Source: a virus. From it: a DNA stretch of 64,000 bases. The stretch lies in IMG/VR virus record IMGVR_UViG_3300031753_000002, positions 22,785 to 86,784 of that record; one strand, 5' to 3'. Position 1 is the first letter of the stretch, and the number at the start of each line of letters is the position of its first letter. Under the pieces are notes generated by a model, which saw nothing but the letters and a program-made list of their open reading frames with translations, did not search any database and was not told the origin of the DNA. A program made the translations under genes and the position numbers. Positions 1-64,000 of this stretch are shown piece after piece.

Positions 1-360
1 GGCTCGGCGCTGAGGAACGGCAATGGCCTTTTGTGGCACGGCGAGCGACGGACCGCCGAGACCGGGCAGTAATTTATTGCGCGCCTCGATCTTCTTTTTC
101 AGGCCCGCGATTAGCTCTTGCTGCGCCTTGCACGCCGCTTCAAAAGCGACAAGGTAAGCGCCCCACGCTGTCGCGTTTGTATGGGTCGAGAGCGACCGCC
201 ACGTCCGCTCAAGCGGCATAAGCTGTTCCACACGGAAGGTCTTTTCGCTCGAATCGACGATGACTCGGATGATCCGAGTGGGTACCATGAACAACCAGAC
301 GCGCCAGCCCTCGGGGACCGTGTCGAGCAATGCTTGCATTGCTGGGATGGGCGCGATCAT
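1..360 (-). CDS. hypothetical protein, runs off the window edge
   Basis: Manual translation from ATG at 360 (MIAPIPAMQALLDTVPEGW...) is open to position 1; same orientation as neighbours. Confidence 0.6.
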   Translation of the reverse strand, partial: MIAPIPAMQALLDTVPEGWRVWLFMVPTRIIRVIVDSSEKTFRVEQLMPLERTWRSLSTHTNATAWGAYLVAFEAACKAQQELIAGLKKKIEARNKLLPGLGGPSLAVPQKAIAVPQRRA

Positions 361-367
361 GATATTC

Positions 368-577
368 TCAGGAGCCGGCGCTTGCTATTGTCCGGCCGCG
401 CGAGCCGGCGCCAGTAACACAGCTTGTGCGCCGCGCGGGCCGCGTTGCGTCTTGCCGATCGGTAGCTCGATGCGTGTCGCATTTCAACCTCTTTACAATG
501 CGGATCGATTCGCACTCCGCCCCGCTCCATAGCAGAGCGCGCACGACTGCGTCAATAGCGTCGTTCCATTCACTCAT
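368..577 (-). CDS. hypothetical protein
   Basis: ATG overlaps the stop of 574..879 and fills the operon gap. Confidence 0.4.
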   Translation of the reverse strand: MSEWNDAIDAVVRALLWSGAECESIRIVKRLKCDTHRATDRQDATRPARRTSCVTGAGSRGRTIASAGS

Positions 578-879
578 TTGAAATGCGTCGCCGTGAGTCG
601 ATGCGAACCGGGCGTGAGTTCAATGACAGTCGCACCGCATATGTGCAACTTTTTCCAAAGCCATTGCGGAATCGGGGGGTCTTTCACCTCAATGAATGTG
701 ATGTGATCGTATCCAACAAGGTCTTTCGCGTATTTGATGACCCGAAGATGGGAATGAGAAGCGCTCGATCCAACCTCATGCAAGAAAGCCTCCACCGCGT
801 CGCGGTGGAGATCGTAGCAGAATAGGTGCCGGGCGCTGGTCACGTTAGCCCTGTCGTTCGAAGTCTTCGCGTTCGACAA
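574..879 (-). CDS. hypothetical protein
   Basis: ORF in the leftward operon; true start may be the GTG near 843. Confidence 0.5.
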   Translation of the reverse strand: MSNAKTSNDRANVTSARHLFCYDLHRDAVEAFLHEVGSSASHSHLRVIKYAKDLVGYDHITFIEVKDPPIPQWLWKKLHICGATVIELTPGSHRLTATHFK

Positions 880-1201
880 TGCCGCGGGCTTCCATGGCGT
901 GCACCGCGATGCCGGCGATCTTACGAATGATGCTCATAGTCCGATACTCGGGATACTCGGGCGGCTGTTTTTCTTGCGACCATGAAAGCTTGGCTCGGGT
1001 GACGTATTCGTCGAGCAAGAGAATAAACTCGCCGATCCTTAGCGGCGGGTTGTGGCCCCAGCGTATGTCCTGATACTCGCGCTCGCCATCGATTGCATTG
1101 TACACCATGTCGCGGCGTTCGCTCCGCGTCACTCTTGTCGGGAATTTTCCCGATACGCGCGATGCGGATCGGTGGGGCTGTGTAGCGTTCTCTATCGTCA
1201 T
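845..1201 (-). CDS. MazG-like (all-helical NTP pyrophosphatase-like) phage protein
   Basis: AIDGEREYQDIRWG ... IRKIAGIAVHAME pattern seen in phage MazG-like proteins; overlaps the stop of the HIRAN gene. Confidence 0.55.
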   Translation of the reverse strand: MTIENATQPHRSASRVSGKFPTRVTRSERRDMVYNAIDGEREYQDIRWGHNPPLRIGEFILLLDEYVTRAKLSWSQEKQPPEYPEYRTMSIIRKIAGIAVHAMEARGIVEREDFERQG

Positions 1202-1482
1202 TGGGGGACCTCGTATGTTATCGTGATGGTACAGCCGGCAATGGCAGCCTTCGCCGCCTTGATCGGCATTCCTCTATCCATCAGCGGTGCCAATTCCTCA
1301 GCGAGGCCGCGCGGCAAATAGCCGAGTATGCGATTACCCCACTGCACCGCGATGGCGTTCTTGTCGTACTTATTCGTCGGCTCACGCTTAAGCGCCAAAC
1401 CAGTGCCAATCTTCAAGCTCTGCACAAAGTCAGTGGCGCCTCTGTGGAACGACGTGCCTACGATCGCTGCGTTCTTGATCAT
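1198..1482 (-). CDS. HIRAN domain protein
   Basis: IVGTSFH...LKREPTNKYDKNAIAV...LGYLPR is the HIRAN signature. Confidence 0.9.
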   Translation of the reverse strand: MIKNAAIVGTSFHRGATDFVQSLKIGTGLALKREPTNKYDKNAIAVQWGNRILGYLPRGLAEELAPLMDRGMPIKAAKAAIAGCTITITYEVPQ

Positions 1483-1594
1483 CGCGGGACCTCGTTAGGC
1501 GTATGTAGGCGCCCAATCGTTGACCTTGATAAAGAAGACCTTCGTGAAGGGTTCATCATCCTTCAAGCCGGAACCGTACACGCCCCCTACCGGC

Positions 1595-2080
1595 TCACGC
1601 GAGCGGGTCGTCGTCGTTGGCGTCGTCCGCCCCGTCAGGGTCACCGAGAAGACCAGCGCAAGCCTCATAAACCGCATCGTAAAACTCAGGCTTCAATTGA
1701 CCAACGTTGGTCACGTTCCCGATTTCGTCGAGCAAATTCAGCGCCAGCTTCGTGCCTTCGCCCTTCTTGCCTCCGGTGCTTTCGTTGCCCTTTTCGATCA
1801 CGACTCGACGTATGATATCGCGAACCTCGTCTTGAGTATGCTTGCCGCCCGGACCCTTGGTCTGACCGGAGGGCGCCGAACCTGATGCGCCCTTGCCTGC
1901 CGCCGGCTTCGCGGCGGGCTTACCGCCCGGCGTACCGCCCGGCGCTGCACCGGCCGGCTTGTCAGGCTTGACCGTCGCCGCTTTTGCGGGGGCTGCCTCG
2001 GGCACGTCTAAGGCGCGTGGCCTTTTCGCAGCAATCGTTTCGAGAGCGGCTGCGATTCGCTCCAAGAGTTTGTCGGACAT
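1595..2080 (-). CDS. phage replication-module protein (Ala/Pro linker, C-terminal helical domain, acidic tail)
   Basis: TQDEVR...LLDEIG...VGQLKPEFYDAV resembles small proteins found beside PolA/SSB genes in phage replication modules. Confidence 0.65.
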   Translation of the reverse strand: MSDKLLERIAAALETIAAKRPRALDVPEAAPAKAATVKPDKPAGAAPGGTPGGKPAAKPAAGKGASGSAPSGQTKGPGGKHTQDEVRDIIRRVVIEKGNESTGGKKGEGTKLALNLLDEIGNVTNVGQLKPEFYDAVYEACAGLLGDPDGADDANDDDPLA

Positions 2081-2115
2081 TTGAAAAGGGACCTTTCGTT
2101 GGATTCGATATCGGC

Positions 2116-2144
2116 TTCCTAACCGCTGAATTTCAGCTTGTCAA
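2116..2144 (-). promoter_or_regulatory. sigma70-like promoter for the leftward operon
   Basis: Minus strand TTGACA-17 bp-TAGGAA upstream of ATG 2080. Confidence 0.55.
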
Positions 2145-2283
2145 GTGCGTTCGCAAAATCGGATAGGGTACCGGCATGCATGAGGATGACCATGAAGCTG
2201 GATCGCGCGGCATATCCGGTCGGCCAAGGTCTTACTCATATGTGTTGAGTCCTCTACAGCCGACGCCGGGTAAAAGTCAAGAC

Positions 2284-2312
2284 TTGCAATCTGTAAATCG
2301 GAATGATAAGGC
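2284..2312 (+). promoter_or_regulatory. promoter for primase-helicase, probably a leaderless mRNA
   Basis: TTGCAA-17 bp-TAAGGC ends 5 nt before ATG 2318; no SD. Confidence 0.4.
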
Positions 2313-2317
2313 GGATC

Positions 2318-4552
2318 ATGGGAACTCTCGATATCGCCCTCGATTGGTTGCGCCGTCATCCCGGCCACCACCTGTTTCCGACGAAAAACAAGTCGCAACC
2401 GCTTCTCGCGGAATACTTGAAAGCGTCCAGCAACAACCCTACGCAAATCCGCACATGGCACGCCTATTGGACTCAGCGGCTAGGCGAGGAACCGTGGTGG
2501 GGCCTCGCGCCCGAACTGTCCAAGATCGTGCCTGTTGATATTGATACCAAGCCGGGCAAGAGCGGGCAAGAAACATATGAGGCGCTCAACCTCGCCTATG
2601 GACCTTGGCCGCCGACGCTCGCCGTCGAGACGCCAAGTGGCGGCCGGCATCTGTGGTATGAGGGACCGCACCTATTCGCGCTTGGCTCTCCCAAATCTCA
2701 GCACCCTGGCATCGACTTTGCGCAGTTCATTCTCCTTCCCGGTTGCGGCGCTTACAAAGCGCTTAACGCTCGCCCAATCGCACCCGCGCCTGAGTGGTTT
2801 TACACTATCGCCAAGAAGCCCGAACGCGACATTGCGGAAACGCAAGAGCCTTCGACAGACCTCGATACCGACGCGGCGATCAAAGAAGCCACGTATTATC
2901 TGATCCATGACGCTAAGCCGTCCGTCCTGTATCAAAATGGCGAGAAGGCGCTGTATAATACGGCGTGTTGGCTCAAGGACCATAGCATCTCGTTTCAGAC
3001 GGCGTGCGAACTGCTTCAAGAACACTACAACGTTTTCCCCACATGCGACCCGCTGTGGAATTACGACGATGGTCCGGCGGCTGACCAGCTTGTCGTCAAA
3101 GTCCGCAACACCTACACCTACGCCAAAGAGAACGCGCCGGGCGAGAAGACGCCTGAGTCAGAATTCCGCGATGATGCGCCCGAACCGTTGACGCCGGCAG
3201 AGAAGAAAGCCGAGAAGAAAGCCACCAAGGAAAAGGCGCAAACTGAGAAGCTAGTCAAGCGCCCTCCCGAGGAACGTAGCCGCATCTGGACCTTCGCCGA
3301 GCTTTGCGATGAATGGGTTTGGCTGACCGTAATTGACCGCTTCTTGTTGCGCGCCGAGCCGGACATGATGTTGAAAACGGAAATCTTCGACAAGGCGTTC
3401 GCGTATGCTCGACCGGGCAAGGCAACGAAGCTCTCAAAGGCCATGTTCGATAAAGCGACCAAAACAATCCGAAAGCTCAAACGATCTGTGTTCATGCCCG
3501 GCAAACCAGAATTCCTTAATCACGGCCTCGATTACAATCTGTGGCGCCCTTCGTTGATCGTGCCCGCGCAAGGCGACACGACGCTTTGGAATGCGCATCT
3601 CGACTATCTCTTTCCTGATTCAGTGGACCGCGACCATGTGCTGAATTGGCTGGCGTGGTTCCTACAAAATATTGGCTTGAAACCGAAGCATGCATTGCTG
3701 ATTGCCGGCCGTATCCAAGGTACAGGCAAGAGCTTCATCGCCGAGGTTCTATCGCACATTATCGGAACAAAGAACGTTTCACCTATCGGTTCTGCCGAAC
3801 TGTCTAGTACGTTCAACAAATGGGCCATGGGATGTAAGCTTTTGTTATGCGAGGAACTGCGCGCGCTTGAAAGGGGCGAGGTCGCAAAGAAGCTGCACCC
3901 GATCATCACGCAAGAGGCAATCCCGATCAACAACAAGAACCAAGAGACGTTTGTTGCCGACAACTGCTTTGGCGTGTTTGCGATGACAAATGACGATGCC
4001 GCCATTCCACTTGACGGGACAGACCGCCGCTACCTTGTCGTGCGGACCAAGGCCAAGCCGAACCCCGATGCCTACTACAAGACGCTCTATGGTATTCTCA
4101 AAGATCAAAGCGCACTTGGCGCTATCGCCTGGGAGTTGATGCACCGCGACGTTGGCGCTTACGACGGTCAAGCCAAGGCGCCCTACACGGTCGCTAAGGG
4201 CGATATGATAGAGGCTGGCCTGAGCGATCTTGAACATTGGATAGTCGAGCATTCGAAGCAGCCACCATTCACGCGGCGCGTCATCTGCATTGACGACGTG
4301 ATCGAAATACTGCCAGCGCGCTTGCATCGGCAACAGCGTCTTGGCAATACGATTGCCTCGATCTTGCGTTCACGATTCCAAGGGGAAAAGATAGGGCAAT
4401 ACCGCTGCGGCGGGGAATTCAAGATGTTGTGGGGTATCAACGGATTTAAGCCGTGGAAGGAAGATGGCAGCCTCGGGAAAATCTATATGAAAGACCGCCA
4501 GGACGGTCCCGCCCCGGCGGCCCAAGACTTTGCAGAAGATGCCGGCGCCTAG
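2318..4552 (+). CDS. bifunctional primase-polymerase fused to a P-loop (DUF5906/SF3-like) helicase
   Basis: N-terminal Prim-Pol motifs VDIDTK and TPSGGRHLWY; C-terminal Walker A GRIQGTGKS, Walker B LLCEE, MTN and DRRY motifs. Confidence 0.9.
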   Translation: MGTLDIALDWLRRHPGHHLFPTKNKSQPLLAEYLKASSNNPTQIRTWHAYWTQRLGEEPWWGLAPELSKIVPVDIDTKPGKSGQETYEALNLAYGPWPPTLAVETPSGGRHLWYEGPHLFALGSPKSQHPGIDFAQFILLPGCGAYKALNARPIAPAPEWFYTIAKKPERDIAETQEPSTDLDTDAAIKEATYYLIHDAKPSVLYQNGEKALYNTACWLKDHSISFQTACELLQEHYNVFPTCDPLWNYDDGPAADQLVVKVRNTYTYAKENAPGEKTPESEFRDDAPEPLTPAEKKAEKKATKEKAQTEKLVKRPPEERSRIWTFAELCDEWVWLTVIDRFLLRAEPDMMLKTEIFDKAFAYARPGKATKLSKAMFDKATKTIRKLKRSVFMPGKPEFLNHGLDYNLWRPSLIVPAQGDTTLWNAHLDYLFPDSVDRDHVLNWLAWFLQNIGLKPKHALLIAGRIQGTGKSFIAEVLSHIIGTKNVSPIGSAELSSTFNKWAMGCKLLLCEELRALERGEVAKKLHPIITQEAIPINNKNQETFVADNCFGVFAMTNDDAAIPLDGTDRRYLVVRTKAKPNPDAYYKTLYGILKDQSALGAIAWELMHRDVGAYDGQAKAPYTVAKGDMIEAGLSDLEHWIVEHSKQPPFTRRVICIDDVIEILPARLHRQQRLGNTIASILRSRFQGEKIGQYRCGGEFKMLWGINGFKPWKEDGSLGKIYMKDRQDGPAPAAQDFAEDAGA

Positions 4553-4779
4553 TCAGTCAAGACGCCGACCGCCAAAATCCAATCGTCGAAATTCTCGATG
4601 ACCTCCGCGATGGCATCGGCCGCTTCCAACGATTCGGTCGCTTCGTCTTCCCGGCCTTCCTTGGATTCGAGCCGCTCGGCGCGCTCCCGTTCGCTGGCCT
4701 CCGCCTTTTCCAGCTTGCCCTTGGCCTTCTCCAAGAACGCGCCGGCTTCGTTGATTGCCTTCACACTGCTAGCCTTCAT
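4549..4779 (-). CDS. small helical hypothetical protein
   Basis: GGGAGA SD; TTGACA-17-CATGTT promoter on the minus strand at about 4817-4845. Confidence 0.65.
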   Translation of the reverse strand: MKASSVKAINEAGAFLEKAKGKLEKAEASERERAERLESKEGREDEATESLEAADAIAEVIENFDDWILAVGVLTD

Positions 4780-4980
4780 GATCTTCTCCCATTGGGGTTT
4801 GAGTGCAACGGCGCGAACATGACGCGCCGTTTACGTTTTTGTCAAGTCGCTTTCACACAGCGACTTGTCTCATTTGGTCCGCCGCGCTCTTAGCGATGAA
4901 CCCCCTGTGCACGCTCCAAGGTTCAATCCTCGGGCTTGGCGTTTTGAATTTCTTGATTTTGGCGGTGCGTAATAGCTATG

Positions 4981-5232
4981 TCAAGACCGTCGAGAGAACT
5001 GGCGCAGTCGGGTGCCGGCCCCGGTGTAAAGCTTGAGCATCTCTTGGACCGCCGCGGTGTCGATTCGAAGGCGGGTTACCGCCTCGCCGACCGTCTCGCC
5101 GGATAGCAGGCAAACGGAGGCGAGCGCCCCGGCGGCCATGGAAAGGGCATGTTCGCGGTTCCAGGGCTGGCATGTCGCGGCCCGCCGCAGGAAGGCGAGC
5201 GTTTGCTGTTCGGAGGTTTTTTGCGTCCTCAT
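4981..5232 (-). CDS. hypothetical protein
   Basis: MRTQKTSEQQ... start chosen because the longer ORF runs through non-coding repeats. Confidence 0.4.
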   Translation of the reverse strand: MRTQKTSEQQTLAFLRRAATCQPWNREHALSMAAGALASVCLLSGETVGEAVTRLRIDTAAVQEMLKLYTGAGTRLRQFSRRS

Positions 5233-5374
5233 AGGATGAAATCCTCGCGAAGCTTTTTGGCTAGACCGATATTCGCTCCGCCAGGTCTTTGTTGACTTGG
5301 GCATCGGTCCCTGGTCAGCGCGAGCGATGAGTGAGATCAACATTTTGGTGGACTTGGACCCTTCGGTGACTATG

Positions 5375-5502
5375 GCATCTAGCCGATTTTTTAGCAGATC
5401 ACCGGGCAAATTCATGAATGATTTCAGAGTGCATCTAGCCGATTTTTTAGGTGGTGTCAACGGCGTGATCGCAGGTCACCGGGCAAATTCATGAATGATT
5501 TC
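5375..5502. repeat. interleaved direct repeats
   Basis: GCATCTAGCCGATTTTTTAG at 5375 and 5431; TCACCGGGCAAATTCATGAATGATTTC at 5399 and 5476. Confidence 0.85.
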
Positions 5503-5760
5503 GGCGTAGTGCATATGCTGTCCGGTTCTATGGTCACCATAAATTCGTTTGTTATTTCAATTGGCTATCATATGGGTGACCCTGTTTACCCTATATTACT
5601 ATATATAGGAATTATAATATATGTATGTATGAAGTGGAAATTCGCACTCTGGGTCACCTATACGTTAAGTTATTGTTTTATCAGAGTAAAATATGGTGAC
5701 CTAGGGCCAAGCTCTGGGTACGACATCGGGCGCCTCGACTAAAAGTGGATTTTATGCCAT

Positions 5761-6301
5761 GTTAACCATTTTTGTTCACCATTTACACCTGCGTTAACCA
5801 TTTTTGTTCACCATTTACACCCATGTGTACCCACTTAAATCACTGATTTTGCTCACGAAATCGGTTCTTTAGGTACCTCGGGCGGGTCCTGGCGTACCGG
5901 AAAGGCTAAAAATTAACATTAATGACCATGGCTCCCCCGTCGTTAACCATGCAGGAGCCGGGGCAGGCGGTCGCGCATTAACGTTAATTTTTAGTCTTAT
6001 CTTGCGATATGCCATAGCACCCGTTAAGGTTAATTCGCGGCCCCACCTCCGGCCAGCCGCGCATTAATATTAATTTTTAGTCTTACCTTGCGATGCCATA
6101 GCACTCGTTAAGGTTAATTCGGGTCCTGGCGTACTATAAAGGCTAAAAATTACCGTTAATGACCATGGCACCCCGTCGTTAACCATGTTTAATAAGTTTA
6201 ATTTTTAAGGTTACCACGGAAGGCCCGGGGCAGGTAAAGGCTCTACCGCCGGCCAGCCGCGCATTAACGTTAATTTTACACTGCGATGGCCATAGCACCC
6301 G
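5761..6301. repeat. AT-rich direct/inverted repeat array (candidate origin, terminus or control region)
   Basis: 29-bp tandem repeat at 5761 and 5793; unit A (~68 bp) at 5883 and 6120; unit B (~65 bp) at 5972, 6058 and 6258 (partial); the A core is approximately the reverse complement of the B core. Confidence 0.85.
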
Positions 6302-6688
6302 ATACTTAAAGATTGATGCATTAACCCAAGCGAGGCACCCCGTACGGGGAGCAGCCCAAGTTGGGGTCAGTTTGGGGGTGTCTGCGAGCTACGGGGTAGG
6401 ACCCAATTAACCACATCGAGCGAAAAATGCTATGTGCCCTACGGTATGCTCTCTTTCAGAAATTCCTAAAAATAAACGAAAAATAATAAAAATGAAAAGT
6501 GGAAAAATCTCGCCCCCTCGTTGTCTAAAAATTAACAACGAATCCAGGTCTCGCTTGACGCGCGCCTAACCGGCTGCCATACGTTGAATCCGTTGCAACC
6601 CGGAACAGGGCGGCGCGTTGTGGTGCCCTCCTAACAACTCTCTGGTGATGATCGAGGGCTCCGTTGAAGCGTTAAAAGGGAGCATGCT

Positions 6689-6865
6689 ATGAGTCGATAT
6701 ATCGTTTCAACTGAAGATGTGCACCACTCGTGCTGCTACGCGGCGGAGGTTCTCGATACAGAGACACTCGATCGCCACGACAATCCGGAGCGGATTTGCG
6801 AGTGTTTCGACCGTGCCACTGCGGAGAAAATCGCAGCGGCGCTCAACACAACGGAGGTGACATGA
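6689..6865 (+). CDS. hypothetical protein (58 aa)
   Basis: AAGGGAG SD; MSRYIV...HSCC...ICECFDRATAEKIAAALN; ATGA overlap with the next gene. Confidence 0.7.
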   Translation: MSRYIVSTEDVHHSCCYAAEVLDTETLDRHDNPERICECFDRATAEKIAAALNTTEVT

Positions 6866-7071
6866 CTCGTATCGTTAAACGTGGTGCGAACCTTCTCGAC
6901 TGCCAACGTCTCGCGCGCGAGCTTGGCGCCGAGATTTCTTTTTACCGCAAAACGGGCGAGCTTCGTTTTTGGCATCCGGCAGTGCCTGTCACGATGCGCG
7001 TCAATAGCCGGCGCAAGGACGCGCCGCGGGCCTTGACACATTGGCTCAATCGTGTAGGGAGTGCGTTATGA
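6862..7071 (+). CDS. small basic protein, possibly HicA-like fold
   Basis: GGAGG SD; helix then RKTGELRFWHP strand pattern. Confidence 0.55.
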   Translation: MTRIVKRGANLLDCQRLARELGAEISFYRKTGELRFWHPAVPVTMRVNSRRKDAPRALTHWLNRVGSAL

Positions 7072-7277
7072 GTTTTGATCGTGATCAATTTTGGCTTCAA
7101 CCCCGTGTCGAAGGCGCGACTGGTATTACCTCGTACAATCACGAGCTTGACATATCAATCGGATGTCTGCTTGATTCACTCTTGCGCGACTCGGCGCGAC
7201 TGACTGGCGACAATGCGACGTGGTTTCGAAGCCGCTTGAAATTCATCAAGCAAGCATGGGAGCATCAGCATGGATAG
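7068..7277 (+). CDS. hypothetical protein, paralog family with 8065 and 51228
   Basis: GATGI...ELDISIG...RLKFIKQAWEHQ shared with 8065..8637. Confidence 0.7.
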   Translation: MSFDRDQFWLQPRVEGATGITSYNHELDISIGCLLDSLLRDSARLTGDNATWFRSRLKFIKQAWEHQHG

Positions 7278-7422
7278 GCAGATCATTCAAATCGCGGCTG
7301 CGGACAAGAACTTGTACGCGTTGTGTGATGACGGCACCGTATGGGTTTTCCTAGACGCGCCGGTTAGTGGAGGATGAATTTGGGAGCGGATAGTGCGCAT
7401 TCCGCAGGGGAGGCGCCAATGA
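7270..7422 (+). pseudogene. small phage protein interrupted by an in-frame TGA at 7375
   Basis: MDRQIIQIA...LYALCDDGTVW...GG*IWERIVRIPQGRRQ*; the final stop overlaps ATG 7419. Confidence 0.55.
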
Positions 7423-7808
7423 GTGCCGCCCTGGACAAGCTGCACGTCGCGGCCGTGCGCCGTATGTACGGAGTGAAGCGGCAAACAATCAGCACGGACA
7501 CGCCGTGGGCTGTAGTCGAGCAAGGCCGTGAGATAAAGCTCGTGCGGACGCGGCGGGAAGCGCGGCGCATTGCAGAGTATCTCAACTCAATGCGGGCTAC
7601 TCGCTTGCGGGCGCAGTTCGGTGTTCCTGATCCTGCACTGATGCGTGAGGCGGCTGCGGCGCTGCGGGCGTTTAGAGAAGACGGCGACGACCCCGGCGAT
7701 CGTTACAAGAATGTTGCGGAGTGGATCGACGAAGAAGCGTATGACCGCGAACGAATGATCGAGGAAGCGCGAGCGTTCGTCGCGTCGATCGAACCACCAC
7801 TGGTTTGA
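7419..7808 (+). CDS. hypothetical protein
   Basis: GGGAGG SD; ATGA coupling. Confidence 0.65.
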   Translation: MSAALDKLHVAAVRRMYGVKRQTISTDTPWAVVEQGREIKLVRTRREARRIAEYLNSMRATRLRAQFGVPDPALMREAAAALRAFREDGDDPGDRYKNVAEWIDEEAYDRERMIEEARAFVASIEPPLV

Positions 7809-8064
7809 TCTTCGCGGAGTGGCGGTCCGGGCCGGCGCGCTGAATCACGTCCGGACCGTCCTGATGATTCGGTGACAGTGGCTCGCCTCGCGCAGATCGT
7901 CAAGCAGTACGGAACACGCGTTCAGATTTTCTTCTACAAGGATGGCGACGTGATCGAATCGTTAACGATGCTTCCATGATCCGCTTGCGCGTCCGAAGAA
8001 TGCTTACTATCTTCGGACTGCCTTACTGGGCGCCAGTGAAGCCCATACCGCAAAGGAAAATCTC

Positions 8065-8637
8065 ATGACATGGGGTGCAACCGGATGGATGTTCCGTGGC
8101 GGCGCGACCGGTCCGACCACCTGTTGGCCCGCGAGTGGTCCCTCGCAAGAGGCGCTCGACCAAGCTGGTGTGCAGTCGCCCGATGTGGAGGTCAGCGTGG
8201 GCGCGACCGGAATCGTCATGGGCAACGGTGAGCTTGACATATCGATCGGCTCGCTTATTGACTTGGCGCTGTACGATGGGGCCAACACAGACAGCGCCGA
8301 ATTCTTTCGCCAACGTCTCAGATTCATTAGGCAAGCATGGGAACATCAACGTGGCAACAGCCGCGGCTGGTATCGGCGCTTTGCGTTCCCCTGGCCTGTC
8401 CCTGTCCGAATTATGCGGCATCCTTCGGACGTGACACTTGACCGAATCGAATATGTGTGGTTTGGAGCCTTCTGGCGTCGCTATGTCACGACTACTGAAG
8501 GGAATGGGGCCGGCGGCGACCGCTACATTATCGAGCACGTGCCGGCCTGGAAGAAAGAAGGTTTGCATTGGCTCGCAATTGAGCCGCACCACACTCATAA
8601 GAGCGAACGCTGGCGCAGTGAGGAAAGGGAAGGCTAA
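8065..8637 (+). CDS. hypothetical protein with three GATG motifs and the 7068-family domain
   Basis: AAGGA SD; TTGCGC-17-TATCTT promoter at 7985-8013; paralogy to 7068. Confidence 0.7.
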   Translation: MTWGATGWMFRGGATGPTTCWPASGPSQEALDQAGVQSPDVEVSVGATGIVMGNGELDISIGSLIDLALYDGANTDSAEFFRQRLRFIRQAWEHQRGNSRGWYRRFAFPWPVPVRIMRHPSDVTLDRIEYVWFGAFWRRYVTTTEGNGAGGDRYIIEHVPAWKKEGLHWLAIEPHHTHKSERWRSEEREG

Positions 8638-8864
8638 TGGGCAAGCCCACGAATCTCCCGATGAAAACGGCTCAGATCATGGGCCGCAAGACCTTCACTG
8701 CCTCGCCGTGCTTCTGTGGCTGTACGGAATTCTATGCGTCGAATGGCGGATGCGTCGAGTGCGCCAAGGCGCGCTCTCGCGCCCGCTATGCAACTCCCGA
8801 GGGGAAGCGGGCGCAACGGGAAGGCGACAAGCAGCGGTATCGCGTAAGGACCGGCAAGTCATGA
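8637..8864 (+). CDS. Cys-rich protein resembling the N-terminal Zn-finger of phage HNH endonucleases
   Basis: FTASPCFCG...YASNGGCVEC resembles YFTGNPCPHGH...ANATCVDC of 42663..43181. Confidence 0.6.
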   Translation: MGKPTNLPMKTAQIMGRKTFTASPCFCGCTEFYASNGGCVECAKARSRARYATPEGKRAQREGDKQRYRVRTGKS

Positions 8865-8946
8865 CGTGCACTGGCACCGCTGTTTTGATCAGGGCCTTGG
8901 TGTACTATACCCGAAAGATGGCGCGCGACGTGTACGGACTCAAGTG

Positions 8947-9126
8947 ATGGGACGAAAGATCGTAGGTCAGCTTCAAGCGCCGATAGCGATCGACAAAAAC
9001 TCGGCGCTCTACCACTACGTTCGATCGCTTACGCATCAGTGGATAGGAAACATGGAGGTCCCGCGGATCGACGCAACCGAAGCAGTGTGCCGCGCTCTTA
9101 TCGAGGAAGGTATTCGAGTGAAATGA
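8947..9126 (+). CDS. hypothetical protein
   Basis: Coupled small ORF in the early operon. Confidence 0.45.
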   Translation: MGRKIVGQLQAPIAIDKNSALYHYVRSLTHQWIGNMEVPRIDATEAVCRALIEEGIRVK

Positions 9127-9410
9127 ACCGCCGAAAGGTCTTAACTGGACTAGCAGCCGTAGGTGTCGCCGGCGTGCGTCGCTGTAGTGTTCGCAGGACC
9201 GATCGAGACGTTCTGGCCGCTGGGCAATTGCTACAGCAAGATCATAGCGAGCTTCGGCGCGGCACCCGCAATCCGGTATTCGAGCGAGCCCTTGGCACTG
9301 GACTGAAAAATAAAATTTCGCGCTAGGAAGCTTTAACTATATCCAGCGGTACGTGTTGCACCGGGCTGCGCAGGTGCTAATCTAGCTTGTGTAGCGAACA
9401 GGAGGACACC

Positions 9411-9596
9411 ATGATCGACAGTCGGGTACAGCGACAAGAGCCGCAACATCCCACTTTCGAACAACGGATAGTGGCGTTGCAGCGGACGGCGGAGCGCTTC
9501 CACGAAGCCTACATTGAGCAAGTTGCGGACTTCCATGCCGAGCGGTGTATAGCGCGACAACGTGCCAATCGGCCTTGGGATGCGAATGGTCAGTGA
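9411..9596 (+). CDS. hypothetical protein
   Basis: AGGAGG SD; upstream TTGCAC-17-TAATCT promoter. Confidence 0.65.
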   Translation: MIDSRVQRQEPQHPTFEQRIVALQRTAERFHEAYIEQVADFHAERCIARQRANRPWDANGQ

Positions 9597-9740
9597 GTGT
9601 GGCGGAAATGGTAAACGCTGAAAGTCGGTTGCCGCCGGCAAAGCTGGACGCGGGTGAGATGACATGGCTTCAGCCCTCCGGAGCCACAAGCCCAATGCGG
9701 AGGACCAGCGTATTGCAGAGTTCGAACCCTGCCGCTCATT
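9593..9740 (+). ncRNA. tRNA-like RNA with a ~95-nt structured insert in place of the anticodon/variable arms
   Basis: Acceptor GTGAGTG/CGCTCAT; D arm TGGCGGAAATGGTAAACGC; T arm GCAG(A)G-TTCGAAC-CCTGC; no canonical anticodon arm and no CCA. Confidence 0.65.
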
Positions 9741-9830
9741 GACCGTTAACCACGACCGCCGATTTTCCTTGTGAAAGTCGGCGGTCGTGTCATATTCGGG
9801 GCGATGACCAAGCGTATCGGAGGGACCTCT

Positions 9831-10004
9831 ATGACCAAGTTTAGAGAACGGCGGGAATCATGGCCGGCGAATGCGCCGCGCCTGAGCGACCGGGAGCGCG
9901 GCTATCGGCAACGAGAAGATATCCGTATGGTCGCCTCGCTAGTCTTCGCCTTCGGGATCGCATGCGTTCTGTGGATCGTTGGCTGGGGTTTAGGTCAATG
10001 GTAG
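9831..10004 (+). CDS. small membrane protein
   Basis: GGAGGG SD; C-terminal hydrophobic helix. Confidence 0.6.
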   Translation: MTKFRERRESWPANAPRLSDRERGYRQREDIRMVASLVFAFGIACVLWIVGWGLGQW

Positions 10005-10031
10005 CACCGCCATTTGAGAGGAATACGGGAC

Positions 10032-10271
10032 ATGATCAAGTGCAAGAATGCCGACCAATCAAATGCCGATACGGTCAAGCCGGGCGATATCCTAATCGCG
10101 GATGCTGGCTTTACTTGCCTCAAGGAAGGCCGCCCGCTGGTAGTCCAGGAAGACCCAACCAAGGTCGGTGAGCGCATTTCGCGGCTCTATGTCCAGTGTA
10201 ACGACGGGCGGCATTACCTCGATGGGCAACTCGGTGAAGAAAGCGCGCTGATCGGGTTCTATTTCGCGTGA
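10032..10271 (+). CDS. hypothetical protein
   Basis: KPGDILIADAGFTC...LYVQC.DG.HYLDGQ globular phage-type ORF. Confidence 0.65.
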   Translation: MIKCKNADQSNADTVKPGDILIADAGFTCLKEGRPLVVQEDPTKVGERISRLYVQCNDGRHYLDGQLGEESALIGFYFA

Positions 10272-10570
10272 GGGAATTTGAATTCAGTTCCGGGGCCTAT
10301 CAGGACGACCCCGCCTCGCCGGCCATGAGCTTCCGTGCGGACACCATGCACGGACCTGCCGCGGTGTGGACTCTCAAAGACGTGCATGCTGCAATCCAAG
10401 CGTATGCCCGAAAGTTCGGCCCGTACCGCACAACCGCAGCGCTGGTTTTGGTCACAGACCTTTATGACGCCAACAAGATACCCACTAGGCTCTATGGGGT
10501 GCTAATCTGCTATCTTTGTCAGAACATGACTAGTCGGCCACACAGGAGACGTGAGAATGTCAGGACTTGA
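10268..10570 (+). CDS. hypothetical protein
   Basis: GTGA overlap with the previous gene. Confidence 0.5.
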   Translation: MREFEFSSGAYQDDPASPAMSFRADTMHGPAAVWTLKDVHAAIQAYARKFGPYRTTAALVLVTDLYDANKIPTRLYGVLICYLCQNMTSRPHRRRENVRT

Positions 10571-10823
10571 AGAACGAATTCGGGACTTAGCTGAGCGCGG
10601 AAATCTCACGCATATCTCCCTCACGCCGCGGCATGATGGCCGGAAGCTCTTGGGCTGGGCAGCCTCCTACTCCCCAGCGACGGGGTGGGGTCAAGGATTT
10701 GGACTTGACGCCGACCCGGTTACGGCTATCTTGACGGCGATCGACGATTGGAAGCCGGCGAGGAAGCCGCGGAAAACTAAGGTGGTGCCCGACGATGACG
10801 ACCTCCCCGACCCCACGGCGTAA
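10557..10823 (+). CDS. hypothetical protein
   Basis: AGGAG SD; acidic tail. Confidence 0.6.
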   Translation: MSGLEERIRDLAERGNLTHISLTPRHDGRKLLGWAASYSPATGWGQGFGLDADPVTAILTAIDDWKPARKPRKTKVVPDDDDLPDPTA

Positions 10824-11079
10824 GCGACCCGGCTTTACACAAGTCATTCATGGCGACACGATCGTCATGGGCGACCGCAAAGTCGAATACAAGGGTAAGT
10901 ATGTTCGGCTCGAATCTGTGCGGTGCTGCGATTGCGGTTTGACGCACGTGTTGTTATTCAATCGCGCAGTCAAGATGCAGGTTCTTGTCAATACTGTTTC
11001 GACTCGGCTTGCTCGCCGATCGAAGAAATGTCGAAAGCGCATCGCCGCGCTTGCGACCAAGGTCAAGAGGGCGAAATGA
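10795..11079 (+). CDS. hypothetical protein with a CCDCGLxH Zn-binding motif
   Basis: RCCDCGLTH motif common in phage small proteins. Confidence 0.6.
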   Translation: MTTSPTPRRKRPGFTQVIHGDTIVMGDRKVEYKGKYVRLESVRCCDCGLTHVLLFNRAVKMQVLVNTVSTRLARRSKKCRKRIAALATKVKRAK

Positions 11080-11292
11080 GGTACGCCAACTTTGAGCATA
11101 GACGTGCGCATGCACGAGCAATGTCAGGCACGACTCAATGCGCCCGGACAGAACTGAGCGCTCGCCTGAACCGCTGAGATGCCAGTGCGGTGGGACCATC
11201 AACGTCCAGGACTCGCAAGGCCGGTGGATCGTGTGCCCCCTGCTTCGCGGCAAGCACTGTGACGGCGCACCGAAGGCACGGGAGCCTAAGCC

Positions 11293-11484
11293 ATGGGAGT
11301 GAGCATCAAAGATCGTGTCGCGGCACAGCACAGGCGGATCACGGCTGCGAAGCGCGCTGTGGAGGTAGCCTGGGCAGAGCTTCGCGTGATCCAAGCCGAT
11401 TGCCCACATGAGAGGATCGTCGGGACGATGACCATGGGCGAGAGTGGAAGCAAGTGTGTCGAATGCGGTCAGGTGTTCTCATGA
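11293..11484 (+). CDS. small Zn-ribbon protein
   Basis: CPH...CVECG; GGGAG SD. Confidence 0.6.
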   Translation: MGVSIKDRVAAQHRRITAAKRAVEVAWAELRVIQADCPHERIVGTMTMGESGSKCVECGQVFS

Positions 11485-11799
11485 AGCATTTCAGCACGTG
11501 CCGACCGAGAAGCACGAGAGCCGCTAACACTTTCTTAACCGGCGTGTGCTATGATGCTCCCTATTTGGAGGAGCCTGCAAACATGGATGCCGCCTTGATT
11601 GCGTTATTGAAGCAAATCGAAAAAGAGAAGGCCGCGAAGATTAAGGAAAAGTTCACGAAGCTTCGGGAGAAGACCAAATGAAAATCTTTCTGATGATCAT
11701 GATCTTACTCGCCCTCTATGGCGAGTATAATCGACCATCTTGCGGGACGGCCGCGGTGTGCGGCGCTCCGGTTCATGATTTCCTGCATCAGGTGATCGG

Positions 11800-11967
11800 A
11801 TGACCGTCGAGCAAGCGCGCAACGCGGACTACGCCGCGATCGAGGCGCGGGTCTTGGCGCACTTTGCCGCCACGGACCTACCGCGCCCGGAGCGCCGCCT
11901 GAGCGAGGGTGATCGCCGGGCGATCGAGCGATGGTTCCCCGGAAGGCGAGCCGAACACGAACACTGA
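11800..11967 (+). CDS. 55-aa protein carrying a PolA motif A-like peptide
   Basis: Manual translation MTVEQARNADYAAIEARVLAHFA...; ATGA coupling. Confidence 0.55.
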   Translation: MTVEQARNADYAAIEARVLAHFAATDLPRPERRLSEGDRRAIERWFPGRRAEHEH

Positions 11968-11983
11968 AAGGGAGAAAAGCAAA

Positions 11984-12283
11984 ATGCCACGCAATGGACA
12001 CTCGGGCCGATGTTTCCGTGATCGGCGCCGGACCTATGCCCGCAAGGAACGTCAAGGCGTAATCACTGACCAGCGCAAGTTCGCTGAGCTAGCTGTCAGC
12101 GCCGGGTTTTTCAAGACAATCTCGTCGGCGCTCTGGTATGCTCCCCGGTTCGATACCGACTTTTTCAGGTGGATCGTCAAGCAGGCGCCGGGCATCGTGC
12201 GGAAGCTTGATGGCAAGCTCGGGGTCTTGCATCCCAAGAACAAGTTCACAGCCGCACCGGCTAAAAACCCGGTTGCCGGGTGA
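11984..12283 (+). CDS. basic hypothetical protein
   Basis: GGGAGA SD before ATG 11984. Confidence 0.5.
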   Translation: MPRNGHSGRCFRDRRRTYARKERQGVITDQRKFAELAVSAGFFKTISSALWYAPRFDTDFFRWIVKQAPGIVRKLDGKLGVLHPKNKFTAAPAKNPVAG

Positions 12284-12301
12284 GGTGATTCGGGCTAGGA
12301 A
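12262..12301 (+). promoter_or_regulatory. putative late promoter, TAAAARSCCGGTTG class
   Basis: TAAAAACCCGG-TTGCCG-17-TAGGAA; the motif recurs at 15501, 15863, 28967, 36176 and 61957. Confidence 0.65.
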
Positions 12302-12337
12302 AGCCATGGTCCCCCTCCCCAATTTCGGGAGTATGCC

Positions 12338-12571
12338 ATGGCTACCCTTACAACGAAGGCTCGCAACAAGCTTCCCGCGTCCAAGTTTGCGCTGTCCGGC
12401 GAGCGCTATCCGGTCGAAGACAAGGCGCACGCTCGCGCCGCGCTCTCGCGTGTGAGCCACGCGGCCAAGGTCGGCAATGTGACGCCCGCCGAAGCCGCGA
12501 AGGTTCGCCACAAAGCGGAGCATGTTCTCGGCGAGACAGATTCCACTTACCATAATACTCCCGGAAGATGA
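12338..12571 (+). CDS. DUF6582-like protein
   Basis: RNKLPASKFAL...RYPVEDKAHARAALSRV matches my recollection of the family motif. Confidence 0.7.
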   Translation: MATLTTKARNKLPASKFALSGERYPVEDKAHARAALSRVSHAAKVGNVTPAEAAKVRHKAEHVLGETDSTYHNTPGR

Positions 12572-12641
12572 CAGCGAAGATATCGGTTGCGCTTCCGTGA
12601 GCGCGGTGTTAGTGTCTACGGGCAAGGCGAAAGGAACGCCA

Positions 12642-12971
12642 ATGTTCAAGACAAACCGCCGCATCGCGGCACTGGAAAAGTGGAGAAGATTCATGGATGC
12701 TCAAGTGCAAGCCCTGACCGACAACGAGAAGGCTCTCGCCGACAATGTGGCTAAGCTGATCGCCGATGTCGGCGATTTGCAAAAGCAACTCGCCGCTGGT
12801 ATCGACGCGGGCGATGAAGCCGCAATCGCGGCCGTCAATGTCGGCTTGACCGATTTGGTGACTCGCACCGCCGCCGCTCTGGCGACCGGTGCCTCTGGCG
12901 CCTCCGGTGCCTCTGGCGCCTCCGGTGCCTCCGGTGCCTCTGGCGCCTCCGGTGCCTCTGGCGCCAGCTAA
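12642..12971 (+). CDS. coiled-coil protein with a C-terminal (GAS)9 tail
   Basis: AAGGA SD; 81-nt GAS codon repeat at 12888-12968. Confidence 0.75.
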   Translation: MFKTNRRIAALEKWRRFMDAQVQALTDNEKALADNVAKLIADVGDLQKQLAAGIDAGDEAAIAAVNVGLTDLVTRTAAALATGASGASGASGASGASGASGASGASGAS

Positions 12972-12981
12972 GGCGAGAACG

Positions 12982-13203
12982 ATGGCAAAGGACGCCAAGG
13001 GTCACGGTAGCGAATCGCGGCGCGATGCAGTCGCAGCGGGCCGTGCCTTGGCGTCCCATCAACTCAAAATTCAGCATCTCGACACGTCGCTGCTTGGCAA
13101 TCCATGGCGCACGGTCGGGGCGAAGACGAACCGAGCCACTGCCGAGCGCATTGCGCAGCATATGCGCACGGACAACGCTGATACTCTTGTGAGGGTACGA
13201 TAA
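12982..13203 (+). CDS. KDAKGHGS-leader protein 1
   Basis: MAKDAKGHGSESRR...; TAATG coupling to the next gene. Confidence 0.8.
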   Translation: MAKDAKGHGSESRRDAVAAGRALASHQLKIQHLDTSLLGNPWRTVGAKTNRATAERIAQHMRTDNADTLVRVR

Positions 13204-13550
13204 TGGCCAAGGATGCAAAAGGACACGGCTCCGAAAGCCGCGGCATCGCCTCGATTACCGGCGCATCGACAACGATGCTCGACGGTCAGCTTCACGGCTC
13301 CGTCAGTTGGAAGGATCACGGCGGCCGAACCGGCACGACCTCCGGACTCATGGACAACGCGCACATGCAAGCGCTTATGGCGCGAGCCGGTCGCGAAGGC
13401 ATCACCGATCGGAACGCAGCCGGCGCGCTTGCGCAAGGTCACCCCAAATCAGCGCCCGTGGCAGTGCATCCGGCTATCAAAGCGGATAACGATGCGGCAA
13501 TTTCCAGATTGAGGCCTGCCTACGGAGCCGGCGTCGGATATCGAAAGTAA
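13203..13550 (+). CDS. KDAKGHGS-leader protein 2
   Basis: MAKDAKGHGSESRG...; also carries the ALAQGHPK module. Confidence 0.8.
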   Translation: MAKDAKGHGSESRGIASITGASTTMLDGQLHGSVSWKDHGGRTGTTSGLMDNAHMQALMARAGREGITDRNAAGALAQGHPKSAPVAVHPAIKADNDAAISRLRPAYGAGVGYRK

Positions 13551-13590
13551 ACTGGCATCACGGCCATACCGAGGCATCTAGGAGTGTGAA

Positions 13591-13881
13591 ATGGCCAAGG
13601 ACAGGTTCGGACATGGAAGCGACGGACGCGGCGGAAGCCGCGGGAGCTTTGGGCAGGGCAATGCACGGTACGGCGGCTATCAGGGGCCGGGCACGCAACG
13701 GCTCATGGATTTGCTTCACGGCACGCACGCCGAGCGCTACGGCGCGGGCCTTAGCCGGGCCTCGGGTGATTCCGATTTCTCTCGCAAGGGCGGGAATCTC
13801 TATCTAGGGCCTACCCCGCCCCCGGCGCATGTCAGCACGCGAGAGCAATTCGCCTCGGCATTGAAGGGAATACGGTCATGA
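13591..13881 (+). CDS. KDAKGHGS-leader protein 3 (variant KDRFGHGS)
   Basis: AGGAG SD; MAKDRFGHGSDGRG... Confidence 0.8.
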   Translation: MAKDRFGHGSDGRGGSRGSFGQGNARYGGYQGPGTQRLMDLLHGTHAERYGAGLSRASGDSDFSRKGGNLYLGPTPPPAHVSTREQFASALKGIRS

Positions 13882-14154
13882 AAGACGCAAAGGGTCACGG
13901 CAGCGCTTCAGCGGCCGGGTCCGGTACCACCGAATTCCATGGATGCCATCCGCGCGCATGTCGGCGCTGGCGGAGTTGTCAGTGTCTTGACGCAAACCCG
14001 ATCGACCGTGATGGAGAAGAAACATTTTGACAAGTGGGACAAGGCAGGCACGCCGCTCTTGAAGCCCGAGGGCGAGGGCTATCGAATGCACACTGAAGGG
14101 GAGCGTGGCGTCTATTTGCTGCCCGATCAGTTGCGTTACGGAGTTCGGCAATGA
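13878..14154 (+). pseudogene. KDAKGHGS-leader protein 4, with the leader and cargo in different frames
   Basis: ATG 13878 gives MKDAKGHGS; the cargo ORF 13939..14154 (MDAIRAH...) is in the +1 frame and its stop couples to 14151. Confidence 0.65.
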
Positions 14155-14591
14155 AGGACGCGAAAGGACATGGTAGCGATGCACACGGGGCCGGGGTTGC
14201 GCAAGTCGGGCAACCGATTCCGGTAGCTGCGAAGGTGGCGGGCGTTATCCAACGTAACCCGAACGGTTTCTCTGTGACGCCAAGCGGGCAAGTGCCAACC
14301 AACGGCTTCATGGTTTCTGTGCCGGGCCGGACGCGCTTCTTGAACCCAGGCGAGGTCACGCCTCAACACGTGGCGGAGTTCGCCAATCAGCACGCCGACC
14401 TCTTTCGGGACAACCCGAATATGCACGTCGGCATGTGGCACGATCCGGCGACCGAAAGGGTCCATCTTGACCCATCCGAGAATTTCAAGAGTCGATCATC
14501 GGCCGAAACCGCCGGAAAGTCGCGTAACCAGATTGCGATTTGGGACGTGCAGAACCGGCGGTCGATTCCGACCGGAGGTACAGGCGGCTAG
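14151..14591 (+). CDS. KDAKGHGS-leader protein 5 with a globular cargo domain
   Basis: MKDAKGHGSDAHG...; cargo GFSV...GFMVS...GMWHD...HLD.S...NQIAIWD. Confidence 0.85.
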   Translation: MKDAKGHGSDAHGAGVAQVGQPIPVAAKVAGVIQRNPNGFSVTPSGQVPTNGFMVSVPGRTRFLNPGEVTPQHVAEFANQHADLFRDNPNMHVGMWHDPATERVHLDPSENFKSRSSAETAGKSRNQIAIWDVQNRRSIPTGGTGG

Positions 14592-14629
14592 CAGAAAGTC
14601 TTGCGCACGTGAAAGTTAGGAAGGTTCCG

Positions 14630-14791
14630 ATGAATGGATGCTATCAAGACGGCGGAGAGCCGACCACAAAGTCGGCCGCCGCGGCGCTCGCTCAGGGTCA
14701 TCCGAAGGCGACGCCCGTGCCTGTCAAGTGGGGCATGAAGGATCAACAGGACCCGAGTATAGTCAAGCCCAAGGGGAAACGTGAGGGCTAG
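14630..14791 (+). CDS. small protein made of ALAQGHPK and PVKWGMKDQ modules
   Basis: AGGAAGG SD; motifs shared with 13203 and 15937. Confidence 0.65.
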   Translation: MNGCYQDGGEPTTKSAAAALAQGHPKATPVPVKWGMKDQQDPSIVKPKGKREG

Positions 14792-14792
14792 C

Positions 14793-15041
14793 ATGTTATC
14801 TTTTGTCGGATATGGTCTCACGACTGCCGACATTCTGTATCATCGGCCGGATCATCTGTGGCTTCTCCAAAGGTACCTCTGGCAAGCATTCGATCAAGCC
14901 CCGAGTTTCCCTCGCTTGCATCGATTCCTGGATTTCTGGCAGAGCAATCTCGACGGTCCGCTGCATTCGGTCACGATCACGCATGCGACGTTGGTTATGC
15001 CAGCGGAGTTGCGATATGCGAGTAATCATTTTCTGATGTGA
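14793..15041 (+). CDS. usg: Usg-family protein
   Basis: GYGLTTADILYHRPDH.WLLQ.Y.WQ..D.AP.FP.L..FLDFWQ..LDGPLHSV is the alphaproteobacterial Usg signature. Confidence 0.85.
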   Translation: MLSFVGYGLTTADILYHRPDHLWLLQRYLWQAFDQAPSFPRLHRFLDFWQSNLDGPLHSVTITHATLVMPAELRYASNHFLM

Positions 15042-15048
15042 GGGGCAC

Positions 15049-15273
15049 ATGCCTGTCGTCAGTCGAGCCCAAGCTGGCTTTGTCGCCATGAGTAAGACCG
15101 CTCAGGGCCGCGCCAAGTTGCGCGCTCATGGCAAGCGGCCAATGCCGGTCAAGGTCGCGACCGAGTTTCAGACGGCAAGCCGAGGCTTGTCGGTCAAGAG
15201 CTTGCCTATGCGCAAGAAGCGGCCGGCGCACGAAGCCGGCATACACACTGCAACGCGGAGGTCCCGCCTATGA
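15049..15273 (+). CDS. small basic protein (MPxxSxAQ type)
   Basis: GAGGGG SD; MPVVSRAQ N-terminus seen in phage late small proteins. Confidence 0.7.
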   Translation: MPVVSRAQAGFVAMSKTAQGRAKLRAHGKRPMPVKVATEFQTASRGLSVKSLPMRKKRPAHEAGIHTATRRSRL

Positions 15274-15491
15274 CGACAAAGATCAAGATCGAGAATGATG
15301 GTACCAGCAACGGCGACGTTGTGGTGCGTGCTTTCAATTCGTGCGAGGGTACGATCGCATTCGAGTTGCTCCCGGGCGAAGCTCGGGAGTTGTGGATCAC
15401 AGACAATACCGGACTGTTCGTGACGGAGACGTGGCCGACCAAGAAGCCGAATCCCGATAGTCCGGCGCCAGCCGAGCCCGGCGAGGATTGA
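15270..15491 (+). CDS. hypothetical protein
   Basis: GGAGG SD; ATGA coupling. Confidence 0.7.
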   Translation: MTTKIKIENDGTSNGDVVVRAFNSCEGTIAFELLPGEARELWITDNTGLFVTETWPTKKPNPDSPAPAEPGED

Positions 15492-15528
15492 TCCGACCGC
15501 TAAAAGCCCGGTTGCATATAGAGCCGCG

Positions 15529-15858
15529 ATGGTGAATCAGCGTAAAGTTCGTGCTCGCTCTGTTCGATATCGGGCTGCACATCCGCAACGCGTGCGCGAT
15601 TCGGATAGATCACGCCGCGCTCGAAAAATGGGCTATGAACCGCCACCTTCTGAAAAGGATTGTTCGGCACGACCACGTGATGGTCGATGCGATTGTTGTT
15701 TACGGCCGACAATACGATTTCATTTAGATCACGACCATGTAACCGGCGCGTTTCGCGGCTGGGTTTGTGGTCCGTGCAATCAATCAGCTTTTCCTGATGA
15801 TCCGGTGCGATTGCGAGAACGCGCCGATTTTCTGGATCGTAAATTACCTTGGCAGTGA
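15529..15858 (+). CDS. endonuclease VII-type HNH protein
   Basis: CDCC...HLDHDHVTGAFRGWVCGPCN. Confidence 0.85.
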   Translation: MVNQRKVRARSVRYRAAHPQRVRDSDRSRRARKMGYEPPPSEKDCSARPRDGRCDCCLRPTIRFHLDHDHVTGAFRGWVCGPCNQSAFPDDPVRLRERADFLDRKLPWQ

Positions 15859-15936
15859 CGGCTAAAAACCCGGTTGCGCATAGCTTGGCTCCCAGCTAAG
15901 TTATCGCGACGGTTTTTCTTTATTTTGGAGGTCACC

Positions 15937-16446
15937 ATGGCTGTATCTGGCAGTGGCACGGCAGTCCGTGCAAATAACCCCGACCCGCCGATGGTGGATC
16001 AGACCAAGTATGACGCACGTTCCGGTGCTCCGAAGCGTCCGCAGACCACGTACCCGGTCAAGTGGGGCATGAAGGATCAGACAACCATGTCCGGCCTCGG
16101 CGTAGGTATTGGCGGGCCAGCCGGCGCGCCGGATGCAAGCTCGCCGAATCCGCTCGACCCGGAGCCCCGCGTCAAGAATTTGCGACGCCAGCCGGTCAAA
16201 CTCGAAGCCAAGTGGGGAATGCGCGGAGCGTCGCAGACGGACGGCATGAGTGATAGTCATGTCACCGGCAAGACTCTCGAAACCACGATGCCAGATGGCA
16301 GCAAGCTCGGTGCGGAGGCGATGGCAGGCAAGGTTCTCGGTGAGGCAATTCTCTCGGGATCGAGCAAGCTCCCGGCTTCGCAGAGCGCGAAGACCGACAG
16401 TGGTACCGCCCCGAAGCCTTGGCCGGCGCAAGATCGCGGCGGGTAA
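15937..16446 (+). CDS. low-complexity protein with two KWGM motifs
   Basis: GGAGG SD; promoter motif at 15863. Confidence 0.75.
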   Translation: MAVSGSGTAVRANNPDPPMVDQTKYDARSGAPKRPQTTYPVKWGMKDQTTMSGLGVGIGGPAGAPDASSPNPLDPEPRVKNLRRQPVKLEAKWGMRGASQTDGMSDSHVTGKTLETTMPDGSKLGAEAMAGKVLGEAILSGSSKLPASQSAKTDSGTAPKPWPAQDRGG

Positions 16447-16449
16447 CGT

Positions 16450-16752
16450 ATGCGCGCCGTCCGCAGTACGCGGCCGGGCTACGCGGACCCGAGCAATCCT
16501 TGGGCGATCGCCAAGCAGCCGGCATCTCAAGGCGCTGAGGCGGTCAGTGTCATCGGGCACGGGCATGTTGCGCCTGAATTCGCCGCGGCCGTCATGCATA
16601 ACGATTTGTCGGATGACGAACGCAATTTGATGCAGGGCTACAAACCTACGCCGTTGCCTTGGTCTCAAGTGCCGACCGAAGGGTCAGATACAAATGAGAC
16701 CGAGGGAGACGGGAGTGTAAGAGACCCTACAGGACAGGGATTCGGGACATGA
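16450..16752 (+). CDS. hypothetical protein
   Basis: Tightly packed in the operon. Confidence 0.6.
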   Translation: MRAVRSTRPGYADPSNPWAIAKQPASQGAEAVSVIGHGHVAPEFAAAVMHNDLSDDERNLMQGYKPTPLPWSQVPTEGSDTNETEGDGSVRDPTGQGFGT

Positions 16753-16892
16753 GCCTCATTATTTTGATTATCGTGCTTTTGCTGCTTTTCGGCGGCGCCG
16801 GGCATTATTATGGCGGCCCGGCTTGGGGCGGGGGCGGCATCGGGCTTGTGCTCCTGATTTTGCTTATCCTGTTTTTGTTCGGTCGAATCTAG
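16749..16892 (+). CDS. DUF3309-like small membrane protein (47 aa)
   Basis: MSLIILIIVLLLLFGG...YGG..WGGGGIGLVLLILLILFLFGRI. Confidence 0.8.
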   Translation: MSLIILIIVLLLLFGGAGHYYGGPAWGGGGIGLVLLILLILFLFGRI

Positions 16893-16901
16893 GAGGACGC
16901 C

Positions 16902-17054
16902 ATGGCGCCTATCGCAGCCGTCAAGTTCATTGGTTCGTGGGGATGCATCGTCGGCGCCGTCGTGCTCATGGTGCTCGGGCATGAGACGTTCGGGCTGCCC
17001 GGCGTGCTTGCGCTTCTCTCGATAGCATTTTCTCAAGCCCCGGTGACGTGGTGA
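16902..17054 (+). CDS. small membrane protein
   Basis: AGGAGG SD; two hydrophobic segments. Confidence 0.6.
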   Translation: MAPIAAVKFIGSWGCIVGAVVLMVLGHETFGLPGVLALLSIAFSQAPVTW

Positions 17055-17248
17055 AAGACGCAAAGGGACATGGCAGCGATCCGCGTAATGCCGGCGGATC
17101 GAAAGCGTCGCATGAGCGCGCGGCACCTTCGGTTCGTCCAGCGATTCAGATGATGGCTAAGCACGGGGACCTCTTTGACCCAGCGACGATATCTGAGGCA
17201 CCCACTACGCACCTAGCCGCGCACATCGCGCACTTTATGGGACTGTGA
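17051..17248 (+). CDS. KDAKGHGS-leader protein 6
   Basis: GTG start overlapping the previous TGA; (M)KDAKGHGSDPR... Confidence 0.75.
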   Translation: MKDAKGHGSDPRNAGGSKASHERAAPSVRPAIQMMAKHGDLFDPATISEAPTTHLAAHIAHFMGL

Positions 17249-17254
17249 ACGGCT

Positions 17255-17719
17255 ATGATCCGCGGAAAACGACAATATGGAGCACGGCAGCAATATGGCA
17301 TTCCCTTTGGAGGATTGAATTCTACGCGCCCGGCACAGAGCCCCGAAAGTGATTTGCAAAATTTAGGCGGCACGGCGCCGGGGGGATTAGTTGGGTTTCC
17401 TGGTGGAAATTCACAATGGAACACACCAAACGCCGCAGTGCATGCCGATGCAAATTTGCCGCCCGGCGCAACAGTCAATCCGTTGCACAAGGCGTTGGCG
17501 TATAGCCATGCGACGGCTGCGGATGGCGCACCGGATGTGGCGCGCAACGTACCAATTCACCCCGGCCTTCGGCCGGGCCTGTTCCGCACGGCGAGCGATG
17601 CCAATCCGCGCGCCCCGGACGGGCAGATAACAACGCAGGGGCCGATCGCTCCGAATGGTAGGTACCGCGGCGACTCGCCTGAGATACCGAAGCAGCCGAA
17701 AGGCACGTACGTCCGATGA
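17255..17719 (+). CDS. Pro/Gly-rich hypothetical protein
   Basis: 154-aa ORF in the late small-gene cluster. Confidence 0.6.
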   Translation: MIRGKRQYGARQQYGIPFGGLNSTRPAQSPESDLQNLGGTAPGGLVGFPGGNSQWNTPNAAVHADANLPPGATVNPLHKALAYSHATAADGAPDVARNVPIHPGLRPGLFRTASDANPRAPDGQITTQGPIAPNGRYRGDSPEIPKQPKGTYVR

Positions 17720-17772
17720 TAATGCTCTATGTGGCATATGTCGCGACGATACAGGCAATGTGGGAGATTGTG

Positions 17773-18108
17773 ATGGCACAAGAAATCGTTGGTTCTCGGA
17801 TGCCGACGTTGGCGTCCGATGCGCTTCACCCGTCCGATCGCGGCTATGGACAGAACGGCTTTGCCGGGCCGTCGAGTGATGAACCGGGACAGAACAGCAA
17901 GAGCGGTTTCCTGCCCGGTGTCGATCTAGCCGCGGCTGTGGCCGATAATGGGCTGCGATCGGCTCCGCAAGAGCTTTCGCGTTCGGGAATGGAGCGTCCG
18001 CGGGGTGAGAAGGGCGGCCACATTCAAGGGCCGCAGACGCGCCACGTCAGCGATGCCGGTTATCCGCCGTCGTTTGGGATGACCTCGCGGTCGCCTCGCG
18101 ACCGATAA
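17773..18108 (+). CDS. Gly/Ser-rich hypothetical protein
   Basis: GGGAG SD. Confidence 0.6.
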   Translation: MAQEIVGSRMPTLASDALHPSDRGYGQNGFAGPSSDEPGQNSKSGFLPGVDLAAAVADNGLRSAPQELSRSGMERPRGEKGGHIQGPQTRHVSDAGYPPSFGMTSRSPRDR

Positions 18109-18304
18109 GACGCGTCTTATCTTTGCCGCTAACCCTGATAAGGGAAACGTTATCATGCGAAAAGCTCCGCCCCGCCCGGCAACCCCTCAACCTCAAACCC
18201 AAGCGGGTCAAGCTGCGGGCGCGGGCAAGCTAAACCTCGCGAACGCGAGCGCGGCCGGGACAACGGCCGGCTACGCGCTATCGTGAGAGGATGAGAGGCG
18301 TTAG

Positions 18305-18607
18305 ATGAGCAAAAATAAATCGGCATTGCAAACGGCTTCATCTCCGACTCGTATGACTTTAGCTAACGCCTCAGCGGCGTCAACTACCGCTGGGGCACCG
18401 ACTCCATTAAGTATGGGACCACAAGGCGGCCCCGCACTTAGTGTCGGACCGCAGACAAGCCCGAGCCCAAAAGGTTCGAATCAACCACTGCCCGCTTCAG
18501 CGCCACGGCCGCCCGTCGCGCCGCATGGCGGCACCAAGTCTCTCGGGACGCACCAATCCGCCTCGCCGAACAAGAAGGGCAATCCGGTACACGGTATGTC
18601 AAAATAA
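18305..18607 (+). CDS. Pro/Ser-rich hypothetical protein
   Basis: GAGG SD. Confidence 0.55.
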   Translation: MSKNKSALQTASSPTRMTLANASAASTTAGAPTPLSMGPQGGPALSVGPQTSPSPKGSNQPLPASAPRPPVAPHGGTKSLGTHQSASPNKKGNPVHGMSK

Positions 18608-18663
18608 GGCGCGCATGGGCGCGCACGTCGGCATGGGCCGGCGCAGAAGATTAGGAGGCTGAC

Positions 18664-19398
18664 ATGGGTCAGAACCGGCAAGCCAAATATAGACCCGGCT
18701 TTGATAAAAGTTCGCATGGGCACGTTCGATCTTCGCAGGCTATCATCGGAGTTGACGCCCGCGGTCGGCCAGTAATTCAGAAGCGTCCCGGCGCCCCCAC
18801 CAAGTACACCCCCGAACTATGTCAACGTATTCTAACCGCTATTGAGCGATGGGCAAACGTGACGCATGCGTGCGCCATGAACGGCATCATATATCCGACG
18901 TTTCGGCATTGGCTCCTAAAAAGTAGGAACGGTCGGGTCGGCGACGGATTCGATGTAGAGTTCGATGGCCGCGTTGATAGGCTCCACGTTCATTATGACG
19001 ATTGCCTGGACGCGTCAGTGCAGCGAATCGAAGAAAATCTCATGGATCGTGCAATCGGCTGGAAAGAGGTCCTGACGGATAAGGGCCGTGTGCAATACCA
19101 GTTCGATGAAGACTTGCTTAGTCTCGGGTTCACGGGATACGAGGCGTATCTCCGCGATGAAAACGGCAAACCTATTCCCGAGACTGTGGACAAGCAGGAC
19201 CCCGAGGTCATGCTCATGGTTTTGAAACATTTCCGTCCTGAGCGCTGGACGACGAAGATCGATATGGATGTGACGCACAAGGGCGGCGTCCTTGTAGTCG
19301 GTGTGAAGGCAACATCCGAAGAACTGACTGACCTCGCCAAGAAGGCGCGTGACAACCCGGTTGAGATCGAGTTTCGTGAAGACGGGGAGGACGTGTGA
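18664..19398 (+). CDS. terS: terminase small subunit
   Basis: PGAPTKYTPELCQRIL HTH, IEENLMDRAIG motif; immediately upstream of TerL. Confidence 0.8.
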   Translation: MGQNRQAKYRPGFDKSSHGHVRSSQAIIGVDARGRPVIQKRPGAPTKYTPELCQRILTAIERWANVTHACAMNGIIYPTFRHWLLKSRNGRVGDGFDVEFDGRVDRLHVHYDDCLDASVQRIEENLMDRAIGWKEVLTDKGRVQYQFDEDLLSLGFTGYEAYLRDENGKPIPETVDKQDPEVMLMVLKHFRPERWTTKIDMDVTHKGGVLVVGVKATSEELTDLAKKARDNPVEIEFREDGEDV

Positions 19399-20945
19399 TG
19401 CACACCATCCACGCCTTTCGCAAAGTCGGGAATGAATACATCCCGCTGGTCTATGACGATCATGGCAAGGAAATCGAAGCTGTGTGGGCGCCGCAGCCCG
19501 GTTCGCAAGAGCTATTTCTCAAGGCGTCTGAAATCGAGGTTCTGTACGAAGGAACACGCGGTCCCGGCAAGACCGACGCTCTGATTATGGATTTTTGTCA
19601 GGACGTGGGCAAGGGCTGGGGCGCGGAATGGAAGGGCGTGCTGTTTCGGCAAACGCATCCACAGTTGAGAGACGTGATCGAGAAATCAAAAAAGTGGATC
19701 AAACGTATCTGGCCCGGCGCTTTCTACAACGAGATCAAATTCTTCTGGGAGTGGGAATCGGGCGAACGCTTGTATTTTTCACATTTCAACGTTCCGTCGC
19801 AGTATTCCGACTATCACGGCCATGCGTACCCGTGGATCGGCTGGGAGGAATTGACAACGTGGCCGAACCCAGACTGCTTCAAAGTCATGTTCGCATGCTC
19901 GCGCTCGACGATAGCAAAGATGCCGAGAAAAGTCCGGGCGACAACGAATCCCTACGGAGTCGGGCATAATTGGGTAAAGTCACGCTACCGACTGCCTGTG
20001 CCGCCGGGCGATATCGTTGGGCCGGTCATTGCTGATAGCATTGACGATCAAGGAAACCCGGAGCCGCCGCGCCGCGCAGTTCACGGCTACCTCGACGAAA
20101 ATAAAATTCTTGCGCATACGGACCCCGGCTACAAAAGTCGGATTCGGGCTGCGGCTCGAAACGAGAGCGAGCTTCGGGCGTGGCTCGACGGATCGTGGGA
20201 TATCGTCGCAGGCGGCATGTTCGACGATATTTGGTATGAATACAGGCACGCAATCGTGGTGCAGCCTTTCGAGGTTCCGCCGGGATGGAAGATCACGCGG
20301 GCGTACGATCACGGGTCTTCGAAGCCGTTTAGCGTCGGCTGGTATGCTGAGAGCGACGGCACTGATTTGGCATTCCCGGATGGTACTGTGCGCGCCACAC
20401 TCCGCGGCGATATCTTTCGGATCAAAGAGTGGTACGGCTGGCGCGGGCAACCGAACGAAGGCTCACGCATGTTGGTCCCCGATATCGCCAAGGGTATCGT
20501 CGAGCGGGAAATCAAGTGGGAATGGCGGGCGCCTGATGGTTCATCCAATCGTGTCAAGCGTGGCCCCGCCGACAGTTCGATCTTCGACGATTCGAACGGC
20601 ATCAGCATCGCCGAAGATTTCGAGAAGCCGATCATGTTCAACGGCGTGAAGCACAAGGGCATCGTGTGGGAGAAAGCCGACAAGGGACACGGGTCGCGCG
20701 AACAAGGATGGGAGCAAATCCGAAAGAGGCTCAAGGCCACGAAGCGTCCGCCGGGCGGCTATCGCGAGGTTCCTGGCCTATTCATTACGAAGGATTGCGT
20801 CCATTGGCTTCGCACGGTTCCTACTCTGCCGCGTGATGAAAAGAAGATCGATGATGTTAATGATGAAGCCGAGGATCACACTGGCGACGAAACCCGATAT
20901 CGATTGCGTTTTGAAAGTCGCACCGTGACAAGTAGGAGGGCATAA
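19395..20945 (+). CDS. terL: terminase large subunit
   Basis: Walker A YEGTRGPGKT, Walker B WEELT, ATTNPYGVGHNW, nuclease motifs AYDHG and EDHTGDETRY. Confidence 0.95.
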   Translation: MMHTIHAFRKVGNEYIPLVYDDHGKEIEAVWAPQPGSQELFLKASEIEVLYEGTRGPGKTDALIMDFCQDVGKGWGAEWKGVLFRQTHPQLRDVIEKSKKWIKRIWPGAFYNEIKFFWEWESGERLYFSHFNVPSQYSDYHGHAYPWIGWEELTTWPNPDCFKVMFACSRSTIAKMPRKVRATTNPYGVGHNWVKSRYRLPVPPGDIVGPVIADSIDDQGNPEPPRRAVHGYLDENKILAHTDPGYKSRIRAAARNESELRAWLDGSWDIVAGGMFDDIWYEYRHAIVVQPFEVPPGWKITRAYDHGSSKPFSVGWYAESDGTDLAFPDGTVRATLRGDIFRIKEWYGWRGQPNEGSRMLVPDIAKGIVEREIKWEWRAPDGSSNRVKRGPADSSIFDDSNGISIAEDFEKPIMFNGVKHKGIVWEKADKGHGSREQGWEQIRKRLKATKRPPGGYREVPGLFITKDCVHWLRTVPTLPRDEKKIDDVNDEAEDHTGDETRYRLRFESRTVTSRRA

Positions 20946-21100
20946 TGGCTGCGTTGTTAGGTTCTGTAGCTCTTACGGGCGCGGAAAAGAGTGCTCGATA
21001 TGATGTTAAGCATCGTATCGAACGCGCCGAAGACGGCACCGCCGAAGAACATGAAGCGATTGCCGCATGGATGAAAGGGTACTCTCATGGCTCTCGATGA
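20945..21100 (+). pseudogene. probable internally deleted HNH endonuclease remnant
   Basis: LTGAEKSARY... joined directly to EDGTAEEHEAIAAWM (HNH C-terminal-like); no catalytic core. Confidence 0.45.
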
Positions 21101-22730
21101 TCGTCATCCTGAATATGTGCAAAGACTCGGAGAGTGGATACAATGCCGAGATTGCTACGCTGGGGAGCGAGCAATCAAGCGTAAGCGCTTAGATTATCTT
21201 CCTCCAAGTGAGGCGATGGTGCAAGACGGAATGACTACACCAACATCCCCAGGCTGGAAAGACTATGAAGCATATCTGACCAGAGCTTACTTTCATGACG
21301 TTATGCGAGATGCTGTGAAAGCAATGGTTGGAATTATGCATATGAAACCCGCCGTCATCAAACTGCCGCCGAAGCTTGCCCCAATGGTGGACAAGGCTAC
21401 GATCCAAGGCGAGGGCCTGCAAATGCTCATGCGCCGAATCAATGAGGCGCAGCTTGTGTTCGGCCGCTGCGGCTTGCTTGTTGATGCGCCAACCGGAGTG
21501 GACCCCTACAAGGCGCTTCCCTACATCGCGTTTTACGAACCCGAGCGCATCATCAATTGGGATGCCGGCCGACGCGACGAAGGCCGCAATTTGCTTGAAC
21601 TTGTCGTGCTCGACGAAAGTGGGTTTCAGCGCGAGGGCTTCACATGGGTCAACGAGCGCAAACATCGCGTCCTGACGCGCGGCATTCCTGGTTCTCTCGA
21701 AAGTGGATGGACCCGCCCAGAACCTACCGACAAGTTCGCATTGTGCGTCAAAGTCAACGATATGTCGATGCCGATTCCCGACGATTTCATCGTGCCATCG
21801 ATAGGCGGCCGGCCGATGGATGAAATCCCATTCGTCTTCATCGGCGCGACCGATCTTGTGCCTGAGCCGGACCTGCCGCCCTTGCTTGGACTCAGCAATC
21901 TCGCGCTTGCGATCTACCGCGGCGAAGCCGATTATCGGCAGACGCTTTTCATGCAAGGACAGAGCACTCTCGTTATCATCGGCGGCGCCGCCGACGATGA
22001 CGACAAGCAGCTTCGCGTCGGCGCGAAGGGCCTCATTTCCCTCCGCATCGGGGGCGACGCCAAATACATCGGCGTCCCTGCCGCTGGCCTCGGTGAAATG
22101 CGGACCTCGCTCAAGACTGATCAAGAGAACGCAGCTATGATGGGCGTTGCATTCATGGACGTGGGCAACGCTCGTGGCGAGTCAGGCGAGGCGCTGCGTA
22201 TCCGCGTCGCTGCACGCACGACAACGATTTCCGCCATCGCTCAAGCGGCTGGCGCCGGTTTGGAGCAAGTTCTCAAGCTGTGCGCCATATGGGTCGGCGA
22301 AGACCCGGACACCGTGAGCGTGACGCCGCAGACCGATTTCGCGGACCAGAACGTCGCGGGTGCGAGCCTGTTGGCCTTCATGCAAGCGAAGCAACTCGGC
22401 TTGCCGCTCAGTCTCAAGAGCTTGCATCGCATGATGCATCTCAACGACATGACTGAGATGGATTTCGACACCGAGAACCAACAGATCGAAGAAGAAGCCG
22501 AGAGCTTGATCGGCACAATGGTTCACGGCGCCGCGTTCGGCGTGACCGACGAAACCTTCCTCGATACCCAACAGGGAAGCGGAGCGGACCCGGTAGACCC
22601 CGAAGATGCTGCCGCGACCATTCCGCCTATCCCGCCGAATCAAAACGTTCCGATCAAGCCGCACACACGCGGCTCGCCCGTTCCGCTCAAACGCAAGGTA
22701 GGCAAGAAGGGCGCGTCCAATGGTAAATGA
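21087..22730 (+). CDS. portal protein (DUF4055-type)
   Basis: HPEY...YL.RA.F, GRCGLLVD, IINW, IPFVFIG, PPLLGL, ESGEAL motifs; position after TerL. Confidence 0.92.
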   Translation: MALDDRHPEYVQRLGEWIQCRDCYAGERAIKRKRLDYLPPSEAMVQDGMTTPTSPGWKDYEAYLTRAYFHDVMRDAVKAMVGIMHMKPAVIKLPPKLAPMVDKATIQGEGLQMLMRRINEAQLVFGRCGLLVDAPTGVDPYKALPYIAFYEPERIINWDAGRRDEGRNLLELVVLDESGFQREGFTWVNERKHRVLTRGIPGSLESGWTRPEPTDKFALCVKVNDMSMPIPDDFIVPSIGGRPMDEIPFVFIGATDLVPEPDLPPLLGLSNLALAIYRGEADYRQTLFMQGQSTLVIIGGAADDDDKQLRVGAKGLISLRIGGDAKYIGVPAAGLGEMRTSLKTDQENAAMMGVAFMDVGNARGESGEALRIRVAARTTTISAIAQAAGAGLEQVLKLCAIWVGEDPDTVSVTPQTDFADQNVAGASLLAFMQAKQLGLPLSLKSLHRMMHLNDMTEMDFDTENQQIEEEAESLIGTMVHGAAFGVTDETFLDTQQGSGADPVDPEDAAATIPPIPPNQNVPIKPHTRGSPVPLKRKVGKKGASNGK

Positions 22731-22962
22731 GCGAGCGCGTCGGGTCTCGGTTTGGAATGCAGTCATCGCCATCATTGACCAAACCGAGCTTGAAATGCGC
22801 GATATCATAGAGCGAGAGTTCGTCAACACCGCGGGCCTGGACGGGCTTCGGCTCGGCGAGGCCATGACGGCAGCGAACCGCGCCATGAAGCAAATCACGC
22901 CGTTGCGCGTTCGGGCAATCAAGCGCGCGTTCCGATTGATCCGTGACAAGGGCATGGCATGA
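22720..22962 (+). CDS. small helical protein, possible N-terminal fragment of a MuF-like head protein
   Basis: Sits at the MuF position after the portal; amphipathic helices. Confidence 0.5.
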   Translation: MVNERARRVSVWNAVIAIIDQTELEMRDIIEREFVNTAGLDGLRLGEAMTAANRAMKQITPLRVRAIKRAFRLIRDKGMA

Positions 22963-23843
22963 CCTTCGACCCGAACGAAGCACGTGACTATCACGGCCGC
23001 TGGACGGCTGGGAGCGGGAGCGTGGCGGAAGCACAGGCGCAGGCCATGAAGATTGCCGGCGGGCGCCAGCCGCTCGCCGGACTGCTGCAGAAGCCTATCA
23101 AGCTCGGCGACGAATGGTATGTGCCCGGCCCGAACGCGCGTATCGCCGACGCGGCTGAAGCGTACATGAAGGCCGCGGGCCTGCCGTATGATCCGCCAAA
23201 GACTTACCAGAAGGTTGACTCCGAGCGCGCCACGAAGATCGCGCAAGCCTTTGAAGACATGAAGCATGATCCGAACGACCCGGCCGTCAAGGCATCTTAT
23301 GAAGCGATGGCGCGTGAAACCCTCGCCCAATGGCAGGCGCTCAAGGCGACTGGCCTTCAAGTCGAGTGGATCAAGCCCGGCCAGCCGGACCCCTATGCAG
23401 ACAGTCCACGTCGCGCCGCGATGGATATGAGTCTGCATAATCATTGGTGGGGCTTTCCGACCGACATGGGCTTTGGCACTGGACCCGAAGCCGAGAAGGC
23501 CATGAAGGATAACCCGTTACTCGCGCCGACCAATGAGGTTGTAGGTGGGCGCCACTTGGTCGTCAACGATGTGTTCCGAATCGTGCATGACCAGTTCGGG
23601 CATTTCAAAGAGGGCAATGGCTTCCGGGCGGACGGCGAGGAAAACGCGTGGCGCTCGCACGTGGCGATGTATTCGCCGCTTGCCCGCGGCGCGATGACCT
23701 CCGAAACTCGGGGGCAAAATTCGTGGGTAAATTTTGGGCCGTATGGGGCGGCGAACAAGCACGCGAGCGCGGCCGATACTCACTACGCCGATCAAAAGGT
23801 CGGTCTCATGCCGGAATGGACCCGGACTGAGGGTGCGAAATGA
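22959..23843 (+). CDS. RDxHGRWT-leader protein with an HDxxGH...E metal-binding domain
   Basis: N-terminus FDPNEARDYHGRWT; NDVFRIVHDQFGH...GEENAW...ETRGQNSW. Confidence 0.8.
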   Translation: MTFDPNEARDYHGRWTAGSGSVAEAQAQAMKIAGGRQPLAGLLQKPIKLGDEWYVPGPNARIADAAEAYMKAAGLPYDPPKTYQKVDSERATKIAQAFEDMKHDPNDPAVKASYEAMARETLAQWQALKATGLQVEWIKPGQPDPYADSPRRAAMDMSLHNHWWGFPTDMGFGTGPEAEKAMKDNPLLAPTNEVVGGRHLVVNDVFRIVHDQFGHFKEGNGFRADGEENAWRSHVAMYSPLARGAMTSETRGQNSWVNFGPYGAANKHASAADTHYADQKVGLMPEWTRTEGAK

Positions 23844-24757
23844 ATGATGTGACAACCGAACCGCGTGACGAACACGGTCGCTGGACCTCTGGCAGCGGGA
23901 GTACCAAGCCGAGCGACAAGCTTTGGGCGACGCTTCACGGCGATCCTAATGGGCCGTTCGTGAGTCTCGCAGACCCGGAGAGTAACGCCGCGCATGCGAG
24001 AGCCATTTCTGACATTGCCGGGAGTGTCGCCAAAGAGCTTGGGTTCAATCCATCTAAGATCAACATCACGGATGGCGAGCATAAGTTCACAGTCAACGGG
24101 AAAGACATGACGGCGGCGGGCCTCGCGCATCGGGAAACAGGATTGATAACGCTCTACACGAAGCAGCTTACCGAGTCCTTCACTCCTGGCGCCACGGCGC
24201 ACGAAATCATGCATCAAAAATGGAACGCATACCTCGAAGATTATCGAGCGGAGGCGGCCAAAGTCATGACGGACCCGGATGGTGCAAACTCACCGTACCG
24301 CGGGCCAGATGCCTTCATGAAGGCTGACGGAACCCTTGGCGAAAAGTACGCCGCTCGGTATCCGATCTATCAAGAATACACGAAGCTCATGATGAATTCG
24401 GAGAAGATGCGCGCCGAGGATGGGGTATCCGATTACAGCCGGGAATATTGGAATGCCGTCAACAGCGGCGAAGCTAACCGTGTCAAGGGCACGTACATCA
24501 ACTCGCAAGGCAATGTGCAAGAATACACGACAAGCCGCATCACTCTCGACCAGTGCTACCATGAGACGCTCGCAGAGATGGCGAGGCTCGACTATGAGAA
24601 TAAGAAGGCCAAGGAAAAGGGCAGCGCGATCTTCAATCCAGTTGCCCCGCCGGCCCGGCTGAAAAGCGGCAAGGCTTCGACGGCTCGGAGGTCGAAGGAT
24701 TGGGAGGCTTTGTACGAAGCGATCAACCGCAACTGGGATAAGCGGAGCAAAGCATGA
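23840..24757 (+). CDS. RDxHGRWT-leader zincin-like metallopeptidase
   Basis: N-terminus EPRDEHGRWT; AHEIMH, VSDYS and ETLAE motifs. Confidence 0.8.
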   Translation: MNDVTTEPRDEHGRWTSGSGSTKPSDKLWATLHGDPNGPFVSLADPESNAAHARAISDIAGSVAKELGFNPSKINITDGEHKFTVNGKDMTAAGLAHRETGLITLYTKQLTESFTPGATAHEIMHQKWNAYLEDYRAEAAKVMTDPDGANSPYRGPDAFMKADGTLGEKYAARYPIYQEYTKLMMNSEKMRAEDGVSDYSREYWNAVNSGEANRVKGTYINSQGNVQEYTTSRITLDQCYHETLAEMARLDYENKKAKEKGSAIFNPVAPPARLKSGKASTARRSKDWEALYEAINRNWDKRSKA

Positions 24758-25236
24758 TCGAGCGACAGACCATCAACGGTCGCCCCGCGACCGTCGCCTA
24801 CATGACAGCCGATTTCGTGCCGGCCGACAAAGACACCGCGCCGTATGCGAAAGTGCTGTTCGATGACGGTGAGATGCTATTGCTCGCGAGCGGGAACGCT
24901 GATGACGGCGCCGAGGAAGCCGCCGCGTGGAATCGGCACCGCATGCAACAACAGAAGCCATATGGGCAGCCGCCGCGAAAAACCTTGCTGGGGTACAGCC
25001 TTGCGAGATGGGCAGCTTTTTTCGCCAAGACCGACATAGCCCGGATTGACAACGCGATCAAAACAGGACTTATCGCTGGCCTAGACAACACTGAAATCGC
25101 CCGCCGCGTCATTGGCAGTATCGGACTACGCGGTATTGATGGCGTAACGGAGGTTACTAGGCGCCGCATAGCTGAATTAGGGCGTCTTGCTCTCAAAGAA
25201 CGTAAAGGACGTGGAGTGCCTTATGTCACTAAATGA
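24754..25236 (+). CDS. protein with a MuF-like central segment
   Basis: RIDNAIKTGLIAGLDNTEIARRVIG...DGVTEVTRR resembles the middle of SPP1 gp7/MuF proteins; the MuF Cys/His C-terminus is absent. Confidence 0.55.
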   Translation: MIERQTINGRPATVAYMTADFVPADKDTAPYAKVLFDDGEMLLLASGNADDGAEEAAAWNRHRMQQQKPYGQPPRKTLLGYSLARWAAFFAKTDIARIDNAIKTGLIAGLDNTEIARRVIGSIGLRGIDGVTEVTRRRIAELGRLALKERKGRGVPYVTK

Positions 25237-25470
25237 TCTAGCCGCTAGACGAAATTATAACCGGGCATATCGAGCAGTCCATCGTGAGCAAATCAATGCT
25301 CAGGGCCGGTCGCATCGCGCGGCTAATCGTGAGCAAATAAATGCTCGGGCACGAATCAACTTAAAAGAGATGGGACCTTAGCAGAGTTTCAAGCTATCGT
25401 TCGCTACATCACCCGGCAGCAAATTGCCCACATCGGCCGAATTGCCCTCAAGTCTCGGAGAAAATCATGA
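25223..25470 (+). pseudogene. decayed HNH endonuclease insertion plus displaced gene 3' end
   Basis: REQINA repeats, then in another frame KRDGTLAEFQAIVRYI, then TRQQIAHIGRIALK duplicating the end of 24754..25236. Confidence 0.55.
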
Positions 25471-25892
25471 GCGGGAACCAAATTGGCTTATTGGTAAGCG
25501 TTGCAGTTGTCATTGGCATCCTTGCGTTCTCGCATGACGGCTTGCGACCCGCATCGGCGCCTGTCGAGCTTCCCGAAATCGTGGTTGATCCCGAGGTCAC
25601 TCCGCTGCCTACGCCAGCGCCCATGCCCGAAGCGGTCTCGCCCGAGAGTGTTGTCGGGCCCCTGCCCGTACCGGCACCCGGCGCACCGAAAAAGATAGGT
25701 CCGAAAGTCGTCCCGGTCGTGCCGCCGGTCTACCACAAAGTCCTGCCCGGCGGGAAGATCGGGCCGAAGATTGATTGTGCGCGAGTCCCAGCGGTTGCGT
25801 GGCTTTATCCGCAGGCCGCTGTCGAGCAATATGCGCGTTCCTACGGGCTGACGGAATCACAGATTCGGCAACTACGCGTTTGCCTGAATTGA
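25467..25892 (+). CDS. membrane-anchored Pro-rich protein
   Basis: GGAG SD; N-terminal TM helix, Pro linker, two Cys. Confidence 0.7.
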   Translation: MSGNQIGLLVSVAVVIGILAFSHDGLRPASAPVELPEIVVDPEVTPLPTPAPMPEAVSPESVVGPLPVPAPGAPKKIGPKVVPVVPPVYHKVLPGGKIGPKIDCARVPAVAWLYPQAAVEQYARSYGLTESQIRQLRVCLN

Positions 25893-25950
25893 AAGGCGGC
25901 ATGGGCCGCGCTCGGTAGCATGTGCTCCCGAGAAACTGACGGAGAGTACA

Positions 25951-26808
25951 ATGCCTAAGCTCAAGACCATCTATGAGAAAGAGGAAGACGTTCCCGAAGG
26001 TTTCGGCGAGTTGTACGTCGAGCGCAACGGGAAATGGGAGTTGACCGGAGTCGAAGGCGTGAAGACGCAGGCTGATATCGACCGGGTGAATGAAGCCCTC
26101 CGCAAGGAAAAGGCCGACCACAAAGCGCTCAAGGAAAAACACGTCAAAGTAGCTGATCTTGACCCCGAAAAGGTCGCTGAACAGGCTGCCGAACTTGAAG
26201 CTGCGCAAGCACAGCTTGCCGCATTCACGAAGGATGGCAATCTTGACGAAACGAAACTTGAGCCGATCATTGAGGCGCGAATCAAGCGCGCCCTCGGGCC
26301 GATCGAGCGCGACAAGGCCGCGCTTGAACGCAAGCTCGCCGATGAAGCCAAGGCTAAGGAACTGGCACTCGGCGAGGTCGTGTCCCTGAAAACTAGCATC
26401 ACGCAGCGCACGATCGAGAACGCGCTTCGCGATGCCGCAACCGCCGGCAAGGTCCTGATCACCGCGGTTGACGATGCCGTATCCATCGGTTCCCGGTATT
26501 TCGAGACAACCGAAGACGGCCGCGTGTTGACTCGTGACAACATGGGAATCACGCCGGGCTTGAAACCGACCGAGTGGCTCAAGGACATGCAAGAGCACAA
26601 GCCGCATTGGTGGCCTGCTTCTCAGGGCGGTGGTTCGCGCGGCGGTTCTGGCGGCACTGGCGGCCGGGCCGACAATCCGTGGATGCCTGAGAATTGGAAC
26701 GTCACCAAGCAGGGCGCCTATATCCAGCAACACGGCATTGAGAAAGCCGCGCAAGCGGCTGCGACCGCTGGCAGTAAGGTTGGCGCCACTAAGCCGAAAG
26801 CTGCGTAA
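25951..26808 (+). CDS. capsid scaffolding protein
   Basis: Coiled coil, PHWWPASQGGGS, C-terminal NPW...WNVTKQG; upstream of the major capsid gene. Confidence 0.88.
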   Translation: MPKLKTIYEKEEDVPEGFGELYVERNGKWELTGVEGVKTQADIDRVNEALRKEKADHKALKEKHVKVADLDPEKVAEQAAELEAAQAQLAAFTKDGNLDETKLEPIIEARIKRALGPIERDKAALERKLADEAKAKELALGEVVSLKTSITQRTIENALRDAATAGKVLITAVDDAVSIGSRYFETTEDGRVLTRDNMGITPGLKPTEWLKDMQEHKPHWWPASQGGGSRGGSGGTGGRADNPWMPENWNVTKQGAYIQQHGIEKAAQAAATAGSKVGATKPKAA

Positions 26809-26869
26809 ACCGCCTAAGGACCTTCGCGTGCCCTTAAAAGTACGCGAAGGTTGTCATTCAGGGATGTAA

Positions 26870-27235
26870 GTGATGATTAACCCGTGGGCGGCCGATACTT
26901 GGAATCTCACCAAACAAGGCAGCATTGTCAGCAATTTCGGTTTTGCTGCGGCTGAGAAAATGGCGAGAGAGGCGGGCACGACAGTCGGCGGCTTGAAGCC
27001 TAAGATCGCGCCCGCAAAGCTCACGGTTCTAATTCAGCGGAGATTTTTGGGCGCAAGTGGGGGCAGCGGGACCGGAGCGACTGGCGCAACGGGCGCAACG
27101 GGCGCCACGGGGGCAAGTACAAATTGGCTTGAGGGACACGGGGTTCCTAGTGATTCGATCGGAAATAATGGTGATTTGTATCTTGACCTCGACACGGGAA
27201 ACGTCTACCAGAAGGCAGGTGGAACGTGGTTCTGA
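26870..27235 (+). CDS. scaffold C-terminal domain copy fused to GAT repeats and a GDxYLD module
   Basis: NPWAADTWNLTKQG...AG..VG..KPK matches the scaffold tail; C-terminus matches 32091..32369. Confidence 0.8.
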   Translation: MMINPWAADTWNLTKQGSIVSNFGFAAAEKMAREAGTTVGGLKPKIAPAKLTVLIQRRFLGASGGSGTGATGATGATGATGASTNWLEGHGVPSDSIGNNGDLYLDLDTGNVYQKAGGTWF

Positions 27236-27242
27236 GGTCCTC

Positions 27243-28349
27243 ATGCGCTTTCATGTGTTGGCTATTCCCCATACGATTTCGATGCCTGAATATTCTTCTT
27301 GCGCCTTCACGTCGAAGGTCGTGAAGCTATGCAAGATGCTCATGCGTCGGGGCCATACCGTCATCCACTATGGGCATCAGGACTCGCAAGTGGAGGCGAC
27401 GCAGCACGTCACGGTCACGGGGCGGTACGACCTAGACAAGAGCTACAAAAACCACGATTGGCGCAAGCTCGGCTGGCCCAAGTACAACGAGAAAGAGGAT
27501 TGGGTCTATCAGGTGTTCTATAAGAACGCCATAGAGGCTCTCGCGGGCCATAAACAGCCCGGCGATTTCCTGCTTTGCCAGTTCGGCTTCATGCACAAGC
27601 CGGTCGCCGATGCGCACAAGGACCTGATCATTGTAGAGCCGGGCATCGGGTACCCGGACGGGGGCTTCGCGCCCTACCGCGTGTTCGAGAGCTACTCGAT
27701 CCAATCAGCCTACCAAGGCAAGAACGCGATCGGGTGGGCCAAGAACAATTTCTGGTACGACACGGTTATCCCCAACTATTTTGACCTCGACGAATTTGAC
27801 TTTAGCCCATGTGTCAAGCGAGACTATTTCCTGTTCTGTGGCCGTGTTAATTCCGGTAAAGGCATCCACATTGCGGAGCAAATCTCCGCAGCGACGAATG
27901 TGCCACTAATCGTGGCAGGTGCCGGGGATTTCAAGCTCAAGCCGACTACGCAGAGGGTCGGGGTCGTCGGTCCTGTCGAGCGTGCTTCACTCATGTCCGG
28001 TGCACGGGCTCTGCTTTGCCCCTCGACTTTTATGGAGCCGTTCTGTGGCGTGCAAGTCGAAGCCTACCTGTCGGGCGTCCCCGTAATATCGTCCGATTGG
28101 GGCGCGTTCGCTGAATACAACATCCATGGTGTCACCGGCTTTCGATGCAAGACGTTTGAACAATTCGTGTGGGCTGCGAATCACGTCGGCGAGCTAAATC
28201 CGCAGGACTGCCGCGATCATGGCGTCGCGTTCTCCCTGGAACGAATCGGACCCATGTACGAAGAATTTTTTGAGAACATCGCTCGCGGCGGCTGGTATGC
28301 CGAGAACCCCGATAGAAAAGACTTGACGCGCACAGTTTTTCGGCCGTAA
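27243..28349 (+). CDS. glycosyltransferase, GT-B fold (GT4-like)
   Basis: FCGRVNSGKG and EPFCGVQVEAYLSGVPVISSDWG motifs. Confidence 0.9.
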   Translation: MRFHVLAIPHTISMPEYSSCAFTSKVVKLCKMLMRRGHTVIHYGHQDSQVEATQHVTVTGRYDLDKSYKNHDWRKLGWPKYNEKEDWVYQVFYKNAIEALAGHKQPGDFLLCQFGFMHKPVADAHKDLIIVEPGIGYPDGGFAPYRVFESYSIQSAYQGKNAIGWAKNNFWYDTVIPNYFDLDEFDFSPCVKRDYFLFCGRVNSGKGIHIAEQISAATNVPLIVAGAGDFKLKPTTQRVGVVGPVERASLMSGARALLCPSTFMEPFCGVQVEAYLSGVPVISSDWGAFAEYNIHGVTGFRCKTFEQFVWAANHVGELNPQDCRDHGVAFSLERIGPMYEEFFENIARGGWYAENPDRKDLTRTVFRP

Positions 28350-28452
28350 GATAATCGTAGCGGAGAAGGCCGGTTTGAGTCCGGCCCGGCAATTCGGGCC
28401 GGGTAGTGTCAGTGGCGCACGCCCCGCACTTTTTCGCCCTATGGAGGCACCC

Positions 28453-28827
28453 ATGCGCAAGTACACAATTATGCTACTCGCGGCTGCGACATTCTCATGG
28501 ATACCAAGCAGTGTTCAGGCGGCTGGGTGCGACGGCAGCCCGACGTTCACAGTGCAGCGGGAAGCGATAGAGGCGGCGAATCCAGGCTATCAGCACATCG
28601 AGTTGACCGCCGAACAGCGTGCCGTTTTTCTCAAAGCGATGGCCGAATATGCTGGGCACAATCTCAATTTCGCTCACGTGTGGGTCGGTGTGAACGTCAA
28701 TCCGAGCGAGGTTGCCATCGCATTCGTTGAGGAAAATGATTGCGTCAATGGGGCGGCGCTCATGCCATTGGACATATTCGAACAGATGCTCGGGTACGAC
28801 TCCGGACCGGAGAAACGGAGTCTCTAA
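28453..28827 (+). CDS. exported/periplasmic protein
   Basis: GGAGG SD; Sec-type signal peptide ending VQA; Cys pair. Confidence 0.7.
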   Translation: MRKYTIMLLAAATFSWIPSSVQAAGCDGSPTFTVQREAIEAANPGYQHIELTAEQRAVFLKAMAEYAGHNLNFAHVWVGVNVNPSEVAIAFVEENDCVNGAALMPLDIFEQMLGYDSGPEKRSL

Positions 28828-29145
28828 AGCCATGGTAGGCAGCGCTTGATGTAACCATGTTGCATCATCGGCCCACCCTTGACCAGTGTTGCAAGTAGCG
28901 TGGCACCATCCAAGAAATTGTCCTGTATCGTGACAGTGGTCCATATGTAGGGCGGCTGGGTCCGCATAAAAGCCCGGTTGCGTTACAGCTTGCTGCATGA
29001 TACCTCTATCCAATAATTGACGTGATCCCTCTGTCTTGAGCGGCCCATGCGGGGCGACTCGGCGAGGCTTTCCCGACAATATTCCGCGACCCCCATGGGG
29101 GAGGTTGACGGTCCCTGACCAGTCAGCAACCCAAGGGGCTTTGTC

Positions 29146-30285
29146 ATGACAAACGTTTCGACGCAAATCGCGGATGTGATCGTCCCCGCAATTTTCACTC
29201 CCTACACACAGCAATTGACGATGGAGAAGACCGCCATCGTTCAGTCCGGAATCGCGGCTCGGGATGACTTTCTCGACAACCTGCTTGCCGGCGGCGGTCT
29301 GACGTTCACCGTTCCGTCCTGGCAGGATATCGGGGACCCCGCCGAGAACATTTCGAGCGATGACCCGAACACCAATTCTCAGCCGAACATCACGCAAACC
29401 TCCGCCGAGGTCGCGGTCCGGCTGTCCCGCAACAGTTCGTGGAGCACCATGCGGCTCGCAACAGCCCTGGCCGGCGCCGACCCGATGCAGAGCATCGCCT
29501 CGCGCGTTTCCGACTATTGGGTCCGTCGTCTTCAGCGCGCGTTTGTCGCCGTCGCTCAGGGCGTGTTCACGACCAACGCCGCGGCCAACGCGGGCGCGAC
29601 TCCGGGCCTGGGCCTCACCGCTCAGTACGGCACGCAGAATGACCTGACGAACGACATTTCGGCCGGCGGGTACTCCAGCGGCGTCACCGACTTTTCCGCC
29701 TCCGCGTTTATCGACGCATGCACTCTGTTGGGCGATGCGGCCGAAGACGTGACTGCCGTCTTCATGCACTCGATCGTGTATGCGAAGGCGCAGAAGAACA
29801 ACCTCATTGACTTTATTCCGGACGCTGAAGGCCACATCAACATCCCGACTTTCTTGGGTCGGCGCGTGATCGTTGACGACGGCATGCCGAATCCGTCCGG
29901 CGACAACAGCAACGGCGCTGCCACCGCCTCGGGTGTCTATCACACTTGGCTTGTTGGCCCCGCCAGCTTCCGACTTGGTGTCGGCACCCCCGTCGTCCCG
30001 ACCGAGGTCTTCCGTTACCCGGATCGAGGCAACGGCGCCGGCTCCGATATCCTGTACAACCGCGTCGAATGGTGCATCCATCCGGTCGGCCATGCGTACA
30101 GCGGTTCGACCGCAAGTAAGGGCGGACCGTCCAACAACACTCTCTCGGCAAACGGCGCCTTCGTGCGTGTGTTCCCCGAGCGCAAGCAGATCAAGCTCGC
30201 TCGCCTGATCACCGCCGAAAGCATCGCGACTCCGGGTCCGTATCGCGCTGATCCGTTCGTGAGCGGCGGCAACGCGGAGGTCTGA
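29146..30285 (+). CDS. major capsid protein
   Basis: TQIADVIVP.IF, GADPMQSIA, MHS.VY, TFLGRRVIVDDGMP; strong codon bias; position. Confidence 0.92.
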   Translation: MTNVSTQIADVIVPAIFTPYTQQLTMEKTAIVQSGIAARDDFLDNLLAGGGLTFTVPSWQDIGDPAENISSDDPNTNSQPNITQTSAEVAVRLSRNSSWSTMRLATALAGADPMQSIASRVSDYWVRRLQRAFVAVAQGVFTTNAAANAGATPGLGLTAQYGTQNDLTNDISAGGYSSGVTDFSASAFIDACTLLGDAAEDVTAVFMHSIVYAKAQKNNLIDFIPDAEGHINIPTFLGRRVIVDDGMPNPSGDNSNGAATASGVYHTWLVGPASFRLGVGTPVVPTEVFRYPDRGNGAGSDILYNRVEWCIHPVGHAYSGSTASKGGPSNNTLSANGAFVRVFPERKQIKLARLITAESIATPGPYRADPFVSGGNAEV

Positions 30286-30300
30286 GGTTTGAATTCTGCC

Positions 30301-30339
30301 CCGGAAGCGTAATTAGACTACGCTTCCGGCCACTTTTTC
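30301..30339 (+). terminator. intrinsic terminator after the major capsid gene
   Basis: CCGGAAGCGTA-loop-TACGCTTCCGG followed by a T-run. Confidence 0.7.
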
Positions 30340-30357
30340 AAACCGGGAGTTCCCAAC

Positions 30358-30567
30358 ATGACCGACGCCAACGCGACTCCCCGTCTCTATCGTCGCCATC
30401 AGCGTCATGCGAGTCTTGCTCGTATGCGCTACAGCGATCAAGCGGATGCGTTCCTGGACAAGCAGGCGACGCGCCTTGGACTGACCGAAGCGCAAGTGTT
30501 CGCCGACTTGAAAAAGAACACTGCACAACGAATCAAGGACGCGCCCAATTCGGGCGCCCTGAGTTAA
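30358..30567 (+). CDS. hypothetical protein
   Basis: GGGAG SD. Confidence 0.7.
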   Translation: MTDANATPRLYRRHQRHASLARMRYSDQADAFLDKQATRLGLTEAQVFADLKKNTAQRIKDAPNSGALS

Positions 30568-30730
30568 AGCTTGGCGTCCCGGTCCCGCGGGGGACCGTAC
30601 GGGCCGGGACGCCGACCGCTGGCACGGGTGCTTAGTCGCCCACCGCCCGCACAGGCGGGGTCGCCGGGGGCGCTTCGGCGGCCTTGGGCGGCCCCGCCGC
30701 ATTTTTACTCAAGCCCCCTGAGAGGATACT

Positions 30731-31408
30731 ATGAACGACGCACAACGAGAGAAGATTCGAGCCGCACTAGCGCAGCTTGACAACGATGACAATGCGCACT
30801 GGACCGATGATGGCCTTCCGCGCACCGGCACCGTCCAGAAGCTCGCCAATGATACCACGATCAAGCGGTCGGATATCCATGAGGCGTACCCCGGCTTTGC
30901 GCGCAAGGTCGGCGATGCGATGGGCGACCCGCCCGAAAGTGTCACCGGAGCCGAGGTTCCCAGTGCCAAGCCGGTGACCGAAGGCGCGGGCGAGTTGATG
31001 ACCGAAGCCGAGGTTCACGCGATTCTCACGCAGAACATCGTCGCAGCTACCGAAGCCGTCAAGGCGGCTCAGCGCAAGATTTTCGAAGGCCACGCCGACG
31101 AAAAGAAGGCACTTGCCGCCCTCACCGCGGCCCGGCAGGACCTCGCGCAAAAATTCCCGCCGATGACCCCGATGGAAAATATCAAGCAGTTCCTCGCCAC
31201 CGAAAACGCGCGCCGCGCCGCGGCAGCCGGGGTGCCGGGCCACTACCAGCCGGCACAGGTCGATATGGCGGCAGCGCGGGGTAACTCCCGCGGATGGAAG
31301 CGGCCGGTACGCCCCGCGATGGGTGTTGATGGCAAGCTAGTCATGCCCGAGAAGCGCGAGACCCGATCGTTCCCGTCGCAGGGCGTGGGGGCTGTACCGC
31401 AGAGGTAA
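30731..31408 (+). CDS. head-module hypothetical protein
   Basis: LD.DD.AHWT.DGLP motif seen in phage post-capsid genes; GAGG SD. Confidence 0.75.
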   Translation: MNDAQREKIRAALAQLDNDDNAHWTDDGLPRTGTVQKLANDTTIKRSDIHEAYPGFARKVGDAMGDPPESVTGAEVPSAKPVTEGAGELMTEAEVHAILTQNIVAATEAVKAAQRKIFEGHADEKKALAALTAARQDLAQKFPPMTPMENIKQFLATENARRAAAAGVPGHYQPAQVDMAAARGNSRGWKRPVRPAMGVDGKLVMPEKRETRSFPSQGVGAVPQR

Positions 31409-31414
31409 TCCACC

Positions 31415-31684
31415 GTGGCTTTCACCGCCCGCACTCAGGCCGGCCTCTATTACCGGCGAAAAAACAACCGCTCGCGAGCCTTAGTGGGAAACCTCACTAA
31501 ATGGCGCACGGGTCTTGTCGTTACGGCTGGTCACTATGTACAAAGCTTCGGTCAGGCTTACGTCGCATTGACTAGCGCCACGGCTGGCTCGACTCCGCCG
31601 TCAGGAACCGGCCGGATATCAGATGGCGCTGTCACTTGGCAATTCGTTGACACTCAAGCCATTCTCGTCCCTCCGGTGACCTAA
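31415..31684 (+). CDS. small protein with a CBM5/12-like beta motif
   Basis: W..G..V..G..V...G.AY.A...DGAVTWQFV. Confidence 0.55.
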   Translation: MAFTARTQAGLYYRRKNNRSRALVGNLTKWRTGLVVTAGHYVQSFGQAYVALTSATAGSTPPSGTGRISDGAVTWQFVDTQAILVPPVT

Positions 31685-32086
31685 ATGACCGCCCCGGCCC
31701 CGACTGTCAGCATTGTCAATCTCGCTGTTTTGAACAATGCGTGGTTTCTCCAGTCATTTCGATTCGGAACGACTGGCGACTTGTCGTGGAGTTTTGCACA
31801 TCAGGAATTCTTGTGCGACTGGAAGCTCGATCCTACCTCGGCGCTGCCTGACCTTGCACTATCATCTGTGGCCGTCCCGGCCACGATTGTCGTGGATGAT
31901 CCGATTGCTCGTATTCTTCATTTCGAGGTCAATGATGAGGTTTTCGATTCGATGACGGCGGCGCCCGATCCAGGCATTCCCTACAATTACGATTTGCTCA
32001 TGGTCGATTTGACGACTGGTGTTCGCATCGCGCTCATGCGCGGCCTGATTTATCTAGTTCAAGGGATAACCATAGAGGACAGCTAA
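31685..32086 (+). CDS. structural protein (BppU-N-like fibre adaptor)
   Basis: YNYDLLMVD...LMRGLIYLVQGIT C-terminal pattern. Confidence 0.6.
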   Translation: MTAPAPTVSIVNLAVLNNAWFLQSFRFGTTGDLSWSFAHQEFLCDWKLDPTSALPDLALSSVAVPATIVVDDPIARILHFEVNDEVFDSMTAAPDPGIPYNYDLLMVDLTTGVRIALMRGLIYLVQGITIEDS

Positions 32087-32090
32087 GCGA

Positions 32091-32369
32091 ATGGAAATTA
32101 CAACTGTTCAAGTTCCGGTCCCGTCGAGCGCACCGATAGTTGTAGCCGGCGGCGCGGTGTCGCCGACGTTGCCGCCGGTCATAGGCGCGTTGCCTGTTCC
32201 AGTCCTCGCGATGGGGCCGGCCGGATCGCCGGGCGCATCTGGAGCATCGGGCACAACATGGTATGAAGGTTCGGGAGTGCCAAACAACACGTTCGGAATA
32301 AATGGTGATTTTTATCTCGATACATCAACCGGGAATATCTACCAAAAAGCCGTAGGAACTTGGTTCTAA
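32091..32369 (+). CDS. short fibre-type protein with GAS repeats and a GDFYLD module
   Basis: GPAGSPGASGASG-WYEGSGVP...GDFYLDTSTGNIYQK. Confidence 0.75.
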   Translation: MEITTVQVPVPSSAPIVVAGGAVSPTLPPVIGALPVPVLAMGPAGSPGASGASGTTWYEGSGVPNNTFGINGDFYLDTSTGNIYQKAVGTWF

Positions 32370-32432
32370 AATGCCCCTAATTTGTAATCTACCGTGAATA
32401 TCTACTGAAAAGCCGTAGAAAGTTGGTTCTAA

Positions 32433-32882
32433 ATGCCTCTGATTGGCAATATACGCGGCGCAAGTGGCGCAAGCGGTGCAGTCGGCGCTGACGGCGAAGA
32501 CGGAGAGGACGGCCAACCCGGACCGGCGGGAGGCGGCGCTACGGGTGCATCCGGCGCCAGCGGCGCGACCGGCGCCAGCGGCGCGACCGGCGCCAGCGGC
32601 GCGACCGGCGCCAGCGGCGCCAGCGGCGCGACCGGCGCGACGGGCGTGGCTGGTACGGCCGGGGCGAGTGGCATTCCGGGACTCGACGGGCAAGACGGAG
32701 AGGACGGGTTGCAAGGTGGCACGGGTGGCGTCGGCGCTACGGGTGCATCCGGCGCCAGCGGCGCGACCGGCGCCAGCGGCGCGACCGGCGCCAGCGGCGC
32801 GACCGGCGCGACGGGACCAACGTCCTCGTTTATTCTTGCGATGTGTTGTGATCTTGCGAAACTTTGTCCAGGAGGTATATAA
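32433..32882 (+). CDS. collagen-like (GAS/GAT) fibre protein
   Basis: Long Gly-X-Y run; C-terminal Cys cluster. Confidence 0.85.
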
Positions 32883-33307
32883 TGTCTACAACTCCGAATT
32901 CTGTAGTTTCTGTTCAAACCCCAAATCACGGATTAATCCAAATTGCGAATGCGGATGCGCAAGCGCAAAAAACGGTTTATACTGGAGGTTCAAACGGCAG
33001 CAAAATTACGAGTTTAGTTCTTCAATCAACTGATACATCGGCTCGGGATGTTCAGATATCCATTACAAAATCGGGCACGTCTTACCCGCTCGGAACTGTT
33101 ACTGTTCCGATTGGTGCTGGTAATTCTGGTACTGTGCCAAGTGTTAATGCGTTGAATAGTTCTCAAATTCCCGGACTTCCTCTTGATAGCGATAATAACC
33201 CATATATTTTTCTAGCTGGCTCTTCTGAAACTTTGACGATTTCAGCACTGACAACTGTCACATCAACTAAATTGATTACTGCAAACGCCTTTGCAGGAGA
33301 TTTCTAA
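32882..33307 (+). CDS. beta-rich structural protein
   Basis: GGAGG SD; Ser/Thr-rich. Confidence 0.75.
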
Positions 33308-33308
33308 A

Positions 33309-34085
33309 ATGTTTACTATGCCGGGTGGGAAGGTTGTATCTAGACCGCGACTTGGCGTGGTAAAAACCTATGCCGCATCCGTAGACCCGGGAACTGCGAA
33401 CGACAATACGCAGGGCTATTCGCCCGGATCGATCGGAGTTAATACTGGAACAGGGCGCGCTTTTATTTGTCGAAGTGCTGCTACAGCCTCGGCTAAATGG
33501 GGTGCGCTTGATTCAACGAATTTTGATACTTACGCGGCGAACAATTGGTATCCATCCTTTTTTGCTCCACTACCCGTTAACGGGTCAACGCTAGCTACCG
33601 GTACATCAAGTTTTTCTCCGTTCCTTGTTAAGGAGCGATCAACTTGGGGGTCGCTTGGAATCCATATTGGCACTCTAAAAGCGTCGGGTAATCTTCAACT
33701 TGCTCTATATAACGATTCAGCAAGTCAGCCAAGTACTCTTGTCGATAATACCGCGAGTATTACAACTGGTGCGACTGGATTTGTTTCGGCATCGTTTTCC
33801 GGCGGAAATCATACATTAGAACCGGGTCTTTATTGGTTTGGTCTCGCTTATGATGCGACTGCCAGCAGTTCAGCGATTTGTGATTCATGGCCAAATATTG
33901 CATCATCATTTGTTGCAGGGTTACTTGGTTCTGCCACAGGAGATACGGTTGCAGGGTTTACTCAATTGCCTACCGGCTGGACTTTTGGTCAGACGTTCGG
34001 TACTTGGGCTACTGTCTCTAGTGCGACGGCGACTACTGTCAAGAACACCCCATTTGGCGTCATGCAAAATGTGAGTAGTCCTTAA
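33309..34085 (+). CDS. fibre/receptor-binding-like protein, copy 1
   Basis: ASVDP..ANDNTQGYS.GS motif; tandem paralog of 34087. Confidence 0.75.
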   Translation: MFTMPGGKVVSRPRLGVVKTYAASVDPGTANDNTQGYSPGSIGVNTGTGRAFICRSAATASAKWGALDSTNFDTYAANNWYPSFFAPLPVNGSTLATGTSSFSPFLVKERSTWGSLGIHIGTLKASGNLQLALYNDSASQPSTLVDNTASITTGATGFVSASFSGGNHTLEPGLYWFGLAYDATASSSAICDSWPNIASSFVAGLLGSATGDTVAGFTQLPTGWTFGQTFGTWATVSSATATTVKNTPFGVMQNVSSP

Positions 34086-34086
34086 A

Positions 34087-34863
34087 ATGTTTACGCTTCC
34101 CGCCGGAAAAATTATACCTAAACAACAACTTGGTGTATTGAACACCTATGCCGCATCCGTAGACCCGGGAACTGCGAACGACAATACCCAGGGCTATTCG
34201 CCCGGATCGATCGGAGTTAATACTGGAACAGGGTGTGCTTTTATTTGTCGAAGTGCTGCAACAGCCGCCGCTAAATGGGAAGCAATTGGTGCGAATAATT
34301 TTGATACCTATCAAGTGAATAATTGGTATCCATCACTATTTGCACCATTACCTACCAGCGGGACAACGCTAGCCACCGGTACATCGAGTTTTGCACCATT
34401 TATCATAAAGGAGCGATCAACTTGGGGGTCGCTTGGAATCCATATTGGCACTCTAAAAGCGTCGGGTAATCTTCAACTTGCTCTATATAACGATTCAGCA
34501 AGTCAGCCAAGTACTCTTGTCGATAATACCGCGAGTATTACAACTGGTGCGACTGGATTTGTTTCAGCGGCTTTTTCTAATGGAAATCATCAACTAGAAC
34601 CAGGTCTTTATTGGTTTGGTCTCGCTTATGATGCGACTGCCGGCGGTTCAGCCATTTGTAATTCATGGCCAAATGCTACATCGACAATTATTCCAGGATT
34701 ACTTGGTTCGGCCACTGGAGATACGGTTGCGCATTCTTCTGCTCTACCTACGGGTTGGACCTTTAACCAGACGTTCGGTACTTGGGGTACTGTCTCTAGT
34801 CCGACGGCAATTACTACCAAGAATGTGCCATTTGGCGTCCTTCAAAATGTGAGTGTCCCATGA
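34087..34863 (+). CDS. fibre/receptor-binding-like protein, copy 2
   Basis: Long identical stretches with 33309..34085. Confidence 0.75.
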   Translation: MFTLPAGKIIPKQQLGVLNTYAASVDPGTANDNTQGYSPGSIGVNTGTGCAFICRSAATAAAKWEAIGANNFDTYQVNNWYPSLFAPLPTSGTTLATGTSSFAPFIIKERSTWGSLGIHIGTLKASGNLQLALYNDSASQPSTLVDNTASITTGATGFVSAAFSNGNHQLEPGLYWFGLAYDATAGGSAICNSWPNATSTIIPGLLGSATGDTVAHSSALPTGWTFNQTFGTWGTVSSPTAITTKNVPFGVLQNVSVP

Positions 34864-35237
34864 GTATCAATTATAGACATGACGGTACGATTCTTTTCAT
34901 CTCCGACGCGGATTCAACTGTTACACAGATTGAACCGGCAGGAAAAACGCCAGCGCAGATTTTGGCGGACTATACCACCTTCCAGAATAGTTGGCCTCTT
35001 GCGTGGTGGAAAACCTATTGGCAGTTACAGCTTGATACGCTTTTAGATAATAATTTTGATTTGAAAGCGTTTATACGCGCAGGTAATTCTACTAGTGTGA
35101 CAGGAACCCAAGTTGGAAATTTTTTGGCGACGATAACTGATAATTATCGCTCGTTGCGTGCGTCCATTGCAGCGGCGGCGAGTGTAGCCGCAGTGCAAGC
35201 AATTAATATCAACAATGGGTGGCCCTCTAATCCGTGA
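34860..35237 (+). CDS. possible fibre assembly protein
   Basis: C-terminal ASIAAAASVAAVQAI...W typical of fibre chaperones. Confidence 0.55.
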   Translation: MSINYRHDGTILFISDADSTVTQIEPAGKTPAQILADYTTFQNSWPLAWWKTYWQLQLDTLLDNNFDLKAFIRAGNSTSVTGTQVGNFLATITDNYRSLRASIAAAASVAAVQAININNGWPSNP

Positions 35238-35251
35238 AAGAAGAAACCTAA

Positions 35252-36169
35252 ATGACTCAAACCACAATTTTCTGCGTTCAAGACCGCAGTGGGACCTCGG
35301 CTCAACTCGTAATGGCTTCGGCGATGCCTCACCCCATCGCCGTCGGCGACACGGGCGTCTATGCTGGTACGGATTCCGTTGATGACATTGGACAAGGCGT
35401 TACCGACACTCCGGTATCGCTCGCATTCACGGTTGGGCAGATTCTAGACCCGCTTAACTTTGGCATATACACCAAGGCCGCGTTAGCCTCGGGATGGCCA
35501 CCGTCCGGCGTCGTAACGTGGAAGACTGGAGCTAACACGACCTCACCAAACACATCGTCCATTATTCAGATGGTCCCAGCGAATGCGTATATAACTGTGG
35601 CGTTTCTCAAGGAATACCATGCGAGCCGAGGTAATGCTCTCGGGTTCCCGCTCACATCGGCTGCGCAAGCGGCCATCGTTCAATCGAGTGATTATATAGA
35701 CCAGCGTTACCGGTTCAAGGGCATTAAGCTACTTCAATTTCTTACAAACCCAACGCTCGATCCTATGTTGCCATTTATAGACCCGTGGCTTTCACCTTTC
35801 GGGTTTGCGCAGATGAATTTTTTCACTCCGAGCACTACGCAGCAACACACAGAATGGCCGCGACAGGGCGTCGTCGATTGGAGTGGAGATTCGGTCTATG
35901 ACGTGCCCAAGGCTGTCAAGTTCGCATGCGCCGAGCTTGCCTTTCGAGTCCTCGCCGGCACCATCTTGATGCCGGATTATGATCCAAACGTCTCATCTGG
36001 GGGCGGAGTCATTCAAACTCGGACAGAAGATGTGGGGCCGATTCGAACAACTTACACGTATGATACCAAATTCGGTCTTGGCTTCTTCCCGGACTTTCCG
36101 CAAGTTACCCGGATGCTGTCCAGCGCGGGCCTTTTGGTCGCGGCCGGCGGCCGGACAATTATCCGCTGA
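35252..36169 (+). CDS. head-tail adaptor (DnaT-like family)
   Basis: ANAYITV...YHASRG...A..YID...EWPR...VP.AVK.A.AELA...VGPI...Y. Confidence 0.8.
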   Translation: MTQTTIFCVQDRSGTSAQLVMASAMPHPIAVGDTGVYAGTDSVDDIGQGVTDTPVSLAFTVGQILDPLNFGIYTKAALASGWPPSGVVTWKTGANTTSPNTSSIIQMVPANAYITVAFLKEYHASRGNALGFPLTSAAQAAIVQSSDYIDQRYRFKGIKLLQFLTNPTLDPMLPFIDPWLSPFGFAQMNFFTPSTTQQHTEWPRQGVVDWSGDSVYDVPKAVKFACAELAFRVLAGTILMPDYDPNVSSGGGVIQTRTEDVGPIRTTYTYDTKFGLGFFPDFPQVTRMLSSAGLLVAAGGRTIIR

Positions 36170-36214
36170 CCCGGATAAAAGGCCGGTTGCGCCATTAACC
36201 ATATGGGGCTAGAC

Positions 36215-36583
36215 ATGGCAGGATTCAACTACCTGGGTACACGGGCGACAGCGGACAAGTTGATCAAACGGTTCGGTATGAAGGCAGCCCTTCGCCGAGC
36301 CGGCGACACCCCAACGGATCGTGAGTGCTGGGTATGCATCTATGACTACATGCCGAGCGACAAAGCGACGGCGCTAGCGAACCCGACCGACCGCAAAGTC
36401 ATCATGTCGGTAGGACTAGGCGCGGTGCTCAATGAGCCGCCCGACAACGAGAAGGACCAGCTTGTGACGTTTATCCAGCCGGCAGGCACGGTTCAAAACG
36501 AGGTTCTGCCGTTCACATGCCCTCCGAAGCCGTTCGCCCCAGCGGGGGTTAATGTGCTTTGGGAGTTCACCGTTCGGCGTTAA
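36215..36583 (+). CDS. head closure/neck protein
   Basis: Y...RATA.KLI.RFG...PAG..V.W...VRR. Confidence 0.75.
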   Translation: MAGFNYLGTRATADKLIKRFGMKAALRRAGDTPTDRECWVCIYDYMPSDKATALANPTDRKVIMSVGLGAVLNEPPDNEKDQLVTFIQPAGTVQNEVLPFTCPPKPFAPAGVNVLWEFTVRR

Positions 36584-36953
36584 GATAGGAGACCGCGCGC
36601 ATCAGAGATTCGGCGTCATCGCCAAGCAGCCCCAAACCGGCATTGCAGTTGCGACAAAGCCATCCTCGAAACCGTCCGGTAACATGGTCATGATCTATGC
36701 AAAGCACCGCCCTCTTGTGGCAAAGCTCGCAACAGCCATCTTCGGGCGGGGAGCGAAGCGTGCTTTCATCGAGCAATGCATGCCCTTCATTAAGGGCACG
36801 CCTCTGAATTGCGGCCACTCGTATCTTGACTCGGTTTATGGTCTGGTACGTATGATTTTTGGCGCGACCACGGGGCGTCTTCCCGTAGTCGCTTTGGCTC
36901 TTTCGAATGCGGTCGGGATGGCGCGCTTTGTATCGAGTATGCCGTTCGGACAT
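36567..36953 (-). CDS. endonuclease VII-type HNH protein, antisense insertion
   Basis: CELC...IDHDHVTGRFRGWLCRNCNAGLG. Confidence 0.88.
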   Translation of the reverse strand: MSERHTRYKARHPDRIRKSQSDYGKTPRGRAKNHTYQTINRVKIRVAAIQRRALNEGHALLDESTLRSPPEDGCCELCHKRAVLCIDHDHVTGRFRGWLCRNCNAGLGLLGDDAESLMRAVSYLNAER

Positions 36954-36991
36954 GCTGCATTCTACATGGTCGGCTTGGGGCGGTCAAGCCG

Positions 36992-37498
36992 ATGACAACA
37001 ATTCGCGACCGCCGTGAGGAAATTTTGGAACGACTCGACGCGCTTCTCGCCGGAACGACGATCATGTTGTCGAGTGGAACAATACCAGCCGGGAACTACG
37101 TGCACAATCGCAACGAGCTTCCGGCGTCCTTGGTGCCGGGGATCATTCTTCTGGACGGGGACGAAACGAATGACACCCGCCTAACGCGGGCACCGGGGCT
37201 GCAACAGGGTCAAGTGCCGACGCAGTTGGTCAAGATGACCCCGGAGATTTATGTGGTTCTCGACGTGCGAAAGCCCTTGAACCTCAATGTAGGAGCGGAC
37301 TTGAACTTGGCGCGACGTGTAATCCTGGCGGCCATTCTGCCGGACCCGTCCTTACAGGCCAGTGTGGGCGCCAACGGGAACATCGTGTACGACGGATGCG
37401 TCACAGACCTCGCACGCAACCGCCAAATGCAAGGGCAACTCGGGATAAGCATCACGTTCACTTATCCACTGCTTCCTTGGGAAACTGTCGGCCAATAG
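36992..37498 (+). CDS. putative tail terminator/completion protein
   Basis: Position before the major tail gene; P.I.L.DGDE and ITFTY motifs. Confidence 0.65.
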   Translation: MTTIRDRREEILERLDALLAGTTIMLSSGTIPAGNYVHNRNELPASLVPGIILLDGDETNDTRLTRAPGLQQGQVPTQLVKMTPEIYVVLDVRKPLNLNVGADLNLARRVILAAILPDPSLQASVGANGNIVYDGCVTDLARNRQMQGQLGISITFTYPLLPWETVGQ

Positions 37499-37507
37499 GA
37501 GTGTTCC

Positions 37508-38077
37508 ATGCCCCAAAATTCCAATCGGCTTGTAGAGGGCAGCCTTACCAGTCCTAATATCGGAAATTATTACATCGGCAAAGGCGCGGTGTGGATCAAG
37601 GTGCTCGGCGAGACCGTGTTCACGCACGCTGGAAACTGCCCGATATTCGAATTCATGGCGAAGGTCACGCAGCTTGATCACTACAGTTCGATGACCGGCG
37701 TCAAGGTAAAAGATTTCGTGGCCGTGACCGAACTTTCAGGCACGCTGACCATGGTGCTTGAAGAATTGACTGCACGCAATGTCGGCTTCGGATTGCTTGG
37801 CCTGCCGTACGGCGGCCCATCCCCGGCTCAAGAGGAAATCGACATTTTCGCGAATCCGGTCATTTACGCGGCAATTCAGTTCATCGGCGCCAACGATATC
37901 GGCCCGGTGTGGACTGTCCATTTTCCGCTTGTGAAGCTGTCGCCGAACAAGGCCCTCAGCCTAATCGGCAACACGTGGGGTACCGTTGATCTCGAAGGCG
38001 ACGTGCTCTTTGACCACACGACAGGCACCTTCGGACAAGCCTACGTGTCCTTGCCGACCTCGCCGGTCCCGGACTAA
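37508..38077 (+). CDS. major tail tube protein
   Basis: NYYIGKG...GNCP.FEF...LDHYSS..G...KD...LEE motif; position. Confidence 0.85.
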   Translation: MPQNSNRLVEGSLTSPNIGNYYIGKGAVWIKVLGETVFTHAGNCPIFEFMAKVTQLDHYSSMTGVKVKDFVAVTELSGTLTMVLEELTARNVGFGLLGLPYGGPSPAQEEIDIFANPVIYAAIQFIGANDIGPVWTVHFPLVKLSPNKALSLIGNTWGTVDLEGDVLFDHTTGTFGQAYVSLPTSPVPD

Positions 38078-38311
38078 ACTAGCGTCTGCGTATATGTTGA
38101 CGTTATGCGCGTTTTCGTATAGAGCGAATCATGTCGCGTCGCCATTCGCCCTATTCGCAAGCAGCTTATTCTCGGGCCAAATAGAAAACCCGAGCCATCT
38201 TGCATGAATTCCGCAAGGACGGGTGCGCAACATGCGGGGAGCGCGGTGCGGGCGTTCGATTCGTCCCGCCGGCTCTCCCTTTTATCTGCAACTCCCAAAC
38301 GAGGCCCCCAA

Positions 38312-38785
38312 ATGGCAAAGGAACAAGGTCTTAGCTTGCTCGATATCGGCGTTCCTACTGAGCAAATCATGATCGGCAACCGACCCCTGAGAGTGACTGG
38401 AATCGCGGCTGAAGATGTGTTCGCTCTGTTTCAGCGCTTCCCCGAGGTCCAAGCATTGATCGGAGGCCGCGTGAAGCTTTCCGACTTAGCGACGACAGCC
38501 CCCGAGGCTCTCTCCGCCGTAATCGCGGCCGGCTCCGGAAATCCCGGCGATGAGGCGGCCGAAGCAATTGCCCGCCGCCTCCCGGTCGAAGCACAACTCG
38601 ATATCCTTGAGGCGATCGGGAGGCTCACATTCAAGAGTGGCTTCGGCCCTTTCGTCGAGAGAGTGATAGTTCTCGCCAACGTAGTCGCCTCCGCAAACTT
38701 TGGAAGGGCGCCGGATATGAACTCGCCGCCTCAATCGAAGCCCTCATTGCCACCGGATTCGACTACCGAACCGTCTGGTCCTTGA
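38312..38785 (+). CDS. tail assembly chaperone (lambda gpG-like)
   Basis: Between the tail tube and tape measure genes; overlapping -1 frame ORF. Confidence 0.75.
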   Translation: MAKEQGLSLLDIGVPTEQIMIGNRPLRVTGIAAEDVFALFQRFPEVQALIGGRVKLSDLATTAPEALSAVIAAGSGNPGDEAAEAIARRLPVEAQLDILEAIGRLTFKSGFGPFVERVIVLANVVASANFGRAPDMNSPPQSKPSLPPDSTTEPSGP

Positions 38786-38934
38786 CGCCCCGTCAGATTG
38801 CTGCATACCTTTTTCTGTCGGAACGTCGGCGCGAACGCGAGAATTACGCGGCTCTTGCTATCGCCGCGCTAGGGGCAAGTGGGGACGGAAAACAGATTCA
38901 GAAGCAGCTTGATGAATGGGAAAAACAACAATGA
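38701..38934 (+). CDS. tail assembly chaperone frameshift extension (gpT-like)
   Basis: -1 frame reads WKGAGYELAASIEALIATGFDYRTVWSLTPRQIAAY...; no own start codon. Confidence 0.65.
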   Translation, partial: WKGAGYELAASIEALIATGFDYRTVWSLTPRQIAAYLFLSERRRERENYAALAIAALGASGDGKQIQKQLDEWEKQQ

Positions 38935-39395
38935 CGCGGAGAAAAGTCTGGCCTCGGTTATTGTTCAATGAACACCGATGCGCCGCCCGAAAGCGCGGTA
39001 TAGATTTTTATTTAACATTCACAGAATGGTGGAAGATTTGGCAGGATTCCGGTCACTGGAACGACCGCGGGATTTACTTAGGACAGTATGTGATGGCGCG
39101 GCCCGGAGATTCCGGCCCTTACGCAATCGAAAATGTGAAGATCATAACCTGTTCTGAAAATCATTCGGAGGGAAATCTAGGACACCACCGCTCTACCCTC
39201 GCAATGGCGAAAGCTCAACAAGGGATGAAGCGCCCACTAAAAGCACGTCAACATATGTCTGAAGCACAACGCCGCCGTTGGGCATCACCTGCGGCTCGAC
39301 AAGAATCTTCAATAATCCAGCGCGGTAAGAAACGATCCGCTGAAACTCGTCAACGAATGGTAGCCGCCTGGGTTGAACGAAGGGCAGCCCTATGA
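38931..39395 (+). CDS. HNH endonuclease with NUMOD3-like repeats
   Basis: ARKRGIDFYLTF.EW...YVMAR.GD.GPY...NV; RSAETRQRM. Confidence 0.8.
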   Translation: MTRRKVWPRLLFNEHRCAARKRGIDFYLTFTEWWKIWQDSGHWNDRGIYLGQYVMARPGDSGPYAIENVKIITCSENHSEGNLGHHRSTLAMAKAQQGMKRPLKARQHMSEAQRRRWASPAARQESSIIQRGKKRSAETRQRMVAAWVERRAAL

Positions 39396-39919
39396 GGTTC
39401 ATCGTTTCCAAAGCCGCCGCCCCAAAGTTCAAGCAGAACCTAGCTGGTCTCGCCGACCGTTTTGAACAAGCCCTGATCACGGCCGCCAATATGGCCGCGA
39501 GCATGATCGAAGCGGGCGCTCGCGCCAGCATTGCTCAAGCCGGAAATTTCGGCGGATCATGGATATCGGGATTACAGGTACGGGTCGAAGGGTCGCTCCA
39601 AAACATGCGCATAAGCATGACCCATGAAGACCCTCGCGTTGCGATCTTCGAAACCGGGGGAGAGATACACGGTAATCCGCTTTTATGGATTCCCATCAGC
39701 GGCACCGATGCTGCGGGCCGATCGGCGTCAAGCTACGGCGGCCTGTATTCCGGCAATCCGCCCGGTCATCCGCCGTTGCTATTCTCTATCAGCGATCGGC
39801 AACCAAAGTATTTTGGTATAAGTCGCGTCATCATCCCGCAAAAATTCTTCTTGCGAGAACGGCAAATGGAGGTCATGAGCAATTTTCGCTCGATCTTCGA
39901 AACGGCATTTAGAGGCTGA
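39392..39919 (+). CDS. HK97 gp10-like neck/tail component
   Basis: IFETGG.I.G.P.LWIP motif; position. Confidence 0.6.
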   Translation: MRFIVSKAAAPKFKQNLAGLADRFEQALITAANMAASMIEAGARASIAQAGNFGGSWISGLQVRVEGSLQNMRISMTHEDPRVAIFETGGEIHGNPLLWIPISGTDAAGRSASSYGGLYSGNPPGHPPLLFSISDRQPKYFGISRVIIPQKFFLRERQMEVMSNFRSIFETAFRG

Positions 39920-39921
39920 TC

Positions 39922-42102
39922 ATGGCCGGCTTGGAAGACGTTATCCAAGGTATAGGCATCGAAGGTGGCACCGAGGTTCTCGAAACGTTGCGGCGTATCG
40001 AGGAAACCGGCGTACGCACTTTCGAGAACATTGCGCAGGCAGCGGAAGCCGGCGGCGGAGGCTTGGAGAAATTCGAGTTGGTGGTTGCCGGCATTGAAGC
40101 CGCCATGGGGGTCGCCGCGGGCGCAGCGCTCCTATTTGTTGAGTCGCAAGATCGCCTTATACAGCGCCTCAGCGCTTTGAGCGAGGCGTTCGGCGGATCG
40201 ATAGATCAAATTGAAGGTATCAAGGAAGCCTTTGCGTCGATCGGCGTCGGCGGGCAGATGTTGGAACGGTCCTTGAACCGATTGGCGATAAGCATCGGCC
40301 AGCAATGGGCTGAAATCCAGCGAGAAATGAGTGGGGCGGCCGACGTACAAGAACGCGACATGATGCGAGTGCAAGAGGCAGCTTTGGGCCTCGAAAAGGC
40401 TTATGATCGGGTTCAGGAAGCCGCAACCTCAGCGGCTCAAACGTCCGCCCACGACGCGCTGTCGCAGCGCGGTGCCGCGCTCGCACTTGAGGCGGCGCAA
40501 AATAAATTGTACGAAACTCCCGGTGCGAAAAAGTACGGGGATGTTGCATCGAAAGCCGCGAAAGAGGAACTGCAATATAAGCAGGATAGCTTCGCTGTTG
40601 ACAAAGCGATCCAGGCCGTCGCCGATGCGAACCTGAAATCGGCAGAGGACTCACACAAAGCGATGATGGCGCAGAAGGAAGCTGCGCTTGGGCTCAAGAA
40701 AGCGAGGGAGGCCGAAGCTGAGGCAGCGGATAAACAGCGTGAGGACGACCTTAAGAACCTTCCGAAGATTGCCGAGAAGGTGGACCAAATTTCCAAAGGC
40801 TACGGGAACATAAAAGACGGCCTTGATCTCAGTTTGGTGCCCGCGCAGAAATTGGCGCAAGCAGTCATTCAATCGGCGTCGGCGGGAGGCGAGAAGCCGA
40901 CTGGCCTCCAAGTCTTCACGAAGATGACGGAACTGTTCCATCAACTCGGCAATTCCGCCGATGATATGAGCATCAAGATGGAACTGGTCCAGCGCCTCAT
41001 GGGCGCCGGTTTCCGGGCGGGCACGTCTTCGGCTTCGGAGTTGGTCGCGGCCATTAGCAAAGGGCCGGAAGCAATCGAGGCGATGGTAGAGAAGGCGAAG
41101 AATTCCGCATTCGCGTTGTCGGGGGCGAACGTCACCGCTGCAAAAGATACGGTCTCGGCATGGGCGAGTTTCGGCGCCGAAATGGACCGAGTTCAAAACA
41201 AAATTTCGGCTGAACTGTCCCCTGCGGCAACCAGATTTCTAAAGTTAATCACGGAAGCATTTGAAACCGATACTATGAAGGATTTCATCAGCGGTCTTGC
41301 CGCGATTAAGGTCTTTATAAGCGATGCCATAGACGGTTTGGCGGCCTTGGACAAATGGCTTTCTGCGGCTTTTGAGCCGAACAAGAGTTCGGGCATTAAG
41401 GTTGCCCTTGAAACACTCTCAACTTTGGCCCTTGGATTTCTCTCCCCTTGGATCGCCATCCCGATCGCGATTGCCCTTGTTGTAACCGCGATGGGGACTG
41501 TCGTCAACAACGCTGGCAAAATTAAAGAAGCCTTTGATGATATCTACAAGGGGAGTTGGATCGAGCAAATAGTCAACGGGTTTGGAGTAATCGTCGGATG
41601 GATCATGAAGGCAGTAAGCGCGGCATACGAACTTGGAAAAGCTCTTGCGTCCATCGGCGCGGCCCCGGCGCTTAATAATGCCAATCCCGGAACTCCGGTA
41701 CAGCAACGGAATGCTGGACTCACTCCTAGCGCTGAAGCCGGGCTTTCGGGCTTCGCATCCGGCGGCCCGGTGCGCGGCCCCGGCACCGGAACAAGCGACA
41801 GCATTCTCGGTCGCTTGTCAGCCGGCGAATTCGTGGTCACGGCAGACGGCCATAACCTGAGTGAGGCCATCAACTATTTCGGCGCGAAACTCTCCGGCTT
41901 CGCCATGGGTGGCCCGGTGTTGGCTCCGATACGTTCGGCCGGCGCTGCCGGGGGCAAGAGCGGATCGATTTTGAACTTGACGATTGACGGACACCACTTT
42001 AACGGCCTTCACGCCCCGGCCGACGTAGCTTCGAAGCTCGCGACGTTCGCAATTCAGCGGCAAACGGCTTCAACCGGAAGGAAACCGTCATGGGTCAGCT
42101 AG
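39922..42102 (+). CDS. tape measure protein
   Basis: Ala-rich helical protein; C-terminal FASGGPVRGPGTGTSDSI..RLS.GEFV. Confidence 0.85.
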   Translation: MAGLEDVIQGIGIEGGTEVLETLRRIEETGVRTFENIAQAAEAGGGGLEKFELVVAGIEAAMGVAAGAALLFVESQDRLIQRLSALSEAFGGSIDQIEGIKEAFASIGVGGQMLERSLNRLAISIGQQWAEIQREMSGAADVQERDMMRVQEAALGLEKAYDRVQEAATSAAQTSAHDALSQRGAALALEAAQNKLYETPGAKKYGDVASKAAKEELQYKQDSFAVDKAIQAVADANLKSAEDSHKAMMAQKEAALGLKKAREAEAEAADKQREDDLKNLPKIAEKVDQISKGYGNIKDGLDLSLVPAQKLAQAVIQSASAGGEKPTGLQVFTKMTELFHQLGNSADDMSIKMELVQRLMGAGFRAGTSSASELVAAISKGPEAIEAMVEKAKNSAFALSGANVTAAKDTVSAWASFGAEMDRVQNKISAELSPAATRFLKLITEAFETDTMKDFISGLAAIKVFISDAIDGLAALDKWLSAAFEPNKSSGIKVALETLSTLALGFLSPWIAIPIAIALVVTAMGTVVNNAGKIKEAFDDIYKGSWIEQIVNGFGVIVGWIMKAVSAAYELGKALASIGAAPALNNANPGTPVQQRNAGLTPSAEAGLSGFASGGPVRGPGTGTSDSILGRLSAGEFVVTADGHNLSEAINYFGAKLSGFAMGGPVLAPIRSAGAAGGKSGSILNLTIDGHHFNGLHAPADVASKLATFAIQRQTASTGRKPSWVS

Positions 42103-42551
42103 AGAACACCCTGCCGGCAGGTAGCGATACGCTCTTGGTCATCTCGGGTCTCGGCGGGTTTCAATATCAGGCGCGCGGTCTCACGCAGACGCTTGAGGTT
42201 ATCAAGCAGGCGTCGCAGCAAGAGCGCACGATCAATGGCGTGCTGATTGATATCTCCAATCCGATCTTCCGCAAGTACGGGAGTAAGATAACATGCACGG
42301 ACGTTGACGCTCCGCCGCTCGACGGCCTGTACCCCGGCGATACCGTCACAGTTCTGTGTGCGGCGTCGTTCTGCTTCCTCAACGGCAACCCAGGCTCGCC
42401 ATTTCGTACCGTTGTCAGCGGGTCGGAATATGTGCAAGGGCACTACACGTTCTATCGGCCTGTCCTCACGATGATGGTCATGACCCTACATGAGCATTTC
42501 GATGAATGGAAATGCGCCATGAGTTGGGAACTTGATCTTGAAGAAATCTAA
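42090..42551 (+). CDS. distal tail protein (putative)
   Basis: ERTING.L.D motif, ends WELDLEEI; follows the tape measure gene. Confidence 0.7.
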   Translation: MGQLENTLPAGSDTLLVISGLGGFQYQARGLTQTLEVIKQASQQERTINGVLIDISNPIFRKYGSKITCTDVDAPPLDGLYPGDTVTVLCAASFCFLNGNPGSPFRTVVSGSEYVQGHYTFYRPVLTMMVMTLHEHFDEWKCAMSWELDLEEI

Positions 42552-42662
42552 ACCAGCAATGCGTCCGGCCAAAGCGGCTCGCATTCTCAAGACTCGGCAA
42601 GCGAAGATCGCGTTTGCAAAACGAGTCAGTGAAGCCCTTATTCTCATACTTACGAGGAAGCT

Positions 42663-43181
42663 GTGACCACCTTGATACCGAAAACTCGCGCAGAAGCGCA
42701 CCAAAGCGGCGCTACTCGGTATTTCACTGGAAATCCGTGTCCGCATGGTCATGTATGCGATCGACTTACAGCTAATGCAACTTGCGTTGATTGTCAGAAC
42801 CTTAAAAACGGGCGTCGCTATGCGGAAAATCAAGCATATCGTGAGCGCACTCTCGTTGCACGTGCGATAGCATACGAAGCTAACCCGCAAAAATTCATTA
42901 ATCTATCTCGACAGCAATACATGGAGGACCCTGAGCCAACTAAGATGCGCGCTCGCGCGCAAGATGCCAATCGAAGAGCCGCAGCTTGGGGTCTTCCAGG
43001 AGTTTTGACTGCGGCCGATGTACGCTTGATTCTAGCTAAGCCGTGTCCGTGCGGAGCGCCGTCAAACGATATCGCCCATAAAATTCCATTTTCATGGGGT
43101 GGTCCGAACACTGTAGAAAATATTCAAGGATTGTGTGAGCCGTGTCACGTTCAAAAAACTAATTTGGAAAGACAGCCATGA
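42663..43181 (+). CDS. HNH endonuclease
   Basis: YFTGNPCPHGH...CPCG...HKIPFSWGGPNTVENIQGLCEPCH. Confidence 0.85.
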   Translation: MTTLIPKTRAEAHQSGATRYFTGNPCPHGHVCDRLTANATCVDCQNLKNGRRYAENQAYRERTLVARAIAYEANPQKFINLSRQQYMEDPEPTKMRARAQDANRRAAAWGLPGVLTAADVRLILAKPCPCGAPSNDIAHKIPFSWGGPNTVENIQGLCEPCHVQKTNLERQP

Positions 43182-46069
43182 GTGCACTAACGCCGTTTTT
43201 CTTTAGTTGGGTTGACGCGGATCAGACAACGTTCACGGCGCATCAAGAGGTCGTGGACGAAGAAATCTTTGCGTTCGAAATCAAGCATGACGAAGGTCAA
43301 ACCCCGACGCTGGACCTCACCATTAAAAATCCGCGTATCGGGCTACTCGCACCCGGCCGCAAACAGTGGGCATGGCTCGCGTACCAGCCGCCGGATGGCA
43401 GCGGCGTCGTCCCTCTGTTCTTCGGCGTGCTGATCGGCGTCCCTTCCGACTTGTTCGCGGAGAAAATTACGCTGCGATTTATTTCGCGCTCCCGTTCGTA
43501 TATCGCGGACAAGCAGGCTGTTGCGGAAACCATGAAGGTGCGGCCGTATTGGGACCCGGTTTTTCTCGACGTGAAGCACCGTGACGATCCCGATTCGATT
43601 CTGGAAGGCTGGTCTTCGCTTTGGCATATAGACCGCACAACTTTGGCAACTACCGCATCGGATATCTTGACCGGCGAGGACGGGACCATCGTCTTCGAAG
43701 AAGAAGATGCGCTCTACAACAATGTTAGTCTGCAATTAGAGCAGCCGCCGCTTACAAATATCCAAGTGCAGGCGACAGTGAACTGGACACAGCGCTGCAA
43801 CGGGTTCGTAAGCGGTCCCGACGTGAATCTCGCCACCTATACCGGGGAATCCTTTCTAAGTCAGTGGCCTAAACCTGGAGCGGGTCTCGGTTCTGGCTGG
43901 TTTGTCGAGACCAGTTTTGCCGATGATGTTTACCGCATCAACTTGACCTCGATGTGGAGTTATAGCCATTCCTGGTCCACCGACGCACCTATGCTCGATT
44001 GCAGTACGAACAGCATGTCCGCATCGGCAAGCGGACCGTCGTGCGCCGGCCTGAGTCAGCAAATGACGTGGCTAGGAAAAGCGGGATATTGCAATCCTTA
44101 TGACGATCCGCCGGCCAATGAAGGGGCATCCGCTAATTGGACCGGCATGATCGTGCCGTTGTGGTGGATAAATTGTACGTGGGAACTGTATTATCAGGCG
44201 AAGCGGAGCTTCACGGAAAACCTGACTTTCAACGTGACAGCCCATACCCAAGCCATTTTGACGGCGCCTACAGTAGAGCAAAATACCGAACTTATCACGA
44301 TCACTGGGGTGAATGTCGGGGAACAACTTGAGCTAATCGACGCGTGGACCGACATTGCCGGTAAGTACGTCGAGCGGGGCTTCATTATCTTTCCGAACAA
44401 CCCGACAACACCGGGCGGTTTGAGCTATCAAGTTTGCGTCGTTGCTGGCACCGCCGGCTCCGTGGAGCCGGTATTCAGCGATCTTCCCGGCACGATTACG
44501 CTCGACGGACAGGCGACGAACGAAGCATCCTATTGTACCGTCAAACCCGGAACGGGCGGCACGCAGTTCACACTCACGACGCCTAGCACGTTCTCGGACC
44601 AGCAAGGACCAATCCTTTTTTATCCTAACAACGTCCCCAGCGATATCGCCTACACAACTCGATTTTGGGTTCATGTCATAGACGCCACTACTGTTTCGCT
44701 TGCCCTGAGTCTTGCCGACGAACAAGCCGGACGCTTCATTTCCACGGCCGACATATCGGGCAATACCTTCTACCTGTACGCCCCGCGCGGCGTGCTGTGG
44801 GCTAGCATGGGTACGGCGCCTCTCGCTCAGCCGCCGGGCTGGACCGATTCATCCAATATCCCGCTTGGCGAAATCATCTATGCCGTCCCCAAGTATTTCG
44901 ATGTGGCCGCCGGCAACTGGAAAGATTTCGACTTTGGCGCTTACCTCATGTGCATTTCGGCCGGCGAAACCAATAGCGCGTACCAGGAATTTACCTACAC
45001 ACCCGCTCGGGCCGTCTCGGATGAAGTGGCTCCGGCTCCCGTAACCATTTCATACATCAAAGGTCCGGGCTGGACCGAAACGGACCAGAGCGGCGGCGGC
45101 GGCACTGTGATCTTTTGGGGCGATTTCAACGTAGGGGATGGATTTACGGATGGGTCGGTAACCTGGGTCTTCCTCGGCGCCACTCCGTCTTTTCTCGGGA
45201 TTCCGGCAGGCGGAACGCCCATCCATGTCACTGCGAATAACTATTTCCCCACTGATCGTGGATTGTGGAGCGTCGAGTACCTACTCTGCAAAGCGCGAGC
45301 ACGACTCCGCCTACGGTCGCGCGCTGTCAAGGTCAGCTGGGAATGCCCCTTCGATTTGGCTATAGGGTTGTCTTGCCGGATGAATGCCACGCTGTACGAT
45401 CCTCGTTTGCCGGGCGGCGTCGCTACCGGCAAGGTGATTTCGTATTCCTTGAAAGCTGACGGCAACTCCGGTTCGTTGCTCGGGCATGTCGAGATTGGGT
45501 GCGCGGTGGGCTACGGTGAGACAATCACCGCGGTTCCCGGAACCCCGGAGTACACAACGGCCGCGGGATACATGCAAGCCGGCTATCAGCGCTATGACGG
45601 AGTGGTCATCCCAATTGCAGCGGCCACTATCGGGTACACGCCGCCCGAATACGCGCCCTTTGATGACGGACTGCTTTTCCCGCTTCAATCTCTCCCTACC
45701 GCCGGAAACCCGAATGGCACATTTGCCAAGTTTACCTTGGAAGAACAAGCGGCGAAAATTCAGGCGGCGATGATAGCCGCCGCGGGAGTAGCTGAGTCTC
45801 AGGCGATCCAAGGACAAACATTCACACAAATAACCCGCGGCAGCGGGGTTACCACAACCTATTCTACCCAATCCAGCAATACCCAAATGGAGGTCTTGTT
45901 CAACAATTCTGACAAAACCGTAGCACATGTCATGGCGGCTAACCCGATTGTTTGGGAGATAGATATCAAGCCGGTCACCAATGGCCCCTTTGAGGGCAGC
46001 TACGGCGTTAGCGTATCTGTGTTAGAGGTCCCCAAGGGCATTGATTTGGAGGCACCGAGCCATGTCTGA
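43178..46069 (+). CDS. tail tip/baseplate hub protein
   Basis: 963 aa; position after Dit; internal beta-rich inserts. Confidence 0.75.
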   Translation: MSALTPFFFSWVDADQTTFTAHQEVVDEEIFAFEIKHDEGQTPTLDLTIKNPRIGLLAPGRKQWAWLAYQPPDGSGVVPLFFGVLIGVPSDLFAEKITLRFISRSRSYIADKQAVAETMKVRPYWDPVFLDVKHRDDPDSILEGWSSLWHIDRTTLATTASDILTGEDGTIVFEEEDALYNNVSLQLEQPPLTNIQVQATVNWTQRCNGFVSGPDVNLATYTGESFLSQWPKPGAGLGSGWFVETSFADDVYRINLTSMWSYSHSWSTDAPMLDCSTNSMSASASGPSCAGLSQQMTWLGKAGYCNPYDDPPANEGASANWTGMIVPLWWINCTWELYYQAKRSFTENLTFNVTAHTQAILTAPTVEQNTELITITGVNVGEQLELIDAWTDIAGKYVERGFIIFPNNPTTPGGLSYQVCVVAGTAGSVEPVFSDLPGTITLDGQATNEASYCTVKPGTGGTQFTLTTPSTFSDQQGPILFYPNNVPSDIAYTTRFWVHVIDATTVSLALSLADEQAGRFISTADISGNTFYLYAPRGVLWASMGTAPLAQPPGWTDSSNIPLGEIIYAVPKYFDVAAGNWKDFDFGAYLMCISAGETNSAYQEFTYTPARAVSDEVAPAPVTISYIKGPGWTETDQSGGGGTVIFWGDFNVGDGFTDGSVTWVFLGATPSFLGIPAGGTPIHVTANNYFPTDRGLWSVEYLLCKARARLRLRSRAVKVSWECPFDLAIGLSCRMNATLYDPRLPGGVATGKVISYSLKADGNSGSLLGHVEIGCAVGYGETITAVPGTPEYTTAAGYMQAGYQRYDGVVIPIAAATIGYTPPEYAPFDDGLLFPLQSLPTAGNPNGTFAKFTLEEQAAKIQAAMIAAAGVAESQAIQGQTFTQITRGSGVTTTYSTQSSNTQMEVLFNNSDKTVAHVMAANPIVWEIDIKPVTNGPFEGSYGVSVSVLEVPKGIDLEAPSHV

Positions 46070-46232
46070 GTGTGAGAACTGCCGAGAACGCCGCGAGAGA
46101 GTTGCGGCATGGATGAAACGTCTCATGCAACAAGCCGCGCGCCCGGAGTTTGCGCGGCTGCCGTGGGAAAAACAACAGGAGGAAGATCATGAACGGCTTG
46201 GAATCAGTCATCCGCCCCTTCACCGGGACTGA
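46062..46232 (+). CDS. small protein (CxxC-RRE)
   Basis: GGAGG SD; MSECENCRERRE. Confidence 0.5.
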   Translation: MSECENCRERRERVAAWMKRLMQQAARPEFARLPWEKQQEEDHERLGISHPPLHRD

Positions 46233-46425
46233 CATAACTCCGAAAGACATTTTCGTTCCGGGGCAAGTCGGCGTTCCGAATGTGCATATTATCGTCGGCA
46301 GGCCGGGAGCGGGCAAAACTTTCAGCTACAGCGGGAGCAACTCTGAGGGATACGCGATGGGCAATTCGCACAAAGAATCGGCCCCAAAAAGCGATTCTCT
46401 TCAAAAGAAGCTGGCTCAGGACTAA
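46189..46425 (+). CDS. small tail protein
   Basis: AGGAGG SD; LESVIRPF. Confidence 0.65.
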   Translation: MNGLESVIRPFTGTDITPKDIFVPGQVGVPNVHIIVGRPGAGKTFSYSGSNSEGYAMGNSHKESAPKSDSLQKKLAQD

Positions 46426-46430
46426 ACGTC

Positions 46431-48263
46431 ATGGCGGACAAAACTCGAAGGGTGCATGTCGTCCGGTGCAAGGACCCTAATAACTCCGATACGTGGGTGG
46501 ACGTGAAAGTCCTTGACAAGATCGTCTATTATCGGAACTCGGGCGGCAAGACGATGTTCACGCAGCCTACAACGCGTGAAGAAAATCTTTTGGAGGGGCT
46601 TTCCGCCAACGTGATCCCATACATCGTTGACGACACCCCCGGCGGCCCACACGCCAAAGGCGGGGCCAATAAATTCTCCCGGCGCTCACACATGAAACGC
46701 ATGGTCAATCCCGATGACCCAACTCAGATGCTCGACGCGGAAATCCTGGACAGCTTTGCCTATCGAGGAACGAACGGGCGCGAAACCGGATTATCGTGCT
46801 CTGTACTGAAATCCAAGCCGGCAATTATCGACCCGACCGGTCACGGGCTTGACATTGCCCCCGATGGGAACACGTCAATTAAGCTTCGCTGTGACCAGAT
46901 TGTCAAAGACGCAACACCCGGTGCCTCGGGGGGCGCTACTCAGTCCTCTGGCGCCGTAGGAGCATCAGGCGCGCCGTACCTGATCACAGAGCGGGTAGAG
47001 AAGATGGCTTGGAAGGGGACGAACGCTGAGGAAAACATTTGGCTCTGCCCACAAGGGGACCTTACGGAAATCGACTCCACCAAATACACGACCGATGCGG
47101 AGGGGAACAAAGTCCCGCCCGACAATACCGACCAGAACGTCTACATCTCATTCCCGGACAAGGACCATGGCGGACCGAGTTCGGGACCGTGGCTCGGCAA
47201 GGGCGCACCGCTTCGGCAGGGACCGCTTTGGTGGGTTGTCAACGCCCATGGCGGCCATGATCTTTACGCGCTGTTCTGCGTGTCGCTCGACCTCGGCTAC
47301 CTGGGGCAGGCGGTCGGAGATTTTCGCATCTTCATTCATGATGCGAATTTCCCGGTGTTCGGCGACGGGACAATCTGGCACTATCCGTATTTTGCACCGC
47401 CTTTCGGTGTGGGCCGGGCTGCGCCGGATAACGCGGCGGCGGGCGCGCCCATACCCCAGCCGGAAGGGGCGCCGCGCGCGCCATCGATCACCAATACGAT
47501 CTATGGCAATCTGGACGACTATTTCAAGTATTACTACTCATGGTGTCTGCATCCGTGGAGCACGGGAGGTGGCACGCCGGCCAACACGGCAACCGGCATG
47601 CCCGGCTTCTTTGGTTCCGGCGGGGTGAACGTGTTCGGCATCAACCTGACCAAAGTCCGTGCCCTTCTTGGACGGGACAATACTGGATACGATAAACCGA
47701 TCACCTTCACCGTGAGCACAGAAGGCATCCCCGACCGGACTGATATCGGCGCCTTCACATATTCATACCTCGATTTGGGCTTCGGTGGAATCGTGGCTGA
47801 TCACTTGGGAGGCACCGGAACGACTCCGGTGGTTACGCCGGGCAATCGTGCGCCGCAACAGTCACCGGGTTTTGTGCTAGGTCAGATAGCCCCTGTTCAA
47901 TTCGACAGCACTACGGACTACACCAATTTCGTGTTAGCCGCACTCGGGTTCTACACGGTCAGTTGCACTCCGCCCTTCCAGTTTTTCAGTCAGGATCATT
48001 CGTTTTTCTATTTCAACGACAGCCTGGGATCGCCGGATATCGTCCCATATATCAAGTCAACCGCGTCCGTGAATCTCCCGATCGTGGCCTTGCACAATAC
48101 CTTCACCGAGACCGGCAATTATTTTTCTGATCCTGGCTTTGCTCCTATCATCAACGTCTCGATCGGTCCGCGCGGCATCAACCCCGGCGACCCGGATAAC
48201 CGAATCGACTTGTCCGGCAGCTTCGGCAGCAACGAGAACAATTTCCAGTTGTTCGGCATATAG
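46431..48263 (+). CDS. tail tip-associated protein with N-terminal internal repeats
   Basis: RRVHVVR..DP..DTWVDV.VLD / RRSHMKR..NP..TQMLDA.ILD repeats. Confidence 0.7.
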   Translation: MADKTRRVHVVRCKDPNNSDTWVDVKVLDKIVYYRNSGGKTMFTQPTTREENLLEGLSANVIPYIVDDTPGGPHAKGGANKFSRRSHMKRMVNPDDPTQMLDAEILDSFAYRGTNGRETGLSCSVLKSKPAIIDPTGHGLDIAPDGNTSIKLRCDQIVKDATPGASGGATQSSGAVGASGAPYLITERVEKMAWKGTNAEENIWLCPQGDLTEIDSTKYTTDAEGNKVPPDNTDQNVYISFPDKDHGGPSSGPWLGKGAPLRQGPLWWVVNAHGGHDLYALFCVSLDLGYLGQAVGDFRIFIHDANFPVFGDGTIWHYPYFAPPFGVGRAAPDNAAAGAPIPQPEGAPRAPSITNTIYGNLDDYFKYYYSWCLHPWSTGGGTPANTATGMPGFFGSGGVNVFGINLTKVRALLGRDNTGYDKPITFTVSTEGIPDRTDIGAFTYSYLDLGFGGIVADHLGGTGTTPVVTPGNRAPQQSPGFVLGQIAPVQFDSTTDYTNFVLAALGFYTVSCTPPFQFFSQDHSFFYFNDSLGSPDIVPYIKSTASVNLPIVALHNTFTETGNYFSDPGFAPIINVSIGPRGINPGDPDNRIDLSGSFGSNENNFQLFGI

Positions 48264-48272
48264 GAGCGGATC

Positions 48273-48455
48273 ATGGCCGATAAGGATGATTACGCTGCCC
48301 TTGTGGCAATGCACGACAAGAATACCTCCACGGATCGCTCGGCACGGTACACCATGCTCGCCGATGCCCTCAAGCGGACTCCGGGCAGGCCCATTAACCC
48401 TGTGTTGACACAGCCGCCGCGCTTTGTTAACCAAGTTTCGCGGAGCAAGTCATGA
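48273..48455 (+). CDS. hypothetical protein
   Basis: AGGAG SD; ATGA coupling. Confidence 0.55.
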
Positions 48456-49774
48456 CCGACCAAATCACGTATCGGACAAATGACAACACGCGTTGGGGGC
48501 CGGGCCAAGGTTCGGACCTCAGCGCGACGCAAATTGATATCAACTTTTGGTCTCTTTTCAGCGCGGTCGAGGCATTGCAGGACCATGCCGTCACATCGGA
48601 AATTGCCTATTTTAATGTGGTGAGCAGCCAACTCTATGTCCATTTCACGGACCATACCGTTCTCGGGCCGTACACGCTCCCGACTGCATCGTGGAATTTC
48701 CGCGGAGCGTGGACGCCGAATACCGGCTACGCCGTCATGGATGTGGTCACCATCAACGGGGCCGGCTCGCTTTATTTGGTCCTTGTCCAGCACACAAGCG
48801 CGGCCACGTTCGATCCGAATGCCGGCGATGGCTTGGGACACTATCTTTATGGCCTCTTGATCACGCAGCCGTCGAACGCGCTTCCGACTGGCGGAATCCA
48901 GGGTCAAGTCCTCACGAAAAATTCGCTTGCTAACTACGATGTGATTTGGTCAGACCCGATTCGCGGCGCGACCTTCATCGGCCTCGACGGCGATGATGGC
49001 GACGAAGGGATGCAGGGACCCCCCGGCAGCACGGGTGGCACGGGTGCGTCCGGCTCGCCGGGCGGCGCAACCGGAGCCACGGGCGCCACGGGCGCCTCGG
49101 GCGGCACCGGGGGCACGGGCGGCACGGGCGGCACGGGCGGCACAGGGTCGTCCGGGACGCCGGGTGGTCCTCCGGGGTCCACAGGCGCCACGGGGGCCAG
49201 CGGCGCCTCCGGGACGCCGGGCGGACCTCCAGGCCCGGTCGGGCCGTTCGGCCCCCAAGGCGATGACGGGGAGGAATCGTTCGTTCCCGGTCCGGTCGGG
49301 GCGACCGGGGCGACCGGAGGTCCCGGCCCGATGGGGCCGCCCGGATTCGCAGGGGATGACGGCGATGACGGTCAAGCCTACTACGGCACGGGTCCCATGG
49401 GCGGCACGGGCGGCACGGGCGCCTCGGGCGTTGTCGGTGTTCAGGTCACCGTCCAGGATGTTACGGCGTCCAGTACCAGCCTCACAATCGACCGCAGTCT
49501 CGGGGAAATTATCGAACTAACTCTCAGTTCGAACATCTCAGTGGCGATGACCATCAGCAATCCGGCGGCCGATGACACATTGACCAAGATCACGCTAATC
49601 ATAGCGAGCACGGGTGCGTACAACATCACCGCATGGCCGAGCGGCACGATTTGGCCCGGCGGTACCGCGCCGACCATCACGTCCGGCAGCGGAAAGAAGG
49701 ATGTAATTATCCTGATTTCCGCAGACGGCGGCACGACTTGGTACGGCAACACGGCGGGACAGAATTTCTCATGA
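48452..49774 (+). CDS. collagen-like tail fibre protein
   Basis: N-terminal L...IDINF anchor, FRGAW..YAV.DVV, Gly-X-Y region, C-terminal ITAWP...WPGGTAP...DGGTTWYG. Confidence 0.85.
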
Positions 49775-50541
49775 CCGTAGCTCTCGACAACAACTCTACT
49801 TATTATGCCAGAACTAATTTTGGCAAGAACGGCTCTCATATTTCGGGAACCGTCACCCTCTCGACGGCCGGTACGGGCCGCATTGTTCTTGTTCACATCG
49901 CGAGTGAACTTGACCTCAATAGCAACTATTCAACAGTTTCAACCGTCACTGCCAGCGGTTTGACATTTGCAAAACTCGCGTCGTTTACGAGCGCAGATGT
50001 GAGTCATCCACATGCTGGCCAGGATACGCAGCAAGCTTTCGAGGTTTGGTGGGCATACGCCTCCGCTCAACTATCTGGAACAGTGATAACTGTTACAATG
50101 TCGCAAATCCCGGATGTTTGTGAGGTTTATGCGTTTGCAGTTTCAGGCCAGAATAGCAACACCAATCCGTTCGATTCTGGCTCAGTGGCGAACGCGTCAA
50201 ATGCTACATCTACCGGGTCTCAGGTTTCAGTAACCGGCTTCTCGACCTCTCAAGCGAGTGATATGATCATCCAAATGGGAAGCAGTGATGCGTTTGTCAC
50301 CCCGGCCGCACCGGGAACAGGTTGGACTCAACTACAACATCAGTTCAACTATCAAGACTCTTGGGATAATTACTGCAACCTATTCGGACAGTACAAGAAT
50401 GTTTCAAGCACTCAAAGCAACATCACTTGTTCGTTCGATTCAACGAGTACACAATATTGGAATTCAATCGTGTACGCGATCACTGCGAGCGGAAGCGGAC
50501 CAATCGTCGCTCCGTGGATAGCCAATTTGTTCGGAGTCTAA
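49771..50541 (+). CDS. Ser/Thr-rich beta protein, fibre-associated
   Basis: ATGA coupling to the fibre gene. Confidence 0.7.
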
Positions 50542-50559
50542 AAACGAAGGGAGAGTATC

Positions 50560-51231
50560 ATGAAACATCAGTATAAGCCTGGAAATTGGTATCTGCCGCC
50601 CGGCTACGGCTCAATTCAGCAACCAACTGCCATTGGTGGTTTATACCCATTGGAGCCGGACCCCACGGTATTATATCTATTTCCATTTCTTGCGGATCAA
50701 GATTTTGATATTTCCGCATTGGGGGCGTTTTTGACGGGGAGCAGCGATCTATCGAATACAATCAATTTCCAATGCGCAGTCTATAATGATGATGAATGGG
50801 CGCCGACTGGCCTCCCTATGGCGGCTACTGGAAACATCCATGTGAACGCTACCAATATAACCGGAGGATTTGGCGGTGATCTAACCTCACCAATCAGCAT
50901 CGAGAAAGACAACCTGTATTGGCTTGGCTTGATGGCTGACAGGGCCAGTCCGAGCGGCGGAGGGGATAATTACTTTATTGGAGTTGATGCCGAGAACTCG
51001 GAAATGGCCCGCCGCGTTGGTTCCTCTACAATCCAGGGACTATGTCCATTTGCAACCGGACCAAACTTTAAGCTCTTAATTGGGATGAAAGTTCCTGGAC
51101 AGACTTATGGAACTTTCCCTGATCCGCGAGGGGCAAATGCGACGCTTCTTGAGGTCCACGCTCGGGACAGCGGCCCTGGTAGTTCTGCCGAAGACCCTAT
51201 TCCGCTTATCGGTTTCCGAGTTAGACCATGA
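50560..51231 (+). CDS. distant paralog of the 33309/34087 head domain
   Basis: NWYLP, PFL, AVYNDD..PT, LYWLGL and QTYGTF motifs shared. Confidence 0.7.
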   Translation: MKHQYKPGNWYLPPGYGSIQQPTAIGGLYPLEPDPTVLYLFPFLADQDFDISALGAFLTGSSDLSNTINFQCAVYNDDEWAPTGLPMAATGNIHVNATNITGGFGGDLTSPISIEKDNLYWLGLMADRASPSGGGDNYFIGVDAENSEMARRVGSSTIQGLCPFATGPNFKLLIGMKVPGQTYGTFPDPRGANATLLEVHARDSGPGSSAEDPIPLIGFRVRP

Positions 51232-51407
51232 CCGGAGCGACAGGGGCAACCGGCGGCGCCGGCAACTGTATTGAGGCGACCGCCGATCCGCAGCGGCTTA
51301 TCGACGAACTCATAGCCGAGACACGCAACACGGACATGGCCGATTTTCTTGAGAACCGGCTGATGTTCATTCGACAGGCCCTTGACAGGGCGTTAACCTT
51401 TCGTTAA
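51228..51407 (+). CDS. 59-aa GATGATG protein of the 7068/8065 family
   Basis: [10 protein letters not shown]...LIDELI...NTDMADFLENRLMFIRQAL; ATGA coupling. Confidence 0.65.
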   Translation: MTGATGATGGAGNCIEATADPQRLIDELIAETRNTDMADFLENRLMFIRQALDRALTFR

Positions 51408-51411
51408 CCAT
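51393..51411. promoter_or_regulatory. CtrA-box-like site
   Basis: TTAA-CCTTTCG-TTAACCAT fits TTAA-N7-TTAA; upstream of 51457. Confidence 0.5.
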
Positions 51412-51456
51412 GCTGGAACGGCACAGCTAAGGCACCGCCGCAAATAGGAGAACACC

Positions 51457-51807
51457 ATGAGCATTCCCGCATTTAAGCGACTGGCCGGGCCTCTCGCCCT
51501 GACCACCACCCTCACCACGAACCTCTACAACCCGGCGTCCGGCATCTTCGCGATTCTGCGCGCCGTGCACGTCGTCAACAAGACGGCCTCCGCGCACAAT
51601 TTCACGATCTACCTTGGCGCGACCGGCGGCACCGCGGCCGGGACCGAGGAATGGTTCCAGAAAAATGTCGCCGCCGATGACGTTTACGATTGGTACGGCA
51701 TGATGGAACTCGGGAATTCCGCGTTCTTGGTCGGCGGCGCCGATGCCAACACTGCGCTGACCATCACCCTCAGTGGCGAAGAGTACGTCGTGGCGCCCAC
51801 GAGCTGA
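51457..51807 (+). CDS. small beta-sandwich virion-type protein
   Basis: AGGAG SD; strong codon bias. Confidence 0.75.
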   Translation: MSIPAFKRLAGPLALTTTLTTNLYNPASGIFAILRAVHVVNKTASAHNFTIYLGATGGTAAGTEEWFQKNVAADDVYDWYGMMELGNSAFLVGGADANTALTITLSGEEYVVAPTS

Positions 51808-52040
51808 TAAGTCCTTGATTTTACTGTACTTTTCTCCAAAAAAGTACAAAAGGTTGATTTCTCCGCGGAGTTGGATTAATAGTTCGGTTCGGTTCCGCGG
51901 AGAATACTAAATGGACATTAACGAAAAAAGACACGCTGCACTTGCTGAGTTAGCTGCTCTCGCATTAGCAAATCGTTCAGAAAATGTATGTGCAGTTCGC
52001 GCTGCATATGCCTCACCGCCGGATTGCTAGGATTCGGTAC

Positions 52041-53138
52041 ATGACCAAGTCCCCGCTGCTCGTTCACGGCATGCACGGAATGGGGGATAACGTGCATCAA
52101 AGAGCAATAATAAGGCAACTGATGGAAGCTCATGAGGTCTTTCTCGGGACCTCATGGGCCTGCATCTATCATGACTTGATCGAGCAAGGGCTGCACGTAG
52201 TTCAACGGCCGACGCGCCTGCGAACTCAGACCAAAAATCAGATACGGGAAGCGGGTCGATTCTACACCGGCCCAATTCCCCGCACGGCGCCGTCGATTCT
52301 GATGCGCTACAATGGGCGTGACTGCCGCCCGACCGTCCTCAAAGCCATGTGCGATTGTGCGCGCGTCGATTACGATCGCGCGGATTTCCGGCTGCCCGTC
52401 CCCGAAGCTTGGTGCGCCGCGGCCGACAAGCTGATCGCCGATTGGGGCGTCCCGGACGACAAGCCCCTGATGATCTATCGGCCGCTGACCTCGCGCCCGG
52501 AGTGGAACGGCGGCCAATTGCGGAACGCCGACCCCGAGGCGTACGCCGAATTGCTCGCCACGATCCGTGACCACTTTTTCGTAGTTTCGCTCGCCGACCT
52601 CGCGCCGGGCCAAGAATGGATTGTCGGGCCGCGCTTCAAGGCCGACGTGATTATCGAGGACGGTAGCCTTCCATTCGAGACGCTCGCCGCGCTGATCGAG
52701 TCGGCCGACCTCATGTTCACGTCGGGTGGTTTCGGCGCGGTCCTGGCGCCGGCTGTCGGCACTCCCGTCATTTCGATCTACGGTGGCTACGAGCGCGCCC
52801 AATGGGTCACCGAAAGCAGCGCACGGTTCGCCCCGTGCCTCGGGATTGAGCCGATCAAGCCGTGTGACTGCGCGTCGTCCGGTTGCCGCACTTACGGCCG
52901 CGGCTGTGACAAGCGCATCGATATTCCGGCCGCGATTGCCTGCATCAAGACCTTCGTCGAGTCGCTCGGCCTCCCCACGTCCGGGGAGGCTCGTCCGTGG
53001 AGTGAATATCACGAAACCATCGTTCCACAAACTGAGCGTCCGCTTCGTGCGGCACCACTACCGGAGGGTCAAGTCTCGCGCACAGAACAGCGTCGTAAGC
53101 GTGAAATCATGCTGCAACAGATGGGGCGAAAAGCATGA
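52041..53138 (+). CDS. GT9 (heptosyltransferase-like) glycosyltransferase
   Basis: HGMGDNVHQ N-terminal motif; ALIESADL...APAVGTPVISIYG. Confidence 0.8.
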   Translation: MTKSPLLVHGMHGMGDNVHQRAIIRQLMEAHEVFLGTSWACIYHDLIEQGLHVVQRPTRLRTQTKNQIREAGRFYTGPIPRTAPSILMRYNGRDCRPTVLKAMCDCARVDYDRADFRLPVPEAWCAAADKLIADWGVPDDKPLMIYRPLTSRPEWNGGQLRNADPEAYAELLATIRDHFFVVSLADLAPGQEWIVGPRFKADVIIEDGSLPFETLAALIESADLMFTSGGFGAVLAPAVGTPVISIYGGYERAQWVTESSARFAPCLGIEPIKPCDCASSGCRTYGRGCDKRIDIPAAIACIKTFVESLGLPTSGEARPWSEYHETIVPQTERPLRAAPLPEGQVSRTEQRRKREIMLQQMGRKA

Positions 53139-54160
53139 AACGGCTTCTATTGACTGGCATTGGCGGTTCGATCGGCTGCCATACCATGCGCCATATATTG
53201 CAAAATACCGATTGGGAAATTATCGGCATTGATTCGTTTCGTCATAAAGGCCTCACGGATCGCGTCGAGTTCATGCTAAACGAATATCCCGAGGGCCGTG
53301 CCCGTGTCCGCATCGTTACGCATGATCTCGCTGCGCCGATTTCGAACTTGCTCGCGGCCAAGATCGGTCACGTTGATTACATCATCAACATGGCTTCGCT
53401 ATCCGATGTTCCTGAATCTCTGCTTAGTCCGACATTATTCATCAATACAAACATCGCACTTACTCTGACGATGCTGGAATACGCGCGCATCGCGAAGCCG
53501 GAGATTTTCCTGCAAATTTCAACCGACGAAGTTTACGGGCCGACTGAGATCGAGGCGCGTCGAGAATGGAGTCCCATCGTTCCGTCGAGCCCATACTCGG
53601 CGTCAAAGGCATCCCAGGAAGCTATCGCGATTTCCTATTGGCGCAGTTTCGGCTTGCCGCTGATCATTGTCAATTTCATGAACAACTTTGGCGAGATGCA
53701 ATCGCTTTCAAAATTTCCCGCAATCGTACAACGTAAAGTACGCCTTGGTGAGACCCTTACGATCCACGGGACCCCTGAGCATGTCGGTTCGCGCTTCTAT
53801 ATTCATTCGCGCAACGCTGCCGACGCTTTCTTGTTCCTGTTGCTGCGGGGTGCGCCCTTCAAGCACACCGCCGGAGCCGTCGATCGGCCCGACCGCTATA
53901 ATATAGCTGGCGATAAGAAAGTCAGTAACATGGAGCTAGCCGAGACGATCGCATATCTCGCTGGCTATCCATTTCATTACCGCTTTGAGAATTTTGGTGT
54001 CGGGCGCGCTGGGCATGACAGTCACTACAGTCTTGATGGCCGCAAGTTGGCCGCGCTAGGCTGGAAAGCTCCTATCTCATTTGACGATGCATTAAAAAGC
54101 ACAACGGAATGGTATAATAATCACCCGGAGTGGCTTGACATTCCCGTAAAAGGACCCTAA
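53135..54160 (+). CDS. NDP-sugar dehydratase (RmlB-like extended SDR)
   Basis: LLTGIGGSIG, ISTDEVYG, PSSPYSASK. Confidence 0.88.
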   Translation: MKRLLLTGIGGSIGCHTMRHILQNTDWEIIGIDSFRHKGLTDRVEFMLNEYPEGRARVRIVTHDLAAPISNLLAAKIGHVDYIINMASLSDVPESLLSPTLFINTNIALTLTMLEYARIAKPEIFLQISTDEVYGPTEIEARREWSPIVPSSPYSASKASQEAIAISYWRSFGLPLIIVNFMNNFGEMQSLSKFPAIVQRKVRLGETLTIHGTPEHVGSRFYIHSRNAADAFLFLLLRGAPFKHTAGAVDRPDRYNIAGDKKVSNMELAETIAYLAGYPFHYRFENFGVGRAGHDSHYSLDGRKLAALGWKAPISFDDALKSTTEWYNNHPEWLDIPVKGP

Positions 54161-54271
54161 AATGAAAATTGGTCAGATGCAAGCTACTAACCGGGCAAAC
54201 GGCCCGCGATGCAGAATCCTAGGTTCCTTAAGTCGCGCTAGCGCACACCGGGCGCGTTGCGTCTGACCATC

Positions 54272-55054
54272 ATGCACTACAAATTGCATATTCCGTTTAT
54301 GAACCGTGAAGATTTGCTTCGCGATGCGATCGAGTCGGCGCGTCCGATCGGCAACATCCATGTGTGGGCGAATACCGTCCCATCGCCTGACATTGCAGGC
54401 GTTGGGCACCATGCGCTCCCGCCCCTCCCGAATGTCGCCGTCTTCAATCTGATGATACAATCATCCTGGAACGATGACGTGATGCTTTGGCTTCACAACG
54501 ATGGCCTGATCTTGCCGGGCGTCGGCGAGCGCTTCCTGAGCTATGTCACCGAGCGCCTCGATCAACGCTGGGGCATGGTCATGACGACCTACGACGTGCT
54601 GTGTGCATTCAACATGCGCGCAGTCCGGGAGGTCGGCTATTGGGACACAATGTTTTTCCAGTACACCGTTGACGTGGATTATTACCGTCGTTTGCTTCTC
54701 GCCAATTGGCCGATCTTGCAATTCGGGCCGGGTAATAATGAAGAGGTACAGCACCGGAAGCCGAACGGAGACCCACACGGCGGATCGAATACAATTCAGG
54801 CCGACCCGCTCTACAACTACCGAATCCAATTGCGGAACCACACGGGGATTGACGGGGCCTATTTTATGTGCAAATGGGGCTTGCATGAGAAGCATTGGGC
54901 GGATATAAATGCCGGCTTCAAGCGACCCTTCGACGATTTCGTTGCGACTGGCATGAAGCACCCCGGCAGTTGGCAACGATGGTTCAACGAGTGCTTGGCG
55001 CAGCGTCATCGCGGCGTTCATGAACGTCAAATGCAGAGAGGGTTACGGGCATGA
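54272..55054 (+). CDS. GT-A fold (GT2-like) glycosyltransferase
   Basis: IPF.NR.DLL..AI.S, WLHND, VGYWD..F..Y..D.DY..R. Confidence 0.75.
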   Translation: MHYKLHIPFMNREDLLRDAIESARPIGNIHVWANTVPSPDIAGVGHHALPPLPNVAVFNLMIQSSWNDDVMLWLHNDGLILPGVGERFLSYVTERLDQRWGMVMTTYDVLCAFNMRAVREVGYWDTMFFQYTVDVDYYRRLLLANWPILQFGPGNNEEVQHRKPNGDPHGGSNTIQADPLYNYRIQLRNHTGIDGAYFMCKWGLHEKHWADINAGFKRPFDDFVATGMKHPGSWQRWFNECLAQRHRGVHERQMQRGLRA

Positions 55055-56025
55055 TACAAGGTCAGAAGGTTATCGCGTTTACCCCTTGCGGCCGCAAGCG
55101 CTACATGGATTTGCTGGCGGCGCATGTCGCCCATCAGCACGACCTCGGAAATATCGACGAATGGATTTTGTTCAACAACGCCTATTCGATCGAGGACTCG
55201 ACCTACGCGGCGCAACTTGCGGCGGCCTTCCCGTGGATCACCGTCTTCAATCAGGCGAAGCCGGGCATCCCGGAACACATCGCCGATTTCTACAAGTTCA
55301 TGACGCAGGCTGAGGATGTGATCTATTTCCGGCTCGATGATGATGTGATCTACATTGACGACAGCGCAGTGCCGCGGCTAGTCGATTACCGACTCAAGAA
55401 CCCGGTGCCGTTCCTGGTCTTCCCGACCATCATCAACAACGTGCGGACCAGCTACCATCTGCAACAGGCCGGCGTCGTCCCGATGGAATGGGGCGTTATC
55501 AAAAACGAGATGTGCGACCTGATCGCGTGGAAATCCCCGCACTACGTTTGGAACTTGCATCAGAAGGCGCTCGCCGCGCTTGAGCGCGGTAGCCTCGCCG
55601 AGTTCACCCTGCCGAGCGAAACCTTCACTGATTGGGAGGCAGGCCACATCTCGATCAATTCCTTCGTGATCTTCGGCAAGGACATGCTTGAGTGCACCGT
55701 CCACCGTGACGAAGAAGGCTACCTGTCCCTCTGGCGGCCGAAGGTTCTCAATCGGCAGAACGCTCGCGCAGGCGATGCCTTCGTCATCCATTTCGCGTAC
55801 CACACGCAGACCGAATTCATGGACAAGTCTGGCATGCTCGGGGACTACACCAAGTTCTCGCCGGGCCTGCCCTTCCGCACCATCCGCCTCGCGCCGCCGC
55901 TTGTCGCCGCGGCACCGGACCCTCCGTCGCCTCCGCCCCCGAACCCGAATTTATCGCTCGTTTCTCGCGTCCTGCAACGCCAGATGCGTGAACGCGAACT
56001 GCAACTGAGAGGACTGAAAGCCTAA
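55051..56025 (+). CDS. GT-A-like glycosyltransferase, copy 1
   Basis: GRKRYMDLL, YFRLDDDVIYID, HFAY. Confidence 0.7.
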   Translation: MIQGQKVIAFTPCGRKRYMDLLAAHVAHQHDLGNIDEWILFNNAYSIEDSTYAAQLAAAFPWITVFNQAKPGIPEHIADFYKFMTQAEDVIYFRLDDDVIYIDDSAVPRLVDYRLKNPVPFLVFPTIINNVRTSYHLQQAGVVPMEWGVIKNEMCDLIAWKSPHYVWNLHQKALAALERGSLAEFTLPSETFTDWEAGHISINSFVIFGKDMLECTVHRDEEGYLSLWRPKVLNRQNARAGDAFVIHFAYHTQTEFMDKSGMLGDYTKFSPGLPFRTIRLAPPLVAAAPDPPSPPPPNPNLSLVSRVLQRQMRERELQLRGLKA

Positions 56026-56499
56026 ATGCCGATAACCAACGCAGAGAGCTGCGCCCGATTTGCTGCCGCCCATCCCGATCGGATTAAGGCGATCAATCGT
56101 GAGCAATACGCGTTTCGGCGCGAACACGTGCCAGAATATAACCACTGGCAAAATATGAAAAAGAGATGTAGAAGCGGACATAGAAATTGGGGCGGGCGCG
56201 GCATTCGAGTCTGTGCTAAATGGGAGAGTTCATTCACCGCATTTCTGATTGACATGGGGCCGCGGCCATCATCAAAGCATTCGATAGAGCGCGTTCGAAA
56301 CAACGAAGATTATGATCCAGAAAACTGCATATGGGCTGTGGTGAAAGTTCAGAACCGAAATCGGAGAGATAATCGCCTCTTAGAGTTCAACGGGAAAGTC
56401 CAGTGTTTAGCGGCATGGGCCGAAGATACCGGAATTCCTTACGCAACAATCTACTGGCGGTACGCTCATGGCCGCACACCTGCGGAGGTATTGGCATGA
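56026..56499 (+). CDS. HNH endonuclease
   Basis: W.NMKKRC...WGGRGIRVC..W...DMGPRP...SIER..N..Y.PENC.W. Confidence 0.88.
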   Translation: MPITNAESCARFAAAHPDRIKAINREQYAFRREHVPEYNHWQNMKKRCRSGHRNWGGRGIRVCAKWESSFTAFLIDMGPRPSSKHSIERVRNNEDYDPENCIWAVVKVQNRNRRDNRLLEFNGKVQCLAAWAEDTGIPYATIYWRYAHGRTPAEVLA

Positions 56500-57416
56500 C
56501 ACAGCACGTTCTTGTGACCGGCGGAGCCGGATTCATTGGAAGCCATGTCGCGGAGCAATTGCTCCGCGACGGCTATAAAGTCACCGTGCTGGACAACCTC
56601 AGCACCGGCAAGAGGGAATGGATTCCAGAAGGCGCCGGCTTCATTGAGGGGAGTGTGCTGGACCTGGACTTGCTTCGGGAATGCTGCAAAGCGTCGAGCG
56701 GAGTTTTTCATCTCGCCGCAATGAGCCGGGTTCTGCCGTCGCTCCACGGCGGTCCTGAGTCAGCGCTGTTCTCGGCCGAACAGAACATCACCGGCACTCT
56801 CAACGTATTGGTCGCCGCGGCCGAGGCCAAGGTCCGCAAGGTGGTCTATAGCGCATCCTCGACCTATTACGGGAACATGCCGGCTCCGCATTGGGAGAGC
56901 ATGCTGCCCGGCTGCCACACGCCCTATGGCATCAGCAAGTACGTCGGCGAGCTTTATGCGCGGCAGTTCTCACGCATGTACGGCCTGCCGACCATGAGCC
57001 TCCGGTATTTCCAGGTGTACGGCCCACGCTGCCCGAGCAAGGGCGAGTACGCCATGGTGTCTAGCATTTTCATTGAGCAAGCGCTCCGCGGCGAGCCGCT
57101 GACCATTCACGGCGACGGGAAGCAGCGCCGCGATTTCGTGCACGTTTCCGACGTGGCGATGGCAAACGTGCGAGCTTTCGAAAGCAACGTTGGCGATGGC
57201 GAGATTATCAACGTCGGGCGCGGCGAGAGTTTCTCGATCAAGGAATTGGCCGACCTGATATCACCTAACCAAATCACACTGCCGACGCGGGCCTTCGATA
57301 TGAAGGAAACGTTGGCAGATACTTACAAGTGCCAACAGATGCTTCGCTGGACCCCCCAAATCGGCTTCGTACAGGGAACGCAATCTCTGATGCGTACTAT
57401 GGGATTGACAAAATGA
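56496..57416 (+). CDS. NDP-sugar 4-epimerase (GalE/WbpP-like SDR)
   Basis: VTGGAGFIGSH, YSASSTYYG, PYGISK, GDG.Q.RDFVHV. Confidence 0.9.
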   Translation: MTQHVLVTGGAGFIGSHVAEQLLRDGYKVTVLDNLSTGKREWIPEGAGFIEGSVLDLDLLRECCKASSGVFHLAAMSRVLPSLHGGPESALFSAEQNITGTLNVLVAAAEAKVRKVVYSASSTYYGNMPAPHWESMLPGCHTPYGISKYVGELYARQFSRMYGLPTMSLRYFQVYGPRCPSKGEYAMVSSIFIEQALRGEPLTIHGDGKQRRDFVHVSDVAMANVRAFESNVGDGEIINVGRGESFSIKELADLISPNQITLPTRAFDMKETLADTYKCQQMLRWTPQIGFVQGTQSLMRTMGLTK

Positions 57417-58378
57417 TCGATGGACATAAAGTAATCGCATTCACGCCAGTAGGCCGAAAGAGATATTTGGATTTGCTTATCACCTACATGAAGCGTGAGC
57501 ATGATGTCGGACACATTGACGAATGGATTCTATTCAATAATCCAATCGTGCCAGAAGAAGGTGGTCTAGCCCGCCAAATCAAGAAACAGTTTGGGGATTG
57601 GATCACAATCTTGGAAAACAGTGCATGTGATGATCGAGGTTGGCGACAAACCTCAATCATATCTACTTTCTATAAACAAATTCCGGTAGACCTCGCAGCC
57701 GTCTATATCAGGCTTGATGACGACATTGTTTTTATCGACAAGAATGCAATCGAACGACTTGTGCATTTTCGAATTGCGCATCCGTCACCATTCCTTGTCT
57801 ATCCATCGATCATCAACAACGTCCGTATATGCTGGTACATGCAACAGGCGGGTATTCTCCCCACGGAAGAATTCGGCGATCTAAAAACAACTGATATGTG
57901 GAACTTGATCGCCTGGACAAGTGATAATTTCATTAATAAGCTCCATGCCAAGGCTCTCACCTCGATTGCTAACGGTACTATAGCAAAGGATTTCGAATTG
58001 CCGAGTCGGCATTTCGCTAATTATGAAGACGGCTACATATCGGTCAATAGTTATTGTATCCTAGGCTGTGATCTGGCGTTGTCGTATGAAAATTGTCCCG
58101 GAGACGAAGAGCGATATTTCGCGCTTAATGAGCCTATACGTTTGGGGCGCACCAACGCGATGTGCGGCGATGCTATTATGGTCCACTTTTCCTACCATAA
58201 GCAGGAGGCTTACATGGACCGCACCGGAATGCTCGGCGATTACGCGCGCTTCACCGATCCGGTTGGATTCATGACAACCACATCTCCGCCTCCGCCGATC
58301 GATCCGACGCGCGAACAACGATTTCAGATGACGGCGGAACGTCTGCGACTGATAGATGTGCTCCAAATTCCAGGGTGA
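57413..58378 (+). CDS. GT-A-like glycosyltransferase, copy 2
   Basis: Full-length paralog of 55051..56025 (IRLDDDIVFID). Confidence 0.7.
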   Translation: MIDGHKVIAFTPVGRKRYLDLLITYMKREHDVGHIDEWILFNNPIVPEEGGLARQIKKQFGDWITILENSACDDRGWRQTSIISTFYKQIPVDLAAVYIRLDDDIVFIDKNAIERLVHFRIAHPSPFLVYPSIINNVRICWYMQQAGILPTEEFGDLKTTDMWNLIAWTSDNFINKLHAKALTSIANGTIAKDFELPSRHFANYEDGYISVNSYCILGCDLALSYENCPGDEERYFALNEPIRLGRTNAMCGDAIMVHFSYHKQEAYMDRTGMLGDYARFTDPVGFMTTTSPPPPIDPTREQRFQMTAERLRLIDVLQIPG

Positions 58379-58381
58379 TTC

Positions 58382-59491
58382 ATGAAAATAGCCATTGTAG
58401 GGGCTGGGTTTTCCGGTGCCACTCTTGCATTCAAGCTTCGGGCGGCGGGGCACCAGCCCGAGGTTTTCGAATCGCATTGGCACGTTGGGGGCCATTGCGC
58501 TACGAAGCGCGATCTCGCAACCGGCATCATGATGCACATTTATGGCCCACACATCTTTCATACCGGCAACAAAAAGGTTTGGAATTTTGTGCGCCAATTC
58601 GCCGACATGGTTCCTTTCACGCTTCGGGTCAAAGCCGTCGCGCAGGGTTGTGTCTTTTCATTGCCGATCAATCTTCTGACTATTAATCAGTTTTTCGGAC
58701 GCACAATGCATCCCGCGGAAGCAAGGGAATTCTTTTTATCATTTGGAGTAGGCGCGGCGCCACCGCAGAATTTCGAGGAACAAGCGTTGCAGTTCATCGG
58801 ATGTGACTTGTACGAAGCCTTCATGAAGAACTATACGATCAAACAGTGGGGCCGTCATCCGCGCGAGCTTCCAGCGAGTATCCTGAAACGTCTTCCCGTC
58901 CGTTTTAATTACGATGACAACTATTTCGATCATCCGTATCAAGCTATCCCGCGTGACGGCTACACCGATCTAATCGAGCACATGCTCCACGGATGCATAG
59001 TGTATCTCGGCACGCCATTTTCGCGCTCGCGTGCATCGAATTATGATCACGTCTTTTACACTGGTCCGCTCGACGCATGGTTTGGTTATTCTGCCGGCCG
59101 GCTTCCCTATCGTACGCTTCGGTTTGATCTAGCCCGCTTTGATACGCCAGATGTGCAAGGTGCTCCCGTCATCAACTATTGCGACTCCAATCCCGCGTAT
59201 ACTCGCATCGTTGAGCATAAACATTTTGCGCCTTGGGAAACGCACGCCACGACGATTACGCATAGGGAATACAGCCGAGAATGCGGTCCGGAGGACGACC
59301 CCTATTATCCAGTTCGGCTCGCTACGGACAATACGATGTTGGCGACCTACGAACGACTCGCCGCCGCCGAGCGCAACGTTACTTTCGTCGGGCGCCTAGC
59401 CACATACAATTATATAGATATGGACATAGCCATCGAGCGGGCGCTCGCGGTCGCGGAAAGATTCCTGTCATGCGGGCCGGACCATACATAA
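58382..59491 (+). CDS. glf: UDP-galactopyranose mutase
   Basis: IVGAGFSG, HIYGPHIFHT, KQWG, RLPVR, YTRIVEHKHF, PYYP, GRLATY.Y.DMD. Confidence 0.95.
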   Translation: MKIAIVGAGFSGATLAFKLRAAGHQPEVFESHWHVGGHCATKRDLATGIMMHIYGPHIFHTGNKKVWNFVRQFADMVPFTLRVKAVAQGCVFSLPINLLTINQFFGRTMHPAEAREFFLSFGVGAAPPQNFEEQALQFIGCDLYEAFMKNYTIKQWGRHPRELPASILKRLPVRFNYDDNYFDHPYQAIPRDGYTDLIEHMLHGCIVYLGTPFSRSRASNYDHVFYTGPLDAWFGYSAGRLPYRTLRFDLARFDTPDVQGAPVINYCDSNPAYTRIVEHKHFAPWETHATTITHREYSRECGPEDDPYYPVRLATDNTMLATYERLAAAERNVTFVGRLATYNYIDMDIAIERALAVAERFLSCGPDHT

Positions 59492-59703
59492 TCGAGGTCC
59501 GTTGGGGCAGCGCCGTAGGGGATGAATTCTCCGAAATTCAAACCATATGCGGGACCCTTACCGACGCCAAAAATATTGTGCTAACCTACATGCACAAGCA
59601 TCACCTCACTAGCTTGTCGGAATGGGTAGAAGGTGAACCGGACCAAAACGGCCGCGTTTATTTTGCTCGTGATCACCATGTCATGTTCCGAATTCGGAGC
59701 TAG
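59470..59703 (+). CDS. hypothetical protein
   Basis: Fills the gap in the operon. Confidence 0.45.
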   Translation: MRAGPYIIEVRWGSAVGDEFSEIQTICGTLTDAKNIVLTYMHKHHLTSLSEWVEGEPDQNGRVYFARDHHVMFRIRS

Positions 59704-59705
59704 TC

Positions 59706-60278
59706 ATGAAAGATGTGGCGCTGGTCATAGGTGGCTCCGAAGCTGTCTTCGACGAATACATGGGCGCCGCGGAACTATGCTCCCTCGCTGGCATGGACTA
59801 CGAAACGTTTTGCTGCAACGACATGATCGCCGAGTTTCATCGCGATGTGGATCATGCGGTCACGCTACACCCCGACAAGATGGATATGTGGCGCAACGCC
59901 CGTAATGCTTATGGCCATCCGCCACTGACGCGTGTATGGGGGCACCGCAAATTTATCCGGGGCCGGCATGGCTCGATTGATTGGGGTGCCACGGACGTAT
60001 CGGATGATCTTGGCGGATCAGTCGGTCTCCTCGCCACCAAGATTGCTTACGAACTAGGGCATCGCCGGATCATCCTCTGTGGCGTCCCTATGACTGTCGA
60101 GTCCGGGCATTTCACGCGCAAGCACCGATGGCTCGCGGCTCACGGTTTTCGCAAAGGCTGGAATCGACCGCAAATCACGCGGTGGGCGCCGAGCATCCGC
60201 AGCATGAGTGGGTGGACCCAAGAAAAATTTGGATTTCCTACAGTGGAGTGGCTCAATGCAGTTCACGCTGACGCCTGA
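59706..60278 (+). CDS. Maf/GT29-like (sialyltransferase-like) protein
   Basis: LVIGG, CCND, GGSVGLLA..IA..LG.RRIILCGVPM...HF pattern. Confidence 0.55.
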   Translation: MKDVALVIGGSEAVFDEYMGAAELCSLAGMDYETFCCNDMIAEFHRDVDHAVTLHPDKMDMWRNARNAYGHPPLTRVWGHRKFIRGRHGSIDWGATDVSDDLGGSVGLLATKIAYELGHRRIILCGVPMTVESGHFTRKHRWLAAHGFRKGWNRPQITRWAPSIRSMSGWTQEKFGFPTVEWLNAVHADA

Positions 60279-60621
60279 CCGGATACGCTCGATGTACGAT
60301 TTCCTTGCGTCGTGCCCGCCCTTCGATCGCTGGAATTTGCCGGCCGGTGAAGACGTGACCTTTCGCCGGACCCGAGCCAAGATGGTGCGGGGCTGGTATG
60401 ATAAGCGCAAAGGCAAGCACGTAATCGCTCTCAATCCTCGCTTCATTCTTACTTTGGAGTTAATGATGCGCACGATCGCGCATGAGATGATTCACTTGCA
60501 CGAACAGGAAACCGAGATGGCAACGCGAGAACAGCACACCAAGGCGTTTATGATCCTGTCGCGTCGCGTGTGCAAAGCTTTCGGATGGACCGAAATTACG
60601 GACCACACAGATATGTTGTGA
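60256..60621 (+). CDS. SprT-like zinc metalloprotease
   Basis: TIAHEMIH...H...F motif. Confidence 0.8.
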   Translation: MQFTLTPDRIRSMYDFLASCPPFDRWNLPAGEDVTFRRTRAKMVRGWYDKRKGKHVIALNPRFILTLELMMRTIAHEMIHLHEQETEMATREQHTKAFMILSRRVCKAFGWTEITDHTDML

Positions 60622-60915
60622 AAAATTCAGGACCACGGCAACTCCCACCGAGGGGGCTTGACCCCGCCGGTTAACCATGATACGTCCCGGATGTTGGGAT
60701 GGAATAATCCCGGCTTCCGCCGGTCACATCCTCCGACACTGGCCGGGCGGTTCGAAAGTTCTGCGCAGTCACCACAACCCCGGTCATGTCCTCTCGCTCA
60801 GCGCCGATAGGCGCGCTGCGTAGCCTTTTGATGGCGGGATTTGCGGCGCGAGAGGGCGCTGTTTCATATTCAAAAAGTGCACGTTTCTGTCCACTTTCCA
60901 ACATGAGGCTTGGCC

Positions 60916-61959
60916 ATGACAGTCACCGATGTATCAGTCAACGGCTTGAACGCGATTCGCATGGAGGAAGGCCGCGCATTGCGCGCCTATCAGGATAGTG
61001 TCGGCGTGTGGACGATCGGCTACGGCATCACAAATTTCGACAAGAACATCGAGTTCAAGGTCGAGCGCGGCGCCACGATCACCGCCGAGCAAGCCGAGCA
61101 ACTGCTCTATTCGTCCCTGCAAAAGAACTACTTGCCGGCTGTCTTGCGCGTACTCGACCAGCCGAAACTTACGCACCCGCAAGGTGCCGTTGACGGTGGC
61201 CTTAGCATGCATTTCAACACGGGCGGAATTATAAAAGCATCTTGGCCGGCAAAGCTCAATGCCGGGGATATCGAAGGCGCGCGAGTGAGCTTCGAATCAT
61301 GGAACAAGGCGGGCGGACGCGTCCTGGCCGATCTTGTGCGCCGTCGAGCGCACGAATGGGGCATAATCACTCGCGAGGACTATGGTCACCTGACCGGACC
61401 TGAAATCGAAGACGATCTCGGCCGAGGCATCGGCACGGGCGAGCTTCTGACGGCGCTGCCGGGTCATCCGGCGGGGCCTATCGTGCCCGGCAATGTCGCC
61501 ACGGACGGACCTCCGTCCTCGCCGGCTACCCCAGCGCCCGGCGTCCTGCGGCTCGGCTCGATCGGCCCGGCAGTCCTGGCGGTCCAGAAACAACTTGTCG
61601 CCCTCGGCTACCTCTCCCCGGTGAATAGTACCTTCGACGCCGCCACAGAGATGCAAGTCGGCCAATTCCAGAAAGCGCACCCGAACCTGACCATTGATGG
61701 CATTGTAGGACCTGCCACACGTGCTGCGCTGGCCCGTGCGTTGGCCCTCCGCCAGAAGGCGGCCAATGTCGCCAAGGGCGCAACAGCTACTGTGGCGGCT
61801 TCCGGCGGTCTCTGGCAAGCCTTTGGCGCGCACATCGGGGAAATCGCCTTGGCGATCGGCACAATCGCGCTGGTTGCATGGGGCCTCTATCTCGCGTGGC
61901 AGCACCGCGCGGAAATCGAGGCCATCATCAATAAAAAGCTGGGCCGGGCCACCGTCTAA
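60916..61959 (+). CDS. endolysin: GH24 lysozyme, peptidoglycan-binding domain and C-terminal TM segment
   Basis: EEG...AYQDSVGVWTIGYG triad; L..RRAHE; VQKQL..LGY...FQ...L.IDGIVGPAT. Confidence 0.92.
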   Translation: MTVTDVSVNGLNAIRMEEGRALRAYQDSVGVWTIGYGITNFDKNIEFKVERGATITAEQAEQLLYSSLQKNYLPAVLRVLDQPKLTHPQGAVDGGLSMHFNTGGIIKASWPAKLNAGDIEGARVSFESWNKAGGRVLADLVRRRAHEWGIITREDYGHLTGPEIEDDLGRGIGTGELLTALPGHPAGPIVPGNVATDGPPSSPATPAPGVLRLGSIGPAVLAVQKQLVALGYLSPVNSTFDAATEMQVGQFQKAHPNLTIDGIVGPATRAALARALALRQKAANVAKGATATVAASGGLWQAFGAHIGEIALAIGTIALVAWGLYLAWQHRAEIEAIINKKLGRATV

Positions 61960-62021
61960 AAACCCGGTTGTATTCGAGCAACTGGATGTGCCACAACCTG
62001 ATTCCGAAATTGGAGGTTCCC

Positions 62022-62354
62022 ATGGAACATCTCGCGCTTGAAGGTCTTTGGTTGCTTGCCGCCTTGGGGGCAGCGGTTCTGATTGGCATCTTCGTCGCTC
62101 AGTACGTCAAAGACCTTGTTACCGGCGTTCCGTCCGCGCTCCGCACCGCCCTGTCACAGACAGAAGCAACAGCGCTCGCGGCCATGAAGGAGGCGCACAC
62201 CACGATTGTTGCCAACGTAGCGGCTGCGGTCGCTTCGGCTTCGACGGCACCACCGGCCCCTGTTGTTGTCTTGTCGGTCGGCGCCTCAGGGGCCTCAGGA
62301 GCCTCGGGCGTCATCGGCGCATCGGGCGCATCGGGCGTCCCGGCTCACATGTAA
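62022..62354 (+). CDS. membrane protein with a C-terminal GAS tail
   Basis: GGAGG SD; N-terminal TM; [19 protein letters not shown]. Confidence 0.75.
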   Translation: MEHLALEGLWLLAALGAAVLIGIFVAQYVKDLVTGVPSALRTALSQTEATALAAMKEAHTTIVANVAAAVASASTAPPAPVVVLSVGASGASGASGVIGASGASGVPAHM

Positions 62355-62364
62355 GCGTGCTAAT

Positions 62365-62634
62365 ATGTGGACCTGGGTCACCACGAAGATCAAGGGCTTC
62401 AAGACCTTGATTACATCCGCGGCCGTCGCTGGAGTCGGGATCGTGAATATGGCCGGGGGCCTCGATCTCCGCCCTCTATTCTCGTATTTCGTCAAGGATG
62501 AATCCCAGCTTGGTGCCATCATGGTAATGCTCGGGATCATATTTGCCGTTCTGCGGGTCATCTCAACCACACCGATCGGGCAGGCTGAAAACCTCCCTCA
62601 GACCGTACCAATGAAGATTGACGCAGGAGTATGA
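62365..62634 (+). CDS. holin-like two-TM protein
   Basis: KGFKT, two TM segments, LR..STTP.G motif. Confidence 0.65.
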   Translation: MWTWVTTKIKGFKTLITSAAVAGVGIVNMAGGLDLRPLFSYFVKDESQLGAIMVMLGIIFAVLRVISTTPIGQAENLPQTVPMKIDAGV

Positions 62635-62725
62635 AAAATGGACCCCATTCCTATCCTACTCCTAATTTGCGGCAGTGTTCTTATCTTTGGAGTTGTCTTG
62701 ATCCTCTTCTCTCGGGCGGAATAGC

Positions 62726-63157
62726 ATGCTTACAGGCCTTCTCGGTTTACTCGGTATCATCCCGGCGGCGCTCAATACAATCAATGGCATAACAAACGCT
62801 ATTGCCAATGAACGCATTGCATTGATCAACGCGAAGACCGAGCAAGAGCGCATCCAAATCCAAGAACGAATCAACGCGCTAACGGCACGGTCTAATGTGC
62901 TGATCGCCGAATCGCGAACGCCGTCCGGCATTTGGAACGCGCGCATGCGATTCTTCATGGCGATCGGGCCGGCAGCCGTCATGTTCAAGCTTCTCTTTTG
63001 GGACAAGGTTGTCGGCAGCTTAGTCGGCTGTTCCGGCGTGACCGCTCCCGGGACCTGCGGCATCTTTATCACCGACCCCCTCGACGCGCATCAGTGGTAC
63101 GCCATCACGGCCGCCATTTGCTTCTATTTCGCCGCCGACGCCTACAGCAATAAGTGA
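62726..63157 (+). CDS. 3TM holin-like protein
   Basis: Hydrophobic N-terminus, coiled coil, K...WDK, FYF terminal motif. Confidence 0.6.
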   Translation: MLTGLLGLLGIIPAALNTINGITNAIANERIALINAKTEQERIQIQERINALTARSNVLIAESRTPSGIWNARMRFFMAIGPAAVMFKLLFWDKVVGSLVGCSGVTAPGTCGIFITDPLDAHQWYAITAAICFYFAADAYSNK

Positions 63158-63173
63158 CCTATGGGGACCGGGA

Positions 63174-63602
63174 ATGAAAATCCGTTCGATTTTCACGTTG
63201 ACGCTTTCGGCGCCTATGATGGTTCTCTATGCCGCCATTCTTCACTTGGTTTGGGCGACCACGTTTTATATCAATGAAGCCGCGGGGAACGGGACGGGGC
63301 TTCACGCCGTTTCCCTCTTGGTCCCGGTGGCCGGACTGTTGCCACTCTTGATACTCGCCAGTATCGCCGCCCTGATCGGCGCGTTTTTCAATTTCCCTGG
63401 TAGCCACTATCTGTTGCTTCCGCAACAGGTGCTCTTGCTTATCTCCGCGACCGGAGCAATTACGGCGATGTGGCTCGGGCATTTCGCGGATGGTGTGGAG
63501 CGGTCGCATGCATTCATCATCGCGGACCAAGCGTACGTCGTCTTGACGGCCGTAAGTCACACTCTCGCTTTGGTGTTCTACTATTTCAGCAAAGCGGAGT
63601 GA
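63174..63602 (+). CDS. multi-pass membrane protein
   Basis: About four hydrophobic segments. Confidence 0.65.
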   Translation: MKIRSIFTLTLSAPMMVLYAAILHLVWATTFYINEAAGNGTGLHAVSLLVPVAGLLPLLILASIAALIGAFFNFPGSHYLLLPQQVLLLISATGAITAMWLGHFADGVERSHAFIIADQAYVVLTAVSHTLALVFYYFSKAE

Positions 63603-63607
63603 TCCAG

Positions 63608-63793
63608 ATGGATGAACTCGACAATTTCACCCCGGACCAAAAGCGCCGCCTTCTGAAAATGTTGGAGGCGCATGAGCGCGCGACATGGCTCTGGACCGGC
63701 GTCGGAATTTGGGCGAAATGGATCGTATCCGTTGCCGCCGCCGTCGCCGTTCTCAAGGCCGCGCTGTCCGGCTACTTTGGGAGCTTCAAATGA
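63608..63793 (+). CDS. small membrane protein
   Basis: GGAG SD; C-terminal TM. Confidence 0.65.
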   Translation: MDELDNFTPDQKRRLLKMLEAHERATWLWTGVGIWAKWIVSVAAAVAVLKAALSGYFGSFK

Positions 63794-64000
63794 CGACGGA
63801 CGAAATCCTCAGCTTGGCAGAAAAGCGGGTAAAGGGGCAGAGCCGGACCTCGATCGTCGCTGCCATCATATCCATGGCCTTTGTGGCGCCCGCGATGTGG
63901 ATGATGCTCGATCGCACGCCGCCGTATATCCGCGTATCCGGCTCGATCACACCGACCGAAGCTTCGCCGGGCGAAACAGTCTCGGCTCATTGGACGATTC
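63790..64000 (+). CDS. membrane-anchored protein, truncated by the window end
   Basis: ATGA coupling; TM segment then LDRTPP. Confidence 0.6.
   Translation, partial: MTTDEILSLAEKRVKGQSRTSIVAAIISMAFVAPAMWMMLDRTPPYIRVSGSITPTEASPGETVSAHWTI

Follow-up and report, generated by a model that had tools for sequence, protein, structure and literature searches.

A short peptide heading unrelated small proteins of uncultured phages is probably a previously undescribed tag for cargo of the virus head interior

Introduction

Encapsulin cargo-loading peptides are short terminal peptides with a flexible Gly-rich linker that send unrelated cargo into an HK97-fold shell; most sit at the C-terminus and fit a particular pocket on a single shell family. 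The scaffold and capsid proteins of Staphylococcus phage 80alpha have a common N-terminal leader, which is cut by a host protease whose usual substrate is ribosomal protein L27. In T4, the tag on the internal proteins is removed by a T4-type head protease. This capsid targeting sequence is described as directing the internal proteins into the scaffolding core, the proteins being injected, and the T-even internal proteins as diverse defence proteins with the sequence as their sole common feature (PMC3012670). Injected phage effectors, ADP-ribosyltransferases included, are described by Iyer et al. 2017 (PMC5512222).

Here we describe a tag, KDAxGHGS, that heads six small genes of an uncultured soil phage. 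The window analysed is a stretch of 64,000 nucleotides (positions 22,785 to 86,784 of IMG/VR record IMGVR_UViG_3300031753_000002), and coordinates count from its first letter. As with the T4 capsid targeting sequence (IPI, IPII, IPIII and Alt), diverse small proteins have nothing in common but a short N-terminal peptide. The proposed cargos are also small and basic, and relatives differ in their sets of genes. Unlike in T4, the genome gives no match to PF14550 (XkdF/Peptidase_S78_2), PF04586 or PF00574, nor, at E ≤ 1 over its whole length, to PF03420 (Peptidase_S77, the T4-type prohead protease); the tag is also found as an internal joint between modules, and packaging is our proposal. We know of no sequence resemblance between the T4 tag and KDAxGHGS.

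Like the encapsulin peptides, the tag is a short terminal peptide on unrelated candidate cargo, but it is N-terminal and common to phages with different capsid families. The parallel with 80alpha lies in a short N-terminus common to head proteins and dictated by a protease that is not part of the head module, whereas KDAxGHGS scores about 0 bits against candidate-host L27, and the motif occurs in no host protein among 300 further genomes from the order to which one tag-bearing MAG belongs. In the polyvalent and MuF-linked effectors described in PMC5512222 and PMC5576092, ART-PolyVal, ParB_N and acetyltransferase domains are linked to head genes, and a few tagged proteins of other loci have such domains; the window proteins differ in being single small modules encoded by separate genes. 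We know of no mention of the peptide in Iyer et al. 2017 (PMC5512222) or Jamet et al. 2017 (PMC5576092), although a domain named in their supplementary alignments might include it.

Results and Discussion

M(A)KDAKGHGS, or its variant MAKDRFGHGS, heads six ORFs and no more in the 86,784 bp of the genome:

12982..13203, + strand: tagged gene 1; 73 aa; MAKDAKGHGS; body family T3 (7 members, other loci)
13203..13550, + strand: tagged gene 2; 115 aa; MAKDAKGHGS; large T0 body cluster; ALAQGHPKSAPV motif
13591..13881, + strand: tagged gene 3; 96 aa; variant MAKDRFGHGS; Gly 21%; pI 10.3; singleton body
13878..14154, + strand: tagged gene 4; MKDAKGHGS; ORF of 50 aa (13878-14030), probably frameshifted
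14151..14591, + strand: tagged gene 5; 146 aa; MKDAKGHGS, then a second motif, AHGAGV; body family T2 (20 members)
17051..17248, + strand: tagged gene 6; 65 aa; GTG start; singleton body

A preliminary description of this DNA had reported the six ORFs and their common leader, and all six starts were confirmed, with the tag directly behind the start codon or separated from it by one Ala. The back-translated pattern AARGAYNNNNNNGGNCAYGGNWS matches the window six times, on the + strand only, and has no match in any of 100 dinucleotide-preserving shuffles of the window; a reversed control pattern has none in the whole genome. That the peptide rather than the DNA is conserved, as also claimed, is evidenced by the codons, which differ at every invariant residue: two to three are used per residue across the five KDAKGHGS copies, Ser being written both AGC and TCC, no synonymous codon family goes unused at these residues, and pairwise identity over the 24 tag bases averages 74% for all six copies. 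Start/stop overlaps, in keeping with the translational coupling described for most of the five consecutive genes, occur at 13203 (TAATG), 13878 (ATGA) and 14151 (ATGA); one more is at 17051 (GTGA), where the GTG overlaps the stop of a 50-aa membrane ORF upstream. The bodies, described as unrelated, gave nothing significant when the six leader-stripped sequences were searched against a seven-sequence database (top E = 0.02, 18.5 bits over 21 residues).

The tag extends well beyond this phage. A profile search of 1.84 billion proteins returned 462 cluster representatives (50% identity) from uncultured phages. Among the best 150 of the 462, the tag stands at residue 2-3 in 127 small proteins and is internal in 23, often in several copies and in some cases after XkdF-type prohead protease domains. 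A six-frame search of 77 loci plus the window yielded 279 tag matches, 265 of them at a start codon (207 directly, 58 after one residue, which is Ala in 44), with the consensus (A)KDAxGHGS[NDE]x[RKH]G followed by an RGG-like stretch. A tblastn search with 25 leader residues against 50,697 phage records gave only two weak matches, to membrane proteins (E 4 and 8), and no cultured relative was found. The 197 bodies fall into 61 clusters, 44 of them singletons, with the largest single-linkage clusters having 76, 21 and 20 members; the window bodies occupy six separate clusters. This range of bodies behind one peptide supports the preliminary interpretation in part.

These counts bear on whether the genes are ordinary paralogues, or their shared start a DNA-level recombination handle for cassette exchange. 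Tandem genes and the big body families are what such an origin would give. However, the window bodies have no detectable similarity to one another, most clusters are singletons and codons vary at every invariant residue, and we regard either origin as highly improbable. A homologous recombination handle is unlikely because 24 bases are too short, and 74% identity is too divergent.

The 201 unique tagged proteins are basic (pI > 8 in 93%, median 9.9), with 0.0% Cys, 13.2% Gly and 4.3% His. This composition, together with the RGG-like stretch, would suit an intrinsic chemical role for the tag as a flexible basic His/Gly-rich arm contacting packaged DNA or metal, in proteins that act as DNA-condensing head fillers; T4 internal proteins are described as touching DNA phosphates via lysines (PMC3012670). 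Six invariant residues are not required for charge alone, however, and the same tag is carried by enzyme cargos and by protease-scaffold proteins, which makes this role improbable. The enzyme domains found in 141 scanned proteins, from other loci and the window, are ART-PolyVal (two), GNAT acetyltransferase (two), Arr-ms (Arr-like; one) and ParB_N (one). These six matches, to enzymes of the sort found among injected effectors (PMC5512222), agree with the effector cargo proposed in the preliminary description, but no Pfam domain or recognisable effector domain, ART-PolyVal and ParB_N included, is found in the window's own six tagged proteins (50-146 aa). The polyvalent feature of 2-15 effector domains per polypeptide is likewise absent from the window's tagged proteins and is seen in distant tag-bearing giants, for example P0001, P0002 and P0005.

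The array adjoins the packaging genes, in the following setting:

12338..12571, + strand: DUF6582-like gene (phrog_16160, E 1.6e-21); heads the array slot; homologue in 24 related loci
15529..15858, + strand: endonuclease VII/HNH-like gene; slot insert between 19-bp direct repeats at 15503 and 15865
15937..18108, + strand: conserved untagged genes between array and terS (15937-16446, 16450-16752, 17255-17719, 17716-18108)
18664-19398, + strand: terS (phrog_4044, E 1.6e-7), downstream of the array
19395-20945, + strand: terL
21087-22730, + strand: portal
22959..24757, + strand: two post-portal genes, both starting with a sister tag, ..RDxHGRWT.GSGS

The placement upstream of terS had been noted before and is correct; the putative late promoter was not recovered, as a sigma-70-type scan gave 5 sites against 3.2 expected and none on the + strand between 10733 and 18716. 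Homologues of the 15937, 16450, 17255 and 17716 genes occur in 30, 13, 13 and 22 related loci, respectively, and the order DUF6582-like gene, tagged array, these four genes, terS, terL, portal recurs (22-30 related loci per landmark). Arrays of the window clade lie in this same slot adjoining packaging genes, in the same direction and with variable content, and the longest, in a complete 118.7-kb genome, has 12 tagged genes. Families T0, T1, T2 and T3 recur across loci in semi-fixed order, so the array is in part a conserved set; of the proposal of interchangeable cargo, the variable content stands and free interchange does not. Linkage to head genes is supported by the slot in relatives and by XkdF fusions elsewhere, but not in L012, a complete 55.8-kb phage in which the sole tagged gene adjoins replication-initiation, HNH and antiterminator genes.

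The tag is invariant among phages that differ in terminase, portal and capsid families. Their portals belong to phrog_145 and phrog_113 and their capsid proteins to phrog_247 and phrog_1005, and terL has no match in the tag-bearing records G001, G002 and G006. A site for docking on a single head protein should vary along with it, which makes the tag's invariance across head families a poor fit with simple docking of this kind. No phage protein that always co-occurs with the tag was found: the 22959 family accompanies it in 5 of 9 complete records and DUF6582 in 1 of 5, and the 23840 gene is absent even from the close relative L071.

In the locus L070, the tag lies inside a 528-aa Peptidase_S78_2 (XkdF) protein, flanked on one side by the portal, MuF and an Acb1+ART protein and on the other by the major head protein, and the stretch before the tag, ..VMFNDVVKA, is repeated at the same protein's C-terminus. 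P0003 consists of an XkdF domain and then three tag-led modules. Internal tags are in most cases preceded by Ala, which itself follows K, E, N or D. PF14550 is found in 2 of 50 tag-bearing records (G001 and G002), which are the only ones with internal tags, and in 1 of the 9 records at least 90% complete, again the one with internal tags; in lineages, the association amounts to about two independent ones against roughly four.

Such arrangements could mean that the tag is a processing joint, recognised or cut by an XkdF-type or host protease, with the stand-alone genes being former modules. The confinement of internal tags to PF14550 records, the repetition of the tag after the protease domain and between modules in P0003 and L070, the Ala that mostly precedes it and the L070 repeat all speak for a joint, and 6 of the 8 residues are invariant, as in a dedicated protease site. 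The window clade, however, has no known head protease, yet selection on the peptide keeps the tag invariant in over 200 proteins; stand-alone proteins cut ahead of the tag would lose no more than Met or Met-Ala; and a host protease site is not favoured by a motif missing from host proteins in the 300 genomes searched. We consider a processing joint quite unlikely.

The internal tags also relate KDAxGHGS to the sister tag of the post-portal genes. In the alignment of the homologues P0005 and P0036 (E 4e-59; 34% identical across 495 aa), KEKDAKGHGSNK lines up with EQERDEHGRWRK at one joint, where the tag aligns with RDxHGRW. The latter starts the two post-portal genes in the window phage and in relatives, on different bodies. 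The 22959 gene has a phrog_3170-type body, and the 23840 gene has a HEIMH motif with only metallopeptidase-like leads. The body of tagged gene 5 matches phrog_3170 positions 314-397, so that it and the 22959 protein match separate parts of this family, a likeness to polyvalent proteins that extends to the giant tag-jointed proteins (P0001, P0002, P0005, P0006 and P0036).

A further possibility is that the tag is a short linear motif for one conserved cytoplasmic partner (a host hub or chaperone, nucleic acid or a phage enzyme) and that the proteins are unpackaged. Invariance of the tag across phages with unrelated head proteins is what such a partner would predict, as is the tagged gene in the replication/regulation region of L012. 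Tagged proteins also share additional motifs: AHxxGV (78 of 201 proteins against 2.4 expected), ALAQGHPK and KWGM(K/R)D. An ordinary binding motif, however, needs no strict N-terminal position. The tag also lies within prohead protease-scaffold proteins and, in the two homologous giant proteins, aligns with the portal-side tag, and window-clade arrays are fixed beside packaging genes; mimicry of the host L27 N-terminus has no support from the profile test mentioned above. On balance, a cytoplasmic partner is unlikely.

The tag heads hundreds of small basic proteins and joins head-assembly modules in other uncultured phages, which argues that it is probably a head-cargo label. The form of this explanation that we favour, though tentatively, is that it marks head-interior proteins, probably ejected ones, and works as a free N-terminus. 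We infer loading, cleavage and ejection from the genes and their arrangement. The six small, basic, Cys-free window proteins would be loaded into the procapsid and would probably exit the head with the DNA at infection, and the tag seems to act as a flexible exposed N-terminus. The window phage and its relatives lack any recognisable head protease and encode the tag straight after the start codon. In phages with XkdF-type prohead proteases, it follows a pro-region or separates modules, in most cases with ..K-A before it, and a cut ahead of the internal tag would expose it. KDAxGHGS may then be a sequence variant of RDxHGRW, which heads the larger proteins encoded behind the portal. The step served by the tag could be any of three: loading, exit via portal and tail, or a stage after entry. 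A broader version is possible but doubtful, namely that the two tags make up a single N-terminal address code, common among uncultured soil phages and independent of any protease, that marks every protein bound for the head interior and for ejection with the DNA, start-codon-encoded where there is no protease and XkdF-exposed elsewhere.

If the tag marks packaged or ejected proteins, then the 462 cluster representatives at 50% identity, with at least 61 body families that include ADP-ribosyltransferases and acetyltransferases, are a large set of still uncharacterised phage proteins that may act early, where anti-defence functions would be expected. Cargo tagging would then work without a maturation protease, and a single joint peptide would unite cargo encoded as separate genes, fusions of protease and scaffold, and giant polyvalent proteins. 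Should the broader version hold, sequence alone would reveal which proteins a phage injects. The 9-13-residue tag would also be usable as a very short handle for loading foreign proteins into capsids. Should the partner be host or cytoplasmic instead, the tag would still be a strongly conserved phage-specific motif with a partner worth finding.

Finally, no reads cover the putative frameshift site in tagged gene 4. The 50-aa ORF of this gene has a tail with four Cys, whereas the rest of the family is Cys-free, and a +1 reading frame runs uninterrupted between 13879 and 14154, its terminal ATGA falling on the 14151 start. The ORF is probably frameshifted, through either a true frameshift or an assembly error.

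Results and Discussion

The peptide M(A)KDAKGHGS (the tag) heads the open reading frames at 12982, 13203, 13878, 14151 and 17051, and the variant MAKDRFGHGS heads the one at 13591 (tagged genes 1–6 in order along the window), in agreement with the preliminary description, which had seen six frames with a common N-terminal peptide. A degenerate DNA pattern for KD..GHGS matches the window six times and none of 100 shuffles of it; across the whole genome, the count is again exactly six. The window copies use two or three different codons for each invariant residue, with Ser drawn from both codon families, and in 201 unique tagged genes from other loci Gly is encoded by GGA (103), GGC (51), GGT (39) and GGG (8), and Ser by six codons. 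Since codons vary at every invariant residue, selection is on the peptide and not on the DNA, as had been proposed. This codon variation also bears on the possibility that the tagged genes are plain paralogues, which is close to excluded. The leader-less bodies of the six window proteins have no significant pairwise similarity, and single-linkage clustering (E<1e-4) of 197 such bodies gives 61 clusters (sizes 76, 21, 20, 7, then smaller; 44 singletons), with the six window bodies in six different ones. Four of the six tagged starts overlap the stop codon of the preceding frame.

Tagged gene 4 (13878–14154) looks frameshifted. As read, it encodes 50 residues, the 0-frame ending at 14030 with a tail that contains four Cys in a family otherwise free of Cys, while in the +1 frame reading can continue from 13879 as far as 14154, where an ATGA coincides with the start of gene 5. 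The compared loci yielded no relative of this +1-frame body. Because contigs from public sequencing runs have no coverage across 13632–14241, an assembly error and a real shift are indistinguishable at this site.

The source record (86,784 bp, of which the window is bases 22785–86784) has direct terminal repeats and is rated complete. The genes around the tagged region are as follows.

Gene layout around the tagged region (window positions)
2303, primase, upstream of the tagged region along with many small ORFs
Tagged region, plus strand, upstream of terS-terL-portal
18664, terS, downstream of the tagged region
19395, terL, downstream of the tagged region
21087, portal, downstream of the tagged region
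22959 and 23840, two genes of unknown function, directly after the portal
24754, MuF-like fragment, after 23840
25951–26808, scaffold, after the MuF-like fragment
27057–28349, group-1 glycosyltransferase (PF13692, PF00534; phrog_3408, E 2.7e-115), between the scaffold and major head protein genes
29146, major head protein, last of the head block

The array thus lies upstream of terS, as first described; the putative late promoter placed ahead of it received no support from a consensus promoter scan. The window portal is 46–47% identical to portals of siphoviruses such as RDJL3, PhiJL001 and PaMx25. At the DNA level, a blastn search of 12300–18700 against 50,697 phage records found no cultured relative, with one 77-base low-complexity match only. 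Among relatives, terL (71–80% identical) was found in 26 loci and the portal in 21, and the gene order is constant: a DUF6582-like gene, the tagged array, homologues of the 15937, 16450, 17255 and 17716 genes, and then terS, terL and portal. The complete genomes of this clade carry arrays of 12 (118.7 kb) and of 6–7 (126.8 kb) tagged genes. The content of the array differs among relatives, but it does not vary freely. When the bodies are sorted into families (T0–T3), T1 comes early in the array, the T0 type occupies the middle and T3 is often before T2; of the 22 sources that have T2, 18 have it as the last tagged gene ahead of the homologue of 15937. As content varies while family order is partly fixed, the arrays consist of a conserved core and variable members. 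The proposed linkage to the head module holds in these relatives and has one counter-example, a complete 55.8-kb phage of another lineage with an unrelated terL (L012). Its single tagged gene (5130–5423, minus strand) adjoins HNH, replication-initiation and antiterminator genes and is outside the head module. A rival account of the tag makes it a cytoplasmic binding motif.

Pattern searches across phage proteins show that the tag is widespread. An exact-pattern scan of IMG/VR found 71 loci, and single contigs had up to 10 or more matches; many of the compared loci are from one clade, and locus counts are not counts of independent events. A six-frame scan for K[DE]..GHG in 77 loci and the window gave 279 matches, with 207 directly after a start codon, 58 after the start and one further residue (Ala 44, Pro 6, Ser 4, Gly 3, Thr 1), and 14 internal. 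The 201 unique complete tagged proteins are 11–205 aa long (median 123), and their consensus is M(A)KDA[KL]GHGS[NDE]x[RHK]GG. Searching 1.84 billion cluster representatives with a profile built from 150 leader 32-mers returned 462 at E<=0.001. The 150 best of these comprise 127 small proteins (29–256 aa, median 120) that have the tag at residue 2–3 and 23 proteins with an internal tag, often in 2–4 copies. Against phage records, tblastn with the 25-residue leader gave two weak matches, both to membrane proteins, and tblastn with gene 5 gave weak body matches only, to hypothetical proteins of actinophages. A word-index search for fused longer forms of gene 5 (residues 1–40) scored none of five candidates, which is weak evidence. 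In cellular genomes the tag is rare: a scan for the exact pattern in 185,579 species (one genome each) found six loci, all in MAGs, of Hyphomicrobiales, Alphaproteobacteria, Prevotella and Bacteriovoracaceae. A host motif or prophage origin was considered and rejected; out of 301 genomes in the order of the starting MAG, that MAG alone matched the profile. Given this scatter over different taxa and the single match within the order, host assignment is weak. One soil-metagenome DNA run contains 69% of the sampled words of the stretch, and no RNA run containing it is listed among sequencing runs.

The tagged proteins resemble one another in composition, with a pI above 8 in 93% (median 9.9), 13.2% Gly, 4.3% His and 0.0% Cys; the database representatives are alike (median pI 9.5, Cys 0.08%). 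One rival account is that the tag is an intrinsic DNA- or metal-binding arm. Pfam domains are rare among the 141 tagged proteins scanned (ART-PolyVal 2, GNAT acetyltransferase 2, Arr-ms 1, ParB_N 1), and PHROGs matches are nearly all to families of unknown function. For the six window proteins, Pfam and PHROGs gave no matches except phrog_3170 and phrog_17808, both with gene 5. The body of gene 5 belongs to family T2, whose 18 aligned members have a mean column identity of 52%, and matches phrog_3170 at positions 314–397, while the post-portal 22959 protein matches positions 187–275, so the two bodies appear to be parts of one protein in other phages. A second motif, [AGST]H.xG[VIT], is found in 78 of the 201 tagged proteins versus a mean of 2.4 in shuffled bodies, mostly 9–19 residues past the tag Lys; within the window it is present in gene 5. 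A PDB sequence search with the gene-5 family profile and the 23840 protein gave no match below E 0.1.

In the virus records compared, internal copies of the tag are found together with a head protease. A 528-aa protein in locus L070 has a Peptidase_S78_2 (XkdF) domain at residues 160–279 and the tag at residue 412, and the stretch preceding the tag is repeated at the C-terminus of the protein. The gene is flanked on one side by a portal (phrog_113), MuF (PF04233) and a 695-aa protein, and on the opposite side by the major head protein (phrog_1005). The 695-aa protein (8042–10126, minus strand), beside MuF, has an Acb1 anti-CBASS domain, a weak RyR match and an ADP-ribosyltransferase exoenzyme domain, and is a candidate packaged multi-effector. 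In the database protein P0003 (664 aa), the XkdF domain is followed by three His-rich modules, each headed by the tag; viral contigs gave no relative for P0003 or for the giant tag-jointed protein P0002. The giant proteins P0001, P0005 and P0036, from the 197-kb phage G001 and its relatives, contain 2–4 tags as joints, and smaller G001 proteins have a 25–75-residue N-terminal region ahead of the tag. Internal tags are mostly preceded by Ala, which itself usually follows K, E, N or D. PF14550 (XkdF) occurs in exactly two of 50 tag-bearing virus records, G001 and G002, the ones in which tags are internal; G003, a relative of G001, is an 8% fragment. The window genome has no match to PF14550, PF04586, PF00574, PF03420 or PF04233. 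A rival account takes the tag to be a pure protease joint. The simplest reading, drawn from about two lineages versus about four, is that the functional form would be a free N-terminal tag, encoded directly after the start where there is no protease and bared by cleavage where a protease is present.

The two genes behind the window portal (22959–24757) begin ..EARDYHGRWTAGSGS and ..EPRDEHGRWTSGSGS, a second common N-terminal tag (RDxHGRWT.GSGS, the sister tag) on different bodies, and relatives have a post-portal gene with the same sister tag and other bodies. Homology between P0005 and P0036 extends across 495 residues (34% identity, E 4e-59), and at one joint KDAKGHGS of P0005 is aligned opposite RDEHGRW of P0036. 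L070 contains a stretch, HDAKGRFASGSGGGGEGHGSNPKGG, that is a hybrid of the two types, and both have the skeleton [KR]-D-x-x-G-[HR]. The tag and sister tag appear to be positional equivalents. The 23840 protein contains an HEIMH motif, and its metallopeptidase-like look-alikes are leads only (Peptidase_Mx1, TM 0.47/0.57; M90, feature score 0.88). This protein cannot be a general partner of the tag, since its gene is absent from the close relative L071; it is found in no compared locus. DUF6582 (one of five records, below the cut-off) and the 22959 family (9 of 18 records, 5 of 9 complete ones) likewise fail to co-occur with the tag throughout, so no universal phage partner was adopted. Searches of the literature for the tag and sister-tag strings found no paper, though the peptide might be part of a named domain in the supplementary alignments of Iyer et al. 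2017, and among the listed papers on packaged or injected proteins no title or abstract opening was relevant. As an N-terminal peptide, the tag is real, widespread and phage-specific, and we found no published mention of it.

A tag for head-internal proteins is the account best supported by these sequences, because the array occupies a fixed slot beside the packaging genes, the cargo is small, basic and Cys-free, some members carry effector-type enzymes, prohead protease-scaffold proteins bear the tag, and the tag appears equivalent to that of portal-adjacent proteins. The head-internal account matches the one known precedent, the internal proteins of T-even phages, which are described as diverse defence proteins with only a capsid targeting sequence in common, this sequence bringing them into the scaffolding core (PMC3012670). 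The preliminary description, which inferred a sorting label that loads effector cargo into the head, is confirmed in its observation and partly supported in its interpretation. A simple docking model fits poorly: the tag is invariant across phages with unrelated capsid, portal and terminase families, and no co-occurring phage partner was found. For these reasons we do not choose a single acting step; the tag may act in loading, in exit via portal and tail, or after entry. Mimicry of the N-terminus of ribosomal protein L27 was also considered and rejected; three L27 proteins from tag-bearing MAGs scored between −2.6 and 0.2 bits against the tag profile. Within the idea of a capsid-cargo tag, the peptide is probably a new sequence variant, one whose protease-independent form is unusual.

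Several further features of the window were observed. The motif ALAQGHPK(S/A).PV is present in tagged gene 2 and in the untagged 14630 ORF, and KWGM(K/R) is found in the 14630 ORF and twice in the 15937 ORF; these short motifs, common to tagged and untagged slot proteins, lie at 13437, 14696, 14726, 16060 and 16210. Immediately upstream of tagged gene 1, the ORF 12522–12971 encodes a coiled-coil-like body with nine GAS repeats at its end. A 19-bp direct repeat, AAARCCCGGTTGCRYATAG, occurs at 15503–15521 and 15865–15883 (two copies only, versus 0.04 expected) and flanks an endonuclease VII/HNH-like gene (15529–15858); the pair resembles a scar left when a mobile nuclease cassette inserted, or else a promoter duplication. 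Finally, the C-terminal stretch of the scaffold (NPWMPENWNVTKQGAYI...KPK) recurs at the N-terminus of the next ORF (26870–27235; site 26600–27235), where GAT(G) repeats come after it, and may be a borrowed coat-binding module.
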